Shown: positions 1 through 64,000 of the stretch, piece by piece | Numbering within the stretch: the stretch's first letter is position 1 | How the letters are laid out: each line of letters starts with the position of its first letter | From: an uncultured Bacteroidota bacterium | GTDB lineage: Bacteria > Bacteroidota > Bacteroidia > JADZBD01 | DNA: 64,000 nt | Assembly (NCBI GenBank): GCA_937924855.1 | Contig: CALEYQ010000001.1 | Coordinates: 65,060-129,059, forward strand | Direction: 5' to 3' | Program-made: the position numbers and the translations under genes | The notes under the pieces: generated by a model | The model's database searches: none | What the model was told of the DNA's origin: nothing | Seen by the model: only the letters and a program-made list of their open reading frames with translations

Positions 1-1
1 T

Positions 2-1405
2 TCCCAGTCTATTGAAATGAGCGTAGCTGAAGTTGACTATGCCCTTTTCCAAAATGCCATGGCTTTGGGGTACATGAAAAAACCGGATAAGAAAATCGAA
101 AATCTGGAGAAGCTCGTGACTCGATTTAAGGGGAAATCACCTTACGAGGCTTCCGGACTTTATGAGTTGGCTCTGTCTTTTTCGCTGAAGGACGAAAACG
201 ACAAAGCCTTTGCTATGTTTAAGCGGATTACCGATGAGTTCCCTAAGTCGAATGTTACGGCCCCCTCTTTGCTTCAGATGGGGAACATTCTGAACAAGCA
301 GAAAAAATACGACGACGCTCTGGTAATTCTTGAAAAAGTTATCGATAAATACCCGAAAACATTTTCAGGACTGGAAGCCGTTCAGATCATCACCGAGATA
401 TGTAAAAACAAAAAGGACATGGAATGTCTCGATCGTGTGGCCGGCATTCCCTGGGCTAATGTGTCTAAAGCAAGAGTAGATTCAAATGCTTTTCAGATTG
501 CGCGTGATGCTTATCTGAAGGAAAACTACACCGAGGCCCGGATGCAGTTCGGAAAATACCTGCAAAAACATCCCGATGGTATTTTTGTGCTTGATGCTAC
601 CTTTTATAAAGCCGAATGCGATATGCTGGCCGGCGATCAGAACCTGGCCCTGGGTGGTTATGTTTTTGTGATTGACCGTATTCCCAACAAGTTCGGCGAG
701 GTGAGTTTGGCCAAGGCCAGCAGCATTTATTTTAAAAACAACGATTTTGAACGGGCGCTTAAGAATTATCAAACCCTGGAACAACTGGCCGAAACACCTT
801 CAAACCTGATGAACGCAAGAGTAGGGCAGATGCGTTGCCACTTTAATCTGAATAACTGGGATGGGGCCATAGAATACGGAAACAAAGTGCTTAACACCGA
901 CAAAACCGGCAAAGAATTGTTTTCGGAAACCAAAATGATAATGGGTAAATCGGCCATGGCAAAAGGCGATAATGATATGGCCTGGAAGGAATTTGCAGAA
1001 GTGATTAAGTCAGGAACCGGAGAGCGTCCGGTGGAAGCAAAATACCTTACGGGAGAAATAAAATTCCTGAAGGGAGAGTTTAAAGAATCGCAGAAAATTT
1101 TGTTTGAGTTGATTAATCAGAAGCCCCCCTATAGTTATTGGATAGGGAAATCGTTTATTCTGATTTCCGACAATTATGTGGGACTGAACGATCTGTTTAA
1201 CGCCAAATTTACCCTCAATACCTTTATTGAGAAATCAACGAATGAAGAATTGCTGAAAATTGCGAGAGAAAAACTGGCGAAGGTGCTTGAGCTGGAAAAA
1301 GAACTTGAAAATAAAAACAAACGAACCATCGAAGATCCCTTTAAGGTGGAGTTCAGAAATCAGCCTGTTCCTGTTTTGGAAAACGATTCAATACAAAAGA
1401 AATGA
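2..1405 (+). CDS. Tetratricopeptide-repeat (TPR) protein, 5' partial (reading frame open to window start)
   Basis: 462-aa ORF from ATG at 17. No in-frame stop between position 2 and 17, so the gene probably starts upstream of the window. Helical repeat composition with recurring A/L/Y/K patterns typical of TPR arrays. The stop overlaps the start of the next ORF (ATGA), suggesting translational coupling. Confidence 0.55.
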   Translation, partial: SQSIEMSVAEVDYALFQNAMALGYMKKPDKKIENLEKLVTRFKGKSPYEASGLYELALSFSLKDENDKAFAMFKRITDEFPKSNVTAPSLLQMGNILNKQKKYDDALVILEKVIDKYPKTFSGLEAVQIITEICKNKKDMECLDRVAGIPWANVSKARVDSNAFQIARDAYLKENYTEARMQFGKYLQKHPDGIFVLDATFYKAECDMLAGDQNLALGGYVFVIDRIPNKFGEVSLAKASSIYFKNNDFERALKNYQTLEQLAETPSNLMNARVGQMRCHFNLNNWDGAIEYGNKVLNTDKTGKELFSETKMIMGKSAMAKGDNDMAWKEFAEVIKSGTGERPVEAKYLTGEIKFLKGEFKESQKILFELINQKPPYSYWIGKSFILISDNYVGLNDLFNAKFTLNTFIEKSTNEELLKIAREKLAKVLELEKELENKNKRTIEDPFKVEFRNQPVPVLENDSIQKK

Positions 1406-3090
1406 GAGTAGTCTTTTTTGCAAAGCCCCTTTTCATCGTAATGGTTTTCTGTGTTGGTGTAATGTCTCATGCCCAATACCGCGACACTTCCATTTTCTTT
1501 TTTGAAAGCGATGCGGTGATTAAAATTGCGAACACACAGAAAATAAAGGAGAACCCGGTTTTCCCGGATACTTCGGCCATAACGCCCGCCATGAAGTATG
1601 GAATTTCATCAGTTCCTGTTAGCCCTCCCCTCGTGTTAAATCCCATGAAAGCAGCGGTGCTTGAGGGAACCCCGCTTAAGAAATTGTATCCGGGTTTGAT
1701 AAAAGCAGGGTTTGGAAATTATACCACTCCGCTGCTGGATTTCAGTTTCGGCAGTTTGAGATCTAGAACTTTGAATTACGGTTTCAGGGCAATGCATCAT
1801 TCTTCCAGAGCTACCCTTGAAAATTCCGGATTTAGCGGGTTTTCGGATAATCTACTTTCCGGCCACACAAAATATTTTCTGCGGAAACATACCCTGAGCG
1901 GCACTGCGGGGTATGAAAGAAATGCCGTTCATTATTTTGGATTCAATCCCGAATTGCATGATATTTCAAACCGTGAACTTACCTTCCAGGCATTTAACAC
2001 GTTTAATCTTTCAGGGGAAATAAAAAGTCATTATCACGACTCTTCCAAACTGAATCATAAGGTAAATCTTGATTATTACATCCAGAATGATTTGTTCGAT
2101 GTAATGGAAAATAATGTAAAGCTGAAGGCCGAGGGTGGGAAGGAAATCAATCATCAGTTTTTCGGTTCGCGGGTTTATGTAAATTACTTGAACGACCGCA
2201 TGGGGGTAAAAGACACGGCCAATTCCACCATCCTGGGTCTGGAGCCTTTTGTGAAATATACCGGAAAAAAAATCCGGGCCTCTGTTGGGCTTAATATGGC
2301 GCTTGATCTGGCGGCTAAAAACCGCTTTTATTTTTATCCCAACCTTGAAGTTCAATTCAACATTGCCGATTATATCCTGGTTCCCTATGCCGGGATTGGA
2401 GGGGGTTTGAACCGAAACAGCTATTATTCCCTGCGTAACGACAATCCCTTTCTGGTTCCCACCGTGGCCCTTAACCTGAGAAATACCGATGAGAAATTCC
2501 TTGTTTACGGCGGACTCCGGGGATCCATTTCAAAATCGCTTTCTTATGATCTTTCGGCCCGCTACACCCTGGTGAATGATCTTGTATTGTATGCTACCGA
2601 TACCGGGAATGTGTTAAGTCCAACCCTTTACCAGATGTTGCAAAACCGCTTTGTGGTAGTGTATGATTCCGGAAATGTGTTAAACCTCAAGGGTCAGATT
2701 AAGTTTAACTCCGGGAAACGCTTCAGTTTCATGATGGAGGGAAGCTATTACCGGTACTCCCTGAAAAATCATCGTTTTGCCTGGCATCTGCCCGGAATAG
2801 AGCTCGCCTTCAGGGCCGAATACAACCTGCGGGATAAAATCTACCTAAAATCATCGGTGTTTTATACCGGGGAAAGGTTTGCACCGGTGCGAAAAACCGC
2901 CAATAACCCCGATGGATATGTTATTTTGAAGGGTTTTGCCGATTTGAACCTGGGTCTTGAGTACAGGTATAACAAACGGACCTCCTTTTTTGCCAATTTC
3001 AATAACCTGAGCGGTGGACGGTACTACCGCTGGCACAATTATCCTGTCCAGCGATTGAATGCTCTGGGGGGAGCAACCTGGGCATTTTAA
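1402..3090 (+). CDS. Outer-membrane beta-barrel protein (hypothetical), co-transcribed with upstream TPR gene
   Basis: 562 aa. N-terminal hydrophobic signal peptide (MRVVFFAKPLFIVMVFCVGVMSHAQ). Alternating amphipathic beta-strand-like segments rich in Y/G/N/F. C-terminal aromatic residue (…ATWAF), typical of OM beta-barrels. Confidence 0.5.
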   Translation: MRVVFFAKPLFIVMVFCVGVMSHAQYRDTSIFFFESDAVIKIANTQKIKENPVFPDTSAITPAMKYGISSVPVSPPLVLNPMKAAVLEGTPLKKLYPGLIKAGFGNYTTPLLDFSFGSLRSRTLNYGFRAMHHSSRATLENSGFSGFSDNLLSGHTKYFLRKHTLSGTAGYERNAVHYFGFNPELHDISNRELTFQAFNTFNLSGEIKSHYHDSSKLNHKVNLDYYIQNDLFDVMENNVKLKAEGGKEINHQFFGSRVYVNYLNDRMGVKDTANSTILGLEPFVKYTGKKIRASVGLNMALDLAAKNRFYFYPNLEVQFNIADYILVPYAGIGGGLNRNSYYSLRNDNPFLVPTVALNLRNTDEKFLVYGGLRGSISKSLSYDLSARYTLVNDLVLYATDTGNVLSPTLYQMLQNRFVVVYDSGNVLNLKGQIKFNSGKRFSFMMEGSYYRYSLKNHRFAWHLPGIELAFRAEYNLRDKIYLKSSVFYTGERFAPVRKTANNPDGYVILKGFADLNLGLEYRYNKRTSFFANFNNLSGGRYYRWHNYPVQRLNALGGATWAF

Positions 3091-3112
3091 ACCCCTTTTT
3101 TTGACCCTTTTC

Positions 3113-3139
3113 GGGGGGCTTTTCGGGCCCCCTTTTTTG
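3113..3139 (+). terminator. Rho-independent terminator after OMP gene
   Basis: GC stem gggggc/gccccc with a short loop, followed by a T6 run, immediately downstream of the 3090 stop. Confidence 0.45.
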
Positions 3140-3224
3140 TTAACAATTGTTGATAAAATTACCCCCTTTTGGAGGGCTTAAAACTGCCCTTAAACCCCTG
3201 ATTTTTAGTAAATTTAAGCTTTAA

Positions 3225-5219
<1,995 letters not shown>

Positions 5220-5236
5220 TGCATAAGTAAAGGCAC

Positions 5237-5265
5237 AAAAAAAGCGGGCAGTGCCCGCTTTTTTT
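5237..5265. terminator. Bidirectional rho-independent terminator between convergent gyrB and collagen-like gene 1
   Basis: A7 run, then hairpin gcggg-cagtg-cccgc, then T7 run. Symmetric, so it can terminate both strands. Confidence 0.6.
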
Positions 5266-5282
5266 ATTTATAATTCTTCGAA

Positions 5283-7058
5283 TTAAAAAGTCTTTTTCGG
5301 AAGGGGTTGTTGAGAAAGGTCGCTCAGGCGAACTGAGTTAACCTTGTGTTTGCCTTCAAACTTATGGAACCTGATTCCGGTATATTTGGAAACCAGAATT
5401 CCGTTGCGGTATTCATCGGCACGAACGGCAACCACTTTATAGGTGAATTTTACATTTGAGTTGCCTCCGGAAAGTTCTTTTACTTCAAAACCATCTTTGG
5501 ATTTATTAAACACATATACTCCGTTACAATCGCCTTCCAGCTGAATAAATACGCGAAGTGGATTTTGTCCGTCTACGGTAATATTCTTGGAGTAAATGGG
5601 ATCCAGGGTAATCCGTGCATATCCGTTTACAAGATTACCTTCTCCATAGTCTTCAAACATGGGTTCGGGAGCTTCGGGTGAATACATAACCACCTGTTGG
5701 CCGTATAGATCTTCTACAATAGTTGAAACAACACCGGTTCCAATGATTTTATTGTTGGTGGCTCCATTATAACGGGCCACATAAGCAAAATAATCATTGG
5801 CAGCATTCAGGGAGTCGTCGAAATAACCTCCGGCCGTTATGCCTGCAGTACTTCCTCCATAGGCGCGGGCGTAAATTCCGTATGATCTACCGGTAAAAGA
5901 TCCGCCACTTCCGGCGGTGGAATAATAAATAGGGTTCACATTATTTCCACCTCCTACAACTCCGGTTCCCAGAACATTCGTATTCCAGCTGATGGAGCCA
6001 AAAGAAGCGGCTCCCACGGCCTGAAAATATCCTCCGGAGCCGGTAAGGTTATTAAATCCGATAACACCAAAACTGGTGGAGGTGTTTACACCATAAACAC
6101 CTGCTCCTGTGCTGGAGTTAATCCCCTGCACTCCGTATCCGCCTCCTGTGTTTTCACCATACACACCCACTCCGGTGGTTGCGGAATATCCGTTAATTGC
6201 AAAAGCCCCAAGCGGGTTGGTTGAGCCGGCCACACCGGAACCAAAAACAGAGAATACATCGCCCGCAAAAGGTGCAACGGCATTATAAACTCCGGGTCCT
6301 GTTGCCAGAATTCGCATTCTTTCATTCGTGGCAAGAGCGCCACCGGTTTTAGTAACAAATGCCTGAGCATCCAGAGTTCCGATAAAGTTGGTGGGGGGAG
6401 TGGTACCTGAATTACCTAAAATCCACCAGGCAGTTTGTGAGGGACCGGTTGCGCCGGTTGCCCCTGTGGCGCCTGTTGATCCGGTGGCACCGGTAGCACC
6501 GTTATTTCCTGTAGGGCCGGTAGCTCCGTTCGCGCCGGCAGGGCCTGTGGCTCCGGTAGCACCGTTAGCGCCCGAAGGTCCTGTTGGTCCCTGTGGGCCC
6601 GTTGCACCATTAGCACCTGCAGGTCCGGTTGGGCCGGTAGCTCCGGTTGATCCGTTAGTTCCCGCAGGGCCTGTGGCTCCGGTAGCACCCGTAGGTCCGG
6701 TTGCTCCAACCGATCCGCTGGAACCCGTGGGTCCTGTAGGCCCGGTAGGTCCGGTTCCACCACCTGCCGAGGCACGGCAAAGGCTTACCCATGAGGGGGG
6801 AGCGGTACGGTAAAAAAAGTAACACATGGAATCGGTATCGTACACCAATAATGAATTGGAAGGGGCAACTATGGCCAAACGCTGCACCGCAGTCATTCGG
6901 GGAACCAATAGCCCTTTGTTAGTAGAAAGCAATTCTAAAATTGCACTGGGAGCCGGTGTGTTTGTTCCGATTCCAACATTGTCCTGGGCGATAAGGCTTG
7001 AAGGAGCCATAAAAACGGCAAATACAATCAGCCATAAACCAAGTAAAAATTTTTTCAT
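5283..7058 (-). CDS. Secreted collagen-like (Gly-X-Y) triple-helix repeat protein, paralog 1
   Basis: 591 aa. Signal peptide ([25 protein letters not shown]). Conserved N-terminal domain ([10 protein letters not shown]…LLVYDTDS). About 110 residues of uninterrupted [12 protein letters not shown] triplets. Gly-rich G-x-Y-G-x-N repeats. Conserved C-terminal domain shared with the 7152-9326 gene. Confidence 0.7.
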
Positions 7059-7078
7059 TTTTCGGGTATAGGTTTAGG

Positions 7079-7086
7079 CAAAACTA
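7079..7086 (-). promoter_or_regulatory. Putative Bacteroidetes sigma-A -7 element (TAGTTTTG = TAnnTTTG) for collagen-like gene 1
   Basis: Plus-strand caaaacta is TAGTTTTG on the minus strand, about 21 nt upstream of the ATG. It matches the TAnnTTTG -7 consensus of Bacteroidetes promoters. Confidence 0.3.
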
Positions 7087-7100
7087 AGGAAGAAAAATGG

Positions 7101-7125
7101 AAAAAAAAAGCCCCCAAATGGGGGC
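7101..7125 (-). terminator. Rho-independent terminator after collagen-like gene 2
   Basis: gccccc-aaat-gggggc hairpin, followed on the minus strand by a T9 run. It lies between the two paralogs, so they appear to be separately transcribed. Confidence 0.5.
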
Positions 7126-7151
7126 TTTTGTACAAGTTCCAAACAGGATTT

Positions 7152-9326
7152 TTAACGGTTCTGAAGGGATTTACCCTTTGAATTGTCTTCCTTTATCTCA
7201 AGATTCTTCACCGGAGCCGGTCCGGGACCTACAGGGAAGCGAAGATTTGCATTTACCGAAGTAACATTTCCTGACTGGTCTTTCGTGTCAGCCCTGTTGG
7301 CAAAAATCTGCCAGGAAAATTTAACATTGCTTTGTCCGCCGTTCAATTCAACCACATCAAATCCATTGGCGGTTTTGTTGGTTACATAAACTCCGTTGCA
7401 GTTTCCTTCCAGCTGAATGAAAACTTTGAGGGGCTTGCTATCGTCGATGTAGATGTTTTTTGCAAGAATGGGATCAATGTCAATATGAGCAAAACCATTC
7501 ACGAGCGTTCCGGTTCCCACATCCTGAAATAAAACTTCAGGAGCTTCGGTACAAAACATTATGCGGTTCTCATCATTCATGCCTTTAACCATGGTAGATT
7601 TTAATCCGGCAGAAAGAATACCATAATCAGTGGCTCCGTTTCTTCCACCCACATAAGCATAGCCGTTGGCGTAGTTGTTAGCGGAGAAATATCCTCCCCA
7701 GCGACCGTTAATCGGGAGGGCGGTTGTTCCAACAGCCCAACCGGCCATACCGTAATCCTGGCCCGTTCCATTCACTCCGCAACCGGCACCAAGTGTGGTA
7801 AAGGGTCCAGGAATGTTGTTTCCAACCCCTAAAAATCCAATACCTGTGGTAAGAGTTGTTACGGCAGGTGCATTACCAGCACGGCCGAGACCTCCCAAAT
7901 CAATTCCGGTAAATGCACCACCGCTTCCATTCACCATATAGGTTCCTTGTGCGCCTTCACCGGCTCCAAAAATGGCGGTTCCTGAAGCATTTCCGTTATT
8001 TCCGCGAACACCGAAACCGGTAGCGTTTGAAATGTTTCCGTAAACACCGGTAGATCCGTTTCCGGTTGTGGAAGAATTTTCTCCGTAAACACCAGCGCCC
8101 GTGGAATTGACATATCCGTTAATGGCCCAATCGCCCAATGTGTTATTTGTAGCACCGGTATAGTTGTTTCCTACAACAGAAAACACATCTCCCGCCATAA
8201 GGGTTGTTGCATTGTAATGTGCCTGTCCTGTATTAAATATCCGCATCCGCTCAATGTTGTTGGAGCGCATGGCAAAACTCATGTTGTCGGTAGTTCCCAG
8301 GAAATTAGCTGCAATGTTGGTTCCGGCATTTCCTGTGGTAAGCCATGCTCCTGCAAGGGTGGTGAGATTTTGGGGAAATGTGGTAACCAGGTTTAAAGTT
8401 CCGTTGGTGTTGAAGGTCAAACTTGTTATGGTCCAGTTCGGACCGGTTGGTCCGGTTACACCCTGAGGTCCTGTTGCACCTGTTAATCCGGTAGGACCAG
8501 TTGGTCCCTGAGCACCTGCTGCTCCGGTAGGTCCGGTTGCGCCATTTGCACCTGCAGGACCTGTTGGACCTTGTGCTCCTGTCGCACCATTTGCGCCGTT
8601 CGCACCTGTGGGTCCGGTTGCGCCGTTAGCACCATTCGCACCCGTAGGTCCGGTTGCTCCGTTAGCACCATTCGCACCGGTAGGACCGGTTGCTCCGTTA
8701 GCACCATTTGCACCCGTAGGTCCGGTTGCTCCGTTAGCACCATTCGCACCGGTAGGTCCGGTTGCGCCATTTGCACCGGCAGGACCCGTGGGTCCCTGTG
8801 CACCCGTTACACCGTTTGCGCCTGTAGGTCCGGTAGGACCATTTGCACCGGCAGGACCTGTGGGTCCTTGTGCACCTGTTGCACCGTTAGCACCTGCTGC
8901 ACCGGTTGGCCCCTGTGGACCTGTTGCTCCATTTAACCCTGCAGGTCCTGTTGGACCAGTTGCTCCATTGGCTCCCGCCGAACCGGTGGGTCCGGTAGCA
9001 CCTGCTGTTCCGGCAGGACCTGTAGGCCCTGTTGGACCTGCATTCTGACATAGAGAAATCCATCCGGAAGCGGTGGTGAAATAAAAAAAGCAATCGAAGT
9101 TTGTATCATAAACCAAAAGCCCATTGGCCGGTGTTGCAATAGCCGTTCGCTGAGCGGTTGTCATTCTGGGAACCAAAACACCTTTGTTGGTGCTGAGCAT
9201 TTCCAGAATGGAAGAAGCATCCGGAGTGTTGGTTCCAATTCCGACATTATCCTGAGCCTGAATATTTCCAAAAAGGAAAATTAAAATTCCGACAAGGAAT
9301 TTTGAAAAGGGTAATTTTCTGATCAT
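7152..9326 (-). CDS. Secreted collagen-like (Gly-X-Y) triple-helix repeat protein, paralog 2
   Basis: 724 aa. Signal peptide. N-terminal domain about 75% identical to paralog 1 ([32 protein letters not shown]…LLVYDTN). About 190 residues of GPT/GAN/GAT triplets including a 5x [12 protein letters not shown] unit. Gly-rich solenoid-like repeats. Conserved C-terminal domain (…[14 protein letters not shown]…SNVKF…). Confidence 0.7.
8590..8790. repeat. Near-perfect 36-bp tandem repeat array (about 5 copies) encoding [12 protein letters not shown] units inside collagen-like gene 2
   Basis: Direct reading of the DNA: the unit ggtccggttgc(t/g)ccgttagcaccattcgcacc(c/g)gtag recurs head-to-tail. The antisense ORF 8608-9048 shows the same 12-aa periodicity ([12 protein letters not shown] x4). 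Confidence 0.7.
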
Positions 9327-9352
9327 TTGGGTTTTTGTTTTGGAGGAAGGAA

Positions 9353-9360
9353 CAAATATA
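9353..9360 (-). promoter_or_regulatory. Putative sigma-A -7 element (TATATTTG) for collagen-like gene 2
   Basis: Plus-strand caaatata is TATATTTG on the minus strand, about 27 nt upstream of the ATG at 9326. Confidence 0.3.
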
Positions 9361-9460
9361 AATAAAAAACAGACCTTTCCAAAGGTTTAACCTTCTCTAT
9401 TTCAGTAGTTTGTGGGTTGTTTATAATGCCTTGATTGATAGCTCTTTACCTAAACTTTTT

Positions 9461-10081
9461 CTACTTGTTTAGGCGATTTTTGAGATACCATAAAATCAGC
9501 AAAAAAACCGGAATGGCGGCAAGAATATACCAGATGGATGTTCCTCTCTCAGGATGCTTTAAAAGCCGGTTTGGAAATTCGGATGTATCGTTTTCATTTA
9601 ATGTGGTTATCGTGCTGCCATAAATGCTCTCGAGATTTTGAATTTCTTTTTCAAAATTCATAGATCTTTCCGTAAAATAATAGTCGGTTGAATCGGGCAA
9701 TCGTTTGCGGGAATGACTGCAAAAGTGGACATGGGGATTTCCGAAGGTTTTATAATTGCCGTAAATAATCCATTCCTCACCGGGGAAAAAAGCTACTCTG
9801 CAGTCGGAAAGGTTGTCGTATTTCAAATCCAACTGCGAGGGCCCGCTGCCCAAAAAATATTTCGACACGTTTATTTTTGCTACTCCCTGAGCCCCTGAGG
9901 TATCAATGGAAACAATGGTTCCCTGAAAAATTAAATTGTATTGTTTTTGATCTTTTTCAAGGGGCTTCCAGGGGTCGCAGATACAGGCGAATGAAAAGAT
10001 TGTCTGCAACAATAAAATCGAAAGGAAAATAAAAAACCTTTTTTCCGGGATTGCGTTTTTGTAATTATTCTGAAATGGCAT
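9461..10081 (-). CDS. Hypothetical membrane-anchored protein
   Basis: 206 aa. N-terminal hydrophobic segment and a C-terminal TM (IWYILAAIPVFLLILWYL). Several Cys residues. No recognisable family. Confidence 0.4.
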   Translation of the reverse strand: MPFQNNYKNAIPEKRFFIFLSILLLQTIFSFACICDPWKPLEKDQKQYNLIFQGTIVSIDTSGAQGVAKINVSKYFLGSGPSQLDLKYDNLSDCRVAFFPGEEWIIYGNYKTFGNPHVHFCSHSRKRLPDSTDYYFTERSMNFEKEIQNLESIYGSTITTLNENDTSEFPNRLLKHPERGTSIWYILAAIPVFLLILWYLKNRLNK

Positions 10082-11561
10082 GGCTCCGAATGAATCGTTC
10101 TGATTCTTTTAGCAAAGGGAAAAACACCTTGTCTTCTTTCAAAAATGAAATTTTTTCCCTGTAGCTTCCGTAAAGATTCTGAATGTAGGACGATGATTTT
10201 TTCACATCGCGGAAATCCAGGGCCTGAAAGGCTGTAATCAACTCTATAGCCAGCACCCTGAAAACATTCTCAGCAATCATATTTACTCTGAGAGCAGCAT
10301 TAGCTCCCATGCTTACATGATCTTCCTGTCCGTTCGACGATACAATGGAATCTACCGAAGAGGGTGAGGCAAGTTGTTTGTTTAAACTTACCATGGATGC
10401 AGCGGTATACTGCGGAATCATAAAACCCGAATTTAATCCGGGATTTTTTACCAGAAAAGGCGGTAGCCCCCGGGTGCCACTGATAAGCTGGTAAGTTCTT
10501 CGTTCCGATATCGAGCCCAGTTCTGCCAAAGCCAGGCTGAGTTGATCAAGTGATAAGGCAAGTATCTGTCCGTGAAAATTTCCTCCCGAAATTATTTTTC
10601 CGGCTTCCGGAAAAACGGTGGGATTATCCGTTACGGAGTTTATTTCCCGCAGAAAAACTTCCGTGCAATTGTTAATTATTTCCAGCGAGGCTCCATGCAC
10701 CTGTGGAATGCAGCGAAAGGAATATGGATCCTGTACATGGGTTTTTTTTCCGGAAAACAATTTGCTGCCCCGGAGAATTTTTTGAATGCGGGCCGCCACC
10801 AGCTTTTGTCCGGGATGAGGTCGCACATCCTGAATGAGTGAATCAAAGGGTTCCGGTCTTGCATCAAAAGCTTCCAGTGAAACGGAAGCAGTAATATCCG
10901 ACCAGGCCGACAACATACCCGCGTCTATAAGGGCTTTGGCCCCAAGTGCCGTCATAAACTGGGTTCCGTTCAAGAGTGCAAGGGCTTCCTTTGACCGGAA
11001 AGAATGAATCTTTAGTTTTTGTTTTTTAAGAGCTGTTGGGGTGGGCACTATTTCTCCATTCAGATATACTTCTCCCAAACCGAGCAGGGGCAGGGCCATG
11101 TGGGCCAGGGGTGCCAGATCGCCCGAAGCACCCAGACTGCCGTTTTCATAAACCACGGGGATAATGTCTTTATTCAGCAAATCAGCCAATCCCTGCACTG
11201 TGGCCAAACTTACTCCGCTGAATCCCTTTGCAAGGGAATGAATTTTAAACAGCAACATTAATCTTACAAGCTCCGGGGCAAGGGGCTTTCCCATGCCACA
11301 GGCATGCGACATTACCAGATTTTCCTGGAGCTTCTCAATTGCATCGGAAGGAATTTCCCTGTCGTAAAGCGACCCGAATCCTGTATTGATCCCATAAACA
11401 GGTTCTTTACTCTTGCTTAAGTACTGGTCCAGAAATTCCCGGGATTCCCGAATTTTCTTTTTCGCTTTTTCACTCAAAACAATCCGGGGCCTGGAATTAT
11501 AAAAAGCCGAGATGGTTTTCAAATCAAGATTCTTGTCCGGATTTATTTCCAGTTGTTTCAT
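10065..11561 (-). CDS. hutH: Histidine ammonia-lyase (aromatic amino-acid lyase family, MIO cofactor)
   Basis: 498 aa. Contains GSLGASGDLAPLAHMA, the Ala-Ser-Gly triad that forms the MIO prosthetic group in HAL/PAL enzymes. Length fits HAL. Confidence 0.85.
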   Translation of the reverse strand: MKQLEINPDKNLDLKTISAFYNSRPRIVLSEKAKKKIRESREFLDQYLSKSKEPVYGINTGFGSLYDREIPSDAIEKLQENLVMSHACGMGKPLAPELVRLMLLFKIHSLAKGFSGVSLATVQGLADLLNKDIIPVVYENGSLGASGDLAPLAHMALPLLGLGEVYLNGEIVPTPTALKKQKLKIHSFRSKEALALLNGTQFMTALGAKALIDAGMLSAWSDITASVSLEAFDARPEPFDSLIQDVRPHPGQKLVAARIQKILRGSKLFSGKKTHVQDPYSFRCIPQVHGASLEIINNCTEVFLREINSVTDNPTVFPEAGKIISGGNFHGQILALSLDQLSLALAELGSISERRTYQLISGTRGLPPFLVKNPGLNSGFMIPQYTAASMVSLNKQLASPSSVDSIVSSNGQEDHVSMGANAALRVNMIAENVFRVLAIELITAFQALDFRDVKKSSSYIQNLYGSYREKISFLKEDKVFFPLLKESERFIRSHAISE

Positions 11562-11567
11562 CAGTCC

Positions 11568-12971
11568 TTATTTCAGAATTTTCGTAAGCCCGGCAAGCGT
11601 TTCTTTTACCTGTTCTCCGGTTTCCATATTTTTCAGGGTAAGCAAATCGGTTCGGATTTCTTCTTCGCCTACAACAATTACATAGGGGATTCCCCGCTTA
11701 TTGGCAAAGTCGAGCTGTTTTTTAATTTTTGCCGGACCCGGGTAAAGTTCGGCATGGATATCCAGCGAGCGCAGTTTAGCCGCCAGAGGTAGACAATACC
11801 TGAACTCGGCTTCACCCATGCTTACTAATAAAACCTTAGGCCCCTGTTGTCCTTTTGTTTTTTCAGGAAATAATCCAAGGTCGTTCATGACATCATAAAT
11901 CCGGTCTATGCCAAATGAAATGCCCACTCCCGACACGCCGGGCAATCCGAAAATTCCCGTGAGATCATCGTAGCGCCCACCACCGGTAATGCTCAGACTC
12001 AGGGCTTCCGGATGATTTACTTTAACTTCGAAAATCATTCCGGTGTAGTAGTTGAGGCCACGGGCCAGGCTTATGTCGAGTTCGATTTTCGGTTCATAAA
12101 TATTTCCGGATTTGTAATCCTTAACAAAACCCAGGTATTGTTCAATTTCATCCAGTCCTTTTTTGCCGAGGGCTGAATTTTCAAAAATGTTTTTCAGGAA
12201 TTCAATCCGTTTGAGGTCGGAGTCGGATTTTTGAAAGGTTGAAATGATTTCAGTTAATTGGGAAACCTGCTTCTCTGAAAACCCCTTTTTTTCCAGTTCT
12301 GCAAATGCTGCGGTTCCCACCTTTTCAAACTTGTCGATGGCCACTACCATGTCCTGAAATTTGTCGGCGGCATCCAATACTTCGGCCAGACCTGAAAGAA
12401 TTTTTCGGGAGTTATATTTAATTACAACGGGAACTCTCAGGAGAGAAAACACTTCCTGAGCCAGAAAAGTCAGCTCGCATTCGTACAGGAGTGAGTCGCT
12501 GCCAATGACATCGGCATCGCATTGAAAAAATTCCCGGTAGCGTCCCTTCTGGGGCCGGTCGGCCCGCCAAACGGGTTGAATCTGATACCGCTTGAAAGGA
12601 AATGAAATATTGTTTTTGTGTTTTACCACGAAACGGGCGAAGGGAACGGTAAGGTCGTAGCGTAAGGCTTTGTCGGTGATACGGGGATCATTCACCGGTT
12701 TTTCAAGCGATTTTTCAAAGGCTTCGCGGATTCCCTCCTTGTTTTTGGATTCAAAGGGACGGCTTACCAGAATTTTGTAGAGCAATTGATCGCCTTCATC
12801 GCCATACTTGCCGGTAAGGGTTTCAATGTTTTCAAGGGCCGGGGTTTCAATGGGCAAAAAAGCAAATTTCTCGAAAACTGAGGTAATGGTTTTGAAAATG
12901 TAATTCCTCTTCGCCATGTCCTCCGGCAAAAAATCTCTTGTACCGGAGGGGCTGTTTACACTGATGCTCAT
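11568..12971 (-). CDS. hisS: Histidine--tRNA ligase
   Basis: 467 aa. N-terminal GTRDFLP motif, class II aaRS motifs, C-terminal anticodon-binding domain. Confidence 0.9.
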   Translation of the reverse strand: MSISVNSPSGTRDFLPEDMAKRNYIFKTITSVFEKFAFLPIETPALENIETLTGKYGDEGDQLLYKILVSRPFESKNKEGIREAFEKSLEKPVNDPRITDKALRYDLTVPFARFVVKHKNNISFPFKRYQIQPVWRADRPQKGRYREFFQCDADVIGSDSLLYECELTFLAQEVFSLLRVPVVIKYNSRKILSGLAEVLDAADKFQDMVVAIDKFEKVGTAAFAELEKKGFSEKQVSQLTEIISTFQKSDSDLKRIEFLKNIFENSALGKKGLDEIEQYLGFVKDYKSGNIYEPKIELDISLARGLNYYTGMIFEVKVNHPEALSLSITGGGRYDDLTGIFGLPGVSGVGISFGIDRIYDVMNDLGLFPEKTKGQQGPKVLLVSMGEAEFRYCLPLAAKLRSLDIHAELYPGPAKIKKQLDFANKRGIPYVIVVGEEEIRTDLLTLKNMETGEQVKETLAGLTKILK

Positions 12972-12974
12972 GAA

Positions 12975-14675
12975 TTACATGCTTAGTTTTTTGTAACGAA
13001 CCCGTTTCGGAGTAACATTTCCAACCCGTTTCTTTTTATTCTCTTCGTAATCGGAATATCCGCCTTCGAACCAATACACTTCCGAATCACCCTCGAAGGC
13101 AAGGATGTGGGTACAAACCCTGTCGAGGAACCAGCGGTCGTGGGAAATGATTACGGCACAACCGGCAAAATTTTCCAGGGCTTCTTCAAGCGCACGAAGG
13201 GTGTTAACATCAATATCGTTGGTGGGCTCGTCAAGCAGTAAAACGTTGGCTTCGGTTTTAAGCGTCATGGCCAGATTTAAGCGGTTGCGTTCTCCACCCG
13301 ATAATACCTTGGCTTTTTTACCCTGATCGGGGCCGGTAAAATTGAAGCGTCCGATATAAGCACGGGAGTTGATCATTTTTCCTCCCATTTCGATAAACTC
13401 GGTACCCCCGGATAAAATTTCGTAAACGGTTTTTTCGGGATCAATTTCTGTGTGAGCCTGATCCACATAACCGATTTTTACGGTGGGACCAATTTTGATT
13501 TCCCCTTTGTCGGGTTTTTCCTGCTCCATGATGAGGCGGAAAATGGTGGTTTTTCCGGCACCGTTCGGGCCGATAATGCCCACAATACCCGCGGGTGGCA
13601 GTTTGAAGGTGAGGTTTTCGTAAAGCAATTTGTCGCCAAAGGATTTTCCCACATTGGTAAATTCAATTACCTCATTGCCCAGACGAGGTCCGTTAGGAAT
13701 GAAAAGTTCCAGTTTGTCTTCTTTTGCCTTTACATCCTCATTCAGTAATTTTTCATAGGCCTGTAAACGGGCTTTTTGCTTGGCCTGTCTTCCTTTGGCT
13801 CCCTGCCGCACCCAGTCTAATTCCCGCTCCAGTGTTTTTTGGCGTTTGCTTTCCTGCTTTTCTTCCTGAGCCAGTCGTTTTGATTTTTGCTCCAGCCAGG
13901 AGGTATAGTTTCCTTTATAGGGAATACCCTCGCCGCGGTCGAGTTCCAGAATCCAGCCGGCCACATTATCCAGGAAATACCGGTCGTGGGTAATGGCAAT
14001 AATGGTTCCCTTATAATTTTTCAGATGTTGTTCCAGCCAGTCGACCGATTCGGCATCGAGGTGGTTGGTAGGTTCGTCGAGCAATAAAATATCCGGTTCC
14101 TGAATGAGGAGGCGACACAAAGCCAAACGGCGACGCTCTCCGCCGGACAGGTTTTTTACGGGTGCGTCGGAGGGAGGACAACGCAAGGCATCCATAGCTA
14201 CTTCCAGACGGTTATCGAGATTCCAGAGGTCGTTCTGTTCAATTATCTCGGTAAGTTTTGCCTGGCGGTTGATGAGTTTTTCCATTTCCTCGTCCGACAT
14301 AGGCTCTGCAAACTTATTGTTTACCTGTTCGTATTCTTCGAGGGTTTTTACATGTTCAGCGGCACCTTCCCTTACGATTTCAATAGCAGTTTTTGTATCG
14401 TCCAAAACAGGTTCCTGAGGCAGATAGCCGATTTTGTAGCCGGGAGAAAAATGCACATCACCCTGAAAATTCTTTTCAACTCCGGCAATAATTTTCATCA
14501 GGGTGGATTTTCCCGACCCGTTCAATCCTATAATGCCAATTTTTGCGCCGTAGTAAAAAGACAGGTAAATGTCCTTTAAAATGGTTTTGCCGGTATTGAT
14601 CGATTTGGTCACATTGACCATTGAAAAAATAATCTGTTTTCCTTCTGACATGGTTTGATTTGTTATCCGGGCCAA
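12975..14675 (-). CDS. ettA: ABC-F ATPase, energy-dependent translational throttle EttA-like
   Basis: 566 aa. Two ABC cassettes (GLNGSGKST…LSGGERRR…LLLDEPTNHLD, then GPNGAGKTT…LSGGERNR…LLLDEPTNDID). No TMD. Length typical of EttA/YjjK. The true start may be the internal MSEGKQ. Confidence 0.85.
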   Translation of the reverse strand: MARITNQTMSEGKQIIFSMVNVTKSINTGKTILKDIYLSFYYGAKIGIIGLNGSGKSTLMKIIAGVEKNFQGDVHFSPGYKIGYLPQEPVLDDTKTAIEIVREGAAEHVKTLEEYEQVNNKFAEPMSDEEMEKLINRQAKLTEIIEQNDLWNLDNRLEVAMDALRCPPSDAPVKNLSGGERRRLALCRLLIQEPDILLLDEPTNHLDAESVDWLEQHLKNYKGTIIAITHDRYFLDNVAGWILELDRGEGIPYKGNYTSWLEQKSKRLAQEEKQESKRQKTLERELDWVRQGAKGRQAKQKARLQAYEKLLNEDVKAKEDKLELFIPNGPRLGNEVIEFTNVGKSFGDKLLYENLTFKLPPAGIVGIIGPNGAGKTTIFRLIMEQEKPDKGEIKIGPTVKIGYVDQAHTEIDPEKTVYEILSGGTEFIEMGGKMINSRAYIGRFNFTGPDQGKKAKVLSGGERNRLNLAMTLKTEANVLLLDEPTNDIDVNTLRALEEALENFAGCAVIISHDRWFLDRVCTHILAFEGDSEVYWFEGGYSDYEENKKKRVGNVTPKRVRYKKLSM

Positions 14676-14726
14676 CGCGGCTTCCGGTGGGGGATGCGAA
14701 GTTAAAAAAATAGGGGTAAAAAACCC

Positions 14727-15362
14727 TTAGAAATTCGGAAAAAACAGGGGGTTTCTCTCGTTATATTTTCTCAGGTAAACGAAGATGGAATTCCGCTTTT
14801 TCTTTTTCTTGAGTGCCATAAACTCCTGGTAAAGCTGGGGGTCCCGGGCCAGCAGCTTTTCCATGTTTGTTACATTGAAGGCCAGACTGGTTCCGGTTTT
14901 GGTGTCGAGTACAAATTGAAAAGTCTGATAATTCGGATTGTTGGAACCCAGGTTGTAGGGATCGTAGATGGGATTGGGTGAATAAATATAAGCGGAATAA
15001 TGGCAAATACTGCCCATGACCATAATCCGGTTAAAGTCGCGGCCGTGACTGATATAAACCGCACTGTTTTTAGAGTATCCCCAGATACTACTTGTTTTAA
15101 CGGTTACCAGGGAATCGCGGAAATCGTAGTATTGGATTTTAGGGTTTTGCACCACTTTATCCAGAAAGCTGCTGCTTTCGCGGGGATAGTTGGAAACAAT
15201 TTTTTCCGAAGGAATGGGGCGGTTGGCCCGGAACTGATCAAAGTTCAGGTAAATGCCCTCCCGAAACTCAAATCCCGGATAATGTGCAATGGAATCTACC
15301 TGGGCGGGCAGGGTAGTGGCCGGAAAAACCAGGAAAAGTAATATGCCCATGAAATTTTTCAT
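14727..15362 (-). CDS. Hypothetical secreted protein
   Basis: 211 aa with an N-terminal signal peptide (MKNFMGILLFLVFPATTLPAQ). No recognisable domain. Confidence 0.45.
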   Translation of the reverse strand: MKNFMGILLFLVFPATTLPAQVDSIAHYPGFEFREGIYLNFDQFRANRPIPSEKIVSNYPRESSSFLDKVVQNPKIQYYDFRDSLVTVKTSSIWGYSKNSAVYISHGRDFNRIMVMGSICHYSAYIYSPNPIYDPYNLGSNNPNYQTFQFVLDTKTGTSLAFNVTNMEKLLARDPQLYQEFMALKKKKKRNSIFVYLRKYNERNPLFFPNF

Positions 15363-16159
15363 GCTTCCCTCCTTTGCCTGAGGACTTCATAGATAACAAT
15401 GCCCGTGCTGACCGAAACATTCAGACTGTCGTTTTTCCCGCGCATGGGAATATTAAAATGCTTTGCCCCTGTGTTCCAGCTATCGGATAAACCATCGGCT
15501 TCGGTTCCAAAAGCAAGGGCGGTGGATCCTTTAAAGTCGAGGTCCCAATAGTTTTCCTTCGCTTCGGGAGAGGCGGCATAAACGGCAATATTATTTTTTT
15601 TGCAGAAATCAAGAACTTCGCTTACGCCCGCCAGAAAAAGCGGCACGGTAAACAGACAGCCCACGCCCGAGCGGATAACATTGGGATTATAGATATCTGT
15701 TTTGGGATCGCATACAATAACGGCATCCACACCCGCACCGTCGGCACAACGCATGACGGCACCGAGATTTCCCGGTTTTTCTACCGCCTCGAGGATAATA
15801 ATCAGGGAGCGGGCGCCCGGACGAAAACCGTTTAAGTCATGGTTCCCAAACCTGAAAACAGCCAGGAGTCCGTCCTTTCCGTTCCGGTAACTCAGGCTTT
15901 CGAAAATTTTGGAACTGAGCAGGGTTTGAGGAATTTTATCAAGGCCATTTTTAGAAGGCCGGGCATTTTCCGAAATAAAAAGTTGTTCCGGTTCATATCC
16001 CGCTTCCAGGGCCATGTGTATTTCCTTTTCTCCCTCCACAACAAAAGTCCGGGTTTCTTTTCGCAGGGCCGGTTTTTTCATCAGGCCCGAAAGCAATTTT
16101 ACTTTTGGATTGGAGAAGGAGGTAATCAGTTCGGGTGACATACCGCAAAGATAAGGCAA
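15359..16159 (-). CDS. TrmH/SpoU-family RNA 2'-O-methyltransferase
   Basis: 266 aa. SPOUT motifs (GNLGAVMRCADGAGVDAVIV…IPMRGKNDSLNVSVSTGIVIYEV). Confidence 0.8.
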   Translation of the reverse strand: MPYLCGMSPELITSFSNPKVKLLSGLMKKPALRKETRTFVVEGEKEIHMALEAGYEPEQLFISENARPSKNGLDKIPQTLLSSKIFESLSYRNGKDGLLAVFRFGNHDLNGFRPGARSLIIILEAVEKPGNLGAVMRCADGAGVDAVIVCDPKTDIYNPNVIRSGVGCLFTVPLFLAGVSEVLDFCKKNNIAVYAASPEAKENYWDLDFKGSTALAFGTEADGLSDSWNTGAKHFNIPMRGKNDSLNVSVSTGIVIYEVLRQRREA

Positions 16160-16181
16160 TCATTCGGGGTTTCTTATCTTT

Positions 16182-17045
16182 GTGGGAGATTCCGAAGGCT
16201 TGAAAAAATATTTTTCTTTCGTAAAATTTTCCCACACCATATTCGCTCTTCCTTTTGCGCTTACGGGTTATTTCTGGGCTTTACATCATTATAATCTCGA
16301 TTTTTCCCTGAAAGTTTTGCTGTTGGTACTGGCGGCCATGGTATTTGCGCGTAATGCCGCCATGGGATTTAACCGGTATGCAGACCGGAGAATAGATGCT
16401 TCGAACCAACGAACACAGAACCGGGAAATTCCTTCCGGAAAAATTTCACCGGGGGCGGCTCTGGCGTTTGTACTTATCAATGCAGGACTGTTTGTGTTTG
16501 TTACTGCCTTTTTAAATCCACTTTGTCTTTACCTTTCTCCGGTGGCCCTCGGGGTAATATTGGGTTATTCCCTCACCAAGCGATTTACTTTTTTATGTCA
16601 CCTTTTTCTCGGGTTGGGACTTTCGCTGGCGCCGGTGGGAGCCTGGTTAGCAGTTTCGGGCAGTTTTCATGTTTTACCGGTATTGCTGGGACTGATGGTT
16701 TTATTCTGGGTGGCCGGTTTTGATATAATTTATGCTTTGCAGGATGCTGAGTTCGACCGTGAGAACCGGCTTTTTTCCATCCCCGCTTTTTTCGGAAGGA
16801 AGAAGGCGCTTCTTATTTCAAGAGGAATCCATGTATTGTGTCTGGTTCCCGGAATAATTATACTGCTGTATTTTCAGCAGGGAGGGTTTTTTCTAAGCGG
16901 TTTTTTGATTTTTTCAGGATTGCTGGTGTTTCAGCATAGCCTGGTAAGAGCCGGGGATCTGAGCAGGGTTAATATGGCCTTTTTTACCACGAATGGCTTT
17001 GCTTCCCTTATTTTCGGCACGCTGGCCATCGTTCAGGTGCTTTGA
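16182..17045 (+). CDS. UbiA-family aromatic prenyltransferase (4-hydroxybenzoate polyprenyltransferase-like)
   Basis: 287 aa polytopic membrane protein. Two Asp-rich motifs (NRYADRRID and YALQDAEFD) characteristic of UbiA prenyltransferases. Confidence 0.8.
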   Translation: MGDSEGLKKYFSFVKFSHTIFALPFALTGYFWALHHYNLDFSLKVLLLVLAAMVFARNAAMGFNRYADRRIDASNQRTQNREIPSGKISPGAALAFVLINAGLFVFVTAFLNPLCLYLSPVALGVILGYSLTKRFTFLCHLFLGLGLSLAPVGAWLAVSGSFHVLPVLLGLMVLFWVAGFDIIYALQDAEFDRENRLFSIPAFFGRKKALLISRGIHVLCLVPGIIILLYFQQGGFFLSGFLIFSGLLVFQHSLVRAGDLSRVNMAFFTTNGFASLIFGTLAIVQVL

Positions 17046-17809
17046 CTTTTGGCTTTTTCGCGGGCTTTTTTTCTCCTTCTTATTCTGGCTTTCCGGGCTC
17101 TCATGTTAAGTAACTCCACGAGGAAGGCAAAGGCCATGGAAGAATAAATGTAGGGTTTGGGAACATGCACTTCAAGTGCTTCGAGCACCAGGAGAAAACC
17201 GATCATGAGCAGGAATGCAAGCGCCAGGATTTTCAGGGTAGGATTTTTTTCAATGAATTGGGCAATGGCCCCTGAAAAAATCATCATAACGATCATGGAA
17301 GCAACCACCGCAAGCACCATGATGAGGATATTATCAACAATACCCACGGCGGTTAAAATAGAATCGAAGGAGAAGACAATATCAATTAATACAATCTGAA
17401 AAATAATATTTGAACGGGAGGGTCCGTTTTTGGGTTTTCCTTCGGCAAGAAATTCTTCCTCTTCACCGGAAACCTTCACGTGAAGCTCACTCACGGTTTT
17501 TGCCAACAGAAATATTCCGCCGCAAAACAGAATAATATCCCGACCACTAAAGCCCATGCCGAATAGGGTAAAGAGGTCGGCTTTTAATCCTGCAATCCAG
17601 GTAATACCGAATAAGAGAATAACACGGGTAATGAGGGCTACCAGCAATCCCAAAAACCGGGTTTGCTTTTGTTGCAGAGGATCTTTAATGCGGGCGCAAA
17701 TGATGGAAATGAAAATGATATTGTCTATGCCCAGAACAATTTCCAGCAATGATAAAGTGAGTAAACTGAGAAGACCTTCGGGGCTAAGCAGGTCGTTTAA
17801 TAATTCCAT
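17033..17809 (-). CDS. TerC/Alx-family integral membrane protein
   Basis: 258 aa, multi-TM. N-terminal LLEIVLGIDNIIFISI motif typical of the TerC family. Confidence 0.8.
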   Translation of the reverse strand: MELLNDLLSPEGLLSLLTLSLLEIVLGIDNIIFISIICARIKDPLQQKQTRFLGLLVALITRVILLFGITWIAGLKADLFTLFGMGFSGRDIILFCGGIFLLAKTVSELHVKVSGEEEEFLAEGKPKNGPSRSNIIFQIVLIDIVFSFDSILTAVGIVDNILIMVLAVVASMIVMMIFSGAIAQFIEKNPTLKILALAFLLMIGFLLVLEALEVHVPKPYIYSSMAFAFLVELLNMRARKARIRRRKKAREKAKSQST

Positions 17810-17928
17810 TTAGGGGTGAATTGGTATGCAAAATTAAATTTTTTCTACTCATTCTCAGTAATTTATAAAAAATTTAGTACCTTGTATTGCATAGTATATG
17901 ATTTAATATATATCTTTGTATTGTAGAA

Positions 17929-18291
17929 TTGATAATAAAAGGTCACATGAAGGAGAAAAACATAGAAAATACCAAGGCTCAGATGAAAAAGGGGGTGCTT
18001 GAATACTGCATCCTGTCTATCCTGTCCTCGGGCGATGCCTATCCAACCGAAATCATCGAAAGGATGAAACAGGCCCGCCTTGTGGTAGTGGAAGGAACGC
18101 TTTACCCTTTGCTCACCCGCCTGAAGAATATGGGCCTGCTCAGCTACCGCTGGGAAGAATCGAGTAGTGGTCCGCCCCGAAAATATTACCGCCTGACCGA
18201 CATCGGCGAGCAATTTTTAACCGAGCTCGAAAAAACCTGGGAAGAGCTTGTTGCAAGTGTTAACCAGGCCACGGGAAAAAACGAAAAATAA
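17929..18291 (+). CDS. PadR-family transcriptional regulator
   Basis: Winged-helix PadR signature (GVLEYCILSILSSGDAYPTEIIERMK…VVEGTLYPLLTRLKNMGLL…W…KYYRLT). The true start is probably the internal MKEKN. Confidence 0.8.
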   Translation: MIIKGHMKEKNIENTKAQMKKGVLEYCILSILSSGDAYPTEIIERMKQARLVVVEGTLYPLLTRLKNMGLLSYRWEESSSGPPRKYYRLTDIGEQFLTELEKTWEELVASVNQATGKNEK

Positions 18292-18311
18292 CATTGATAA
18301 AATAAACAGCC

Positions 18312-19997
18312 ATGAAAAAGACAGTAACCATAAACATCAGCGGAATAATTTTCCACATCGAAGAAGATGCCTACGATGCCTTGAGCCGTTACCTGGCCAC
18401 CATCAAAGGATATTTTGAAAAATCGGAAGGCCGCGATGAAATTATGGGCGATATAGAAATGCGCATTGCCGAAATCCTGAAGGGAAAAATCTCTGATTTT
18501 AAACAGGTGGTTACCATGCAGGATGTGGAGGAAGTGATAGATATTATGGGAAAGCCAGAAGAATTCGCCGAAGGTGCCGAAGCAGGAAGCGATGCCTCAG
18601 AGGAAGTTTTTGAAGAAGATATCCGAAGTGGAAAGCGGCGCAGGGTGTTTCGCGATCCGGATAATGAAATTATCGGTGGTGTGTGTGCGGGGATAGCCAA
18701 TCATTTTGATATCGATCCTTTATGGTTGCGTCTTGGACTGGTTGGATTTACCTTACTGGGCGGAGCCGGAATTCTCATATATATCATTCTCTGGATTGTA
18801 ATTCCCCAGGCAAAAACCACCGCTGAAAAACTGGAAATGCGGGGCGAAAAAGTGAATGTGAAAAACATCCGCAAAACGGTGGAGGATGAAATGGGAAACA
18901 TTAAAGAAAAAGCCAAAAATTTTGGCGATGCCGCCGGCAAATCGTTTAAAACAAAAGGCAAGGATGCCGGGGAAAAACTAACCGAATTCCTGGTTTCGGT
19001 GGGAACCTCCTTTATGAAAGTGTTCGGAAAATTACTGGCCATTGTGCTGATTATATCCGGTGTGGTTCTTTCCATCGTGTTGTTCAGTGCCGTATTCGGT
19101 GTTTTTAACTGGGGCTGGACTCCCTTTCATGTCTGGATTCCCGCATTTTTTTCTTCCGGGTTTCAAATGGATCTGGGTTTTATTGCCCTGCTCCTGATTG
19201 TGGGAATTCCCGTACTGATGTTAATTTACGGCGGATTCCGGCTTTTACTGGGCATTCGTGAAAAGAACAGAATTGTAAGTCTGGCCGCTACCATACTTTG
19301 GTTTTCCGGACTCGGACTCGCAGCTTACCTGGGTTTTGAAATTTCATCTGAGTTCCGCGAGAATGCCAGAATTAAAGAAGTAATTACGGTTCGCACCAAA
19401 TCCGATACCCTCTATCTCAGAAATGCAGAGGACTTTCCCGAAATTCCCGATTACGACCGGTTCAACCGTAAACACCGGCATCACGGAAATTCACGAGGTA
19501 TTGATATGGCAGGACCGGTTGGTGATGAGATCGTGTTTGGTTTCCCCGATGTTTCGGTAGAGCCTACAGATTCCGACAGCTTCAGGATTGAAATCATCCG
19601 TGGCGCCTCAGGTTCCGACAAAAAATCTGCCTCTGAGAGAGCCGGAAAACTAATGTACCGTCCGGCCCTGGTTCAGGACTCTCTGGTAACCTTATCCGAA
19701 TTCGGAAAATTCGGTATTGCAGAAACATGGAGGGGACAGTCGGTGAAAATTATCATCCGCGTTCCCAAAGGAAAAGCTGTGTTCTTTTCCCGGTCGATGA
19801 AGAACCTGTTGTTTAATGTAGACAACATCCACAATACCTGGGACGGCAATATGATAAACCGTACCTGGTTAATGACGGAAGAAGGATTGGATTGCGTGAA
19901 CTGCCGTGGTATTGACAAGGAGGAGTCGTTTAACCGGAAGAAAAAGCAATCGGAAAAAGATCATCCTGCCGACTATGTTCATTTCATTCGTATGTGA
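18312..19997 (+). CDS. PspC-domain membrane protein (envelope stress), partner of PadR
   Basis: 561 aa. PspC domain (RVFRDPDNEIIGGVCAGIANHFDIDPLWLRLGLVGFTLLGGAGILIYIILWIVIP) followed by TM segments and a C-terminal domain. PadR with a PspC-domain gene is a common pairing. Confidence 0.75.
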   Translation: MKKTVTINISGIIFHIEEDAYDALSRYLATIKGYFEKSEGRDEIMGDIEMRIAEILKGKISDFKQVVTMQDVEEVIDIMGKPEEFAEGAEAGSDASEEVFEEDIRSGKRRRVFRDPDNEIIGGVCAGIANHFDIDPLWLRLGLVGFTLLGGAGILIYIILWIVIPQAKTTAEKLEMRGEKVNVKNIRKTVEDEMGNIKEKAKNFGDAAGKSFKTKGKDAGEKLTEFLVSVGTSFMKVFGKLLAIVLIISGVVLSIVLFSAVFGVFNWGWTPFHVWIPAFFSSGFQMDLGFIALLLIVGIPVLMLIYGGFRLLLGIREKNRIVSLAATILWFSGLGLAAYLGFEISSEFRENARIKEVITVRTKSDTLYLRNAEDFPEIPDYDRFNRKHRHHGNSRGIDMAGPVGDEIVFGFPDVSVEPTDSDSFRIEIIRGASGSDKKSASERAGKLMYRPALVQDSLVTLSEFGKFGIAETWRGQSVKIIIRVPKGKAVFFSRSMKNLLFNVDNIHNTWDGNMINRTWLMTEEGLDCVNCRGIDKEESFNRKKKQSEKDHPADYVHFIRM

Positions 19998-20691
19998 GGG
20001 TATTTCCCCATAAATCCATCTGATGCATTACCCATTGTTTCCGGCCCTGAAGATAAGGGCCGGGATTTTTGGCGGAATATTTTCTGGGACTTGGAAGTAC
20101 TGAAATCAACAAAGCAGCTTCGGGCTTGGAAATTTTTTGAGCCGGTTTTTTAAAGGCCCATTGCGAGGCTGCTTCGGCTCCGTAATACCCGTCGCCGAAT
20201 TCCGCCACATTCAGATACACCTCCATAATTCTTTCCTTGCTCCAGAAAACCTCAATAAGAAAGGTAAAATAAACCTCAAACCCTTTCCGGATCCAGCTTC
20301 TTCCTGGCCAGAGAAAAACATTTTTGGCGGTTTGCTGGGTAATGGTGGAAGCCCCCCGTTTTCTTTTGCTTTTTTCGTTGTGCTCCATGGCTTTTTCAAT
20401 GGCTCCGAAATCAAATCCGAAATGGTTCATAAAATTTTGGTCCTCGGCACACACAGCAGCCAGTTGCAGATGGGGAGATATTTTTTCAAGCGAAACCCAG
20501 TCTTTTTTCATCCTGACCTCCTTGCCCGAAAATAACTGCTCCCCACTCCTGATCAGCATTAAAGGGGTAAGCGGGATAGGAACCCAGCGAAACAGAATCA
20601 CTGAACCAATACTTAAGATTAAAAACCATTTCAGGGCAAACAGGGCCCAACGCCTTACCTTTCCCAGTGCCTTAATAACTTTAGCCTTCAA
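19984..20691 (-). CDS. mtgA: Monofunctional biosynthetic peptidoglycan transglycosylase
   Basis: 235 aa. N-terminal TM, then GT51 motifs (AEDQNF…GASTITQQTAKN…RKGFEVYFTFLIE). Confidence 0.85.
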   Translation of the reverse strand: MKAKVIKALGKVRRWALFALKWFLILSIGSVILFRWVPIPLTPLMLIRSGEQLFSGKEVRMKKDWVSLEKISPHLQLAAVCAEDQNFMNHFGFDFGAIEKAMEHNEKSKRKRGASTITQQTAKNVFLWPGRSWIRKGFEVYFTFLIEVFWSKERIMEVYLNVAEFGDGYYGAEAASQWAFKKPAQKISKPEAALLISVLPSPRKYSAKNPGPYLQGRKQWVMHQMDLWGNTLTYE

Positions 20692-20734
20692 GATTTGAAA
20701 TAATCTGTAAATTTAAAGTAATTCAATATTCATT

Positions 20735-21943
20735 ATGGAGCTATTTTCCGGAAGGACCTGGTTGCCTAAAGTATGGAAACATGGGGTGGATTCTGAGCAT
20801 CTCCGCCGGGCCGTCCTGATTCATCAATATCTGGTAATCTCCATCTCGGTAGTTTTATTCGGGATTGTTTATTATCTCCTCTTGGGCTCTGTATCTAATT
20901 TTCCCTATTCCTTTGCCCTTCTGGTTTTCCTCCTGGTTTGTTTACTGCTGAATCTTAAAGGATACCCCATTCTGGCTTTTCACCTGCAGGCAGGAGTAAT
21001 CAACTTCATGATTTTTATTTTCAACCTGGGACTCGGAAAAGAAGGATTGACCTTCCTGTTTTATTTTCCTTTAATCATGTCGCTGGTAATGATATTCAAC
21101 GACCGGAAAACCCGTTTTTCCCTTTTTGTCCATTTGGGACTTACCCTTTTTTTGGCCTTCCTTTCCATGTTCCTGGTTTTTAAGGGATGGCTTATTGACC
21201 TGGGGCTTGATTCCAGCGCCAAAGCATCTTCTCCTGTATTCAATAGTGTATTCAGCCTTATTATAATGATTGTGCTGGTAAACCTGTTCGCCAAAAGCAA
21301 TCTCCGGAATCAAGAGAAACTACGCCGCATTATTCGGGACAAAGAAGTGTTGATAGCCGAAGTGCATCACCGGGTAAAAAATAACCTGGCTATTATGTCG
21401 GGTTTGTTGAACCTTCAGAAAAATCTTATTACCGATAATTTTACGCGGGAAGTTTTGGAGGATAGCAGGAACCGGATTTCATCCATGGCCCTGATCCATG
21501 AAAAGCTTTATAAGAATCCCACCTTCTCTTATATCGATATTTCCAGCTATATCCGAAGCCTGTTCGAAGATCTTGAAAAGTCATTCAGCTCGGCTACCGA
21601 AGTGAATGTACAACTCGATCTTGAAAATATTAATATCGGCATCGATCAGGCCATTCCCTGCGGATTAATTCTAAATGAACTTATTACAAATTCCTACAAA
21701 CATGCCTTTAAAGGCAGGAATAAGGGATTGATTAGAAAAAAAAAAAAAAAAACAGGGGAGGAGGTGCTGTCTGTATATAAACACGATGGGGTTGGGGTTA
21801 ATAATGTGGAAACGTTAAAAGACTCCGAATCTCTTGGAATAACGGTTATTACCTCCCTCAGCGACCAGTTAGACGGGAAGTGGTCCTTTTCCAATGAACC
21901 CGGCTTTTGCTTCAGATTGAAGTTTTTAGTTAAAAAAACTTAA
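20735..21943 (+). CDS. Membrane-bound sensor histidine kinase (HisKA_2-type)
   Basis: 402 aa. About 5 N-terminal TM helices. HisKA_2 H-box (EVHHRVKNNLAIMSGLLNLQ). HATPase_c N-box (ELITNSYKHAF) and G-boxes. No response regulator adjacent. Confidence 0.75.
   Translation: MELFSGRTWLPKVWKHGVDSEHLRRAVLIHQYLVISISVVLFGIVYYLLLGSVSNFPYSFALLVFLLVCLLLNLKGYPILAFHLQAGVINFMIFIFNLGLGKEGLTFLFYFPLIMSLVMIFNDRKTRFSLFVHLGLTLFLAFLSMFLVFKGWLIDLGLDSSAKASSPVFNSVFSLIIMIVLVNLFAKSNLRNQEKLRRIIRDKEVLIAEVHHRVKNNLAIMSGLLNLQKNLITDNFTREVLEDSRNRISSMALIHEKLYKNPTFSYIDISSYIRSLFEDLEKSFSSATEVNVQLDLENINIGIDQAIPCGLILNELITNSYKHAFKGRNKGLIRKKKKKTGEEVLSVYKHDGVGVNNVETLKDSESLGITVITSLSDQLDGKWSFSNEPGFCFRLKFLVKKT
21736..21752 (+). repeat. 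A17 homopolymer inside the kinase coding sequence (encodes KKKKK in the ATP-lid region)
   Basis: Counted directly: 17 consecutive A residues at 21736-21752. In frame as given. Confidence 0.9.
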
Positions 21944-22062
21944 GTCCTTTTTCACTCCTTTCCAAAGCCCTAATTTTGCCGGTAGTAAGCAATTTTTACC
22001 CCTTGAAACAATCCCCCCTTCCCGGTTCCATTATTGGCTACATTTGGCACAGGTTTTTTTCC

Positions 22063-24690
22063 ATGAAAAAAGTACTTTTTTTCTTTTTTATTCTTGCCTC
22101 ACTACCCACCATGGCCCAGCTTCCCAATATGGGTGGCCGTTCCATGAATGTGGGTCGCTTTTACGGAAAAATACTCGACAGTATTTCCGGAAAGGGGATT
22201 GAATACGCCGTGGTTCAATTGCATGGCACCAAATTCGACAGTGTTTCAAAAACCTGGAAGCCGGCCATAATTACAGGTCAACTCACCAACGCAGCCGGAG
22301 AGTTCAGCCTTGAGAATCTTACTCCCTTTGGTTCTTTCACACTGAAAATAACCGCCCTTGGGTACAAGCCCATGGAAATGAAGGTTGCCTTTAACCTGGA
22401 CTTTTCAAAAATGAATCAGGGTGGAGGCGGAAGGGAAGGGAACTGGTCTTCGGCTCTTAACAGCGTGGACAAAGACCTTGGAAACATCCGGCTCAGGGCC
22501 GATGTGAAAACCCTGAATGAAGTAGAAATTGATGGCGGACAGCCGGATGTGGAACTGAAAATTGATCGCAAAGTTTACAACGTAGAAAAAAACCTGACGG
22601 CCATGGGCGGTAATGCCCAGGATGCCCTCAAGAATGTTCCTTCTGTAAATGTTGATCTGGACGGCAATGTAACACTTCGCAACGCCTCACCCCAGATTTT
22701 TATTGATGGACGACCCACAACACTTTCACTCGATCAAATTCCTGCCGATGCCATTCAATCCATTGAAGTAATTACCAATCCGAATGCCAAATTCGATGCT
22801 TCCGGCGGTGGCGGCGGAATAATAAACATTGTGTTGAAGAAAAACAGAAAACCCGGATACAACGGCAGCATCCGCGCCGGATTCGATTCCAGGATCAGGG
22901 GTAATTTCGGAGGCGACCTGAATGTGAGGGAAGGAAAGCTGAATGTTTTTGTAAGTGGCTTTCTCAACCAAAGAAAATCCAAAAGTTTCGGGGAAACCAC
23001 AAGGGATGAAATCATGGGCGATCCTAAAATTTCTTTCCTCCAGGAGAATCTTTCCACTACCAATGGGTTTTTCGGTATGGGTCGGTTTGGAGCCGACTAT
23101 TTCGTGAACCTCAGAAATACAATTACCCTTACCGGTATTTATGTGAGGGGTTCTTTCAACCCGCTCGATGAACTTTTTGCCCGTACCGATTCCAATTATT
23201 CTTCCTATTCCAATTACTCAACCTACGATCGCTTTTCAGATACCCAGCGGGATTTTGACAACATGGGTCTTTCCCTGCAAACTAAAAAATTATTCCCTAA
23301 GGCAGGAAAGGAGCTTACCACCGATATTAATTATAACAACAGCAGCTTCACCAATACTTCAGAGTTTAAAACAAACTATTATAATTCAAGCGGAACCCAG
23401 TTAGGTCCCTCCTTTCTTCAAAAGCAGGTTGCCGATGGAGGTAATGTGTTTTATACCGCCCAGGTAGATTTTGTGAACCCCATCGGCGAAAAAATGAAAA
23501 TTGAAACCGGTGCCAGAGCAGCCGTCCGCGATTTTATCAGCCGCAACGATAACTACCAGCAAAATTTCCTCACCGGGGAATACCAGCTTTTGAAAAACCA
23601 AAACGGTCATTACCACTTTGTGGATCAGGTTTATGCCGGATACGGAATATTCTCGCATCAGGTGAAAAAAATCAGCTATCAGGCCGGAGTAAGGGTTGAA
23701 AGCTCCTTCTATTTTGGAGAACTGCTCGATTCCAATGTTTCTTTCACGAATAGTTTTCCCCTGAGCCTTTTTCCAAGCGGTGCTCTTACCTATCAGAAAA
23801 ATTCCAAAAGCGATTTTCAGTTTAACTTTGCACGCCGGATTAATCGTCCAAACTTTTTTCAGCTTATCCCCTTTACCGATTATTCCGATTCGCTCAACCT
23901 GAGCCGGGGTAATGCCGCGCTTACCCCCGAATTTACACTCTCGACGGAACTTAGCTACCTGCATACCTTCAGCCGGGGAAATTCACTTATGCTCACCGCC
24001 TTTTACCGTCACTCCACCGACCTCATCACTCGCTATCAGGTACGCGAATTCGACACGGTGCTTAACCGGAATGCTATCATTAATACTTTTCAGAATGCCG
24101 ATGAAAGCTACGCATACGGACTGGAAGCAACGATTAAGTATTCCCCGAAAAAGTGGTTTGAATTCAGTTTGAACGGAAATGTTTACCAGTCGGTTATCGA
24201 TGCCACCAATATTGACCCGGGTCTTGAAAACGAACAGTTTTCCTGGAATGCAAAAGGGAACATTACTTTCAAATTACCCAAAGATTTTCAATTGCAATTC
24301 AACGGCGATTACCAGTCGCGCATGGCCCTTCCTCTTGGGGGTGGTGATGGCTGGAGAAGATACGGCGGCGGAGGCATGCATTGGGGTGGCTCTTCCACAT
24401 CCTCTGTTCAGGGCTATATGGAACCCAACTGGAGTCTCGATGCCGGGATTAAATGGAGTTTCTGGAAAGAGAAGCGCGGGTCGCTTAGCCTTAACATAAA
24501 TGATATCTTCCGTACCAAATACAATATCACCTATACGGAATCGCCATTCTTTGTGCAGCGTACTTCACGCATTCGTGATCCCCAGATAGTAAGGCTGAAT
24601 TTCAATTACCGATTCGGTAAATTTGATGTGTCCCTCTTCAAGCGGAAAAACATGAAGATGAATACAGAGGGAATGGATATGGGAATGTAA
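22063..24690 (+). CDS. Outer-membrane beta-barrel/TonB-dependent-receptor-like protein with N-terminal carboxypeptidase-regulatory-like domain
   Basis: Signal peptide at the internal Met (MKKVLFFFFILASLPTMAQ). Plug-like segment (IFIDGRPTTLSLDQIPADAIQSIEVITNP). Long Y/G/N/F-rich barrel region. The ORF track extends to 21976, but 22063 is the likely start. Confidence 0.6.
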   Translation: MKKVLFFFFILASLPTMAQLPNMGGRSMNVGRFYGKILDSISGKGIEYAVVQLHGTKFDSVSKTWKPAIITGQLTNAAGEFSLENLTPFGSFTLKITALGYKPMEMKVAFNLDFSKMNQGGGGREGNWSSALNSVDKDLGNIRLRADVKTLNEVEIDGGQPDVELKIDRKVYNVEKNLTAMGGNAQDALKNVPSVNVDLDGNVTLRNASPQIFIDGRPTTLSLDQIPADAIQSIEVITNPNAKFDASGGGGGIINIVLKKNRKPGYNGSIRAGFDSRIRGNFGGDLNVREGKLNVFVSGFLNQRKSKSFGETTRDEIMGDPKISFLQENLSTTNGFFGMGRFGADYFVNLRNTITLTGIYVRGSFNPLDELFARTDSNYSSYSNYSTYDRFSDTQRDFDNMGLSLQTKKLFPKAGKELTTDINYNNSSFTNTSEFKTNYYNSSGTQLGPSFLQKQVADGGNVFYTAQVDFVNPIGEKMKIETGARAAVRDFISRNDNYQQNFLTGEYQLLKNQNGHYHFVDQVYAGYGIFSHQVKKISYQAGVRVESSFYFGELLDSNVSFTNSFPLSLFPSGALTYQKNSKSDFQFNFARRINRPNFFQLIPFTDYSDSLNLSRGNAALTPEFTLSTELSYLHTFSRGNSLMLTAFYRHSTDLITRYQVREFDTVLNRNAIINTFQNADESYAYGLEATIKYSPKKWFEFSLNGNVYQSVIDATNIDPGLENEQFSWNAKGNITFKLPKDFQLQFNGDYQSRMALPLGGGDGWRRYGGGGMHWGGSSTSSVQGYMEPNWSLDAGIKWSFWKEKRGSLSLNINDIFRTKYNITYTESPFFVQRTSRIRDPQIVRLNFNYRFGKFDVSLFKRKNMKMNTEGMDMGM

Positions 24691-24696
24691 AACCCT

Positions 24697-26925
24697 TTAC
24701 CGGTTCAAACGGTTCCCAAGGCTTTCCATGTAAATTTTCTTTGCCTCCGAAACGGAAAGCGAAACCGCTTTTCCAAACTGCATTACCTCACCACCGGTAA
24801 TTCCGATTTTTTCAAGGGGAACACCGCAGGTTTTGGCAAGGGCTTTTAAAGCCTCAGCATTATTTTCGGAAACACTCAGCAGAATTCTGCCCTGAGCCTC
24901 GCCGAACAAAAATGCGTCGGCGCGCATTTCCTCATTCATGGAAACAGAAAATCCGATTTCATTGGCAAAAGCCATCTCCGCCAGGGCCACAAACAAACCT
25001 CCGTCGCTGATGTCCTGGGCAGCATTAATAAGTCCTTTCCGGATTGCTTTTTGGGTAAAATCCTGCACCGCCCATTCCTCATCCAGATTAAAATAAGGGG
25101 CGGGACTTTCCTTTACGCCCAGTATAGAATACAGGTACTCCGATGCGTTTAGGTCTGCCACCTGTTTGCCCGCAAGAAAAATTTGTTCGCCTTTGGAACC
25201 GAAGCCCAGGGGAGTGACAAATTTTTTATCATCCACAATGCCCAGCATACCAATGGTAGGGGTAGGGAAAACCGGACCTTCAAAAGAAGACTGGTTATAG
25301 AAACTTACATTACCTCCCGTTACCGGGGTTTTGAATTTTTCACAGGCTTTGCTCATGCCTTTGATAGAACCCACAAACTGCCAGTAAACTTCAGGGTTGT
25401 AGGGGTTTCCGAAATTCAAACAATTGGTAATGGCAGAGGGAATGCCTCCCGAGCAGGAGATGTTTCTCGCAGCTTCAGAAACAGCAATGGCACAACCGGT
25501 TTCCGGATCGGCATGAACATAACGGGAATTACAATCCACTTTCATGGCTAATGCCCGTGAGGTGCCGCGAATGTTAACCACCGAAGCTGCTGATGGATGG
25601 TTAGTACTCATGTTTACGGTTCCCACCATGGAATCGTATTGATGGTAAACCCAGTTTTTAGAGCAGATGTTCGGATGTGCCAACAACTTTAAAGCACTTT
25701 CTTTTACATCAGCAGGGGAAGTGGATTCCCATTTAAAATTTTTTGCCCTGCGGAAATATTCCGGTTCTGAAAATTCTCTTTCATAAACCGGAGCGCCTCC
25801 GCCGAGTACCAGTGATGCTGCCGGAACATCGGCTACCAGTTCTCCGGCCATGTAATATTTCAGCCGGTCGCCTTTGGTTACCACGCCAATCTGCACACAA
25901 TTCAAATCCCATTTATCAAAAACCTGCCTGGCTTCCGCCTCTCGTCCTTTTTTCACGACAACCAGCATTCGTTCCTGGGATTCGGAAAGTAATATTTCCC
26001 AGTCGCGCATACCGTCCTGCCGGGTAGGAACCTTGTCAAGCCAGATTTCCATACCGTGTTTACCCTTGGCACTCATTTCCGAAGTAGAGCAGGTGATGCC
26101 GGCAGCACCCATATCCTGCATGCCCACCACGGAGCCGGTCTTGATAACCTCGAGCGTAGCTTCCAGAAGCAGTTTTTCCTGAAAAGGATCTCCCACCTGA
26201 ACGGCAGGCAAATCTCCGGCAGACTCTTCGGTAATATCTTTCGAAGCAAAGGCAGCGCCATGAATTCCATCTTTGCCGGTTGATGATCCCACAATGAAAA
26301 CCGGATTTCCTTCACCTTCCGAAATGGCACTTACCGTTTCTCCCACCTTCACCAGTCCCACGCTCATTGCATTTACAAGGGGGTTCACATGAAAACACTC
26401 GTCGAAAAAAACTTCTCCACCTACCGTGGGAATACCGAAAGCATTTCCATAATCGCCAATTCCTTTCACCACACCTTTGATCAACCACTTTGTTTTTTCA
26501 TGATCCGGATTTCCGAAGCGAAGTGAATTCAGTTGAGCCACAGGCCGGGCCCCCATGGTAAAAATATCGCGGTTGATACCTCCCACACCCGTGGCGGCAC
26601 CCTGATAAGGTTCCAATGCACTCGGATGATTGTGGGATTCAATTTTAAAGGCACAGGCAAGGCCATCGCCGATATCGATCAGACCGGCATTTTCCTCACC
26701 TGCCTTGGCCAGCATGTGAGGTCCGTCTTTGGGAAGGGTTTTGAGCCAGCGAATGGAATTTTTATAGGAACAATGCTCACTCCACATAACCGAATAAATA
26801 CTCAGTTCGGTAAAGTTGGGAACGCGGCCAAGAATGCTTTTTATTTTTTCAAATTCCTCAGGCAGTAAACCCAGTTTTTTGGCTGTTTCTACCGTTGGAA
26901 GTGTGGTTTCAGACGAAATACTCAT
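24697..26925 (-). CDS. purL: Phosphoribosylformylglycinamidine synthase subunit PurL
   Basis: About 742 aa from the internal MSISSE start. PurL motifs (SEHCSYKNS, ESHNHPSALEPYQGAATG, duplicated AIR-synthase-related domains). Confidence 0.9.
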   Translation of the reverse strand: MSISSETTLPTVETAKKLGLLPEEFEKIKSILGRVPNFTELSIYSVMWSEHCSYKNSIRWLKTLPKDGPHMLAKAGEENAGLIDIGDGLACAFKIESHNHPSALEPYQGAATGVGGINRDIFTMGARPVAQLNSLRFGNPDHEKTKWLIKGVVKGIGDYGNAFGIPTVGGEVFFDECFHVNPLVNAMSVGLVKVGETVSAISEGEGNPVFIVGSSTGKDGIHGAAFASKDITEESAGDLPAVQVGDPFQEKLLLEATLEVIKTGSVVGMQDMGAAGITCSTSEMSAKGKHGMEIWLDKVPTRQDGMRDWEILLSESQERMLVVVKKGREAEARQVFDKWDLNCVQIGVVTKGDRLKYYMAGELVADVPAASLVLGGGAPVYEREFSEPEYFRRAKNFKWESTSPADVKESALKLLAHPNICSKNWVYHQYDSMVGTVNMSTNHPSAASVVNIRGTSRALAMKVDCNSRYVHADPETGCAIAVSEAARNISCSGGIPSAITNCLNFGNPYNPEVYWQFVGSIKGMSKACEKFKTPVTGGNVSFYNQSSFEGPVFPTPTIGMLGIVDDKKFVTPLGFGSKGEQIFLAGKQVADLNASEYLYSILGVKESPAPYFNLDEEWAVQDFTQKAIRKGLINAAQDISDGGLFVALAEMAFANEIGFSVSMNEEMRADAFLFGEAQGRILLSVSENNAEALKALAKTCGVPLEKIGITGGEVMQFGKAVSLSVSEAKKIYMESLGNRLNR

Positions 26926-27019
26926 AAAAATTGAATTGTTTGCAAAATTAAGCACCCTGACTTAATTAGAGTTACTTTCTTTTCAACATTCGCAATTACT
27001 TATATTTGATAAATTAAGA

Positions 27020-28528
27020 ATGGAACACCTGCCTTCCATAGTTTTTTTTCTGCTTTCAGCACTGGCCCTGATTTTCCTGCCCTTTTTCCGCCTGCCTGAG
27101 ATTCCCCGGAAATGGTTAATTTTTGCCTGGGTCGTGAAGCTGGCTGCTGCAGCGGCATTCATAGGGTATTACAATAAATCCGGCCTCAACCGGGAGGTGA
27201 TGGATGCCTACCGTTTTTTTGATGATTCAAGGATATTTTTTGAAATAAAAGAAGAAAACCCGGAAGCCTTTTTCCAATTGCTTACCGGTATAGGTGGCGG
27301 AGCGGAGGCGGACCTAATGGCCGGAAACCGGATGGCCAACTGGAACCTCGGCAAATCCTATAATTTTTACAACGATAACCGGGCGATGATTCGACTCAAT
27401 GCCCTGCTTATGTTTTTTTCGGGCGGAGATTATTTTTTTCATGTTCTTTTTTTCTGTTTTCTTTCTTTTGCGGGTTCGGTTTTTCTCTTTAAGACCCTGC
27501 GGCATAAATTTGAAATTTCTCCGGTCTGGGTATTTGCCATTCTTTTTTTCTGGCCCGGACTTATTTTCTGGACTTCGGGAGTATTGAAAGAATCGCCCTT
27601 ATGGCTGGGAGCCGGTATGTTTTTTTACGGTCTTTTGTCCGAATCGGGCAGTTTGTTTAAGCGCATGCTTGTTTTGGCGGTGGGAACCGTGGTGCTGTTG
27701 ATGTTCAAAATTTACTTCCTCCTGGGCGTATTGTTCTGGCTGCCCTTTTATCTTTTTGGAAAAAAGTTTATTACCCAAAAAAGAAAAATCTATTTCTCAT
27801 TTGTTGCTCTGGCCGGACTGGTAATTATTTTCTCGGTTTGGTTTGGTTCGGAACCTTTCCGGCAAATGCTCTCCGAAAAACAACGCGATTTCATTTTGCT
27901 GGGCCGGGGAGGGACTTATCTGGTAAACCTTAATAATTCCGATACGCTTTATTTTCCCGTGGTAAACGGAGCAACCATTCCCCTAAAAATGCTCCCCGAT
28001 TCCGGACAGGTGGCCATGGCCTCGGCAGCATCGGGATTCCTCTGGCAAAACAAAGCCGAAGGGGAAAGGGTAGAGGCCGCCCCGGACCAAGGACCCTACC
28101 TGTTGCTTATGAACCTGAGTCCTGCCCGTAGCTTTACGGATATTCCCCGCCTCATGCCCGAAAAACCCGCCTCGCTGTTTCCGGCCCTGGCTCATGGACT
28201 TTTCAATGTTTTTTTCCGACCCCATCCCCTCGAATGGAAGGGTGTTTTTCAGATTATTTCCGGTCTCGAAACAATCCTGCTTCTGCTCATTCTTATCTTT
28301 CTGTTTCCCTGCCTTTCCCTGAGCCGGATTAAAGGATTGTCCCTTTTCTTTTTCTTCTTTTTTGTTGCCCTTACTTTGCTTGCCCTGCCGGGAATAATAA
28401 CTCCGGTACTCGGAGCTCTGGTTCGTTATAAGGTGCCCTTGATACCCCTGTTTATTTTTTCCTTTTTTGCCCTTTTCGACCTCGCGAAAGCCCGATTGAA
28501 ATACCCCCGGGCAGGCAGGTTTTTTTAA
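27020..28528 (+). CDS. Hypothetical polytopic membrane protein
   Basis: 502 aa with at least 10 predicted hydrophobic helices and a central soluble loop. No recognisable catalytic motif. Confidence 0.45.
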   Translation: MEHLPSIVFFLLSALALIFLPFFRLPEIPRKWLIFAWVVKLAAAAAFIGYYNKSGLNREVMDAYRFFDDSRIFFEIKEENPEAFFQLLTGIGGGAEADLMAGNRMANWNLGKSYNFYNDNRAMIRLNALLMFFSGGDYFFHVLFFCFLSFAGSVFLFKTLRHKFEISPVWVFAILFFWPGLIFWTSGVLKESPLWLGAGMFFYGLLSESGSLFKRMLVLAVGTVVLLMFKIYFLLGVLFWLPFYLFGKKFITQKRKIYFSFVALAGLVIIFSVWFGSEPFRQMLSEKQRDFILLGRGGTYLVNLNNSDTLYFPVVNGATIPLKMLPDSGQVAMASAASGFLWQNKAEGERVEAAPDQGPYLLLMNLSPARSFTDIPRLMPEKPASLFPALAHGLFNVFFRPHPLEWKGVFQIISGLETILLLLILIFLFPCLSLSRIKGLSLFFFFFFVALTLLALPGIITPVLGALVRYKVPLIPLFIFSFFALFDLAKARLKYPRAGRFF

Positions 28529-28556
28529 TCCTTTTCCACAGGATAATTGGTTATTT

Positions 28557-30500
28557 TTGGCTTCGTTTCCAATTATGGCATTTAAGGATTTATTCAGGAA
28601 AAAATCCGTTAACCAGATCCTCGCTCAGGTGGCTGAGGGCGGTGGCGACGGTCATGGAGGAAAACTCCATCGGACCCTCAGGGTTAAAGACCTTGCCTCC
28701 TTCGGGATTGCCGCTATTATCGGGGCCGGTATTTTCAGTACCATTGGAAAAGCCTCCGCCGACGGAGGTCCCGGCGTGGTATTTCTTTTTGCCTTTACTG
28801 CCCTGGCCTGTAGCTTCGCGGCCTTTGCCTATGCTGAATTCGCCAGCATGGTGCCTGTGTCAGGGTCAGCCTATACATACTCCTATGTGGCCTTCGGGGA
28901 GTTGATGGCCTGGATCATTGGCTGGTCTCTCATTATGGAGTATGGCATTGGAAATATTACCGTGGCTATTTCATGGTCCGATTATTTTACCGGCCTGCTC
29001 GAAAGCGGTGGTATTCACCTGCCCCAATGGATTCAAATGGATTTCCTTTCCGCTAAAAACGGATACGACGAAGCCCTGGCCCTCATGAGTTCCGGAAAAG
29101 AATTTTCAGCCCTTCCCGACGCACTTAAATTTGCCCATATTGCCTGGACCGAAGCTCCTGCCCTGGGTCCTTTGCGGCTTATTGCCGACCTCCCCGCCCT
29201 TCTCATCATTGTACTGATTACGGCTTTGGTTTACCGGGGTATGAAAGAATCGAAAAATGCAACCAACGCGATGGTGGTTATCAAACTTGCCGTGATTCTG
29301 CTGGTGATTGCCGTTGGAGTTTTTTATGTGGATACCGATAATTGGTCGCCCTTTGCTCCCCATGGCATTTCAGGCATTCTAAAAGGAGTAAGCGCCGTGT
29401 TTTTTGCCTACATAGGCTTCGATGCTATTTCCACAACGGCCGAAGAATGTGAAAACCCGCAACGCGATCTTCCCCGCGGAATGATGTGGGCCATTATTAT
29501 TTGTACCGTTCTCTACATTGCCATCGCCCTTGTGCTGACCGGAATGATTAAATACGATCAACTCGCAGTAGGCGATCCCCTGGCTTTTGTTTTCGGAAAA
29601 GTAAATCTGAAATGGATGTCGGGCATTATTGCCGTGAGTGCGGTGGTTGCCATGGCCAGCGTTTTGCTTGTTTTCCAGATGGGACAACCAAGGATTTGGA
29701 TGAGCATGAGCCGCGATGGTCTTTTGCCTCCGGCCTTTTCACGCATTCATCCCAAGTATAAAACGCCTTCCTTCGCAACTGTTGTAGTGGGTTTTGTGGT
29801 AGCTGTGCCTGCCTTGTTTATGAACCTTACCATGGTTACCGACCTTTGCAGCATAGGAACCCTGTTTGCCTTTGTGCTGGTTTGTGCCGGAGTATTAAAA
29901 ATGGGCATGGATAAAAATGCACCCAGAGGAAAATTCAAAACGCCCTATATCAATTCCCGTTTTATCATGCCCCTGCTTTTCGCCCTCGGGGTTTGGATAT
30001 CACTTTTCTATTTCAAAGAGGATACGCTTTCTTTTCTCACCAATAAGCCAAAGCATTTCGATGCTTCCACTTTTGTTACTTCCCTGAGCCGGGAAGAAAT
30101 TGCTCTGGTGAAAAATGAAATTGCCCTCGCTGACTCCGCCGGACTGGCCGGTGTGGATGGTGATGCCGCTGCTTACCTGGGCGAAATGAAAGAAAAGGAT
30201 TATAAAGCCCTTCTCGACAGACTACCCCTCGAAGAAGGAAAGAAAATTGAATCCGGCTGGGATAATTTCCGACATAAAATTCCCATGTGGATATTTCTTA
30301 TCATTCTCGTAGGCTTAGTCATTTCCTCCGTGGTTCACAAACACAGTCTTATTCCTATGCTTGGCCTGGTTTCCTGTCTGTATATGATGGCGGAACTCGG
30401 ACTTTCAAACTGGATTGGTTTTGGAATCTGGCTGGCGGTAGGATTGGTAATTTACTTTTTGTATGGAAATCGTAACAGTTTGTTAGGAAAGAAAAAATGA
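28557..30500 (+). CDS. APC-family amino-acid permease with extended C-terminus
   Basis: N-terminal APC signature (LRVKDLASFGIAAIIGAGIFSTIG…FAYAEFASMVPVSGSAYTYSY). 12 or more TM segments. An extra C-terminal region of about 150 aa with 2 TM. The start may be the internal MAFKD. Confidence 0.8.
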   Translation: MASFPIMAFKDLFRKKSVNQILAQVAEGGGDGHGGKLHRTLRVKDLASFGIAAIIGAGIFSTIGKASADGGPGVVFLFAFTALACSFAAFAYAEFASMVPVSGSAYTYSYVAFGELMAWIIGWSLIMEYGIGNITVAISWSDYFTGLLESGGIHLPQWIQMDFLSAKNGYDEALALMSSGKEFSALPDALKFAHIAWTEAPALGPLRLIADLPALLIIVLITALVYRGMKESKNATNAMVVIKLAVILLVIAVGVFYVDTDNWSPFAPHGISGILKGVSAVFFAYIGFDAISTTAEECENPQRDLPRGMMWAIIICTVLYIAIALVLTGMIKYDQLAVGDPLAFVFGKVNLKWMSGIIAVSAVVAMASVLLVFQMGQPRIWMSMSRDGLLPPAFSRIHPKYKTPSFATVVVGFVVAVPALFMNLTMVTDLCSIGTLFAFVLVCAGVLKMGMDKNAPRGKFKTPYINSRFIMPLLFALGVWISLFYFKEDTLSFLTNKPKHFDASTFVTSLSREEIALVKNEIALADSAGLAGVDGDAAAYLGEMKEKDYKALLDRLPLEEGKKIESGWDNFRHKIPMWIFLIILVGLVISSVVHKHSLIPMLGLVSCLYMMAELGLSNWIGFGIWLAVGLVIYFLYGNRNSLLGKKK

Positions 30501-31258
30501 GCAAGGGAATTGTTTTTATTACCGGTGCCAGTGCCGGGTTTGGAAAAGAAACGGCCATCAAGTTTTCAGCTGCAGGTTATTCCGTTATTCTGTGTGCCCG
30601 TCGCAGCGAAAAACTGGAAATTCTTAAAATGGAATTAGAAGGAAAAGGCGGAAGTGCGCTGGTTCTTACCCTGGATGTAAGAAATAAAGAATCGGTTTTT
30701 TCGGCCATTGCATCGCTTCCCGAATCCTGGAAAAATATAGACATTTTGGTTAATAATGCAGGACTCGCTTCCGGATTGGCTCCCATTGACAAAGGCGATA
30801 CCGATGACTGGGATAAAATGATTGATACCAATGTAAAGGGATTGCTTTACCTCACCCGTGCCGTTTCACCCGGCATGATAGAAAGAGGAGGGGGTCATAT
30901 TATTAATGTAGGATCCATTGCCGGAAAAGAAGTGTATCCCAACGGGAATGTGTATTGCGGCACCAAACACGCCGTTGACGCCATTACGCGGGCAACCCGG
31001 ATTGATCTGGTTCAATATGGCATTAGGGTATCGGGCATTTGTCCGGGTTTGGCATAAACCGAATTTTCCATTGTCCGCTTTAAAGGTGATAAAGAAAAAG
31101 CAGGAATGGTTTACAAGGGGCTCAAACCCTTAAGCGCCGAAGATATTGCCGAAACCATTTTCTGGGTCGCTACCCGTCCCGCCCATGTAAATATTCTGGA
31201 TGTGGTGTTAACCCCCTCTGCTCAGGCCAACTCAACACTTGTAATCCGGAAAAACTAA
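30497..31258 (+). pseudogene. SDR-family NADP-dependent 3-hydroxy-acid dehydrogenase (YdfG-like) interrupted by an in-frame TAA at 31055-31057
   Basis: The N-terminal 186 codons are a classic SDR (TGASAGFG Rossmann motif, NNAG, Y-x3-K as YCGTKHA). After the TAA, the same frame continues without a shift as TEFSIVRFKGDKEK…FWVATRPAHVNILDVVLTPSAQ, which is the conserved SDR C-terminus. The TAA replaces the expected Glu of PGL(A/V)ETEFS. Confidence 0.6.
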
Positions 31259-31261
31259 GCC

Positions 31262-32908
31262 ATGAATAGATTATTTTTTCGTTGTTTCCTCCCCGGTTTA
31301 TTTTCAGTTCTGGTTTTTGCATCCTGCGGAAAGAAGGAAGCCGTGGGTCTGATCGTGCATAATGGAATAATTTACACCCTCGATTCTGCCTTTTCCCAGG
31401 TGCAGGCCTTTGCCGTTAAGGATGGTAAAATTGTGGGAACCGGGAGCAGCGAGGAGATGCTGAGCCGATTTTCCGCTAAGGAAAAATTCGATTGCAAAGG
31501 AGCGGTAGTGTATCCCGGCTTCATCGATGCGCATTGTCATTTTCTGAAATATGCCATTGGCCTGGAAAGGCTTGACCTGGTAGGTTGTAAATCATTTAAG
31601 GAAGTGTTGGACCGCCTGGTTTCGTATGTGCCGGGCAGCACCGAGGAATGGATTCAGGGCAGGGGATGGGACCAGAACTTATGGGAGAACAAATCATTTC
31701 CGGTAAAAAATGCCCTCGACAGTTTATTTCCAGATCGTCCCGTGGTTCTTACCCGTATCGACGGCCATGTGGCCCTTGTGAATTCAAAAGCATTAGCCTT
31801 GGCGGGCATCAATGAAAAGACCCGTATTTCGGGCGGGGAAATTTTCCTGGAGAAAGGAAAGCCAACGGGCATTCTGGTAGATAATGCGGTGGATTTAGTT
31901 ACCTCAAAAATTCCCCAACCCGGTTATGAAACCTGGAAAAAAGTTTTGAGTCGTGCTCAGGAAAATTGTTTTGCAGCGGGATTAACCGGATTGGCAGAGG
32001 CGGGCCTGATGCGGGATGAAATAGAACTCATTGAAAAACTTCAGAGCGAAAGTATTCTCAAGATCAGGATATATGCCATGATTGCCGATTCCGCCCCCAA
32101 CTTTGAGTATTATTTAAACCGGGGTCCTTATCAAACCGAGCGCCTGAATGTAAGGTCCTTTAAATTTTACGGCGATGGGGCGCTTGGTTCAAGAGGTGCC
32201 TGTCTGATAAAACCCTATAACGACCGCCCCGGGCATTACGGATTTTTACTTCGTTCAAAAGCATATTACGATGAGATGGGTCACAAGCTCGCGGCTGCGG
32301 GTTTTCAGATGAACACCCATTGCATTGGCGATTCTGCGGTAAGGCTGATGACGGATTTATACGGACATATACTGGGAAAAAACAACGATGCCCGCTGGCG
32401 CATAGAGCATTGCCAGGTGGTGCATCCGGAGGATTTAAAAAACTTCCGTGAGTTTGGTATCATTCCTTCCATTCAGCCCACGCATGCCACTTCCGATATG
32501 GAATGGGTTCCGGCCCGTTTGGGAAATGAAAGGACTTTAACTTCGTATGCGTATAAAGAATTGCTGGGTGCTGCAGGCAGGGTAGCTTTGGGAACCGATT
32601 TTCCGGTGGAGCGGATTTATCCTCTGGAAACTTTTTATGCTGCGGTATTCCGGAAAACCACGGGTGGAAATCCTCCCGGAGGATTTCAGCCAGGGAATGC
32701 ACTCAGCAGGGAGGAGGCATTGAAGGGAATTACCATTTGGGCGGCTTATGCAAATTTTGAGGAAAAGGTAAAAGGTTCATTGGAGCAGGGGAAATGGGCA
32801 GACTTTGTGGTTTTAGACAAAGATTTAATGAGTGCCGGGGAGGAGGAAATTTTGAAGGCCCGGATATTGTACACTTACCTGAACGGAGAATTGGTTTACG
32901 GGCAATGA
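31262..32908 (+). CDS. Amidohydrolase-3 family metal-dependent hydrolase (YtcJ-like), lipoprotein
   Basis: 548 aa. Lipoprotein signal (…VFASCGKKE). Metal-binding motif (VVYPGFIDAHCHF) and C-terminal amidohydrolase region (ALGTDFPVE). Confidence 0.8.
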   Translation: MNRLFFRCFLPGLFSVLVFASCGKKEAVGLIVHNGIIYTLDSAFSQVQAFAVKDGKIVGTGSSEEMLSRFSAKEKFDCKGAVVYPGFIDAHCHFLKYAIGLERLDLVGCKSFKEVLDRLVSYVPGSTEEWIQGRGWDQNLWENKSFPVKNALDSLFPDRPVVLTRIDGHVALVNSKALALAGINEKTRISGGEIFLEKGKPTGILVDNAVDLVTSKIPQPGYETWKKVLSRAQENCFAAGLTGLAEAGLMRDEIELIEKLQSESILKIRIYAMIADSAPNFEYYLNRGPYQTERLNVRSFKFYGDGALGSRGACLIKPYNDRPGHYGFLLRSKAYYDEMGHKLAAAGFQMNTHCIGDSAVRLMTDLYGHILGKNNDARWRIEHCQVVHPEDLKNFREFGIIPSIQPTHATSDMEWVPARLGNERTLTSYAYKELLGAAGRVALGTDFPVERIYPLETFYAAVFRKTTGGNPPGGFQPGNALSREEALKGITIWAAYANFEEKVKGSLEQGKWADFVVLDKDLMSAGEEEILKARILYTYLNGELVYGQ

Positions 32909-33642
32909 GGAAATTATTTGTTTTATTTTTTTTAGGATTGGGGTTGACGGGGTTAGATGCGCAAACCCTTGGAGGAGATGTTATAGTTCCGCCCAAGGAT
33001 ATTATTTTCAGAACCCGTTTGGGTTTAATGCCCACGCTGATTTTTTATAAGAATCAGAAAGAGTACACGGCCAATACCCGTCCGGGTCAGGGTTTGGGAT
33101 TATCCTTGCGGGGGGAGATAACTTTTAAGAAGAGGGACAGGTTAAAGTTGATGATGGGAGCCGATTATCTGGCACAGAAGATGAATTTCGACAGTTATTA
33201 CAATCCATATTTTTACGATTTAAATTTCAAGTATCACCACCGGCTTATCATTCATCAATTGGTAATACCGTTTTTGTTAAAGCGGAGTTTTGGTGATGAG
33301 GACAATCAGATAAACATATTTTACATTCAGGGGGGCTGGGCTTTTCGGGCCTTGATGGGGGCACATGTAAAGGTAACGGACAAGGAGCAGGATGCGGTGG
33401 AGTGGAGGGGTTTTTCGGATTTATCGCTGGAGCATAATTTTATTTTAGATGGCGGGGGAGGCAGTTTTATGGGTGGCTTTGGCATAGAGCACAAGACCAG
33501 TCAGGATTTCCGCAAGTCGGTATTTTTTGAAGTTCAGTTACGTCATCATCTGAGCCGTGTTTATTACACCGGCAACAATTTGTCCAACAAAATCAAGTTT
33601 AAAGACACCCACCTTATGTTTACGATAGGGAAGGAGTTTTGA
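32905..33642 (+). CDS. Small outer-membrane beta-barrel protein (hypothetical)
   Basis: Start ATG overlaps the upstream TGA (ATGA). Signal peptide (MRKLFVLFFLGLGLTGLDAQ). Alternating beta-strand pattern. C-terminal Phe (…TIGKEF). Confidence 0.5.
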   Translation: MRKLFVLFFLGLGLTGLDAQTLGGDVIVPPKDIIFRTRLGLMPTLIFYKNQKEYTANTRPGQGLGLSLRGEITFKKRDRLKLMMGADYLAQKMNFDSYYNPYFYDLNFKYHHRLIIHQLVIPFLLKRSFGDEDNQINIFYIQGGWAFRALMGAHVKVTDKEQDAVEWRGFSDLSLEHNFILDGGGGSFMGGFGIEHKTSQDFRKSVFFEVQLRHHLSRVYYTGNNLSNKIKFKDTHLMFTIGKEF

Positions 33643-33990
33643 TGTTGGGGGGCTGACGCTCGCTTCGCTTCGGTTAGGTTTCGCGTTTTTTTCTTTGTTT
33701 TATTGTGCTCAAACTCCCGAATGCATAATAATCCTGGGCGCTCAGCAAGTCTGCCATGAAGTTTCAATTACCCCGTTCGAGCCTACATCAATCGGCTTCC
33801 TTTGATCGGAAACTACGGCTAAAACATTGCCCAAATGATTACTCATTTCATAGGATCTGTGTCCACAACTGTCGGTAAAAAACTGGGTGGGAGCGGTGGC
33901 GGTACTCATGTCAAGCTTGTTGTTTAACATTCCAACTCTGGCGCTATTGCATGGTTATTAATGATATCCCTTGAAAAACAAAACATCCAC

Positions 33991-36630
33991 CTAATACTGA
34001 AACCCCAGCTTTGAACCCTTACCCTTTGTTTCGGGTATGATAAACTCATCTACATCATCGTAGGTAAGGGTTCCTAATACCTCCGGCGTGCGCTGAGCAG
34101 CCTCCAAAGTGGCCATCCTCAAATGCTGCTTCTTTACACCGGCACCTATCACCTGTCGCACAACCCGCGCATTACCAAAGTGCTTGTCGCGGTTCTCATA
34201 CAAGGCCGAAAAATAATTTTCCAAATGCTCCCTTGCCGCAGGATCTGGCTGTAACCTTTCCCTCGATAACATACTCAAAGCTATTCGCATCATGTCTTCC
34301 GGTACATAATCCTCGAAATGAAAGGTTCGGTCAAAACGCGATTTTAAGCCGGGGTTCGATTCAATAAACTCCTGCATGTTCTGCGTATATCCTGCCACTA
34401 TCACCCCAAACTGACCCCGGTTGTCCTCCATCCTTTTTAATATTACCTGGATGGCCTCCTGCCCGAAATCGTTCGACGATGACCGCGAGGGACTCAAACC
34501 ATAAGCCTCGTCAATAAATAAAATGCCACCCATGGCATCGTTAATGCGCTCCGAAGTTTTTATGGCAGTCTGACCTACATAACCCGCTACCAATCCCTCC
34601 CGGTCTACTTCCACCAAATGACCCCGCTCCAGAATGCCCAACCCCCGGTAAATTTTTGCAATGATCCTCGCTACCGTTGTTTTTCCGGTACCGGGATTTC
34701 CGGTAAACACACTGTGCAATGAAAATTTATTCAATATGTCACGACCGGTCTCCTGATAAAAGCGTACCAGCTTCACCAACTCATTTATTTCTTCCTTAAT
34801 TCCGGTTAAACCTACCAGTTCATTCAATTCGTCAAGGCTGTCCTTCAAAGCCCGCTCGTCAATCTTTAATTTTAGTTCTTTTTTGCCCTTGCCGGCAAAT
34901 ACCTGGTGGATGTCGTTGGGAAGGAGTAAACTCAATTCCTCCGGTGCCAGACTGTTTAAATCGGGATGGGCCATCAAACGAATGCCCATGTTCATCTTGG
35001 CCTCGGTAATAACCGCATTGGCAAAACGGGCATTTCCGAATGTTTTGTCCCGCGAACGGTAGGCTTCGGTAAAATATTGTTTCAGTATCTCCCGGCATTC
35101 TTCATTTAAACTCAAATGGTTTTTTACAGCCGCCGAATCGGCAATGGAAACCAACTCCTCCGGTAAATAGTCAGGGAAATGATAATAATACGATATCCGG
35201 CTCCGAATGCCCGGATTTGAAGCCGTGAAGTTTTCCATTTCCTTGGGATAACCTGCGTACATTATGGCAATGTCTCCCTTCCCGTCGCTCATTTCCTTTA
35301 ATAATATCTCGATTACCTCTTTCCCGAAATCATTGCTGTCGTCTTTGCCGCGTGTAAGCGCATAGGCCTCATCCACAAATAATATTCCACCGCGGGCCTC
35401 CTCAATTACTTTTTTAACACGGGGCGCCGTCTGACCAATATACTGTGCAACAAGGTCGGAGCGGTCAACTTCCTTTACATGTCCCTTTGATAACAAGCCC
35501 ATAGACTTATAAATTTTGCCAAGCAACCTCACCACCGTTGTTTTTCCCGTGCCGGGATTTCCGGTAAACACGCTGTGCAGGGAAATTTTTGAATTGTCCT
35601 CGAATCCTTTTTCCTTCCTGATTTTTATAAAGTTCAGGTAATTGATGTTTTTCCTGATTTCGGTTTTTATTTCCTCCAGGCCGGTTAAGCTGTCGAGCTC
35701 CTTCAGGGCATCTTCCAGACTGGCGGGTTCACTGGCAGTATTGGCGGCCGGCTTTGAAGTTTTAGCGGCACCTGCTTCCAGGGCCTGATCCAGCGTGAAA
35801 ATTATTTCAGGGTCGCCCTCGGTAAACTGATCTTCAGTCGTGGTAAACGGAACTATGGCAATCAGGGTGTCCATAAATACCAGTTCCACCGTGTACTTTT
35901 CGTCTTTCCAGATGCCGGGAGTGGCACGACCCCATCCTGCATGAAAGGTTACTATCTGGTCCTGCGATCCCTTTTTTACATAGTTAACACGACTGTCTTG
36001 CCCCTTGGGCTGTCGCGCATCATCGAAAAAGTTGAAAAACACTTCGCAGAAATAATCCTTTTCGGTTTTTACCCTGATGTTCAGTTCTACCCAAATGTAT
36101 TTGGAGTCTTTCCGGGAAAACTCTTTTAAATATTTTTTGCTGGTGTTTTTGTTTTCGTTCTCATCGCCCTCATACATCCTTACCGAATCAATTTCAAAAT
36201 AAGGGTTGCTGTCTTTGGTAACCCGGCCCACTTCTTCCACATAAAATTTCCTGCTGCCAACCAGCTCATTGTCTATATAGGCTTCCCATAAATAATCTCC
36301 CCTTTTCCAAAAGGTTCCCAAAGTAGCATTGCCCCAGCCATCGCGGAGGTACACAATATTTTCGTCGGTTTTTATGATTCTTTTGGTTTCCAGGGAGCAA
36401 AGCTCGGTTCTTTTTTCACCGTCCAGGGAAAAGCACTTTAAAAGGGCATTTACTTCCCATTCTTCTTCATCGAATAATTTATTGAAGAAGCTGAATTCAA
36501 CCCGGATGTAATCGGTTTCCTCGCGGTCGTATACGGTGCGGTACTTTTTGGTGCTTTCTGCCATCCACTCATCGGAACCGTAAACTTTCAGGTCGCGGAA
36601 CTTGTAATTTTTAAAGGCTTTTTCTGACAC
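33991..36630 (-). CDS. Tandem AAA+ ATPase (two CbbX/SpoVK-type modules) with duplicated N-terminal domain of unknown function
   Basis: 879 aa. Two Walker A/B units (FTGNPGTGKTTVVRLL…ILFVDEAYAL and FTGNPGTGKTTVARII…ILFIDEAYGL) with SpoVK/CbbX-like spacing. The N-terminal ~290 aa consists of two related ~130-aa repeats (…DGWGNATLGTFWKRGDY… / …HAGWGRATPGIWKDEKY…). Confidence 0.8.
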   Translation of the reverse strand: MSEKAFKNYKFRDLKVYGSDEWMAESTKKYRTVYDREETDYIRVEFSFFNKLFDEEEWEVNALLKCFSLDGEKRTELCSLETKRIIKTDENIVYLRDGWGNATLGTFWKRGDYLWEAYIDNELVGSRKFYVEEVGRVTKDSNPYFEIDSVRMYEGDENENKNTSKKYLKEFSRKDSKYIWVELNIRVKTEKDYFCEVFFNFFDDARQPKGQDSRVNYVKKGSQDQIVTFHAGWGRATPGIWKDEKYTVELVFMDTLIAIVPFTTTEDQFTEGDPEIIFTLDQALEAGAAKTSKPAANTASEPASLEDALKELDSLTGLEEIKTEIRKNINYLNFIKIRKEKGFEDNSKISLHSVFTGNPGTGKTTVVRLLGKIYKSMGLLSKGHVKEVDRSDLVAQYIGQTAPRVKKVIEEARGGILFVDEAYALTRGKDDSNDFGKEVIEILLKEMSDGKGDIAIMYAGYPKEMENFTASNPGIRSRISYYYHFPDYLPEELVSIADSAAVKNHLSLNEECREILKQYFTEAYRSRDKTFGNARFANAVITEAKMNMGIRLMAHPDLNSLAPEELSLLLPNDIHQVFAGKGKKELKLKIDERALKDSLDELNELVGLTGIKEEINELVKLVRFYQETGRDILNKFSLHSVFTGNPGTGKTTVARIIAKIYRGLGILERGHLVEVDREGLVAGYVGQTAIKTSERINDAMGGILFIDEAYGLSPSRSSSNDFGQEAIQVILKRMEDNRGQFGVIVAGYTQNMQEFIESNPGLKSRFDRTFHFEDYVPEDMMRIALSMLSRERLQPDPAAREHLENYFSALYENRDKHFGNARVVRQVIGAGVKKQHLRMATLEAAQRTPEVLGTLTYDDVDEFIIPETKGKGSKLGFQY

Positions 36631-36686
36631 AGGAAATGGTTTTTTCGGTTTGGGAAAAAGGAAAACCTAAAATAAGAAAAATGGGT

Positions 36687-37574
36687 TTATTGCAAAAGAA
36701 TTTTACAGCCCCGGGGCAATAAAACCTTTAAAATTTCCACCTGAGCCGGGTCAACAGGATTTCCACGCAGATCCAGGGTCTTTAAATTGGTAAGAAAGCA
36801 GATCTCATCCGGAAAACGGCTTATGTTATTCCCCCTTAAGGAGAGGTATTCCAGTTGGTTGAGGTAGCAAACTTCACGCGGAAAAGCCTGTATCCGGTTC
36901 ATGTCCAGTTCCAGAATTTTTAATTTTTTCAGTTTTCCAATACAGCCGGGAATGTGACTGAACCGGCAATTGATGAGGGTGAGATTTTCAAGCTGGCTCA
37001 GCTTCCCGAAGTTGTCGGGCAGTGAATCCAAATTTACCTGATACAGTAATATATCCTTCAATGCACTCAAATATGCAATGCTGGATGGGAGCCGGAATGT
37101 GTCGCTGGAATTTTGCTGAATGTTCAGCATTTTTAATTTGGAAAGGTAGGCGATGTCGGAAGGAAGTGAGTCGAATTTGCATTGGTTTAATTCGAGATAC
37201 ATCAGGGTTTGCCAGTTTTCTATGCCACGGGGAAGTGATTTAAGTGGATTGTTCCGGGATGAGAAAAAGATAAGTGAGTTGAGTTGTGAAAAAGCCTCGG
37301 GCAAAGCTTCGCATCCGTTAGATTCCATTTTAAGAACCTGTAATTTGGATATAGCGGCAATTTTCTGGTCTATTTTATGGGTATCAGCCAGGGCTCCCTC
37401 CAGATGCAGTTTGTAGCAGGCACTCCCGGCTTTGTAAGCCGTCTTAAGATCGGAATAAACGGGGGTTCCCACCGGACCCAAAAGGGAAAAGGGAGAACGG
37501 AAAATGTCCTGGGCATGGGAAAATCCTGAAAGGAAAAATACAATCAGAAAAAGCAGGGCAGGGGTCTTTCTCAT
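36687..37574 (-). CDS. Secreted leucine-rich-repeat (LRR) protein
   Basis: 295 aa. Signal peptide. About 8 LRR units (LxxLxxLxLxxNxLxxLP), e.g. LSKLKMLNIQQN, LSQLENLTLINCRFSHIP, LKKLKILELDMNRI, LTNLKTLDLRGNPV. Confidence 0.75.
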   Translation of the reverse strand: MRKTPALLFLIVFFLSGFSHAQDIFRSPFSLLGPVGTPVYSDLKTAYKAGSACYKLHLEGALADTHKIDQKIAAISKLQVLKMESNGCEALPEAFSQLNSLIFFSSRNNPLKSLPRGIENWQTLMYLELNQCKFDSLPSDIAYLSKLKMLNIQQNSSDTFRLPSSIAYLSALKDILLYQVNLDSLPDNFGKLSQLENLTLINCRFSHIPGCIGKLKKLKILELDMNRIQAFPREVCYLNQLEYLSLRGNNISRFPDEICFLTNLKTLDLRGNPVDPAQVEILKVLLPRGCKILLQ

Positions 37575-38122
37575 TAAAATCCTATTACAATTCCTCCTCT
37601 GATAATGGGATTTGGATATGGATAAAACGGGTCGTCATGCACATTCCACAAGGCGGTAAGAACCAGGGCTGAACTTCCCCCCAGTCGCTGGCTGATGCCT
37701 CCTCCCAATAAAATACCGGTGGTGTTAATCCGGTCGCGGGTGAAGGGCGAAAATTGTCCGTTGAGCCATTCGTATTCGGCATGGCCGAACAGAAACTCAA
37801 TGGGATAATAGCGGGCAAAGGTGCGGGCTCCGTAAATATGTGTTTTGAAGGTGCTTTGGGAATGCCGGAAGGCATAATACATATAGGTGCCTCCCACGCC
37901 GTAAATAAATTTGTCGGTTATTTTGTAGCCGATAATGGGGCTTATGTCAACCACGGTGATGGTTCCAAACGAGGCCCCAAGGTTCCCACCGGTAACAATA
38001 CGGTCTTTCGACCAAAATTGCGATTTTGCCTTTGGCTTCGGGTGCCGGGGTTCCTGATCCTGGGCAAATACAGGGGTATTTAGCACCAGAAAAAGGACGA
38101 GGCTCCGAATGAGAATTTTCAT
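37574..38122 (-). CDS. Hypothetical secreted/outer-membrane protein
   Basis: Signal peptide (MKILIRSLVLFLVLNTPVFAQ). Gly/Tyr-rich beta-strand-like segments. The stop overlaps the LRR gene start by 1 nt. Confidence 0.45.
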   Translation of the reverse strand: MKILIRSLVLFLVLNTPVFAQDQEPRHPKPKAKSQFWSKDRIVTGGNLGASFGTITVVDISPIIGYKITDKFIYGVGGTYMYYAFRHSQSTFKTHIYGARTFARYYPIEFLFGHAEYEWLNGQFSPFTRDRINTTGILLGGGISQRLGGSSALVLTALWNVHDDPFYPYPNPIIRGGIVIGF

Positions 38123-38205
38123 GCGTTCTAATTTAGGAAAAAACTTCTTCCCTTTCATACAACCGCAAATCCTGTGCCCATTTGTAATTTCTTATTTTTG
38201 TATTT

Positions 38206-39003
38206 ATGAACATTGTTATTTCCGGCGCTTCTTCAGGCATTGGCTTCCATACGGCACTGGAACTGGCCCGTAGGGGTCATCATGTGCTGGCTTTTTCCCG
38301 ATCTGCCGTAAAGCTGGAAAAGCTAAAAGCGCTTTCTTCTAATCGTGGGAACCCCGGAAAAATTACGGTGCTCCCCTTCGATCTTGCCTACGGCGATATT
38401 CCCGGTTTCGTGGAAAATGCCATCAAACCGGTGTTTGAAAGGGTGGATGTGTTGATTAATAATGCCGGAAGTCTGATCAATAAACCTTTTGCAGAGACCA
38501 GTGACGCTGAACTCGAAAAGGTTTTCAGGGTTAATTTTATGGGTGTTTTTTCCCTTATCCGTTCCCTTTTGCCACTTATGGAAGGGGGTCGCATAGCCCA
38601 GGAGGGAAATACTATTTCTGCCGCGGCCGGTGAGGTAATGGGACAACGACTGGGAGCTGCTGTAAAGGTATCGGGTCAATACCTGAGCTCCATTATTAAT
38701 ATCGGCAGCATAGGGGGAATTTCCGGTTCCCAGAAATTTCCGGGTTTGTCGGCCTATTCTTCTTCGAAAGGTGCGCTTTCCATTCTTTCGGAAGTGCTGG
38801 CTGTTGAACTTGAGGAAAAGGGAATTTCTGTGAATTGCCTGGCCTTGGGAGCCGTTCAGACTGAGATGTTACAGGAAGCTTTTCCCGGTTATCAGGCAAA
38901 GCAATCGCCGGAAATCATGGGCGATTTTATTGCTGATTTTGTGGAAAAAGGAAGCCGGGTGTTTAATGGTAAAACAATCCCGGTCTCCGTTTCAAATCCC
39001 TAA
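38206..39003 (+). CDS. SDR-family oxidoreductase
   Basis: 265 aa. ISGASSGIG Rossmann motif, NNAG, and catalytic Y-x3-K (YSSSKGA). Confidence 0.8.
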   Translation: MNIVISGASSGIGFHTALELARRGHHVLAFSRSAVKLEKLKALSSNRGNPGKITVLPFDLAYGDIPGFVENAIKPVFERVDVLINNAGSLINKPFAETSDAELEKVFRVNFMGVFSLIRSLLPLMEGGRIAQEGNTISAAAGEVMGQRLGAAVKVSGQYLSSIINIGSIGGISGSQKFPGLSAYSSSKGALSILSEVLAVELEEKGISVNCLALGAVQTEMLQEAFPGYQAKQSPEIMGDFIADFVEKGSRVFNGKTIPVSVSNP

Positions 39004-40158
39004 TCAGGCAGGTTGCAATGCCCCGCTGCCTTTTTTACTCTTTACTTTTCCCATCATCTCAACAAACTGATCGAACAGGTAGCGCGAGTCGTGCGGACCG
39101 GGAGCGGCTTCGGGATGGTATTGAACCGAAAATACCGGCTTTGCCTTAAACCTGAGTCCCTCTAATGTTCCGTCGTTCAGATTGAGGTGTGTGGCTTCAA
39201 TCTCCTTCACCTTACCCACATCCTCCAGTTTTACCCCGAAGCCGTGGTTCTGAGAGGTGATTTCAGATTTGCCATTCAGCATATTTTTCACGGGATGGTT
39301 GATGCCCCGGTGCCCGTTATGCATTTTAAAGGTTCTTATGCCCTGTGTTTCGGCAATGATCTGATGTCCGAGACAAATTCCGAAAACCGGAGTTCCTGAT
39401 TCTATTAGAGCTTTTACCGTTGCAATCTGATCTTTCATTACCGAGGGGTCGCCGGGACCGTTGGAAATCATGAATCCATCGGGTTTCCATTTCAGCATTT
39501 CGGCGGCGGGGGTGTCGTGTGGGAACACCTGGCAGTAGCAATCGCGTTCGGCCAGGCAGCGCACAATATTCAGCTTTACGCCGAGGTCGAGCACGGCTAC
39601 TTTATATTTTGCGTCCGGACTACCCATGAAATAGGGTTTTTTAGTGGAAACCCGTGAGCTTAGCTCAAGGCCCACCATGGATGGGATTTTCTTTAATTCC
39701 TTGGCCAGTTCTTCGGGCGATAGCAGTGTAGTGCTGATGATGCCGTTCATGGCACCCTTGTCTCTGATATGTCTTACCAGGGCCCTTGTGTCGATACCTT
39801 CAATGGCCAGCATATTGTTCTTCCTAAAGTACTCGAGTATGTCGGATTCAGCACCTTCGCGGGAATATTTTACGTTAAAGGAGCGGCAAACCAGACCGGC
39901 AATTTTAACCGAGTCGGATTCGTTTTCATTTGGGTGTATTCCGTAGTTTCCGATGTGTACATGAGTCATTACCATGAGCTGTCCGGTGTAGGAGGGGTCG
40001 GTAAAAATCTCCTGGTAGCAGGTCATCCCGGTATTAAAACAGATTTCTCCTCCGGAGGTTCCTTCCAGGCCGGGTATGGCTTTTCCATGAAACACGGTTC
40101 CGTCTTCGAGCAGAAGGATGGCGGGCAATTGGGTCTTGAATTTGGCTGTCTGTGGCAT
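39004..40158 (-). CDS. carA: Carbamoyl-phosphate synthase small (glutamine amidotransferase) subunit
   Basis: About 384 aa from the internal MPQTAKF start. CarA N-domain, then class-I GATase triad region (GICLGHQ…H…E). Confidence 0.9.
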   Translation of the reverse strand: MPQTAKFKTQLPAILLLEDGTVFHGKAIPGLEGTSGGEICFNTGMTCYQEIFTDPSYTGQLMVMTHVHIGNYGIHPNENESDSVKIAGLVCRSFNVKYSREGAESDILEYFRKNNMLAIEGIDTRALVRHIRDKGAMNGIISTTLLSPEELAKELKKIPSMVGLELSSRVSTKKPYFMGSPDAKYKVAVLDLGVKLNIVRCLAERDCYCQVFPHDTPAAEMLKWKPDGFMISNGPGDPSVMKDQIATVKALIESGTPVFGICLGHQIIAETQGIRTFKMHNGHRGINHPVKNMLNGKSEITSQNHGFGVKLEDVGKVKEIEATHLNLNDGTLEGLRFKAKPVFSVQYHPEAAPGPHDSRYLFDQFVEMMGKVKSKKGSGALQPA

Positions 40159-40195
40159 TCTTTTCCTTTTTTTGGTTTTTTTATTTAAAAAAAAA

Positions 40196-40231
40196 GGGAT
40201 GAAGCAAAAATACTTCATCCCTCTGTCCCTT
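40196..40231 (-). terminator. Rho-independent terminator at end of ribosomal cluster (after rplQ)
   Basis: Hairpin gggatgaag-caaaaata-cttcatccc, followed on the minus strand by a T9 run. Confidence 0.5.
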
Positions 40232-40253
40232 TCGGGGGGTAATACTTAACAAA

Positions 40254-40754
40254 TTATTCACTTTTCGCATCATCCGCTGCACTCTCTGTGTTTTCGGTTT
40301 TAGCTTTAGTTGTGCTTGTTTTCTTTTTTCCACGACCTCTGCGGGTGGTCTTTTTGGCGGCATCGCCGGCCTCACCCTTAACGGACTTAAAGATTTCGTT
40401 GAAATCAACCAGTTCAATCATCGCCATCTCGGCACGGTCGCCGGGGCGTGATCCCAGTTTAATGATGCGGGTATACCCACCGTTGCGTTCGGCTACTTTT
40501 CCGGAAATGTCGCGGAAAAGGATGGATACGGCATCCTTATTCTGAAGGTGGCTGAAAACAACCCTGCGTGAGTGCGTGGTGTCGTTTTTGCTTTTTGTAA
40601 TCAGGGGTTCTACATACATCCTGAGTGCTTTGGCTTTGGCCAAAGTGGTATTTATCCTTTTGTGGAGGATCAGGGAGCTTGCCAGGTTAGACAACAATGC
40701 ATCGCGGTGCCCTTTTTTCCGGCCCAGATGGTTGTCTTTGTTGTTGTGCCTCAT
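40254..40754 (-). CDS. rplQ: 50S ribosomal protein L17 (with Lys/Ala-rich C-terminal extension)
   Basis: [44 protein letters not shown]… matches L17. Confidence 0.9.
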
Positions 40755-40781
40755 TTTTTGTTCTTTCTAATTTTTTCGTTC

Positions 40782-41774
40782 TTACTCTTTATCCAGCTTA
40801 TACTTGGCAAGGTTCATTCCGAAGTGAAGGCCTTTTGCATGTACCAGGTCTTCCAGCTCCGTGAGCGACTTTTTGCCAAAGTTACGGAATTTTAAGAGAT
40901 CATTTTTATTGTAGCTTACAAGATCTGCAAGTGTTTCAACATCAGCTGCCTTCAGGCAGTTGAGTGCCCGAACGCTGAGGTCAAGGTCTACCAGCTTGGT
41001 TTTCAGGAGCTGACGCATGTGCAGTGATGTTTCATCGAATTCTTCGGTGGCGCTGCGCTCCTCGGAATCGAGGGTAATTTTTTCATCGCTGAACAACATA
41101 AAGTGGTGAATCAGGATTTTGGCAGCTTCCTTCAGTGAATCTTTCGGATGAACGGAACCATCGGTGGTAATGTGTACGATTAGTTTTTCGTAATCGGTTT
41201 TTTGTTCCACACGGTAGTTCTCGATGCTGTATTTTACGTTTTTGATGGGCGTGTAAATGGCGTCGATGGCAACAAATCCCATGGCAGAGCTTCCGGGTTT
41301 GTTTTCTTCGGCAGGAACATATCCGCGACCTTTGGAAATAATAACCTCAATTTTCAACTTCACATTGGGCTCCATGTTACAGATAACATGATCGGGGTTC
41401 AAAACCTGAAAAGAAGAAGTGAACTTGCCGATATCTCCGGCAGTAAACTGCGATTTTCCGGAAACCACTACCACAACTCTTTCGTGTTCGGTGGTAACGA
41501 TTTGTCTTTTAAAACGAACCTGCTTCAGATTCAGAATAACTTCGGTCATGTCCTCGGTTACTCCCTTAATGGTAGAAAATTCGTGCTCTACGCCTTCAAT
41601 TTTAACGGCGGTAATGGCATATCCTTCAAGTGAAGAAAGGAGTACGCGGCGGATGGCGTTTCCAACGGTAATTCCATAACCGGGTTCGAGGGGACGAAAT
41701 TCAAAATGTCCTTCCGTGTCGGTGGAATTAACCATGATAACTTTATCAGGTTTAATGAAATCAAGTATTGCCAT
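40782..41774 (-). CDS. rpoA: DNA-directed RNA polymerase subunit alpha
   Basis: 330 aa. N-terminal dimerisation/assembly domain and C-terminal alpha-CTD (…[15 protein letters not shown]…). Confidence 0.95.
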
Positions 41775-41813
41775 ATTTGGGTGTTTTTATTTTTTGTTTT
41801 TAAAGAGCCAATA

Positions 41814-42419
41814 TTACTTAGAGTACAATTCAACGATGAGTTGTTCCTTGATGTTTTCGGGGATCTGTGCGCGGAGCGGAACCGACACAAATTTTCCGGA
41901 AAGCGTTCCCTTGTCGAATTCAATCCAGGGGTAAGCGTTATGACTTCCGTGAACTGCATTTTGAATTACTTCCATGGATTTGGAGCGTTCCCGAACGGCC
42001 ACTTCATCACCGGGTTTTACGGTGTAGGAAGGAATGTTGATTACGTTTCCATTAACGGTAATGTGGCGATGACCTACCAGCTGGCGTGCGCCGTCGCGGG
42101 TAGGGGCAATGCCCATGCGGTAAACCACGTTGTCGAGACGCGATTCAAGCAGTTGAAGCAATACTTCCCCGGTGATACCCTTTTTGCGGGAAGCACGGTC
42201 GAAAGTAACGGCAAACTGGCGCTCCAGAATACCATATGTATATTTTGCCTTTTGTTTTTCCTGCAACTGAACAGCGTATTCCGATTGCTTGGCACGTTTT
42301 TTTGCCATCCCGTGCATTCCGGGAGGATAGTTTTTCTTTTCCAGCGCTTTGTCGGGCCCGAAGATGGGCTCCTTGAATTTTCTTGCGATTTTGGACTTGG
42401 GTCCTTTATATCTAGCCAT
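41814..42419 (-). CDS. rpsD: 30S ribosomal protein S4
   Basis: [15 protein letters not shown]… matches S4. 201 aa. Confidence 0.95.
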
Positions 42420-42440
42420 TTCTATTTGTTTCCTTTAGGA

Positions 42441-42851
42441 TTAAACTCTTCTTTTCTTGGGCGGACGGCAGCCATTGTGCGGAATGGGTGTCTGATCCAC
42501 GATTTCGGTAATTTCAATACCTGCTGCAGCCAGGTTACGGATCGCACTTTCGCGACCGGCGCCGGGGCCTTTAACAAATACTTTTACCTTTCTTAGCCCT
42601 GCATCAAATGCGGCCTTACCACAATCGCTGGCAGCAAGCTGGGCAGCATACGGGGTGTTCTTTTTAGAACCCCGGAAGCCCATCTTACCGGCACTCGACC
42701 AGGCAATAACCTGTCCGTTAAGGTTGGTAAGTGAAATGATGATGTTGTTGAAAGTGGCATTGATGTGGGCCTGTCCTACAGCGTCCACTTTCACCACTCT
42801 TTTTTTGGCTTTCGCCGCTTTGGCGGCCTTTTCTGATTCCTGTTTTGCCAT
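42441..42851 (-). CDS. rpsK: 30S ribosomal protein S11
   Basis: …[30 protein letters not shown]… matches S11. Confidence 0.95.
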
Positions 42852-42891
42852 TCTGTTGTTTACTTTGATCCGGCCCCTAAGGCCTTCGGGT

Positions 42892-43269
42892 TTACTTGGT
42901 TACTTTCTTCTTGTTTGCAACTGTCTTTTTCTTTCCTTTCCGCGTACGGGCATTGGTACGGGTGCGCTGTCCGCGCACGGGTAATCCCTGACGGTGACGG
43001 CCACCCCGGTAAGTTCCAACGTCAACCAAACGCTTAATGTTAAGCTGAACTTCAGAACGCAACGCTCCTTCAACCCTGAACTTATCAGTAATAATAGCTC
43101 TGATCTTAGTTACTTCTTCGTCGTTCCAGTCGTTCACCTTTTTGTCGGGGTTCACACCGGCCTCTTTCAAAATTTTACGGGCCGAGCTTCTGCCCAGACC
43201 AAAAATGTAGGTAAGGCCAATTTCGCCTCTTTTGTTTTTTGGTAAATCGATACCAGCAATCCTTGCCAT
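42892..43269 (-). CDS. rpsM: 30S ribosomal protein S13
   Basis: [14 protein letters not shown]… matches S13. Confidence 0.95.
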
Positions 43270-43296
43270 GTTAGCTTGTTGTTTTTATGCGTTGAA

Positions 43297-43413
43297 TTAT
43301 TTCTGACGCTGTTTAAACTTTGGGTTTTTCTTGTTAATGATATAAAGCCGCCCTTTCCTGCGTACTATTTTGCAGTCGGCACTTCTTTTCTTAATGGAGC
43401 TTCTGACTTTCAT
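43297..43413 (-). CDS. rpmJ: 50S ribosomal protein L36
   Basis: Found by manual translation of the gap between rpsM and infA: [38 protein letters not shown] (38 aa). Too short for the ORF track. Confidence 0.85.
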
Positions 43414-43424
43414 TTTCTGTTCGG

Positions 43425-43643
43425 TTATTTATATCTGAATATAATTCTTCCTTTGGTCAAATCATAGGGCGACATCTCCACGCGCACCTTATCGCCGGGA
43501 AGTATCCGGATGTAATGCATGCGCATCTTGCCTGAAATGTGGGCGGTTATAATATGCCCGTTTTCCAGCTCAACACGAAACATGGCATTCGATAATGCTT
43601 CCGTGATGGTTCCGTCCTGCTCTATGTTTGGCTGTTTTGCCAT
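43425..43643 (-). CDS. infA: Translation initiation factor IF-1
   Basis: 72 aa S1-like OB fold (…[25 protein letters not shown]…). Confidence 0.95.
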
Positions 43644-43650
43644 TTATTTC

Positions 43651-44451
43651 TTATGCAATTTTTAAATTTCTTTTTCTGAGCACTTTTTCTATTTCCTCAA
43701 AGCTTGATAAAATATCGGCTTTGTTTTTCCTTACGGCCACCGTGTGCTCAAAGTGGGCGGAAGGTTTTTTGTCGGCGGTGGAAATGGTCCAGCCGTCGTT
43801 CCATTGTTTAACGCTTTTGGTTCCCAGGTTTATCATCGGCTCAATGGCTATTACCATGCCTTCTTTCAACTGAACTCCCGATCCCCGTTTTCCGTAATTG
43901 GGTACTTCGGGTTCTTCGTGAAGTTCTCTTCCCACTCCATGCCCCACAAGCTCCCTTACTACTCCAAATCCGAACTGCTCTACATGCGATTGAATGGCGT
44001 TTCCGATATCTCCGGTTCGTTTTCCGTCTACCGCCATTTCAATGCCCAGGTAAAGCGCTTCCCGGGTGCGGGTGAGTAAATCTGCTGTTTCCTCTGCCAC
44101 TTCCCCCACCATAAAGGTGTAGGCTGAGTCACCGAAGAAGCCGTTCATAATTACTCCGCAATCCACGGAGATAATATCACCCTCTTTCAATTCCTGCTTT
44201 CCCGGAATTCCGTGCACAATCTGGTCGTTTGGCGATATGCAAAGGGTTCCCGGAAATCCGTGGTATCCTTTGAAAGCCGGAACGCCGCCATGGTCACGGA
44301 TAAATTCTTCGGCCCTTTCATCCAGTTTCAGGGTTGTAATACCCGGATCGATGAGGCCGGCGATTTCCGCAAGCGTTTTTCCAACAAGTAAAGAACTAAT
44401 CCTGATCAGCTCTATTTCTTCATCTGTTTTCAGATAAAGTTTTTTTCCCAT
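43651..44451 (-). CDS. map: Methionine aminopeptidase, type I
   Basis: 266 aa. Metal-ligand motifs (…DIISVDCGV…GDSAYTF…HGVGRELHEEP…AIEPM…EHTV). Confidence 0.9.
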   Translation of the reverse strand: MGKKLYLKTDEEIELIRISSLLVGKTLAEIAGLIDPGITTLKLDERAEEFIRDHGGVPAFKGYHGFPGTLCISPNDQIVHGIPGKQELKEGDIISVDCGVIMNGFFGDSAYTFMVGEVAEETADLLTRTREALYLGIEMAVDGKRTGDIGNAIQSHVEQFGFGVVRELVGHGVGRELHEEPEVPNYGKRGSGVQLKEGMVIAIEPMINLGTKSVKQWNDGWTISTADKKPSAHFEHTVAVRKNKADILSSFEEIEKVLRKRNLKIA

Positions 44452-44455
44452 TTCA

Positions 44456-45793
44456 CTACATCGTTGTGGCCGAGGTCATACCAACCGACGAACGGCCTTT
44501 AATCCTTCCCGACTTCATCAGCCCATCGTAATGGCGCATCAGAAGATAACTTTCAACCTGCTGCAATGTATCCAGCACCACCCCTACAAGAATGAGCAAC
44601 GAGGTGCCCCCGTAAAAACGCGAGAATCCGGTACTCACACCCAGCCACAATTCGGCAATCGCAGGCAAAATGGCCACGAACGCCAGAAACATAGAGCCGG
44701 GTAGGGTGATTTTAGACATTACTTCATCAATATACTCAGCGGTTTTCTTACCCGGTTTAATACCCGGAATAAATCCACCGTTGCGTTTCATCTCTTCGGC
44801 CATCTGGGTGGGATTTACCATGATGGCGGTATAGAAATAGGTAAATACGATAATCAATACCGAGAAAGTAAAGTTGTATATGAACCCGGTATGGTTGGCA
44901 AAGGTGAGTACGAACCAATTGGCATCCTGGGTGGTGAACCCTGCAAACGTTATGGGGATGAACATTATGGCCTGGGCAAAAATGATAGGCATTACTCCCG
45001 CTGCATTTACTTTCAGGGGAATGTAGTTTCTTACGCCACCGTATTGCTTGTTTCCGACAATCTTTTTCGCAAACTGAACGGGTATTTTCCGGGTTCCCTG
45101 CACCAGCAGTATCGAAAGAATTACCACGAGCAGTAAAACCACCAACTCTACCAGAATCATGATCAAACCACCTCCTTTATTCATACGGGTGGCAAACTCC
45201 GTGATCCCTGCAAAGGGCAGATCGGCAATGATACCAATCATAATGAGCAGCGATATACCGTTACCTAAACCTTTGTCGGTGATTCGTTCTCCAAGCCACA
45301 TGATGAACATGGTTCCGGCCACCAGAATAATGGTAGTGGAGGTGAGCCACATTACCGAATCTTCCATACGGGCATTGGATGGAATTTGCGAAGCAATATA
45401 TCCGGGTGCCTGGAAAAGGGTAATAAGTACGGTCAGGAACCGGGTATACTGATTAATTTTCTTTCTTCCGCTTTCACCTTCCTTCTGAAGTTTTTGGAAA
45501 TAGGGGAGGGCCATCGTAAGCAGCTGGATAACGATAGAGGCAGAAATGTAAGGCATGATGCCCAGGGCAAAAATGGAGGCTTTTTCAAATGCACCTCCGG
45601 TAAACATATTAATGATGCTTACCAGACCTCCGGCATCCTGGCGGATATTGGCCAGCATATCGGAATCTACTCCGGGCAGAATGATGAAGGTTCCAAGACG
45701 GTAAACCAAAAGAAATAACAGGGTGTTTGTAATACGAACCCTGAGATCTTCAATCGACCATATGTCCCTCAGCTTATTAAAAAAACTTTTCAT
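44456..45793 (-). CDS. secY: Preprotein translocase subunit SecY
   Basis: 445 aa, 10 TM. SecY motifs (…ALGIMPYISASIVIQLL…). Confidence 0.95.
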   Translation of the reverse strand: MKSFFNKLRDIWSIEDLRVRITNTLLFLLVYRLGTFIILPGVDSDMLANIRQDAGGLVSIINMFTGGAFEKASIFALGIMPYISASIVIQLLTMALPYFQKLQKEGESGRKKINQYTRFLTVLITLFQAPGYIASQIPSNARMEDSVMWLTSTTIILVAGTMFIMWLGERITDKGLGNGISLLIMIGIIADLPFAGITEFATRMNKGGGLIMILVELVVLLLVVILSILLVQGTRKIPVQFAKKIVGNKQYGGVRNYIPLKVNAAGVMPIIFAQAIMFIPITFAGFTTQDANWFVLTFANHTGFIYNFTFSVLIIVFTYFYTAIMVNPTQMAEEMKRNGGFIPGIKPGKKTAEYIDEVMSKITLPGSMFLAFVAILPAIAELWLGVSTGFSRFYGGTSLLILVGVVLDTLQQVESYLLMRHYDGLMKSGRIKGRSSVGMTSATTM

Positions 45794-45813
45794 ATCGTTT
45801 TATTCAGGCAATG

Positions 45814-46275
45814 TTACTTGCCGATTAATTCGGTTTTTCCTCCTTTGTCTTCAATGGCTTTTTTTGCCGTGCCGGAAAAGGCATGCGCCTTTACTTCCAG
45901 TTTGGATTTTACTTCGCCGCGACCCAGGATCTTGATCAGATCTTTCTTTCTGGCCAATCCGTTTTCAATCAAAACCTCGGGCGTGATGGCCGTAAGTTTT
46001 TTGGCTTCGGAAAGTTTCTGGATTACATCCAGATTAATACCGTTGTATTCAACGCGGAAAGGGTTTTTAAATCCGAACTTCGGAATTCTACGCTGCAAAG
46101 GCATCTGGCCTCCTTCGTGTCCGAACTTGGCGGAAAAACCGGAGCGTGATTGTGCTCCTTTGTGTCCGCGTGCGGATGTGCCGCCTTTGCCCGAACCTTG
46201 TCCGCGGCCGAGTCTTTTCTTTTGATTTTTTGTGCTGCCCTTGGCAGGTCTAAGTGTGCTCAGTTTCATGGTCAT
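45814..46275 (-). CDS. rplO: 50S ribosomal protein L15
   Basis: MKLSTLRPAKGSTKNQKKRLGRGQGSGKGGTS… matches L15. Confidence 0.9.
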   Translation of the reverse strand: MTMKLSTLRPAKGSTKNQKKRLGRGQGSGKGGTSARGHKGAQSRSGFSAKFGHEGGQMPLQRRIPKFGFKNPFRVEYNGINLDVIQKLSEAKKLTAITPEVLIENGLARKKDLIKILGRGEVKSKLEVKAHAFSGTAKKAIEDKGGKTELIGK

Positions 46276-46285
46276 CCTCGCTTAA

Positions 46286-46462
46286 TTACTTTTGTATTTC
46301 AACCAGATGTTGAACTTTTTTTACCATTCCAAGAACCTGGGGAGTAGCTTCAATTTCCACTACCTGGTTCAGTTTTTTAAAACCCAGGGCTTCGATGGTG
46401 CGTTTTTGCCTCACCGGCCGGTCGATCCCGCTTTTTACAAGCTTTAGTTTAATCTTCGCCAT
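46286..46462 (-). CDS. rpmD: 50S ribosomal protein L30
   Basis: MAKIKLKLVKSGIDRPVRQKRTIEALGF… 58 aa. Start taken at the internal Met of the ORF-track entry 46286-46495. Confidence 0.8.
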   Translation of the reverse strand: MAKIKLKLVKSGIDRPVRQKRTIEALGFKKLNQVVEIEATPQVLGMVKKVQHLVEIQK

Positions 46463-46472
46463 GGTATTTATT

Positions 46473-46994
46473 TTATCCGTTATAAACTTGTTCAATGGAA
46501 ACGCCTCTGTGCCGTGCTACGGTATAGGCATCGCGCAATTTGGTCAGGGCATCGATGGTGGCTTTTACCACGTTGTGCGGGTTGGAAGAACCCTGCGACT
46601 TGGCAAGTACATCCGTAACCCCTACCGATTCAAGTACTGAGCGCATGGCACCACCGGCGATTACTCCGGTTCCGTGCGAAGCAGGCTTCAGATAAATCCG
46701 CGATCCGCCGAATTTGCCATATTGGGCGTGAGGGATGGTGCCTTTAAAAATGGGAACCTTAATCAGGTTCTTCTTGGCATCTTCAATACCCTTGGTGATG
46801 GCATCGGTTACTTCCTTTGCTTTTCCCAAACCGTAACCTACAACACCTTTTTCGTTTCCAACCACAACAATGGCTGAAAAGCTGAATGTTCTTCCGCCCT
46901 TGGTTACTTTGGTTACGCGTTGAACTCCGACCAATTTGTCTTTGAGTTCAATTTCACTTGATTTTACCCTTTTAATATTGCTTGATTTCTCCAT
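46473..46994 (-). CDS. rpsE: 30S ribosomal protein S5
   Basis: …[24 protein letters not shown]… matches S5. Confidence 0.95.
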
Positions 46995-47013
46995 GTTATA
47001 ATGAGTTCAGTAT

Positions 47014-47370
47014 TTAAAATTTAAGGCCTGCTTCGCGTGCTGCATCGGCAAGCGCTTTAACGCGACCGTGATACAGGTATCCGTTCCGGTCGAAACGAAC
47101 GGTGGATATTCCTTTGGAAATCGCAATTTCTGCAATTGCCTTTCCCACTTTTTTCGCCTGTTCGGTTTTGTTTTCCTTGCCGGCTTTTTGGTTTTTTTTG
47201 AATGAGCCTGCAGCGCAGATGGTTTTTCCCTGAAGGTCATCAACCAACTGGGCGTATATCTGTTTGTTGCTGCGGAATACAGTAAGCCGGGGTGACTGTG
47301 CATCGCCGCTTACAACTTTCCGGATTCTCATCTTGATCCGGTTCCTTCTATATGATTTGGTAATTGCCAT
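47014..47370 (-). CDS. rplR: 50S ribosomal protein L18
   Basis: …[19 protein letters not shown]… matches L18. Confidence 0.9.
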
Positions 47371-47392
47371 TGTTATAATTTTTTCAGGTTAA

Positions 47393-47947
47393 TTATTTAC
47401 CTGCCGCTTTTCCGGCTTTTCTGCGTAATACTTCATTGGTAAACTTGATACCTTTTCCTTTGTATGGTTCAGGCTTTCTGAGGGAACGGATTTTTGCCGC
47501 CACCAGTCCGATAAGTTGTTTGTCGGCACATTCCATCAGAATGGTCGGGTTCTTACCTTTTTCCTGCATGGTGCTTACCTTAATTTCTTTGGGAAGTTCC
47601 ATGGCCACGTTGTGCGAGTAACCCAGCGTAAGTTCCAGCAACTGACCCTTAACGGCAGCACGATATCCTACCCCTACCAGTTCCTGAGACGTTTTGTATC
47701 CTTCGGATACACCTACAACCATGTTCTGAATGAGTGAGCGGTACATGCCGTGCATGGCTTTGTGACGCTTTTGCTCGGTGGCTCTTTCAAGAACAAGTTC
47801 CTTATCGGCAATCTTAATTTTGATGGCGCTATCTACAGGCTGGGTTAGTGTACCAAGCTTTCCTTTCACCGTTACCAGGTTTTTGTCGGAGACCGAAATT
47901 TCTACTCCGGAAGGGATTTCTATAGGTTTTTTACCAATTCGTGACAT
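47393..47947 (-). CDS. rplF: 50S ribosomal protein L6
   Basis: MSRIGKKPIEIPSGVEISV… matches L6. Confidence 0.95.
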   Translation of the reverse strand: MSRIGKKPIEIPSGVEISVSDKNLVTVKGKLGTLTQPVDSAIKIKIADKELVLERATEQKRHKAMHGMYRSLIQNMVVGVSEGYKTSQELVGVGYRAAVKGQLLELTLGYSHNVAMELPKEIKVSTMQEKGKNPTILMECADKQLIGLVAAKIRSLRKPEPYKGKGIKFTNEVLRRKAGKAAGK

Positions 47948-47959
47948 TGCTTCTGGGTA

Positions 47960-48355
47960 TTAATAAACGTAACACAATATTTCTCCACCCACATTTTCCT
48001 TGCGGGCTTCTTTATCGGTCATTACTCCCTTTGAAGTGGAGATAATGGCAATTCCCAGTCCGTTCAATACACGGGGCAGGGAAGTGGATCCGGTATATTT
48101 ACGCAAGCCGGGCGATGAAATGCGCTGCAGTTTGCGAATAGCCGATTCACGGGTCTGGGGGTGGTATTTAAGGGCTATTTTAATATTGCCCTGGGGACCC
48201 ACATTCTCAAATTTATAATTGAGGATGTACCCTTTTTCGTGAAGGATTTTAGTCATGGCCTTTTTCAGGTTGGAGGCGGGAATTTCTACCACCTGATGAT
48301 TGGCTTTAATTGCATTCCTGAGACGGGTCAGGTAATCTGAAATTGGATCTGTCAT
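47960..48355 (-). CDS. rpsH: 30S ribosomal protein S8
   Basis: [15 protein letters not shown]… matches S8. Confidence 0.95.
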
Positions 48356-48409
48356 TTTTTTGTTTTTAATATCTTATCCCGCGTACAGGATAATTATACT
48401 TAGTTTTTT

Positions 48410-48679
48410 TTACCAGCTGGCTTTAGTTACTCCGGGGATTTTTCCCATGAGGGCCATTTCACGGAACATGTTCCGGCAAAGGCCGAACTGACGGATATAA
48501 CCTCTGGGCCTTCCGGTTAATTTGCAGCGGTTGCGCATTCTTACCGGAGATGAATTCCGGGGCAGTTTGCTCAGACCGATATAATCGCCGGCGGCTTTCA
48601 GCTCTTCTCTTTTCTTTTCGTATTTGGCAACAAGTTTGGCTCTTTTAACCTCCCTTGCTTTCATTGATTCTTTAGCCAT
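48410..48679 (-). CDS. rpsN: 30S ribosomal protein S14
   Basis: [16 protein letters not shown]…LCRNMFRE… matches S14. Confidence 0.9.
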
Positions 48680-48697
48680 TTATCTGCTTTGGTTTTA

Positions 48698-49264
48698 TTA
48701 TTTTTTTAAATTTTTGAAGGGCATTCCGAATTCACGTAGGAGTGCAAAAGCTTCTTCGTCGTTGTCGGCTGAGGTAACAAAAGTGATATCCATTCCCAGA
48801 ATCTTGTTCACCTTATCGATGTTGATTTCAGGGAAAATAATCTGTTCGGTTACGCCCAGGGTATAGTTGCCGTTTCCGTCGAAACCTTTTTCGCTGATAC
48901 CGCGGAAGTCACGGATACGTGGCAGGGCCGCAGAGATCAAACGATCGAGGAATTCGTACATCATGGTTCCGCGCAGGGTAACTTTAACACCGATGGGAAC
49001 CCCTTTTCTCAGTTTGAAGTTCGAAATATCCTTTTTCGAAATGGTAGCAACGGCTTTCTGACCGGTAATGGCCGAAAGTTCCTGAATGGCACCATCGATT
49101 AATTTTTTGTCGGTAACCGCATCACCGATTCCCTGGTTGATACAGATTTTTTCAAGTTTGGGAACCTGCATGGGTGAGGAATATTGAAATTCCTGCTTCA
49201 ATGCGGGCATTACCTTGTTCAGGTAATGATCTTTCAGTCTGGGTTTGATAACAGTTGTTGCCAT
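48698..49264 (-). CDS. rplE: 50S ribosomal protein L5
   Basis: …[15 protein letters not shown]…ITGQKAV… matches L5. Confidence 0.9.
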
Positions 49265-49587
49265 TATTTAATTACCTCCTTTGACTTTTTGGAAATGCGA
49301 ACCAGTTTTCCGGTTTTTTCATCCAGGGTTCTGCCTACGCGTGTTGGGTTTCCGGCAGCATCGAGTAATGCCAGGTTGGAAACATTCACGGGAGCTTCTT
49401 TTTTTACGATGCCGCCCTGAGGGTTTTTAGAGTTGGGTTTGGTGTGGCGGGAAACAAGGTTAATGCCTTCCACCAGTGCCGTGCCCTTCTTAAGGTCCAT
49501 GAAAATCACTTTCCCTTTCTTTCCTTTATAGTTGCCGGAAAGAACCTGAACCTGATCGCCTTTTTTGATTTTATATTTTGGTTTCAT
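49264..49587 (-). CDS. rplX: 50S ribosomal protein L24
   Basis: [27 protein letters not shown]… KOW motif of L24. Confidence 0.9.
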
Positions 49588-49605
49588 TTTCTGGTTTGTT
49601 AAAAA

Positions 49606-49974
49606 TTAAAGTACTTCCGGAGCCAGTGAAACAATCTTCATGTATTGTTTTTCCCGAAGTTCCCGTGCAACGGGACCGAAAATACGCGTGCCTCTGAGTT
49701 CGTCCTGGGCATTCAGCAATACAATAGCGTTATCATCGAAGCGGATATAGGATCCGTCGGCGCGTTTAATTTCTTTTTTGGTTCGTACCACCACAGCCTT
49801 GGAAATAGAACCTTTTTTTACGCCACCTGAAGGAAGGGCGTTCTTAATGGTAACTACAATGGTATCGCCAATGGAGGCATATCTCCTGCGGGTACCACCG
49901 AGTACGCGGATGCAAAGTGCTTCTTTCGCACCGCTGTTGTCGGCTACAACCAATCTGGATTCCTGCTGTATCAT
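49606..49974 (-). CDS. rplN: 50S ribosomal protein L14
   Basis: [18 protein letters not shown]… matches L14. Confidence 0.95.
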
Positions 49975-49997
49975 TTGTCTATGAGGATTTTAAAATA

Positions 49998-50252
49998 TTA
50001 TTTAGCTTTTTCCACAATTTCTACCAGGCGCCACCTTTTGTTTTTACTCAAAGGGCGTGTTTCCATGATGGTCACGGTATCACCAATGCCCGACTCATTT
50101 TTTTCATCGTGAGCCATAAACGTAGAGGTCCGTTTAACGAACTTTCCGTATTTGGGATGCTTTACCTTTCTTTCTACGGAAACAACAATGGTTTTATTCA
50201 TTTTGTTGCTGGTAACGATTCCCGTTTTTTCTTTTCTTCTTTTCCTTTCCAT
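49998..50252 (-). CDS. rpsQ: 30S ribosomal protein S17
   Basis: …[27 protein letters not shown]… matches S17. Confidence 0.9.
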
Positions 50253-50257
50253 GGATG

Positions 50258-50467
50258 TTATGCCTTGGTTTCTTGTTCTTTAATCTCTCTTGCCCTGAGT
50301 TCTGTTGCCAGGCGGGCAATGAATTTCCTGGCGTCTCTCAATTTGATCGGGTTATCGATCGGAGAAACGGAATGATTGGCGCTTAACCTGTCCAGGTTTT
50401 CTTTTTCCTGGATTAATTTATCTTTCAGGTCGCTGGTGGATAGATCCTTTATATCTTTTGCTTTCAT
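50258..50467 (-). CDS. rpmC: 50S ribosomal protein L29
   Basis: [18 protein letters not shown]… matches L29. Confidence 0.85.
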
Positions 50468-50476
50468 AGCCTGTTA

Positions 50477-50908
50477 TTAAGCAGTTTTTTCTTCAACATA
50501 ATCTCTGCGCACGACAAACTTTACCGGAATGGGAAGTTTTTGTGCCGCCAGTCGAAGGGCTTCCTTGGCAACAGCCAATGGCACTCCTTCTGCTTCGATG
50601 AGCATTCTTCCGGGTTTCACAACGGCTACCCAGTATTCAGGGGCTCCTTTTCCTTTACCCATCCTCACCTCGGCCGGCTTTTTGGTAATTGGTTTATCCG
50701 GAAACACGCGAATCCATACTTGTCCCTCACGCTTCATGAAACGGGTAATAGCTACCCTGGCTGCTTCAATCTGACGTGCGGTTACCCAGGAGGTTTTGAG
50801 GGCCTTGATTCCGAAGGAACCGAAAGCAAGCTCAGCACCTCTCTTGGTGTTCCCTTTGGGAACCATCTTGTGCATTTTCCTGTACTTTGTTCGTTTGGGC
50901 TGTAACAT
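50477..50908 (-). CDS. rplP: 50S ribosomal protein L16
   Basis: [14 protein letters not shown]… matches L16. Confidence 0.95.
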
Positions 50909-50936
50909 TTTTAATCTATATTATCCGGTCAAACAA

Positions 50937-51668
50937 TTAGTCTTTTTTCTTGCGTTGCTTGGAGAAACCGCCTTTAGGTTGTGTAGGGGCTTTTTTCTCG
51001 TTGGCATTTCCAATATTGGGCGATAAGTCGCGCTTTCCGAAAACTTCGCCACGGCAAATCCAGCACTTAACGCCAATGCGTCCGTATGTGGTATGGGCTT
51101 CAGCTACGGCATAATCGATATCGGCCCGGAAGGTGTGAAGAGGTACTCTTCCTTCCTTGTATTCTTCCATACGGGCAATCTCTGCACCTGCCAATCGTCC
51201 GGAAACACGAATCTTAATTCCTTCGGCACCCATACGCATGGTGCTGGCTACCGACATTTTCATGGCACGCTTGAAAGAAATTCTTCCTTCAATCTGACGG
51301 GCAATGCTATCGGCCACGAGACGGGCGTCGAGCTCAGGTCTTTTGATTTCAAAGATGTTGATCTGAACTTCTTTCTTGGTGAACTTCTTCAGCTCTTCCT
51401 TGATTTTGTCAACTTCCTTTCCGCCTTTACCAATGATAATTCCCGGCCGCGCAGTGTGGATGGTAAGCGTGGTAAGGGGTTTATTGGTTCCGGTTCTTTC
51501 GATTACAATTTTGGAAATGCTTCCCTTGGGAAGACGTGCCTTAATGTAATTGCGGATTTTTTCGTCCTCAACCAGTTTGTCGGAATAATTTCTTCCTCCA
51601 AACCAGTTGGAGTCCCATCCTTTAATTATTCCCAAACGATTCCCAATGGGGTTAGCTTTTTGTCCCAT
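50937..51668 (-). CDS. rpsC: 30S ribosomal protein S3
   Basis: [14 protein letters not shown]… KH domain, matches S3. Confidence 0.95.
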
Positions 51669-51672
51669 ACTA

Positions 51673-52080
51673 TTATTCTTTTTCTGAAGTTTCTACTGTG
51701 TCTACAAACAAGGTTACATGATTCGAGCGCTTCCGGATCCTGTGGGCTCTTCCCTGAGGAGCTGTGCGAAGGCGCTTTAAAATGAAGCCACCGTCGACCT
51801 GAATTTTTGTGATTACAAGGTTTCCGGTATCAGCACGGTTTCCTGATTTTGCTTCGTAGTTGGCAATGGCCGAGCTAAGAAGTTTTTCAAGACGGCCTGC
51901 GGCTTCTTTCTTGGTGAACTTTAAAATTCCCAGTGCTTTATGAACTTCCTGTCCGCGGATCAGATCGGCCACCAAACGCATTTTTGTAGGCGAAGTGGGG
52001 CAATTTCTGAGGATTGCGTAGTAGTTAGTTTTTCTTTTCTCTTTCAGCTTTTCAGCCATTTCTTTTTTTCTGGACGACAT
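51673..52080 (-). CDS. rplV: 50S ribosomal protein L22
   Basis: …[22 protein letters not shown]… matches L22. Confidence 0.9.
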
Positions 52081-52101
52081 TTTCCCAAAAATTTAAATTA
52101 G

Positions 52102-52386
52102 TTAAGCGGCTCCTGATACCTTGTTTTTATTTCCTGAGTGGCCTCTGAAAACACGGGTGGGAGCGAATTCTCCCAATTTGTGTCCAACCATGTTTTCAGT
52201 AACATACACGGGAATAAATTTGTTGCCATTGTGCACGGCAAGAGTAAGTCCCACAAACTCGGGGGAAATTACCGACCGGCGCGACCAGGTTTTGATAACC
52301 TGTTTTTTGCCGGATGCCTGCATTTTGCTCACTTTATCCATAAGGTGAGCGTCGATGAATGGTCCTTTTTTAAGTGATCTAGCCAT
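52102..52386 (-). CDS. rpsS: 30S ribosomal protein S19
   Basis: [12 protein letters not shown]… matches S19. Confidence 0.95.
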
Positions 52387-52388
52387 TT

Positions 52389-53222
52389 TTATTTATTTCT
52401 TTTCTTTTTTCTTTCCAGGATATAGCGGTTCGATGCTTTCTTCTTGTAGCGGGTTTTCAGGCCTTTTGCCTTCAGTCCTTTTCTTGACCTTGGGTGACCT
52501 CCGCTGGCCCTTCCTTCACCACCGCCCATTGGGTGATCAACCGGATTCATGGCCACACCTCTGTTGCGGGGCCTTCTTCCAAGCCATCTTCTGCGACCGG
52601 CTTTTCCGTGAACTTCAAGGTTGTTATCGGGGTTGGATACGGAACCAATAGTTGCCATGCAGGTGGTAAGAATCATGCGAAGTTCACCGGAAGGCATTCT
52701 CAGCACCGCGAATTTTCCTTCACGGGCAGTAAGCTGTGCATAAGAACCGGCACTGCGGGCAAGAACACCTCCCTGACCGGGACGCAGTTCAATGTTGTGA
52801 ACCAGGGTTCCCAATGGAACATCCTTCAGGCTCATGCAGTTTCCAACATCCGGAGTTGCTTTACCCCCCGAAATGATGGTTTGTCCAACCTCAATTCCGG
52901 CAGGAGCAATGATGTATCGCTTTTCTCCATCTTTATAATGAACCAAAGCAATAAATGCCGAGCGGTTAGGGTCGTACTCAACGGTTTTAACAACACCGGG
53001 TATATCGAACTTGTTTCTTTTGAAGTCGATAACACGGTAGCGCTTTTTATGACCGCCGCCGATGTAGCGCATGGTCATTTTTCCGGAACTGTTTCTTCCG
53101 CCGCTTCTTTTGATCGGTTTCAATAAACTCTTTTCAGGGCTATCGGTAGTAAGCTCAGCATAGCTGTTGGCGAGCTTAAATCGGCTAGCGGGGGAAAGAG
53201 GTCTGAATTTTCGTAGTGCCAT
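52389..53222 (-). CDS. rplB: 50S ribosomal protein L2
   Basis: [14 protein letters not shown]…GGGHKKRYR… matches L2. Confidence 0.95.
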
Positions 53223-53233
53223 TTTCTATTCTG

Positions 53234-53524
53234 TTAGATACTGCTGAAAAAATCTATGGTTTCGCCCTTCTTCAGGGTAACAATTGCTTTTTTGTGCCTT
53301 TTAACGCGTCCGAAAACCACACCGCCGCGGGTGTTACGGGATTTGATTTTTCCGTTGGCGTTCATCGTGTTTACTGCGGTAACGTTTACACCGTAAGCCT
53401 TTTCAACCGCATTCTTAATCTGGATCTTGTTGGCTTTACTGTGCACGATAAAGGCATAGTTTCCGAGTTTTTCACTCAGGCCCGTCATTTTTTCGGTAAT
53501 TACCGGTTTGATTAAAATCCCCAT
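53234..53524 (-). CDS. rplW: 50S ribosomal protein L23
   Basis: MGILIKPVITEK… matches L23. Confidence 0.9.
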   Translation of the reverse strand: MGILIKPVITEKMTGLSEKLGNYAFIVHSKANKIQIKNAVEKAYGVNVTAVNTMNANGKIKSRNTRGGVVFGRVKRHKKAIVTLKKGETIDFFSSI

Positions 53525-53525
53525 T

Positions 53526-54158
53526 TTATTTTTCGCTTAAAATGTTTTCGATAGTTTTTATGCTGCTTTCGGTCAACACCAGTGAGCTGGCATTCAGAAT
53601 GTCGTAGGTGTTGAGGTCGTTGGCCATTACCACTTTGGTGCCTTTGATGTTGCGGCTGGAAAGCACCACGTTTTTACGCGATTCGTGAATAACTACCAGC
53701 GACTTTTTATTGTGCACTTCAAGGTTGCGCAGAATTTCCGCGTAGTTTTTTGTTTTGGGTGTATCCAGTTTTAGATCTTCCATGATATTGATGTCGTTTT
53801 CGCGGGCCTTATAAGACTGGGCCGATTTATTGGCCAGTTGCTTCACCTTTTGGTTAAGCTTGAAAGAGTAATCTTTGGGTCTTGGACCAAAAATCCGGCC
53901 TCCGCCGCGAAAGATTGGGTTTTTAATACTTCCTGCACGGGCACCGCCGGTTCCCTTCTGGCGCTTCAGCTTTTTGGTGCTGCCGGAAATTTCATTTCTT
54001 TCTTTGGATTTATGGGTTCCCTGACGCTGATTGGCCAGGTATTGCTTTACATCCAGGTAAATGGCGTGGTCGTTGGGTTCAATACCAAAAACTCCGGCAT
54101 CAAGGGTTACCTTTTTGCTGGTTTTTTTACCGTCTGTTTTAAAAACACTTAATTCCAT
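53526..54158 (-). CDS. rplD: 50S ribosomal protein L4
   Basis: …[23 protein letters not shown]… matches L4. Confidence 0.9.
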
Positions 54159-54179
54159 GGTATGGATAATTTATTCCAA

Positions 54180-54797
54180 TTATTTTTCTACAAGTACAAA
54201 ACTTCCTCTTGATCCGGCAATGGATCCTTTTACAACCAGCAGGTTTTTTTCAGGGAAAACCTTAACAACTTCCAGGTTGATGTTTTTTACCCTTTTGCCA
54301 CCGGTTTGTCCGGCCATGCGCATTCCCTTACGCACACGGGCTGCGGTGGAAGCGGTTCCCAGAGAACCGGGTGCTCTTTCCCTGTCGTGCTGACCGTGGG
54401 TTTGTCCGCCAACTCCGGAAAATCCATGACGCTTAACAACGCCCTGGAATCCTTTTCCTTTGGAGGTTCCCACCACGTCAACGTATTCACCTTCCTTGAA
54501 AATTTCAACGGTTACCAGATCGCCGGGATTTTTGCTATCGGTAAAGCCTTTGAATTCGGCGAGTTTCCGCTTGGGGGTTGTGTTGACTTTCTTGAAGTGA
54601 TTAAGCATAGCACGGGAGGTGTGCTTTTCTTTTTTCTCTCCAAAGGCCAATTGAACGGCTTCATAGCCATCCTTATCCTTGGTTTTTACCTGAGTAACAA
54701 CACAGGGGCCGGCTTCAATGACGGTACAGGGAATGTATTTTCCCTCGGCATTAAAAATGCTGGTCATTCCGACTTTTTTTCCAATGATTCCTGACAT
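54180..54797 (-). CDS. rplC: 50S ribosomal protein L3
   Basis: [15 protein letters not shown]… matches L3. Start at the internal Met of the ORF-track entry. Confidence 0.9.
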
Positions 54798-54828
54798 TAT
54801 ATTATATCTTAAATAGGACAAATAAGGT

Positions 54829-55134
54829 TTAAACTACTTTAATATCAACATCCACACCGCTGGGAAGTTCCAGTTTGGAAAGTGCATCAACGGTTTTGCT
54901 GTTGGCATAAATATCCAGCAGCCTTTTGTAGGAGCAAAGCTGAAATTGTTCACGTGCCTTTTTATTTACGTGGGGCGAACGCAACACGGTGTAAATCCTT
55001 TTGTGTGTAGGAAGTGGAATAGGACCACTTACCACAGCGCCGGTTTGTTTTACCGTTTTTACGATTTTTTCGGCGGATTTATCCACCAGGTTGAAATCGT
55101 AGGATTTTAATTTAATTCGAATCTTTTGGCTCAT
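54829..55134 (-). CDS. rpsJ: 30S ribosomal protein S10
   Basis: [13 protein letters not shown]… matches S10. Confidence 0.95.
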
Positions 55135-55152
55135 GATTTCGGGTATGAGTGA

Positions 55153-57279
55153 TTATACTTTTTCAGCTTTTTTTCCGTTTACCTTGGCTACTACCTCATC
55201 GGTGATGTTTTTCGGAGTTTCTGCGTAGTGCGAAAATTCCATAGTAGAAGTGGCTCTTCCGGAAGTAATGGTTCTTAATTGAGTTACGTATCCAAACATT
55301 TCACCGAGTGGAACTTTGGCCTTAACCACCTGAGCAGTTCCGCGGCTGTCCATTCCTTCGATCTGACCGCGACGTTTGTTCAGGTCCCCCACCACATCTC
55401 CCATGTATTGTTCGGGCGTGATAACTTCCACTTTCATAATGGGCTCGAGAAGCACAGGCTTTGTTTTGGGCATGGCTTCACGATAAGCGGTTTTGGCGCA
55501 AATTTCGAACGACAATGAATCAGAGTCAACGGCGTGGTAAGAACCATCGATAAGAATTACTTTCATGCTTTGCAGGGGGAATCCGGCCAATACACCATTG
55601 GTCATGGATGCACGGAAACCTTTCTCTACGGCAGGAATAAATTCTTTTGGGATATTACCACCGGTAATCTGATTTACAAACTGTAGTCCGCCGTTTTTGT
55701 CGGTGGTTTCAAAGTCAGAATCAACGGGAGTGATCTTAAACTTAATATCGGCGAATTTACCGCGACCACCGGTTTGCTTTTTGTAAACTTCGCGGTGCTC
55801 AACAGTTCCGGTGAAGGATTCTTTGTAGTTAACCTGGGGAGCTCCCTGGTTTACTTCTACTTTGAATTCTCTTCTCAGACGGTCAACAATAATTTCAAGG
55901 TGTAATTCACCCATTCCGGAGATGATGGTTTGTCCGCTCTCTTCATCCGTTTTAACGCGGAAGGTAGGATCTTCTTCAGCCAGTTTCGCGAGTGAGTTAC
56001 CCAGTTTGTCAAGGTCGCCCTGTGTTTTTGGCTCAATGGCGATACCGATTACAGGCTCAGGGAAGTTCATGGCTTCGAGCACGATGGGTTTTGACTCATC
56101 GCAAAGGGTATCGCCGGTTTTAATGTCCTTGAATCCAACAGCAGCGCCGATGTCACCTGCTTCGATAGCATCGATGGCATTTTGTTTATTGGCATGCATC
56201 TGGAAAATACGGCTGATACGCTCTTTATTTCCGCTGCGGGTATTCAGTACATAGGAACCTGCTTCCAGACGGCCGGAATAGGCGCGGAAGAAGCACAGTC
56301 GGCCTACAAAGGGGTCGGTGGCAATTTTAAAAGCAAGGGCACAGAAAGGATCCTTGGCATCGGGTTTACGAATCACTTCTTCACCAGTATCGGGGTTGGT
56401 TCCCACAATATTGTCCTTGTCGAGGGGTGAAGGAAGAAGTTTCATTACATAGTCGAGCATGGTTTGCACGCCTTTGTTTTTGAAGGCTGATCCGCAAAGC
56501 ATGGGAACGATTTTGTTGGCCACACATGCTTTACGCAGGGCGGTAAGGATTTCGTCTTCGGAAATGGAGTTAGGGTCTTCAAAAAACTTCTCCATCAAAG
56601 AGTCATCAAATTCGGCAATGGATTCAAGGAGTTTTTCTCTCCAGTGTTTTGCTTCCTCCATTAATTCTTCGGGAATGGGAACTACTTCAAAGGTCATACC
56701 CATGTCTTGTTCGTTCCAAACAATTCCGCGGAAGTTAACGAGGTCAACCACACCTTTAAAATTTTCTTCAGAACCGAGGGGAAGCTGAAGGGGAACGGCG
56801 TTTCCTCCGAGCATTTCTTTTACCTGGTGAACGACATTCAGGAAGTCGGCACCGGCGCGGTCCATTTTATTTACAAAACCCAGACGGGTTACATTATAGT
56901 TATTGGCAAGTCTCCAGTTGGTTTCAGACTGGGGTTCAACACCGTCAACAGCTGAGAAAAGGAAAACAAGTCCGTCAAGTACCCGCAGGGAGCGGTTTAC
57001 CTCAACGGTAAAATCCACGTGACCGGGAGTGTCGATGATATTAACCTTGTATTTCTGTCCGTTGTAATTCCAGAAGCAGGTAGTAGCGGCAGAAGTAATG
57101 GTAATTCCCCTTTCCTGTTCCTGCACCATCCAGTCCATGGTAGCAGCTCCATCATGCACTTCACCAATTTTGTGATTTACACCGGTATAGTACAGAATCC
57201 TTTCGGTACAGGTAGTTTTACCCGCATCGATGTGTGCTGCGATTCCGATATTTCTGGTAAATTTTAAATCCGTTGCCAT
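55153..57279 (-). CDS. fusA: Elongation factor G
   Basis: 708 aa. G-domain motifs ([21 protein letters not shown]). Domains II-V. Confidence 0.95.
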
Positions 57280-57301
57280 TTGCCTATTCCTCCGTTAATT
57301 A

Positions 57302-57769
57302 TTATAGTCTGAAATGCGAGTAAGCTTTGTTAGCCTCAGCCATTCTGTGGGTGTCTTCTTTCTTTTTAAATGCGGCACCTTCTTCTTTAGCAGCAGCAAT
57401 AATTTCGCCGGCCAGTTTCTGTGCCATTGATTTTTCATTGCGCAGGCGGGAGTAGGTAATAAGCCATTTAATGGAAAGTGCAATCTTTCTTTCGGGTCTT
57501 ACTTCCTGGGGAATCTGAAAGTTAGCACCACCCACGCGACGGGTTTTAACCTCTACGTTAGGTGTAACATTGTTCAGGGCCTTTTTCCAGGTTTCGAGAC
57601 CGTTTTGTCCGGTTTTTTCTTCTACAATGCTCAGGGCGTCGTAAAATGAATTAAAGGCTTTTCCTTTATTACCCGAATACATCATGTTATTCACAAAACG
57701 GGTAATGAGGGTGTCTCCGAATTTAGGATCCGGTAACAGGAAGCGTTTCTTAGCTCTTGCTTTTCTCAT
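57302..57769 (-). CDS. rpsG: 30S ribosomal protein S7
   Basis: [19 protein letters not shown]… matches S7. Confidence 0.95.
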
Positions 57770-57832
57770 GTTTATCTAAAAAAAATATAATTCCTTACAG
57801 GGATTTGCCCATAGGCAAATCAGCCGATTTTA

Positions 57833-58228
57833 TTATTTTTTTGCCGCAGGAGCTCCAGCCTTAGGCTTTTTGGCTCCGTACTTACTCCTTCTTTGTCTTC
57901 TGCCTTCAACGCCGGCAGTGTCGAGGGTTCCTCTCACAATGTGGTAACGAACGCCGGGAAGGTCTTTAACCCTGCCCCCGCGAACGAGCACAATGGAGTG
58001 TTCCTGAAGGTTGTGTCCTTCCCCTGGAATGTAGGCAATAACCTCAGTTCCATTGGTAAGGCGCACTTTGGCAACTTTTCTTAACGCAGAGTTCGGCTTT
58101 TTTGGAGTGGTGGTATAAACGCGGGTGCAAACACCACGGCGTTGGGGACACGATTCCAGAGCCGCACTCTTACTGCGGTTGGGCAGCTTTTTACGTCCTT
58201 TGCGGACTAATTGCTGAATGGTTGGCAT
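57833..58228 (-). CDS. rpsL: 30S ribosomal protein S12 (with basic C-terminal tail)
   Basis: [14 protein letters not shown]…[19 protein letters not shown]… matches S12. Confidence 0.95.
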
Positions 58229-58272
58229 AATTACTTGAACTACTTGATATAACTGCGTTTACAATAAAAAAT

Positions 58273-58295
58273 GTCCCTCCTAAAAAATTAGGGAC
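58273..58295 (-). terminator. Possible terminator for the HD-domain gene, upstream of the rpsL promoter
   Basis: gtccct…agggac inverted repeat, followed on the minus strand by a T-rich tract. Confidence 0.35.
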
Positions 58296-58375
58296 GGCAA
58301 AGGTACAATTATTTTGTTACCAATAAAGGGTTTTGGAAAAAAACTTTTTTGGGAAACCGATCCGGCCCAAAAGGT

Positions 58376-59611
58376 TTAATCGCGGGGCTGGCAAAGGAAG
58401 TAGCGCTTCACGGTTCCTTCAAGTTTGGTCAGGTATTCCTGGTCGGTGGCCCGGGCTATGTCCTGCAAGCTCCCGTCTTTCATTAATATACTGATTCTAA
58501 ATCTGTTGGGTAGATAGGCGGAGTTCGAAACATGATCAGAAAACACGAAATACCCGATGTGGGCAGGGTCGACCCTGAGTTTTTTGCTGAATTTGGTTTT
58601 CAGGCGGTTTATTTTGCCGGGTTCAAAAGGCTTGTTTTGTAATTGCACCCTGTATAATCTTCTGTAAATTAGGTTTTTACAAAGCTCAGACAAAATATAG
58701 TCGGGATGGTTGGTCCACACTTTTATGGATGCCATTATGTCGTAATCATCCAATTGCAGAAAGTGGGTGAAAAAATCCGGTTCTGAGGAAAGCTCCTTTA
58801 CCCTGATATTTCGTTCGAAAAAGTACTTCAGGGAGGGGGTCATGAATAATTCCTGCCCTTCGAGGGATAATTCCCTTGCTCTTTTAAGAATGTTCACCAG
58901 TAATTGTTCAGCGGCCAGGACGGTTTTGTGCAGGTATACCTGCCAGTACATCAGTCGCCGGCTGATGATGAATTTTTCGATGGAATAGATGCCTTTTTCT
59001 TCGATTACCAGGTTGTCTTCAACCACATGCATCATTTTTACAATACGCTCCGAACTTATTACTCCCTCGGAAACACCGGTAAAAAAGCTATCCCGGTTCA
59101 GATAATCCAAACGGTCGAGATCGAGCTGGGAGGAAACCAATTGGTGGAAAAATTTCCGGGAATATTCATTCCGGAAAATTTTGAGGGCCAGATCAAGTTT
59201 TCCCTTGAATTCCCTGTTGAGTTCCTCCATAATAAGGAGCGACACCTCTTCATGGGCCGATTTTCCGGCGATGATGCTGTGTTCAAGGGCATGGCTGAAG
59301 GGGCCGTGGCCGATATCATGGAGCAAAATGGCAATAACCGCAGCCTCCTGTTCTTTTTCAGAAATTTTTACTCCTTTTAATTTCAGTACCTCTAGAGCTT
59401 CCATCATCAGGTGCATGGCCCCTAAAGCATGATGAAACCGGGAATGATTGGCTCCGGGATATACCAATGAGGTGAGGCCCAGTTGCCGAATCCTTCTGAG
59501 CCGCTGAAACCAGGGGTGTGAGATAAGCTCAAAAATCACCCCTTCCGGAAAACGGATAAATCCGTAAACGGGGTCGTTAAAGATTTTGGTTTTTTTCTTA
59601 TTGAACTTCAA
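58376..59611 (-). CDS. HD-domain phosphohydrolase (dGTPase-like)
   Basis: 411 aa. HD motif (RFHHALGAMHLMMEA…AILLHDIGHGPFSHALE). Confidence 0.75.
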   Translation of the reverse strand: MKFNKKKTKIFNDPVYGFIRFPEGVIFELISHPWFQRLRRIRQLGLTSLVYPGANHSRFHHALGAMHLMMEALEVLKLKGVKISEKEQEAAVIAILLHDIGHGPFSHALEHSIIAGKSAHEEVSLLIMEELNREFKGKLDLALKIFRNEYSRKFFHQLVSSQLDLDRLDYLNRDSFFTGVSEGVISSERIVKMMHVVEDNLVIEEKGIYSIEKFIISRRLMYWQVYLHKTVLAAEQLLVNILKRARELSLEGQELFMTPSLKYFFERNIRVKELSSEPDFFTHFLQLDDYDIMASIKVWTNHPDYILSELCKNLIYRRLYRVQLQNKPFEPGKINRLKTKFSKKLRVDPAHIGYFVFSDHVSNSAYLPNRFRISILMKDGSLQDIARATDQEYLTKLEGTVKRYFLCQPRD

Positions 59612-59733
59612 GGCTGCAAATTTAGGAATATTGGCGTGTGTGCCGATAAGGGTTTTCCCATTTCGGGGGAATTATTACATTTGCACCCGCAAAAATTAAG
59701 GAACTAATAATTAAGTAATTATAAAACAATAGT

Positions 59734-62436
59734 ATGAACGAATTAGTAATCTATCTGATCCCCTTGCTCGGATTTTTCGGGCTGGTGGTAATGGGTTTGA
59801 AATCTTCCTGGATTTCCCGTCAGGATGCCGGCGAAGCAAAGATGCAGGAACTGGCCGGTTATATTGCTGCCGGTGCCATTGCATTCCTGAAAGCAGAATG
59901 GAAGATCCTTGGGATTTTTGCAGCCATAACCGCCGTAATTCTGGGTTGGTCGGGTACCCTTATCGAGCATAGCTCTCCCATTATTGCCATTGCGTTTTTA
60001 ATCGGTGCAGTTTTTTCTGCCGTAGCCGGATATATAGGAATGAAGGTGGCAACCAAAGCCAATGTAAGAACTACTCAGGCTGCAAAAACTTCACTGGCGA
60101 AGGCCCTTCAGGTTTCCTTCACCGGAGGTACTGTAATGGGATTGGGAGTGGCAGGACTGGCGGTGCTTGGTTTGGGAGGTTTGTTTATTGCCTTTACCCA
60201 AATGTTTGTTTCCCCCGGCGATGCGGTTACCGGCGATTCCATGCGTAAAGCGATTGAGGTGCTGGCCGGTTTTTCACTGGGTGCAGAATCTATTGCTTTG
60301 TTTGCCCGTGTGGGTGGTGGAATTTATACAAAGGCCGCCGACGTGGGTGCCGACCTGGTAGGAAAAGTGGAAGCCGGAATTCCGGAGGATGATGTAAGAA
60401 ATCCTGCTACCATTGCGGATAACGTAGGTGATAACGTAGGTGATGTTGCGGGTATGGGAGCCGATCTTTTCGGTTCTTACGTTGCAACCATTCTGGCCAC
60501 TATGGTATTGGGACAGGAAGTAGCGGCCGAAGATAATTTTGGCGGACTCTCTCCTATATTACTTCCCATGGTTATTGCGGGTCTGGGTCTTGTTTTCTCG
60601 GTGGTGGGAACCTTTTTTGTGAGAATCAGTAAGGAAACCGATTCCGTTCAGAGAGCTTTAAATCTGGGTAATTGGTCTTCTATTATTTTCACTGCCATTG
60701 CTTCTTATTTTGTGGTGTACTGGATGCTTCCGGCGGAAGCAACTTTTGTAAGAGACGGAAGTATCATTACCCCCAAGGGCGTTTTTCTATCCATTGTTAC
60801 CGGTCTTGTGGTGGGAACCTTAATGTCTATGATTACAGAATATTATACCGCCATGGGTAAACGTCCTGTTAATTCCATTGTGAAACAATCAAGCACCGGG
60901 CATGCCACCAACATTATTGGCGGACTTGCGGTGGGTATGGAATCTAAGCTTGCACCCATGATTGTATTGGCCGCAGGTATTTATGTGTCTTATTGGTTTT
61001 CCGGCTTGTACGGTGTGTCTATTGCAGCTGCCGGAATGATGGCTACCACCGCTATGCAGCTTGCTATTGATGCTTTCGGGCCCATTGCAGACAATGCAGG
61101 TGGAATTGCAGAAATGAGTGGTCTTCCCAAGGAGGTGCGTCAGCGAACCGACAACCTCGATGCGGTAGGTAATACCACTGCAGCTACCGGAAAAGGATTT
61201 GCCATTGCTTCCGCTGCGCTCACTTCACTGGCTTTATTTGCCGCTTTCGTAGGTGTTGCCGGAATTAACCGAATTGATATTTACAAAGCCGAGGTGCTTG
61301 CCGGACTCTTTGTGGGAGCCGTAATTCCTTTTATCTTTTCTTCTCTGGCTATTGCAGCCGTTGGGAGAGCCGCTATGGCCATGGTAAATGAAGTGCGCCG
61401 TCAGTTCCGTGAAATTCCAGGAATCATGGAACATAAAGCCAAGCCGGAATATGAAAAATGCGTGGCTATTTCAACCCAGGCTTCCATTCGTGAAATGGTG
61501 GCTCCCGGTCTGATTGCCATTCTTACTCCGGTGCTGATTGGATTTTCTTTTGGTCCTGAAGTACTTGGAGGCCTGCTTGCCGGAGTTACCGTTTCAGGAG
61601 TTTTGATGGGCATGTTTCAAAGTAATGCCGGCGGTGCCTGGGACAATGCCAAAAAATCTTTCGAAAAAGGAGTGGAGATTGATGGTCAGATGTATTATAA
61701 GGGTAGTGAGCCCCACAAAGCAGCTGTAACCGGCGATACCGTTGGCGATCCTTTTAAAGACACCTCCGGTCCTTCGATGAATATTCTGATTAAACTTATG
61801 TCTATTGTATCCCTTGTAATTGCTCCGCATATTGCAATCAAGGGACTGGAAGATCATGGCGACCATGTTAAATCAACCATGCCCGTTTCGGAAAGTGTTT
61901 CTGATTTAAATGGTGTTTTTGAGTTTGACGCAAGCCATTCCTTCGTTGAGTTTAATATCCGCCACTGGTTATCTACCGCAAAAGGAACCATTGCCATTGA
62001 TTCCGGAAAATTGAATTTCCCCGGTTCTCTGAGTGATGCGGAGGTTAGTTTGTTCTTAAGTGTGAGAACCATCAAAACCCAAAATGAGGACCGCGATAAG
62101 CATTTGATGGCTCCCGATTATTTTTCTTCCGACAGTTTTCCAACCATCCGGTTTCTGGCAAAAGGAGTAGAAGAAGTTTCCGGAAATCCTGATTTCAGGT
62201 ATAGAACTACCGGAAATCTGCAGCTTCGGGGAATTTCCGCGCCGATCGTTGTTTACTTCAATTACCTGGGTGAAGCCAAACGGGAAGGAAAGCCAAGCAT
62301 TTTTGTTTTTGAAGGTGAATCCCGCCTCAACCGGATGGATTATAAAATAGGCAGAGAGAGTAAAGGAGTTGGAAGTGATGTAGTGATTAAATTCTCTGCA
62401 GAAACCCGAAAACAGGAACCCTCGGCAAATCCTTAA
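59734..62436 (+). CDS. hppA: Membrane pyrophosphate-energised ion pump (H+/Na+-PPase, K+-dependent-type signature) fused to a C-terminal YceI-like domain
   Basis: Residues 1 to about 700 contain PPase motifs (…[21 protein letters not shown]…, [29 protein letters not shown]). The C-terminal ~190 aa contains a YceI-like signature (…[24 protein letters not shown]…). One uninterrupted 900-aa ORF. Confidence 0.85.
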
Positions 62437-62440
62437 TATG

Positions 62441-62467
62441 AAAAACCGGCGAAAGCCGGTTTTTTTA
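62441..62467. terminator. Bidirectional rho-independent terminator
   Basis: A5 run, then ccggc-gaaa-gccgg hairpin, then T8 run, between convergent hppA and the 62470-62937 gene. Confidence 0.6.
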
Positions 62468-62469
62468 TG

Positions 62470-62937
62470 CTATTTGGGACCTGTGCCGGAATTTTGATTC
62501 TGCTTGGGAGGTTCGTTTTTCTTTTTGTTTTCCTCGCTTCCCTCTTCATTTATGGAGAGGTTCTTTTTGGTGCCGTTGGGGTCAATGAGATTTCCTCCGG
62601 TGTTGGGGGTTGTTTTGGATGATCCGGGCTGGTTGTTACCCTTGGAATCTTTTATAAAATCAAGGGTTTTTTTTCCGCCTCCTTTTTTCTTTTCTTCATC
62701 TCCCTCCTCACCAATGGAAAGCTTGTCGGAATGCGGAGCGGGAGAACTTGGTTTTTTAATAGTAGTGTCCTGAGGCTCAGGGTTTGTGGTTTTAGGTTCT
62801 TCGGGTTTTGGCTCGTTAACGGTTTTTTTTATCAATTCCTTGCCGTCGATGTTTTTCCGTAAATCGCCGAGTTTCTGGGCGAATCCGGTTCCCACCGAAA
62901 AAAACAAAACAATACTAAGGGTAAATAATAATTTCAT
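62470..62937 (-). CDS. Small secreted low-complexity (K/P/E/N-rich) protein, paralog A
   Basis: Signal peptide (MKLLFTLSIVLFFSVGTGFAQ). Predicted disordered. Carries LSIGEEGDEEKKK and LSINEEGSEENKKK motifs. Confidence 0.5.
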   Translation of the reverse strand: MKLLFTLSIVLFFSVGTGFAQKLGDLRKNIDGKELIKKTVNEPKPEEPKTTNPEPQDTTIKKPSSPAPHSDKLSIGEEGDEEKKKGGGKKTLDFIKDSKGNNQPGSSKTTPNTGGNLIDPNGTKKNLSINEEGSEENKKKNEPPKQNQNSGTGPK

Positions 62938-62938
62938 T

Positions 62939-63280
62939 TTATTCAGGCTTTTTGTCCTGGGTTTTAGGTTTTACACCTGTTTCAGGTTTTACGGATTTTG
63001 TTTTTGGTTCTTTGGAGTCACCTTCTTCGTTGATGGAGATCCGCTCCGTTTTCTGAGGAACTCCGGATGACTTTTTCGACCTTTCGGGGCTGTTCTTCTC
63101 GGGAACAACTTTTACATCTTTTCCGGTCTCATTGGAGGTGGGAGGAGCATCCTTGGCTCGGTCAGGGCTAACCACTGTTTTCGGTTTGGTTACCGAGTTG
63201 TCTGGTTTTTCCTGCGCTATGGAAGTGGAAGAAAAGCCCAGAAAAAAGAACAAGGAAAGGAGTGAGGTAATTGATTTCAT
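62939..63280 (-). CDS. Small secreted low-complexity protein, paralog B
   Basis: Signal peptide (MKSITSLLSLFFFLGFSSTSIAQ). Carries ISINEEGDSKEPK, the same motif as paralog A. Only 1 nt separates the two genes. Confidence 0.5.
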   Translation of the reverse strand: MKSITSLLSLFFFLGFSSTSIAQEKPDNSVTKPKTVVSPDRAKDAPPTSNETGKDVKVVPEKNSPERSKKSSGVPQKTERISINEEGDSKEPKTKSVKPETGVKPKTQDKKPE

Positions 63281-63377
63281 GATTTGAAATTTATTGTGTT
63301 ATGAACAAATTTAGTGCCAGTTTGTATTGTATCAAATGTACACCATAAATTCAGGAAATAAAAAAAAGCAGAGTTCT

Positions 63378-64000
63378 TTATTTTAACAACTCAAGGGCTT
63401 CCTGTGTGGAAATAAGTTGTTTGTCGTAGTAGGAAACCACAAAGGCGTCGTCGATATTGTACTTTTTGATAATCTCATCACGGAAAAGGGTGGCCTCCTT
63501 GTAAGTTTTAAAGGACCCTGCGGTATATTGGGTCATTCCCGACAAAGTGGTAATGGTACTTACACCTTTTATTTTAGAAATTTTGGACTTAAATTCTTCC
63601 GGCGGATCATTTTTGAACACCCCCAACTGAATTTTAAATTCCAGCTTATCCTTATCGCGGTTTTCAATAACCGGATTTGATTTGTTTTCGTTAATGGATT
63701 GTTGCTGGGTGGTTTCCGTAATTCCGGCCTGTTCCAACGGAACTCTTTTTCCGTCCTTGTAGGCCACGATGAAGGCATCTTTATAGCCCAACTGAACCAT
63801 TTGTTTTCTTAGATCGGATGCCTTGTTGAATTCTGAGAAACTTCCGGTCAGGTATTTATAATATCCATCTTCGGTTTTCAGGCTTACCACATTTGGCACA
63901 TCCCGGAAAGTTCCGGTTGGAATTTTATTGATAAAGGCTCCCACCTGCACCCTGAAAACAACCCCGGGGGCAATAGTATTTCCGGTATTATTTCCGGTAT
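63378..64000 (-). CDS. SPOR-domain (peptidoglycan-binding) protein, N-terminally truncated by window end
   Basis: Two SPOR-like units (FRVQVGAF… and FKIQLGVFKN…). The reading frame stays open past 63950 to the window end. The upstream codons give …FRVQVGAF. Confidence 0.7.
   Translation of the reverse strand, partial: TGNNTGNTIAPGVVFRVQVGAFINKIPTGTFRDVPNVVSLKTEDGYYKYLTGSFSEFNKASDLRKQMVQLGYKDAFIVAYKDGKRVPLEQAGITETTQQQSINENKSNPVIENRDKDKLEFKIQLGVFKNDPPEEFKSKISKIKGVSTITTLSGMTQYTAGSFKTYKEATLFRDEIIKKYNIDDAFVVSYYDKQLISTQEALELLK

What the first reader, a model, noticed from the sequence alone, without database searches (positions are those of the whole stretch)
5283..9326. Tandem pair of secreted collagen-like fibre proteins with conserved globular end-domains
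Two adjacent paralogous genes, each with its own TAnnTTTG -7 box and terminator, encode the same four-part architecture: signal peptide; a highly conserved ~75-aa N-terminal domain ([11 protein letters not shown]…ILE(L/M)LSTNKG(L/V)LVPRMT…QR.AI..P.N.LLVYDT…C); a long uninterrupted Gly-X-Y run dominated by GPT/GAT/GAN triplets (about 37 and about 63 triplets); Gly-rich G-x-(Y/F)-G-x-N beta-solenoid-like repeats; and a conserved ~100-aa C-terminal domain (…EAPE..F.D.G.G.LVNG.A.I..DPI..KNI..D…PL.VFIQLEG.CNGVYV.NK…GF.V.EL.GG.SNVKF…). GPT-rich collagen triple helices capped by a globular trimerisation head are known from Bacillus exosporium BclA and from phage tail fibres. This N-domain / C-domain combination is not one I can assign to a described family. 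Nothing phage-like flanks the pair; gyrB is on one side and hutH/hisS on the other.
Basis: partly seen in the sequence, partly recalled or inferred. Interest (0 to 1): 0.7.

Follow-up and report, generated by a model that had tools for sequence, protein, structure and literature searches.

The report
Secreted phage-tail-fibre-like collagen fibres
Two neighbouring genes of an uncultured Bacteroidota bacterium encode exported, probably three-stranded collagen-stalk fibres assembled from modules related to phage tail fibres; the family is widespread and uncharacterised but is not a new kind of thing.

Summary
Genes at 5283-7058(-) (591 aa) and 7152-9326(-) (724 aa) are paralogs with the same layout: signal peptide, ~72-aa N-domain, uninterrupted Gly-X-Y run (36 and 67 triplets), Gly-rich ~11-residue repeats, and a conserved ~110-aa C-domain. 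Each has a TAnnTTTG box and a hairpin terminator.

The claim that the domains are unassignable is only partly right.
- The N-domain is Pfam PF26696 "PTL_trimer". It matches about 58,800 protein clusters and is often present in several copies within giant proteins.
- The C-domain carries no Pfam family, but it is homologous to the C-terminal domain of a Blautia phage tail protein (hhalign 96%, E 1.5e-9).

The genes are cellular, not prophage. The flanks are housekeeping genes, the adjacency to gyrB recurs in 13 other genomes, and two pattern scans of IMG/VR found no relative.

Best reading: Sec-exported homotrimeric "lollipop" fibres with a length-variable collagen spacer and a lectin-like tip. 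They are analogous to Bdellovibrio MAT fibres and Legionella Lcl. Surface location, ligand, orientation and export route are inferred, not shown. This is a new variant of a known kind, of moderate interest.

The parts
7152..9326 (-). geneB: 724-aa fibre protein, the long-stalk paralog
   Evidence: ORF. The database's precomputed annotation gives PF26696 and PF01391. Paralog of geneA.
9255..9326 (-). geneB signal peptide, residues 1-24, predicted cleavage IQA|QD
   Evidence: The sequence shows a basic N-region, a hydrophobic core and small residues at -3/-1. In 124 of 173 family members the N-domain starts at residues 20-29. No signal-peptide predictor was run.
9039..9254 (-). geneB N-domain (PF26696 'PTL_trimer'), residues 25-96, with a Cys pair just before the collagen
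8436..9038 (-). geneB collagen run: 67 uninterrupted Gly-X-Y triplets, about 57 nm, encoded by 36/72-nt tandem repeats
7608..8435 (-). geneB neck (W..GN.GT...NF.GTTD...ERMRI) and Gly-rich repeat shaft
   Evidence: By homology to the modelled geneA region.
7236..7607 (-). geneB conserved C-terminal domain
   Evidence: tblastn with the geneA C-domain, 50% identity. Alignment A4.
7152..7235 (-). geneB variable C-terminal tail ([10 protein letters not shown]..., charged) and stop codon
9353..9360 (-). TATATTTG: match to the Bacteroidetes -7 consensus TAnnTTTG upstream of geneB
   Evidence: Read from the sequence. Pattern match only.
7106..7129 (-). Terminator-like hairpin plus T-run after geneB
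7079..7086 (-). TAGTTTTG: match to TAnnTTTG upstream of geneA
   Evidence: Read from the sequence. Pattern match only.
5283..7058 (-). geneA: 591-aa fibre protein, the short-stalk paralog
   Evidence: ORF. Identical to database protein P0001, which carries PF26696 and PF01391.
6987..7058 (-). geneA signal peptide, residues 1-24, predicted cleavage LIA|QD
6768..6986 (-). geneA N-domain (PF26696), residues 25-97, with Cys79 and Cys94 flanking a predicted beta-hairpin
   Evidence: AlphaFold model, pLDDT 84. Weak fold matches to trimeric phage and collagen domains. Cys-collagen association.
6438..6761 (-). geneA collagen run: 36 uninterrupted Gly-X-Y triplets, about 31 nm
5739..6437 (-). geneA neck and Gly-rich ~11-residue repeat shaft, residues 208-440
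5364..5738 (-). geneA conserved C-terminal beta-sandwich domain, residues 441-565
5283..5363 (-). geneA variable basic C-terminal tail and stop codon
5235..5267 (.). Bidirectional terminator-like hairpin between geneA and convergent gyrB

Best explanation
geneA and geneB encode two Sec-exported proteins that each most likely form a homotrimeric 'lollipop' fibre built from phage-tail-fibre-type modules.

Proposed steps:
1. Signal peptidase cuts before Gln25.
2. The ~72-aa PF26696 domain sits directly next to the Gly-X-Y run. It probably sets the register and nucleates the triple helix. A Cys pair probably staples its last beta-hairpin 3-5 residues before the first Gly.
3. The uncharged, Thr-rich collagen helix acts as a spacer of about 31 nm (geneA) or about 57 nm (geneB).
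4. The Gly-rich ~11-residue repeats form a tailspike-like shaft, probably intertwined between the three chains.
5. The conserved C-terminal beta-sandwich is a lectin-like knob that binds a glycan.

The likely role is adhesion or recognition at the cell surface, with two paralogs presenting related tips at two distances.

Shown here: the architecture, the homologies, the fold similarities, the cellular non-phage context and the taxonomic spread. Inferred: trimerisation beyond the collagen part, the disulfide, surface exposure, glycan binding, which end is cell-proximal, and how the outer membrane is crossed.
For: - Architecture and paralogy.
- Uninterrupted runs of 36 and 67 Gly-X-Y triplets imply a triple helix (established knowledge of collagen). 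The runs have no charged residue. Thr occupies position Y in 23 of 36 and 34 of 67 triplets, and Pro occupies X in 13 of 36 and 27 of 67.
- The N-domain is PF26696 'PTL_trimer'. It always follows the signal peptide in this family. Its best fold matches are weak but are all trimeric modules: CBA120 TSP3/TSP4 N-termini, the collagen XV/XVIII trimerisation domain, the HylP fibre and Mtd.
- The Cys pair is present in 54 of 73 collagen-bearing members against 6 of 100 collagen-less members.
- BFVD gives 25 matches at E<=1e-3; those with a description are proteins of tailed phages, including tail fibres, collagen-repeat proteins and, a little further down (E 3e-3), an H-type-lectin protein.
- The C-domain is homologous to a phage tail protein.
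- Cellular context: all neighbours are housekeeping genes. The same gyrB - 548-aa protein - TPR protein - ABC block lies next to family genes in 10-13 other genomes. At least 566 loci were found in species-representative genomes, against none in two pattern scans of IMG/VR and one weak hit among 50,697 phage records.
- Described analogues with the same logic are the MAT fibres (PMC10769870) and Lcl (PMC11162425).
Against: - There is no experimental datum for any family member.
- No outer-membrane export or anchoring signal was found: no T9SS C-terminal domain, lipobox or LPXTG.
- The C-domain is the most conserved part of the family. That is unusual for an adaptive receptor-binding tip and could instead mark the self-attachment end.
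- The N-domain also occurs internally and in many copies in giant proteins, so it is not a dedicated cell anchor.
- Fold matches for the N-domain are not significant (best E 0.08).
- The models are monomers, so the trimeric shaft is inferred.
Confidence: 0.6

Rival explanations
1. Same fibre, opposite polarity and a different role. The highly conserved C-domain, with its basic C-terminal tail, binds the cell's own envelope glycan or LPS and anchors the fibre. The N-terminal end points outward, or the fibres form a structural coat rather than an adhesin.
For: - The C-domain and neck hold nearly all the invariant columns of the family, while the N-terminal module is exchangeable: P0009 and P0068 carry other N-modules.
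- The tails after the C-domain are charged and often basic.
- The N-domain is a generic repeat module rather than a specific anchor.
Against: - In the described analogues (phage fibres, MAT, Lcl) the N-terminus is proximal and the C-terminal head binds ligand.
- The C-domain's relatives are C-terminal parts of phage tail proteins and lectins.
Confidence: 0.2
2. The genes are tail fibres of a prophage, or of a phage-tail-like particle (eCIS or tailocin) encoded elsewhere in the genome.
For: - Strong fold and module similarity to phage fibres.
- Collagen shafts with lectin tips are catalogued for eCIS fibres (PMC12923769).
Against: - Both proteins carry Sec signal peptides. From general knowledge, phage and eCIS fibres assemble in the cytoplasm and lack them.
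- No phage or CIS gene was found among the window proteins scanned or among the genes called on syntenic contigs.
- Stable synteny with gyrB in 13 genomes.
- No relatives in IMG/VR.
- Each gene has its own promoter-like box and terminator.
Confidence: 0.06
3. BclA-type spore or exosporium nap protein. One homolog is named 'exosporium protein' by NCBI.
For: - GPT/GAT-rich collagen like BclA; that comparison is from general knowledge.
- The NCBI name of P0006.
Against: - From general knowledge, Bacteroidota are not known to form endospores.
- Only the collagen part matches the known collagen adhesin models, far below their cut-offs.
Confidence: 0.02

Closest known systems
Bdellovibrio bacteriovorus MAT (mosaic adhesive trimer) fibres, e.g. 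Bd2133, Bd1334, Bd2439 (PMC10769870)
   Different: The MAT N-domain is about 130 aa and was not shown to be related to PF26696. MAT shafts are beta-prisms without collagen (the word 'collagen' does not occur in that paper). MAT tips are diverse, whereas this C-domain is conserved. The host here is a Bacteroidota bacterium with no evidence of predation.
Legionella pneumophila collagen-like protein Lcl (PMC11162425)
   Same: A diderm bacterium exports a trimeric 'lollipop': an N-terminal surface-targeting part, a collagen stalk with a variable repeat number, and a conserved C-terminal trimeric glycan-binding head.
   Different: Lcl is a type II secretion substrate. Its N-terminal region is a 30-residue helix and its C-terminal domain fold is unrelated. 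NCBIfam adhesin_Lcl scores 37 and 86 bits against a cut-off of 500, and only over the collagen-rich part.
Phage tail fibres and tailspikes with collagen-like shafts, and R-type pyocin fibres
   Same: The module set is shared: trimer-forming N-module, collagen repeats, a tailspike-like shaft, and a C-terminal knob with H-type-lectin or pyocin-fibre-like folds. The C-domain shows sequence homology to the Blautia phage Montmirail tail protein.
   Different: These genes carry signal peptides, are monocistronic and sit among housekeeping genes with conserved synteny. Close relatives were found only in cellular genome records, almost all Bacteroidota.
Bacillus BclA and Streptococcus Scl1/Scl2 collagen-like surface proteins
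   Same: A Thr-rich Gly-X-Y triple helix without hydroxyproline serves as the stalk of a surface protein. A flanking globular domain aids trimerisation, and the repeat number is polymorphic. These points of comparison are from general knowledge.
   Different: There is no C1q-like head (BclA) and no LPXTG anchor or V-domain (Scl). NCBIfam scores are far below the cut-offs, and the host is a diderm.

Membership tests
Pfam PF01391 Collagen triple helix repeat | Profile match above the gathering score (27.2 bits); uninterrupted Gly-X-Y | tested here: met
   49.2 and 94.0 bits. 36 and 67 uninterrupted triplets.
Pfam PF26696 PTL_trimer | Profile match to the family model | tested here: met
   The database's precomputed annotation lists PF26696 for both window proteins and for all 45 hits of the 72-aa N-domain query. 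The model is absent from the Pfam copy I could scan, so the score was not recomputed. I could not find what 'PTL' stands for.
BclA-type exosporium collagen-like glycoprotein | C-terminal C1q/TNF-like jelly-roll trimerisation head | tested here: not met
BclA-type exosporium collagen-like glycoprotein | Made by an endospore former and attached to the exosporium | not testable with these tools
   The relatives are Bacteroidota, Ignavibacteria and a few others. The organism itself is uncultured.
Scl1/Scl2 (NCBIfam NF038330 / NF038329) | Whole-protein score above the cut-off (400 / 325 bits); LPXTG anchor | tested here: not met
   Scores of 54-110 bits, from the collagen region only. No LPXTG is present in either sequence.
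Lcl (NCBIfam NF046116) | Whole-protein score of at least 500 bits | tested here: not met
   37 and 86 bits.
Phage or prophage tail fibre | Encoded within a phage structural module | tested here: not met
   The neighbours are gyrB, hutH, hisS, ABC-F and others. gyrB synteny recurs in 13 genomes. No IMG/VR relatives were found.
Phage or prophage tail fibre | Tail-fibre or tailspike-type fold and modules | tested here: met
H-type lectin (Pfam PF09458) | Sequence profile match | tested here: not met
   No Pfam hit at E<=10 on the post-collagen regions.
H-type lectin (Pfam PF09458) | H-lectin beta-sandwich fold with a sugar site at the trimer interface | tested here: inconclusive
Bdellovibrio MAT superfamily | Conserved ~130-aa beta-rich domain directly after the signal peptide, homologous among MATs | not tested
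   No MAT N-domain sequence was available. The PF26696 domain here is about 72 aa. The feature itself is taken from PMC10769870.
Bdellovibrio MAT superfamily | Trimeric fibre with a C-terminal adhesive tip; surface located | not testable with these tools
T9SS cargo | C-terminal sorting domain, type A (PF18962/TIGR04183) or type B (TIGR04131) | tested here: not met
   No such hit in Pfam or NCBIfam. Neighbouring genes in other genomes do carry these domains.

The most novel reading that the evidence does not exclude
Bacteroidota and their relatives may carry a very large, unrecognised repertoire of domesticated phage-tail-fibre proteins. This family would be one branch of it, marked by PF26696 modules and an unnamed lectin-like C-domain. 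On this reading the proteins are exported by the Sec pathway and reach the cell surface by a route that needs neither a T9SS C-terminal domain nor a lipid anchor. They would act as length-tunable glycan-recognition fibres, with the collagen repeat number setting the reach and Thr O-glycosylation stabilising the helix. That would be a Bacteroidota counterpart of the Bdellovibrio MAT system in non-predatory bacteria.
Probability: 0.25. Interest if true: 0.6.

Novelty: new variant of a known kind. Interest (0 to 1): 0.4.

Why it matters
If these are surface fibres, they add a widespread adhesin class to Bacteroidota. The post-collagen region has at least 566 loci in species-representative genomes, and the N-module matches tens of thousands of protein clusters. 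Bacteroidota surface biology is currently explained mostly by T9SS cargo, SusCD-type lipoproteins and type V pili. Three questions follow.
- How does a protein without a T9SS signal or lipobox cross the outer membrane?
- How is a charge-free, hydroxyproline-free, Thr-rich collagen helix stabilised?
- Which glycan does a conserved phage-derived knob recognise?

The C-domain has no Pfam family even in the newer precomputed annotation and could be defined as one. None of this overturns current understanding. Collagen-stalk trimeric adhesins and domesticated tail-fibre modules are already known.

Tried and rejected
- Pfam and NCBIfam scans of the whole proteins and of the isolated end-domains gave only collagen matches. 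The local Pfam copy lacks PF26696.
- PDB sequence searches of both end-regions found nothing.
- Most PHROG hits on the full proteins come from the collagen repeats. Only phrog_6616 survives on the collagen-free C-region.
- Two IMG/VR scans found no relatives, one with single-sequence patterns and one with profile-derived patterns.
- Four literature searches for the meaning of 'PTL_trimer' or PF26696 found nothing, so I cite the name only.
- The searches with the 72-aa N-domain and the 121-aa C-domain returned mainly short fragments, so they were of little use for architecture.
- The prophage/eCIS reading was rejected on context and on the signal peptides.
- A heterotrimer of the two paralogs was considered and thought unlikely, because their helices differ by 31 triplets. 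This was not tested.
- The Bacteroidetes general O-glycosylation motif D(S/T)(A/I/L/V/M/T) occurs only twice in geneA and never in geneB, and never in the collagen. If the Thr residues are glycosylated, it is not through that motif.
- A weak PMT_2-plus-TPR membrane protein lies next to family genes in about 10 other genomes, but the window has no homolog of it. I did not build on it.
Full report
**1. Observation**

They are clear paralogs. BLASTP gives E 1e-108 and 45% identity over the post-collagen part, and 57% over the N-terminal part. The N-domain alone is 65% identical and the C-domain 50%.

Both start with a typical signal-peptide-like sequence ending LIA|QD or IQA|QD.

The Gly-X-Y runs are perfectly uninterrupted: 36 triplets in geneA (residues 100-207) and 67 in geneB (residues 97-297). 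GAT, GPT and GAN dominate. Pfam Collagen is the only hit in the Pfam copy I could scan.

The runs contain no charged residue. Thr is at position Y in 23 of 36 and 34 of 67 triplets, and Pro at X in 13 of 36 and 27 of 67. At 0.286 nm per residue they would span about 31 and 57 nm.

The promoter and terminator claims hold as pattern matches only. TATATTTG lies at 9353-9360 and TAGTTTTG at 7079-7086. Hairpins with T-runs lie at 7106-7129 and 5235-5267, and the second is shared with convergent gyrB.

**2. The source organism and the context**

geneA is identical to a database protein found on 11 metagenomic contigs from JGI and ENA samples, all with the same gene order. That order is hisS - hutH - a 206-aa ORF - geneB - geneA - gyrB (convergent) - a 562-aa protein - a TPR protein - an ABC ATPase.

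The nearest genomes are uncultured Bacteroidia.

Every other window protein I scanned is a housekeeping or ordinary envelope protein. Examples are purL, EF-G, the H+-pyrophosphatase, PspC, a TonB-dependent receptor and the ribosomal-protein operon. There are no tRNA or Rfam hits. Nothing phage-like is present.

**3. The N-domain is a known and very large family**

The database's precomputed annotation assigns PF26696 'PTL_trimer' to both proteins. It lists this domain before Collagen, and also assigns it to all 45 hits of the isolated 72-aa domain.

A profile of the domain matches 58,796 of 1.84 billion 50%-identity cluster representatives at E<=1e-3, and 39,776 at E<=1e-10. The best hits are giant proteins of up to 6,840 aa with 3-15 copies at internal positions. 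In some of these it accompanies a phage tail collar domain or YadA-head repeats.

So it is a generic fibre module, not a private N-terminal anchor. Within the present family, however, it always follows the signal peptide directly.

Its AlphaFold model (pLDDT 84) has one short helix and a three-stranded sheet. Foldseek against the PDB gives nothing significant (best E 0.08). Even so, the weak top matches are all trimeric modules: the N-terminal domains of the CBA120 tailspikes, the collagen XV/XVIII trimerisation domain, the HylP fibre and Mtd. I could not find what 'PTL' stands for.

**4. A Cys pair that tracks the collagen**

I examined 231 family sequences. Of these, 173 have the N-domain and 81 have at least 8 uninterrupted triplets (range 8 to 102).

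Two cysteines in the N-domain occur in 54 of 73 members that have both the N-domain and collagen. They occur in only 6 of 100 members that have the N-domain but no collagen.

In the model the two cysteines sit at opposite ends of the last beta-hairpin, in register. The second one lies 3-5 residues before the first Gly.

I infer an intrachain disulfide that staples the hairpin at the base of the triple helix. The counts are not corrected for relatedness among the sequences, and the disulfide is not shown.

**5. The post-collagen region**

Residues 207-591 of geneA have more than 725 relatives in the protein database, counting only the 8,000 candidates that were scored.

Nearly all of the best 80 loci are Bacteroidota (Bacteroidia, Flavobacteriales, Vicingaceae, Chitinophagales). 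Cultured carriers include Paraflavitalea and Niastella vici. A few are Ignavibacteria and Balneolaceae.

Many members, for example P0080 and P0119, join the N-domain directly to this region with no collagen. Others (P0009, P0068) have different N-terminal modules. The collagen is therefore an optional spacer of variable length.

Invariant columns cluster in the neck (W..GN.GT...NF.GTTD...ERMRI) and in the last ~120 residues. The middle of the region conserves little but glycines.

**6. Fold of the post-collagen region**

The AlphaFold model has mean pLDDT 86. The Gly-rich repeat part is confident but has almost no intrachain strands. That is what an intertwined trimeric shaft would look like when only one chain is modelled. 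This is an inference.

No C1q/TNF structure is among the best 60.

Foldseek against BFVD gives 25 matches at E<=1e-3. Those that carry a description are proteins of tailed phages: tail protein, minor tail protein, tail fibre and collagen-repeat proteins. An H-type-lectin-domain protein follows at E 3e-3. TM-scores are low, as expected for elongated monomer models.

**7. Sequence link to phages**

Without the collagen, one PHROG remains: phrog_6616 'tail protein', E 4.5e-6, on the C-domain.

tblastn against 50,697 phage genomes finds one record, Blautia phage Montmirail. The hit is in the 763-aa 'tail protein' encoded two genes after the tape-measure gene.

A profile-profile comparison confirms homology at 96.3% probability, E 1.5e-9, over 98 columns. 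geneA residues 442-546 align with phage residues 607-705.

The C-domain has no Pfam family, even in the precomputed set that already contains PF26696.

**8. Cellular, not viral**

Two scans of 2.9 million IMG/VR contigs found no relative.

I called ORFs in the 80 fetched loci and clustered them.
- gyrB lies next to a family gene in 13 loci.
- In most of those 13, the flanking genes of the window (the 548-aa protein, the ~1050-aa TPR protein and the ABC ATPase) are present too; each was found in 10-14 loci.
- Same-strand tandem arrays of two to four N-domain genes are common, seen in at least 15 loci. The tandem pair in the window is therefore typical of the family.
- T9SS cargo genes (type A or B C-terminal domains) lie in the fetched flanks, often directly adjacent and on the same strand, in 39 of 80 loci. 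The fibre proteins themselves carry no such domain.

**9. Mechanism**

I commit to the following model.
- The proteins are exported by the Sec pathway and cleaved before Gln25.
- The PF26696 module, adjacent to the helix, registers and nucleates the triple helix.
- The collagen acts as a spacer of 31 or 57 nm.
- A tailspike-like trimeric shaft follows.
- A lectin-like C-terminal knob binds a glycan.

The closest described analogues are the Bdellovibrio MAT fibres and Legionella Lcl. MAT fibres have a signal peptide, a conserved N-domain, a trimeric fibre and lectin-like tips, and are surface located (PMC10769870). Lcl has an N-terminal surface targeting region, a collagen stalk with a variable repeat number and a conserved trimeric glycan-binding head (PMC11162425).

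Open points:
- The route across the outer membrane is unknown.
- The polarity is unresolved. The strong conservation of the C-domain and the basic tail would also fit a self-anchoring end.
- The ligand is unknown.
- Helix stability without charged residues or hydroxyproline is unexplained. Thr O-glycosylation, as known for BclA and for Riftia cuticle collagen, is a guess from general knowledge.

**10. Comparison and verdict**

The proteins fail the membership tests for BclA (no C1q-like head), for Scl1/2 and Lcl (scores far below the cut-offs) and for a phage-encoded fibre (context). Membership of the MAT superfamily could not be tested. They are members of PF01391 and PF26696.

Its 'unassignable' claim is half right: the N-domain is assignable, while the C-domain is unnamed but has phage relatives.

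This is a new variant of a known kind: collagen-stalk trimeric fibres made from domesticated tail-fibre modules. It is widespread, uncharacterised and of moderate interest.

Noticed in passing
window 8436-9038 (geneB collagen); protein P0129: The geneB collagen is encoded by 36/72-nt tandem repeats. A metagenomic allele, P0129 (700 aa), is 699/700 identical but lacks exactly 24 residues, which is 8 triplets or one 72-nt unit. This is either a real stalk-length polymorphism or a repeat collapse on a 3.6-kb contig.
   Followed up: partly
loci L012, L017, L021, L035, L040, L041, L044, L045, L047, L068 (around 10-20 kb in each): The block of fibre gene(s) - gyrB (convergent) - 548-aa protein - ~1050-aa TPR protein - ABC ATPase seen in the window recurs in at least 10 other Bacteroidia MAGs. 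The fibre locus is therefore old and vertically inherited in that lineage.
   Followed up: yes
39 of 80 loci, e.g. L021:133-6041, L047:163-6635: Large T9SS cargo genes (type B 'gliding motility-associated' or type A C-terminal domains, SprB-like Cys-rich repeats) lie in the flanks of the fibre genes, often directly upstream on the same strand. In the window itself, hutH and hisS occupy that position. Whether this reflects shared function or just the abundance of such genes was not tested.
   Followed up: partly
L010:7230-9239 and equivalents in about 10 loci (L011, L013, L018, L025, L034, L059 and others): A ~670-aa membrane protein lies near family genes. It has a weak PMT_2 (GT-C mannosyltransferase-like) match of 24.3 bits against a cut-off of 26.1, plus C-terminal TPRs. 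It could be a glycosyltransferase for the Thr-rich helix. The window holds no homolog.
   Followed up: partly
proteins P0176-P0325: The PF26696 module occurs 3-15 times inside giant proteins of up to 6,840 aa. It is also found in short proteins made of three or four tandem copies followed by a phage tail collar domain, e.g. P0195. P0174 (114 aa) combines it with a T9SS C-terminal domain.
   Followed up: partly
window 9461-10081 (-): A 206-aa ORF lies directly upstream of geneB and overlaps the end of hutH by 17 nt. It has an N-terminal hydrophobic segment, a C-terminal transmembrane-like segment and no Pfam match. It is present in all syntenic contigs. Its function is unknown.
   Followed up: no
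window 1402-3090 (+): A 562-aa protein with a signal-peptide-like start and no Pfam hit. It is conserved next to gyrB in at least 10 related genomes. Its Tyr/Gly/Asn-rich sequence ending in ...GATWAF looks like an outer-membrane beta-barrel, but that is only an impression.
   Followed up: no
window 45800-51700 (-): The stretch without long ORFs is the ordinary ribosomal-protein operon with secY: L15, S5, L18, L6, S8, L5, L24, L14, L16 and S3. EF-G lies at 55153-57279.
   Followed up: yes
window 59734-62436 (+): A membrane H+-pyrophosphatase is fused to a C-terminal YceI-like domain in a 900-aa protein. I did not check whether this fusion is common.
   Followed up: no

What the first reader, a model, noticed from the sequence alone, without database searches (positions are those of the whole stretch)
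59734..62436. Membrane pyrophosphatase fused in frame to a YceI-like periplasmic lipid-binding domain
Bacterial H+/Na+-PPases are about 650-750 aa. This ORF is 900 aa with no stop or frameshift. After the last PPase motif and final TM (…[20 protein letters not shown]) comes a linker and a ~180-aa domain carrying the YceI signature (…RDKHLM.PDYF…FPTIRF…). YceI proteins are periplasmic polyisoprenoid/quinone-binding beta-barrels. The PPase C-terminus is on the extracytoplasmic face, so the topology is consistent. The GNTTAA motif (Ala rather than Lys) places the pump in the K+-dependent class. Such a fusion could tether the pump to quinone/isoprenoid pools or act as a regulatory sensor. I am not aware of it being described.
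Basis: partly seen in the sequence, partly recalled or inferred. Interest (0 to 1): 0.6.

Follow-up and report, generated by a model that had tools for sequence, protein, structure and literature searches.

The report
Membrane pyrophosphatase carrying periplasmic YceI domain
This gene really does encode a pyrophosphate-driven ion pump with a lipid-binding YceI barrel tethered to its outer end; hundreds of uncultured Bacteroidota share the design, I found no paper describing it, and what the extra domain does is unknown.

Summary
Window 59734..62436 (+) is one uninterrupted 900-aa ORF: membrane pyrophosphatase (Pfam H_PPase, residues 15-696, E 8e-266), a roughly 25-residue disordered linker, then a YceI domain (729-890, E 6.5e-26).

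It is not an assembly artefact. All 120 best database relatives (66-100% identity, 859-975 aa) carry both domains, and a cluster member of the same length, at least 90% identical, was seen on 12 contigs.

An AlphaFold model gives a 16-helix pump (TM-score 0.87 to the Vigna enzyme) and a confident barrel (pLDDT about 93, TM-score 0.86-0.88 to solved YceI proteins).

Two refinements. The ion-gate residues (E5.43, G6.53, A6.57, A12.46, G12.49, invariant in 120 relatives) match the Flavobacterium johnsoniae-type K+-dependent proton pump. The database name "sodium-translocating" is therefore probably wrong. The C-terminus of Bacteroidota pumps also looks like a modular slot. Relatives carry YceI (two pump subfamilies, two YceI subtypes), an OmpA-like domain, a desulfoferrodoxin-like domain, Cys/Met-rich tails, or a short tail with no recognised domain.

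The variable, disordered linker favours an independently acting tethered periplasmic module over an allosteric regulator. I found no paper describing the fusion. It is a new variant of a known kind, of moderate interest.

The parts
59734..62436 (+). Complete gene: 900-aa mPPase-YceI fusion protein, stop codon included
   Evidence: ORF list. N-terminus [10 protein letters not shown]... aligns with the MNxxVIYLVP consensus of 115 homologues.
59776..61821 (+). Membrane pyrophosphatase domain (residues 15-696), 16 transmembrane helices
   Evidence: Pfam PF03030 E 8.4e-266. NCBIfam NF001955 1226 bits. PDB 4a01 E 2.7e-173. AF2 with Foldseek gives target TM-score 0.86-0.88 to VrPPase and TmPPase.
60286..60288 (+). 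Codon of E185 = E5.43, the relocated semi-conserved gate glutamate. It aligns with VrPPase S235. Positions 6.53 and 6.57 are G247 and A251.
   Evidence: Alignment to 4a01/6afs. Residue read-out. Invariant in 120 homologues. E5.43 is listed as the F. johnsoniae H+-PPase signature in PMC6882861 Table 1 and in PMC10897367.
61168..61197 (+). [10 protein letters not shown] motif (residues 479-488): A483 = 12.46 and G486 = 12.49, the K+-dependent signature
   Evidence: The A/K12.46 rule is stated in PMC6882861.
61708..61833 (+). TM16 (residues 659-700), carrying N683 (16.46) and K687 (16.50). It runs from the cytoplasmic hydrolytic centre to the periplasmic exit.
   Evidence: AF2 helix 659-700. Alignment to VrPPase N738/K742.
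61834..61911 (+). Flexible linker (residues 701-726, [25 protein letters not shown]...), His-containing
   Evidence: pLDDT below 50 for residues 703-717. Linker length is 21-74 aa and poorly conserved among 120 homologues; one third carry Cys-rich inserts.
61912..62412 (+). YceI-like eight-stranded beta-barrel domain (residues 727-893)
   Evidence: Pfam PF04264 E 6.5e-26. PDB sequence hits 2fgs, 1wub, 1y0g, 7bwl. AF2 pLDDT about 93. Foldseek: 1wub target TM-score 0.86, 1y0g 0.88, 7bwl 0.87. The residues nearly invariant in the barrel (D732, H735, S736, F740, H744, T782, R787, D788, H790, L791, F797) fall in the HS.V.F..H and T.N..RD.HL motifs, which are also present in the solved YceI proteins 2fgs and 1wub.
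62440..62465 (+). Terminator-like hairpin immediately after the stop codon
   Evidence: 11-bp stem GAAAAACCGGC/GCCGGTTTTTT followed by a T run.

Best explanation
The gene encodes a K+-dependent membrane pyrophosphatase of the Flavobacterium johnsoniae type. It hydrolyses cytoplasmic PPi and most likely pumps H+ (not Na+) outward. Its last helix, TM16, exits into the periplasm and continues through a flexible linker of about 25 residues into a YceI lipocalin-like barrel.

Shown here: the fusion is real and conserved, both folds are confirmed, the gate and K+ signatures are present, and the tether is flexible.

Inferred: the YceI barrel sits in the periplasm without needing a signal peptide, held at the inner membrane near the pump's exit. 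There it binds a hydrophobic isoprenoid or quinone-type ligand and acts as an independent envelope-protection or lipid-handling module, as proposed for BcnA/YceI homologues. It is co-expressed and co-localised with the pump rather than gating it.

The C-terminus of Bacteroidota mPPases behaves as a modular docking slot for periplasmic domains. YceI is the most common occupant among the relatives retrieved with this window's sequence.
For: Fusion and conservation.

Folds: AF2 mean pLDDT 83.9, with the barrel at about 93. Foldseek matches to VrPPase, TmPPase and to YceI structures 1wub, 1y0g, 7bwl, 5ixg, 5ixh.

H+ type: E5.43, G6.53, A6.57 are invariant in 120 relatives. This matches the signature assigned to the experimentally characterised F. 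johnsoniae H+-PPase (PMC6882861 Table 1; PMC10897367).

K+ dependence: A12.46 and G12.49.

Periplasmic location: TM16 polarity, and no transmembrane segment after residue 706. OmpA peptidoglycan-binding domains occupy the same position in Runella, Dyadobacter and Spirosomataceae orthologues. Many relatives have Cys-rich linkers.

Independent module rather than regulator: the linker is disordered and 21-74 aa long with no conservation. The pump domain is 81% conserved on average against 36% for the YceI domain, yet the conserved YceI motifs are retained.

Modular slot: the same position holds YceI of two subtypes, OmpA, a desulfoferrodoxin-like domain, or a Cys/Met-rich tail, in both the E5.43 and E6.53 pump clades.

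YceI function: homologues bind polyisoprenoid or ubiquinone-8 and act with cytochrome b561 against lipid peroxyl radicals. Fusions to that membrane protein are reported (PMC9113575).
Against: No ligand, transport or localisation experiment exists for any member of this family. Ion specificity rests on a signature taken from one characterised enzyme.

Model coordinates and PAE were not available, so docking of the barrel onto the pump's periplasmic face cannot be excluded. pTM is 0.71.

Recurrence of YceI on two pump subfamilies could equally mean a real functional coupling between pump and barrel.

No conserved neighbouring gene gives a pathway clue.
Confidence: 0.55

Rival explanations
1. The YceI domain is a regulatory sensor. 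Binding of a quinone or isoprenoid ligand in the periplasm is transmitted through TM16, an inner-ring helix that carries gate residues 16.46 and 16.50. This modulates pumping or hydrolysis. This is one of the first reader's suggestions.
For: The domain attaches directly to TM16, which lines the ion gate and exit channel. YceI recurs on two different pump subfamilies, which hints at a functional link. Some linkers contain His or Cys/Met clusters that could sense redox state or metals.
Against: The linker is predicted disordered (pLDDT below 50). Its length varies from 21 to 74 residues and it is not conserved, which makes it a poor mechanical transmitter. Unrelated domains (OmpA, desulfoferrodoxin-like, Cys-rich) or a short tail with no recognised domain occupy the same site while the pump core stays about 80% identical.
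Confidence: 0.12
2. The C-terminal domain is an envelope anchor or localisation device. Just as the OmpA-like variant ties the pump to peptidoglycan, the YceI barrel would tie it to a particular lipid, such as an isoprenoid carrier or an outer-membrane lipid. This would position the pump at specific envelope sites.
For: OmpA-domain variants occur in sister lineages and in Burkholderiales mPPases (PMC11210485). YceI family members bind long isoprenoid lipids (PDB 1wub is described as a polyisoprenoid-binding protein).
Against: The desulfoferrodoxin-like and Cys/Met-rich variants are not obvious anchors. No localisation data exist. A 16-helix integral membrane protein does not need a lipid anchor.
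Confidence: 0.15
3. The pump is a Na+ (or Na+/H+) pump, as the database names say, and the YceI fusion is as described.
For: The best NCBIfam match is the equivalog NF001955 'sodium-translocating pyrophosphatase', 1226 bits against a cutoff of 1059. JGI names relatives 'K(+)-stimulated pyrophosphate-energized sodium pump'.
Against: The Na+-site glutamate E6.53 is replaced by Gly, and a Glu sits at 5.43 instead, invariantly. This arrangement is described for the F. johnsoniae H+-PPase and is argued to be unable to support Na+ binding (PMC10897367). Position 16.46 is Asn, as in the VrPPase residue it aligns with.
Confidence: 0.15
4. The read-through is a sequencing or assembly artefact that joins separate hppA and yceI genes.
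For: None found. One relative from a long-read assembly (L060) shows the two parts in different frames.
Against: All 120 best homologues, from four data sources, have both domains in one protein. A 900-aa member of the same 90%-identity cluster occurs on 12 contigs. About 67 species-level genomes have the continuous ORF. No split hppA+yceI arrangement was seen within 4 kb. L060 is explained by an indel at the junction and still has the YceI part immediately in line.
Confidence: 0.01

Closest known systems
Flavobacterium johnsoniae-type K+-dependent H+-translocating membrane pyrophosphatase (Luoto et al. 2011; summarised in PMC6882861 Table 1 and PMC10897367)
   Same: The 16-helix PF03030 core, A12.46/G12.49 K+-dependence residues, the gate glutamate relocated to 5.43 with none at 6.53 or 6.57, and the Bacteroidota lineage.
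   Different: The window protein carries a 200-residue C-terminal linker plus YceI domain. I could not establish whether the characterised F. johnsoniae enzyme has any C-terminal domain. Cultured relatives examined here have an OmpA domain (Runella, Dyadobacter) or only a 42-residue tail (Pedobacter).
YceI / BcnA / TT1927b / GNA1030 bacterial lipocalin-like proteins (PF04264; PDB 1wub, 1y0g, 7bwl, 5ixg, 5ixh, 3hpe, 2fgs)
   Same: The sequence family (E 6.5e-26), the eight-stranded barrel fold (target TM-score 0.86-0.88), the conserved HS.V.F..H and T.N..RD.HL motifs, and an extracytoplasmic location.
   Different: Those are free, signal-peptide-secreted proteins of about 170-190 aa. Here the barrel has no signal peptide and is covalently tethered to an ion pump. 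Identity to solved members is only 16-25% in the Foldseek structural alignments.
Cytochrome b561 (LcoA/YceJ) with YceI (BcnA) gene pairs and fusions (PMC9113575)
   Same: A YceI barrel physically linked to a polytopic inner-membrane protein, which places the barrel at the periplasmic face of the membrane.
   Different: The partner there is a quinone-reactive haem protein, which gives an obvious redox logic. A pyrophosphatase has no known quinone or redox chemistry.
mPPase with C-terminal OmpA-like domain (Paucibacter sp. KCTC42545, 810 aa; PeerJ 2024 review PMC11210485)
   Same: An accessory periplasmic domain appended after TM16 of an mPPase. The same kind of fusion is found here in Runella, Dyadobacter and Spirosomataceae orthologues of the window protein.
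   Different: A different appended domain (peptidoglycan-binding OmpA rather than the YceI barrel), a different pump class (K+-insensitive, Burkholderiales), and a shorter protein.

Membership tests
Membrane-integral pyrophosphatase (PF03030 / TIGR01104) | Sequence match above the curated threshold over the whole domain | tested here: met
   PF03030 884 bits (cutoff 29.7), profile positions 2-645 of 645. TIGR01104 898 bits (cutoff 652).
Membrane-integral pyrophosphatase (PF03030 / TIGR01104) | 16-TMH fold with a cytoplasmic hydrolytic centre, and the conserved Asp/Lys motifs (GGG[IV][25 protein letters not shown], GDTVGDPxKDTSGP) | tested here: met
   AF2 model with Foldseek target TM-score 0.86-0.88 to 4a01, 6afs and 4av3. 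The motifs are read directly in the translation and are invariant in 115 homologues.
Membrane-integral pyrophosphatase (PF03030 / TIGR01104) | PPi hydrolysis coupled to cation transport | not testable with these tools
   Requires expression and vesicle assays.
K+-dependent mPPase subfamily | Ala at 12.46 and Gly at 12.49 (Lys/Thr in K+-independent enzymes) | tested here: met
   A483 and G486 in [10 protein letters not shown], invariant in 120 homologues. The rule is stated in PMC6882861.
F. johnsoniae-type H+-PPase | Semi-conserved gate glutamate at 5.43 and absent from 6.53 and 6.57 | tested here: met
   E185 aligns with VrPPase S235. G247 sits at 6.53 and A251 aligns with E301 (6.57). Invariant in 120 homologues.
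F. johnsoniae-type H+-PPase | H+ (not Na+) transport | not testable with these tools
   Inferred from the signature only.
Na+-translocating PPase (NCBIfam NF001955 equivalog name) | Score above the curated cutoff | tested here: met
   1226 bits against a cutoff of 1059.
Na+-translocating PPase (NCBIfam NF001955 equivalog name) | Glutamate at 6.53 forming the Na+ site | tested here: not met
   Position 6.53 is Gly247. The functional name is therefore probably wrong for this clade.
YceI-like domain (PF04264) | Sequence match above the gathering threshold | tested here: met
   91.9 bits against 23.7, profile positions 1-149 of 150. PDB YceI hits at E 4e-14.
YceI-like domain (PF04264) | Eight-stranded lipocalin-like beta-barrel | tested here: met
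   AF2 gives strands across 727-893 with pLDDT about 93. Foldseek: 1wub, 1y0g and 7bwl at target TM-score 0.86-0.88, rmsd 2.0-2.7.
YceI-like domain (PF04264) | Binding of an isoprenoid, quinone or other hydrophobic ligand in the barrel | not testable with these tools
   No coordinates were available for cavity analysis. Needs lipidomics of the purified domain.
YceI-like domain (PF04264) | Extracytoplasmic location | tested here: inconclusive
   There is no signal peptide, but the domain follows an outward-running TM16. OmpA domains at the same site in orthologues support a periplasmic location. No experiment has been done.

The most novel reading that the evidence does not exclude
Bacteroidota membrane pyrophosphatases are platforms that display periplasmic envelope-defence modules at the mouth of the ion exit channel: YceI lipocalins, desulfoferrodoxin-like domains, Cys/Met-rich metal-binding tails and OmpA anchors. 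The pump and the module would be functionally coupled. For example, PPi-driven proton export could feed or position quinol- or iron-based scavenging of superoxide or lipid-peroxyl radicals. That would link PPi energy conservation under stress to periplasmic redox protection.
Probability: 0.12. Interest if true: 0.7.

Novelty: new variant of a known kind. Interest (0 to 1): 0.42.

Why it matters
Membrane pyrophosphatases are usually treated as self-contained 16-helix pumps. A 2024 review singled out an 810-aa OmpA-tagged enzyme as exceptionally long (PMC11210485).

This analysis shows that a whole Bacteroidota lineage of F. johnsoniae-type pumps, and a second E6.53-type lineage, routinely carry a periplasmic YceI barrel or other modules after TM16.

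Three things follow. It gives a natural system for asking what YceI proteins do, which is still unresolved. It suggests a link between PPi-energised membranes and envelope lipid or oxidative stress. It also flags a systematic mis-annotation: "sodium-translocating" is applied to a clade with the H+-type gate.

The practical consequence is modest until someone measures ligand binding and transport.

Tried and rejected
1. Assembly artefact: rejected by recurrence.

2. A split hppA plus yceI arrangement in relatives with short tails (Pedobacter L070/L072, L074): tblastn found no YceI within ±4 kb. L060 is a frameshifted fusion in a long-read assembly.

3. A conserved neighbour or operon partner such as cytochrome b561: none found. 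The best neighbour family occurs in only 19 of 81 loci and is a flavoprotein disulfide oxidoreductase. The window has no second YceI.

4. A single origin for the fusion: the NJ trees are too weakly resolved to decide. YceI-bearing pumps are scattered in the E6.53 clade, and two YceI subtypes each occur in both pump clades. This favours repeated gain or domain swapping but does not prove it.

5. The length of the characterised F. johnsoniae enzyme: Luoto 2011, Luoto 2013 and Baykov 2013 were not held.

6. Literature on the fusion: the search terms returned no relevant paper.

7. AFDB fold search to find named UniProt fusions: the library was unavailable.

8. Exact-sequence contig look-up of the window protein: not on record.

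Full report
**Observation**

Window 59734..62436 (+) is a single ATG-initiated ORF of 900 codons with no internal stop. The gene contains no N bases and nothing unusual at the domain junction. GC content and GC3 of the pump part (0.479 and 0.421) and of the tail (0.440 and 0.405) are close to each other and to the window mean of 0.456.

Pfam places H_PPase on residues 15-696 (E 8.4e-266) and YceI on residues 729-890 (E 6.5e-26, 91.9 bits against a cutoff of 23.7). NCBIfam agrees on the pump part and gives a weaker hit, below its cutoff, to the YceI model PRK03757. A strong terminator-like hairpin (62440-62465) follows the stop codon. No hydrophobic segment follows residue 706, and there is no second YceI in the window.

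**Is it an artefact?**

No. All 120 best hits among 5.8 billion protein clusters carry both PF03030 and PF04264. They are 66-100% identical and 859-975 aa long, come from NCBI, JGI, ENA and Logan, and many sit on contigs longer than 100 kb. A 900-aa member of the window protein's own 90%-identity cluster was seen on 12 contigs.

A scan of one genome per GTDB species returned 80 loci. About 67 have the continuous pump-YceI ORF, and all of those are Bacteroidota, almost all MAGs. One long-read assembly (L060) has an indel at the junction, with the YceI part continuing in another frame.

**Structure**

An AlphaFold2 model built on 115 homologues has mean pLDDT 83.9 and pTM 0.71. It shows long helices from residue 5 to 700, a disordered stretch at 703-717 (pLDDT below 50), and a confident barrel across 727-893 (pLDDT about 93).

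Foldseek against the PDB returns the Vigna radiata and Thermotoga maritima pumps at target TM-score 0.84-0.88. Separately, it returns the YceI family: TT1927b (1wub) at 0.86, E. coli YceI (1y0g) at 0.88, PA0423 (7bwl) at 0.87, and BcnA/BcnB.

**Which pump is it?**

Alignment to VrPPase shows that query E185 pairs with S235 (5.43), G247 occupies 6.53, and A251 pairs with E301 (6.57). N683 and K687 pair with N738 and K742 (16.46 and 16.50). A483 and G486 occupy 12.46 and 12.49. All five specificity positions are invariant in the 120 homologues.

A gate glutamate at 5.43, with none on helix 6, is the signature tabulated for the Flavobacterium johnsoniae K+-dependent H+-PPase (PMC6882861, Table 1). 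That arrangement is argued to be incompatible with Na+ binding (PMC10897367).

The names attached to this family are "sodium-translocating pyrophosphatase" and "K(+)-stimulated ... sodium pump". They are therefore probably wrong. This is inference from a signature, not a measurement.

**Topology**

The hydrolytic-centre motif [14 protein letters not shown] (667-680) lies at the cytoplasmic start of TM16 and the gate lysine K687 lies further along it. The helix therefore runs outward and residue 700 emerges on the exit (periplasmic) side. This rests on the established architecture of the solved pumps.

There is independent support. Orthologues from Runella, Dyadobacter, Spirosomataceae and Emticicia have the same E5.43 gate and the same SLVIAP[HY]IA end of TM16. 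In place of YceI they carry an OmpA peptidoglycan-binding domain (PF00691, E 2e-23 and 8e-22 for the Runella and Dyadobacter tails scanned; the others carry the same OmpA-type motifs by eye). A third of the YceI-bearing relatives have Cys-rich linkers.

**A modular C-terminal slot**

Within the E5.43 clade the tail takes one of four forms:
- YceI.
- OmpA.
- A Cys/Met-rich segment alone (L078, L080).
- A short tail of about 40 residues (Pedobacter, L074).

A second Bacteroidota clade has the E6.53 gate (S5.43, E6.53, G6.57). It also contains YceI-bearing members: P0124, P0271-P0276, P0279, P0287, P0288, P0300, P0310, P0358 and P0374. In a neighbour-joining tree these are scattered among proteins of about 795 aa with no recognised C-terminal domain. 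They are also mixed with proteins of 875-892 aa carrying a desulfoferrodoxin-like domain (PF01880, E 2e-14, with a CNLHGIW motif) and a Cys/Met/His-rich repeat variant (P0360).

Two YceI subtypes exist. One is the classic HS.V.F..H / T.N..RD.HL type. The other is a W.GKK..G.H.G type. Each is found in both pump clades. The trees are too weakly resolved to count events, but the pattern fits repeated acquisition or swapping better than a single inheritance.

Outside this group, many mPPase cluster representatives have unrelated C-terminal tails of 60-300 residues.

**Mechanism**

The pump domain is 81% identical on average across the family. The YceI domain is only 36% identical, yet it keeps the conserved YceI motifs. 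The linker is disordered and ranges from 21 to 74 residues.

I therefore favour a tethered, independently acting periplasmic module (confidence about 0.55) over an allosteric sensor (about 0.12) or a localisation anchor (about 0.15).

What the module does is inferred from the family. Solved YceI proteins are described as polyisoprenoid-binding proteins or antibiotic sequesterers. The Neisseria homologue binds ubiquinone-8. Burkholderia BcnA, with its cytochrome b561 partner, limits lipid peroxidation, and fusions of YceI to that membrane partner are reported (PMC9113575).

A desulfoferrodoxin-like domain at the same site in anaerobic relatives is at least compatible with an envelope oxidative-stress theme. 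This is speculation.

No conserved neighbouring gene helps.

**Novelty**

Searches of 8 million papers and preprints found nothing linking pyrophosphatases with YceI or lipocalins. A 2024 review notes an OmpA-like C-terminal domain in an 810-aa Paucibacter enzyme and calls it longer than any mPPase identified before (PMC11210485).

The architecture is visible in databases, but as far as I could search it is undescribed and uncharacterised, and it appears confined to uncultured Bacteroidota. It is a new variant of a known kind and moderately interesting. The broader pattern of modular periplasmic tails is the more noteworthy result.

Noticed in passing
L067, L069 (Runella), L076 (Dyadobacter), L075, L079, L073, L077; tails after SLVIAP[HY]IA: Orthologous E5.43-type pumps in cultured Cytophagales carry a C-terminal OmpA peptidoglycan-binding domain of 173-196 residues (PF00691, E 2e-23) instead of YceI. 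A similar fusion has been noted in the literature only for Burkholderiales (PMC11210485).
   Followed up: partly
P0292, P0301, P0312, P0341, P0344, P0346, P0348, P0349, P0352, P0356, P0373 (875-892 aa): E6.53-type Bacteroidota mPPases (those named are Bacteroidales) with a C-terminal desulfoferrodoxin / superoxide-reductase-like domain (PF01880, E 2e-14; HTPEI...HPNQEDHWIDF...CNLHGIW motifs). If the topology is as inferred, this would be a periplasmic SOR-like domain on an ion pump.
   Followed up: partly
L078, L080 tails; P0360 tail; linkers of P0031, P0033, P0075, P0120, P0007, P0044, P0107: Cys/Met/His-rich segments with no Pfam match. Examples are MDCCAKPGMEMKCDMDKC..EQCAAYCDS..C, MMGDHECSEACADGC repeats, and KLVCNINGxEYVCTSKxQCDS. 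They occur either as the whole tail or between the pump and YceI, and look like periplasmic metal-binding or disulfide modules. The window's own linker has HGDH.
   Followed up: no
P0124, P0271-P0276, P0279, P0287, P0288, P0300, P0310, P0358, P0374: A second pump subfamily (S5.43, E6.53, G6.57: the gate arrangement shared by Na+- and Na+/H+-PPases and some H+-PPases) also carries YceI. Two YceI subtypes are each found on both pump clades, which suggests recurrent fusion or domain swapping.
   Followed up: partly
window 59734-62436 and all relatives: NCBIfam NF001955 and JGI name this clade a sodium pump, although it lacks E6.53 and has the H+-type E5.43 gate. This is a probable systematic mis-annotation.
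   Followed up: partly
P0133 (894 aa), P0180 (799 aa): Cluster representatives with the E5.43 gate residue but Asn/Lys-rich low-complexity C-terminal tails, typical of AT-rich eukaryotic genomes. The E5.43 arrangement may therefore not be confined to Bacteroidota.
   Followed up: no
L060 4183-4650: In a long-read MAG assembly the pump ORF stops at 4204 and the YceI part continues in another frame. This is probably an indel error and is the only apparent 'split' found.
   Followed up: yes
window 62470-62937 (-) and 62939-63280 (-): Two adjacent small genes encode proteins with hydrophobic, signal-peptide-like N-termini that are rich in K, E and P. They share a repeated (L/I)SI(N/G)EEG(D/S) motif and have no Pfam match. 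A protein with a weak SPOR-domain match (PF05036, E 3.5e-5) follows at 63378-63950 (-).
   Followed up: partly
P0125 (960 aa), P0162 (878 aa), P0145 (1016 aa), P0256 (1001 aa), P0186, P0176, P0238: Other mPPase cluster representatives have long, unrelated C-terminal extensions. These include a coiled-coil-like tail, a CarboxypepD_reg-like tail, Ser/Asp-rich repeats, and an extra hydrophobic segment followed by further sequence. C-terminal elaboration of mPPases seems common in metagenomic data.
   Followed up: no
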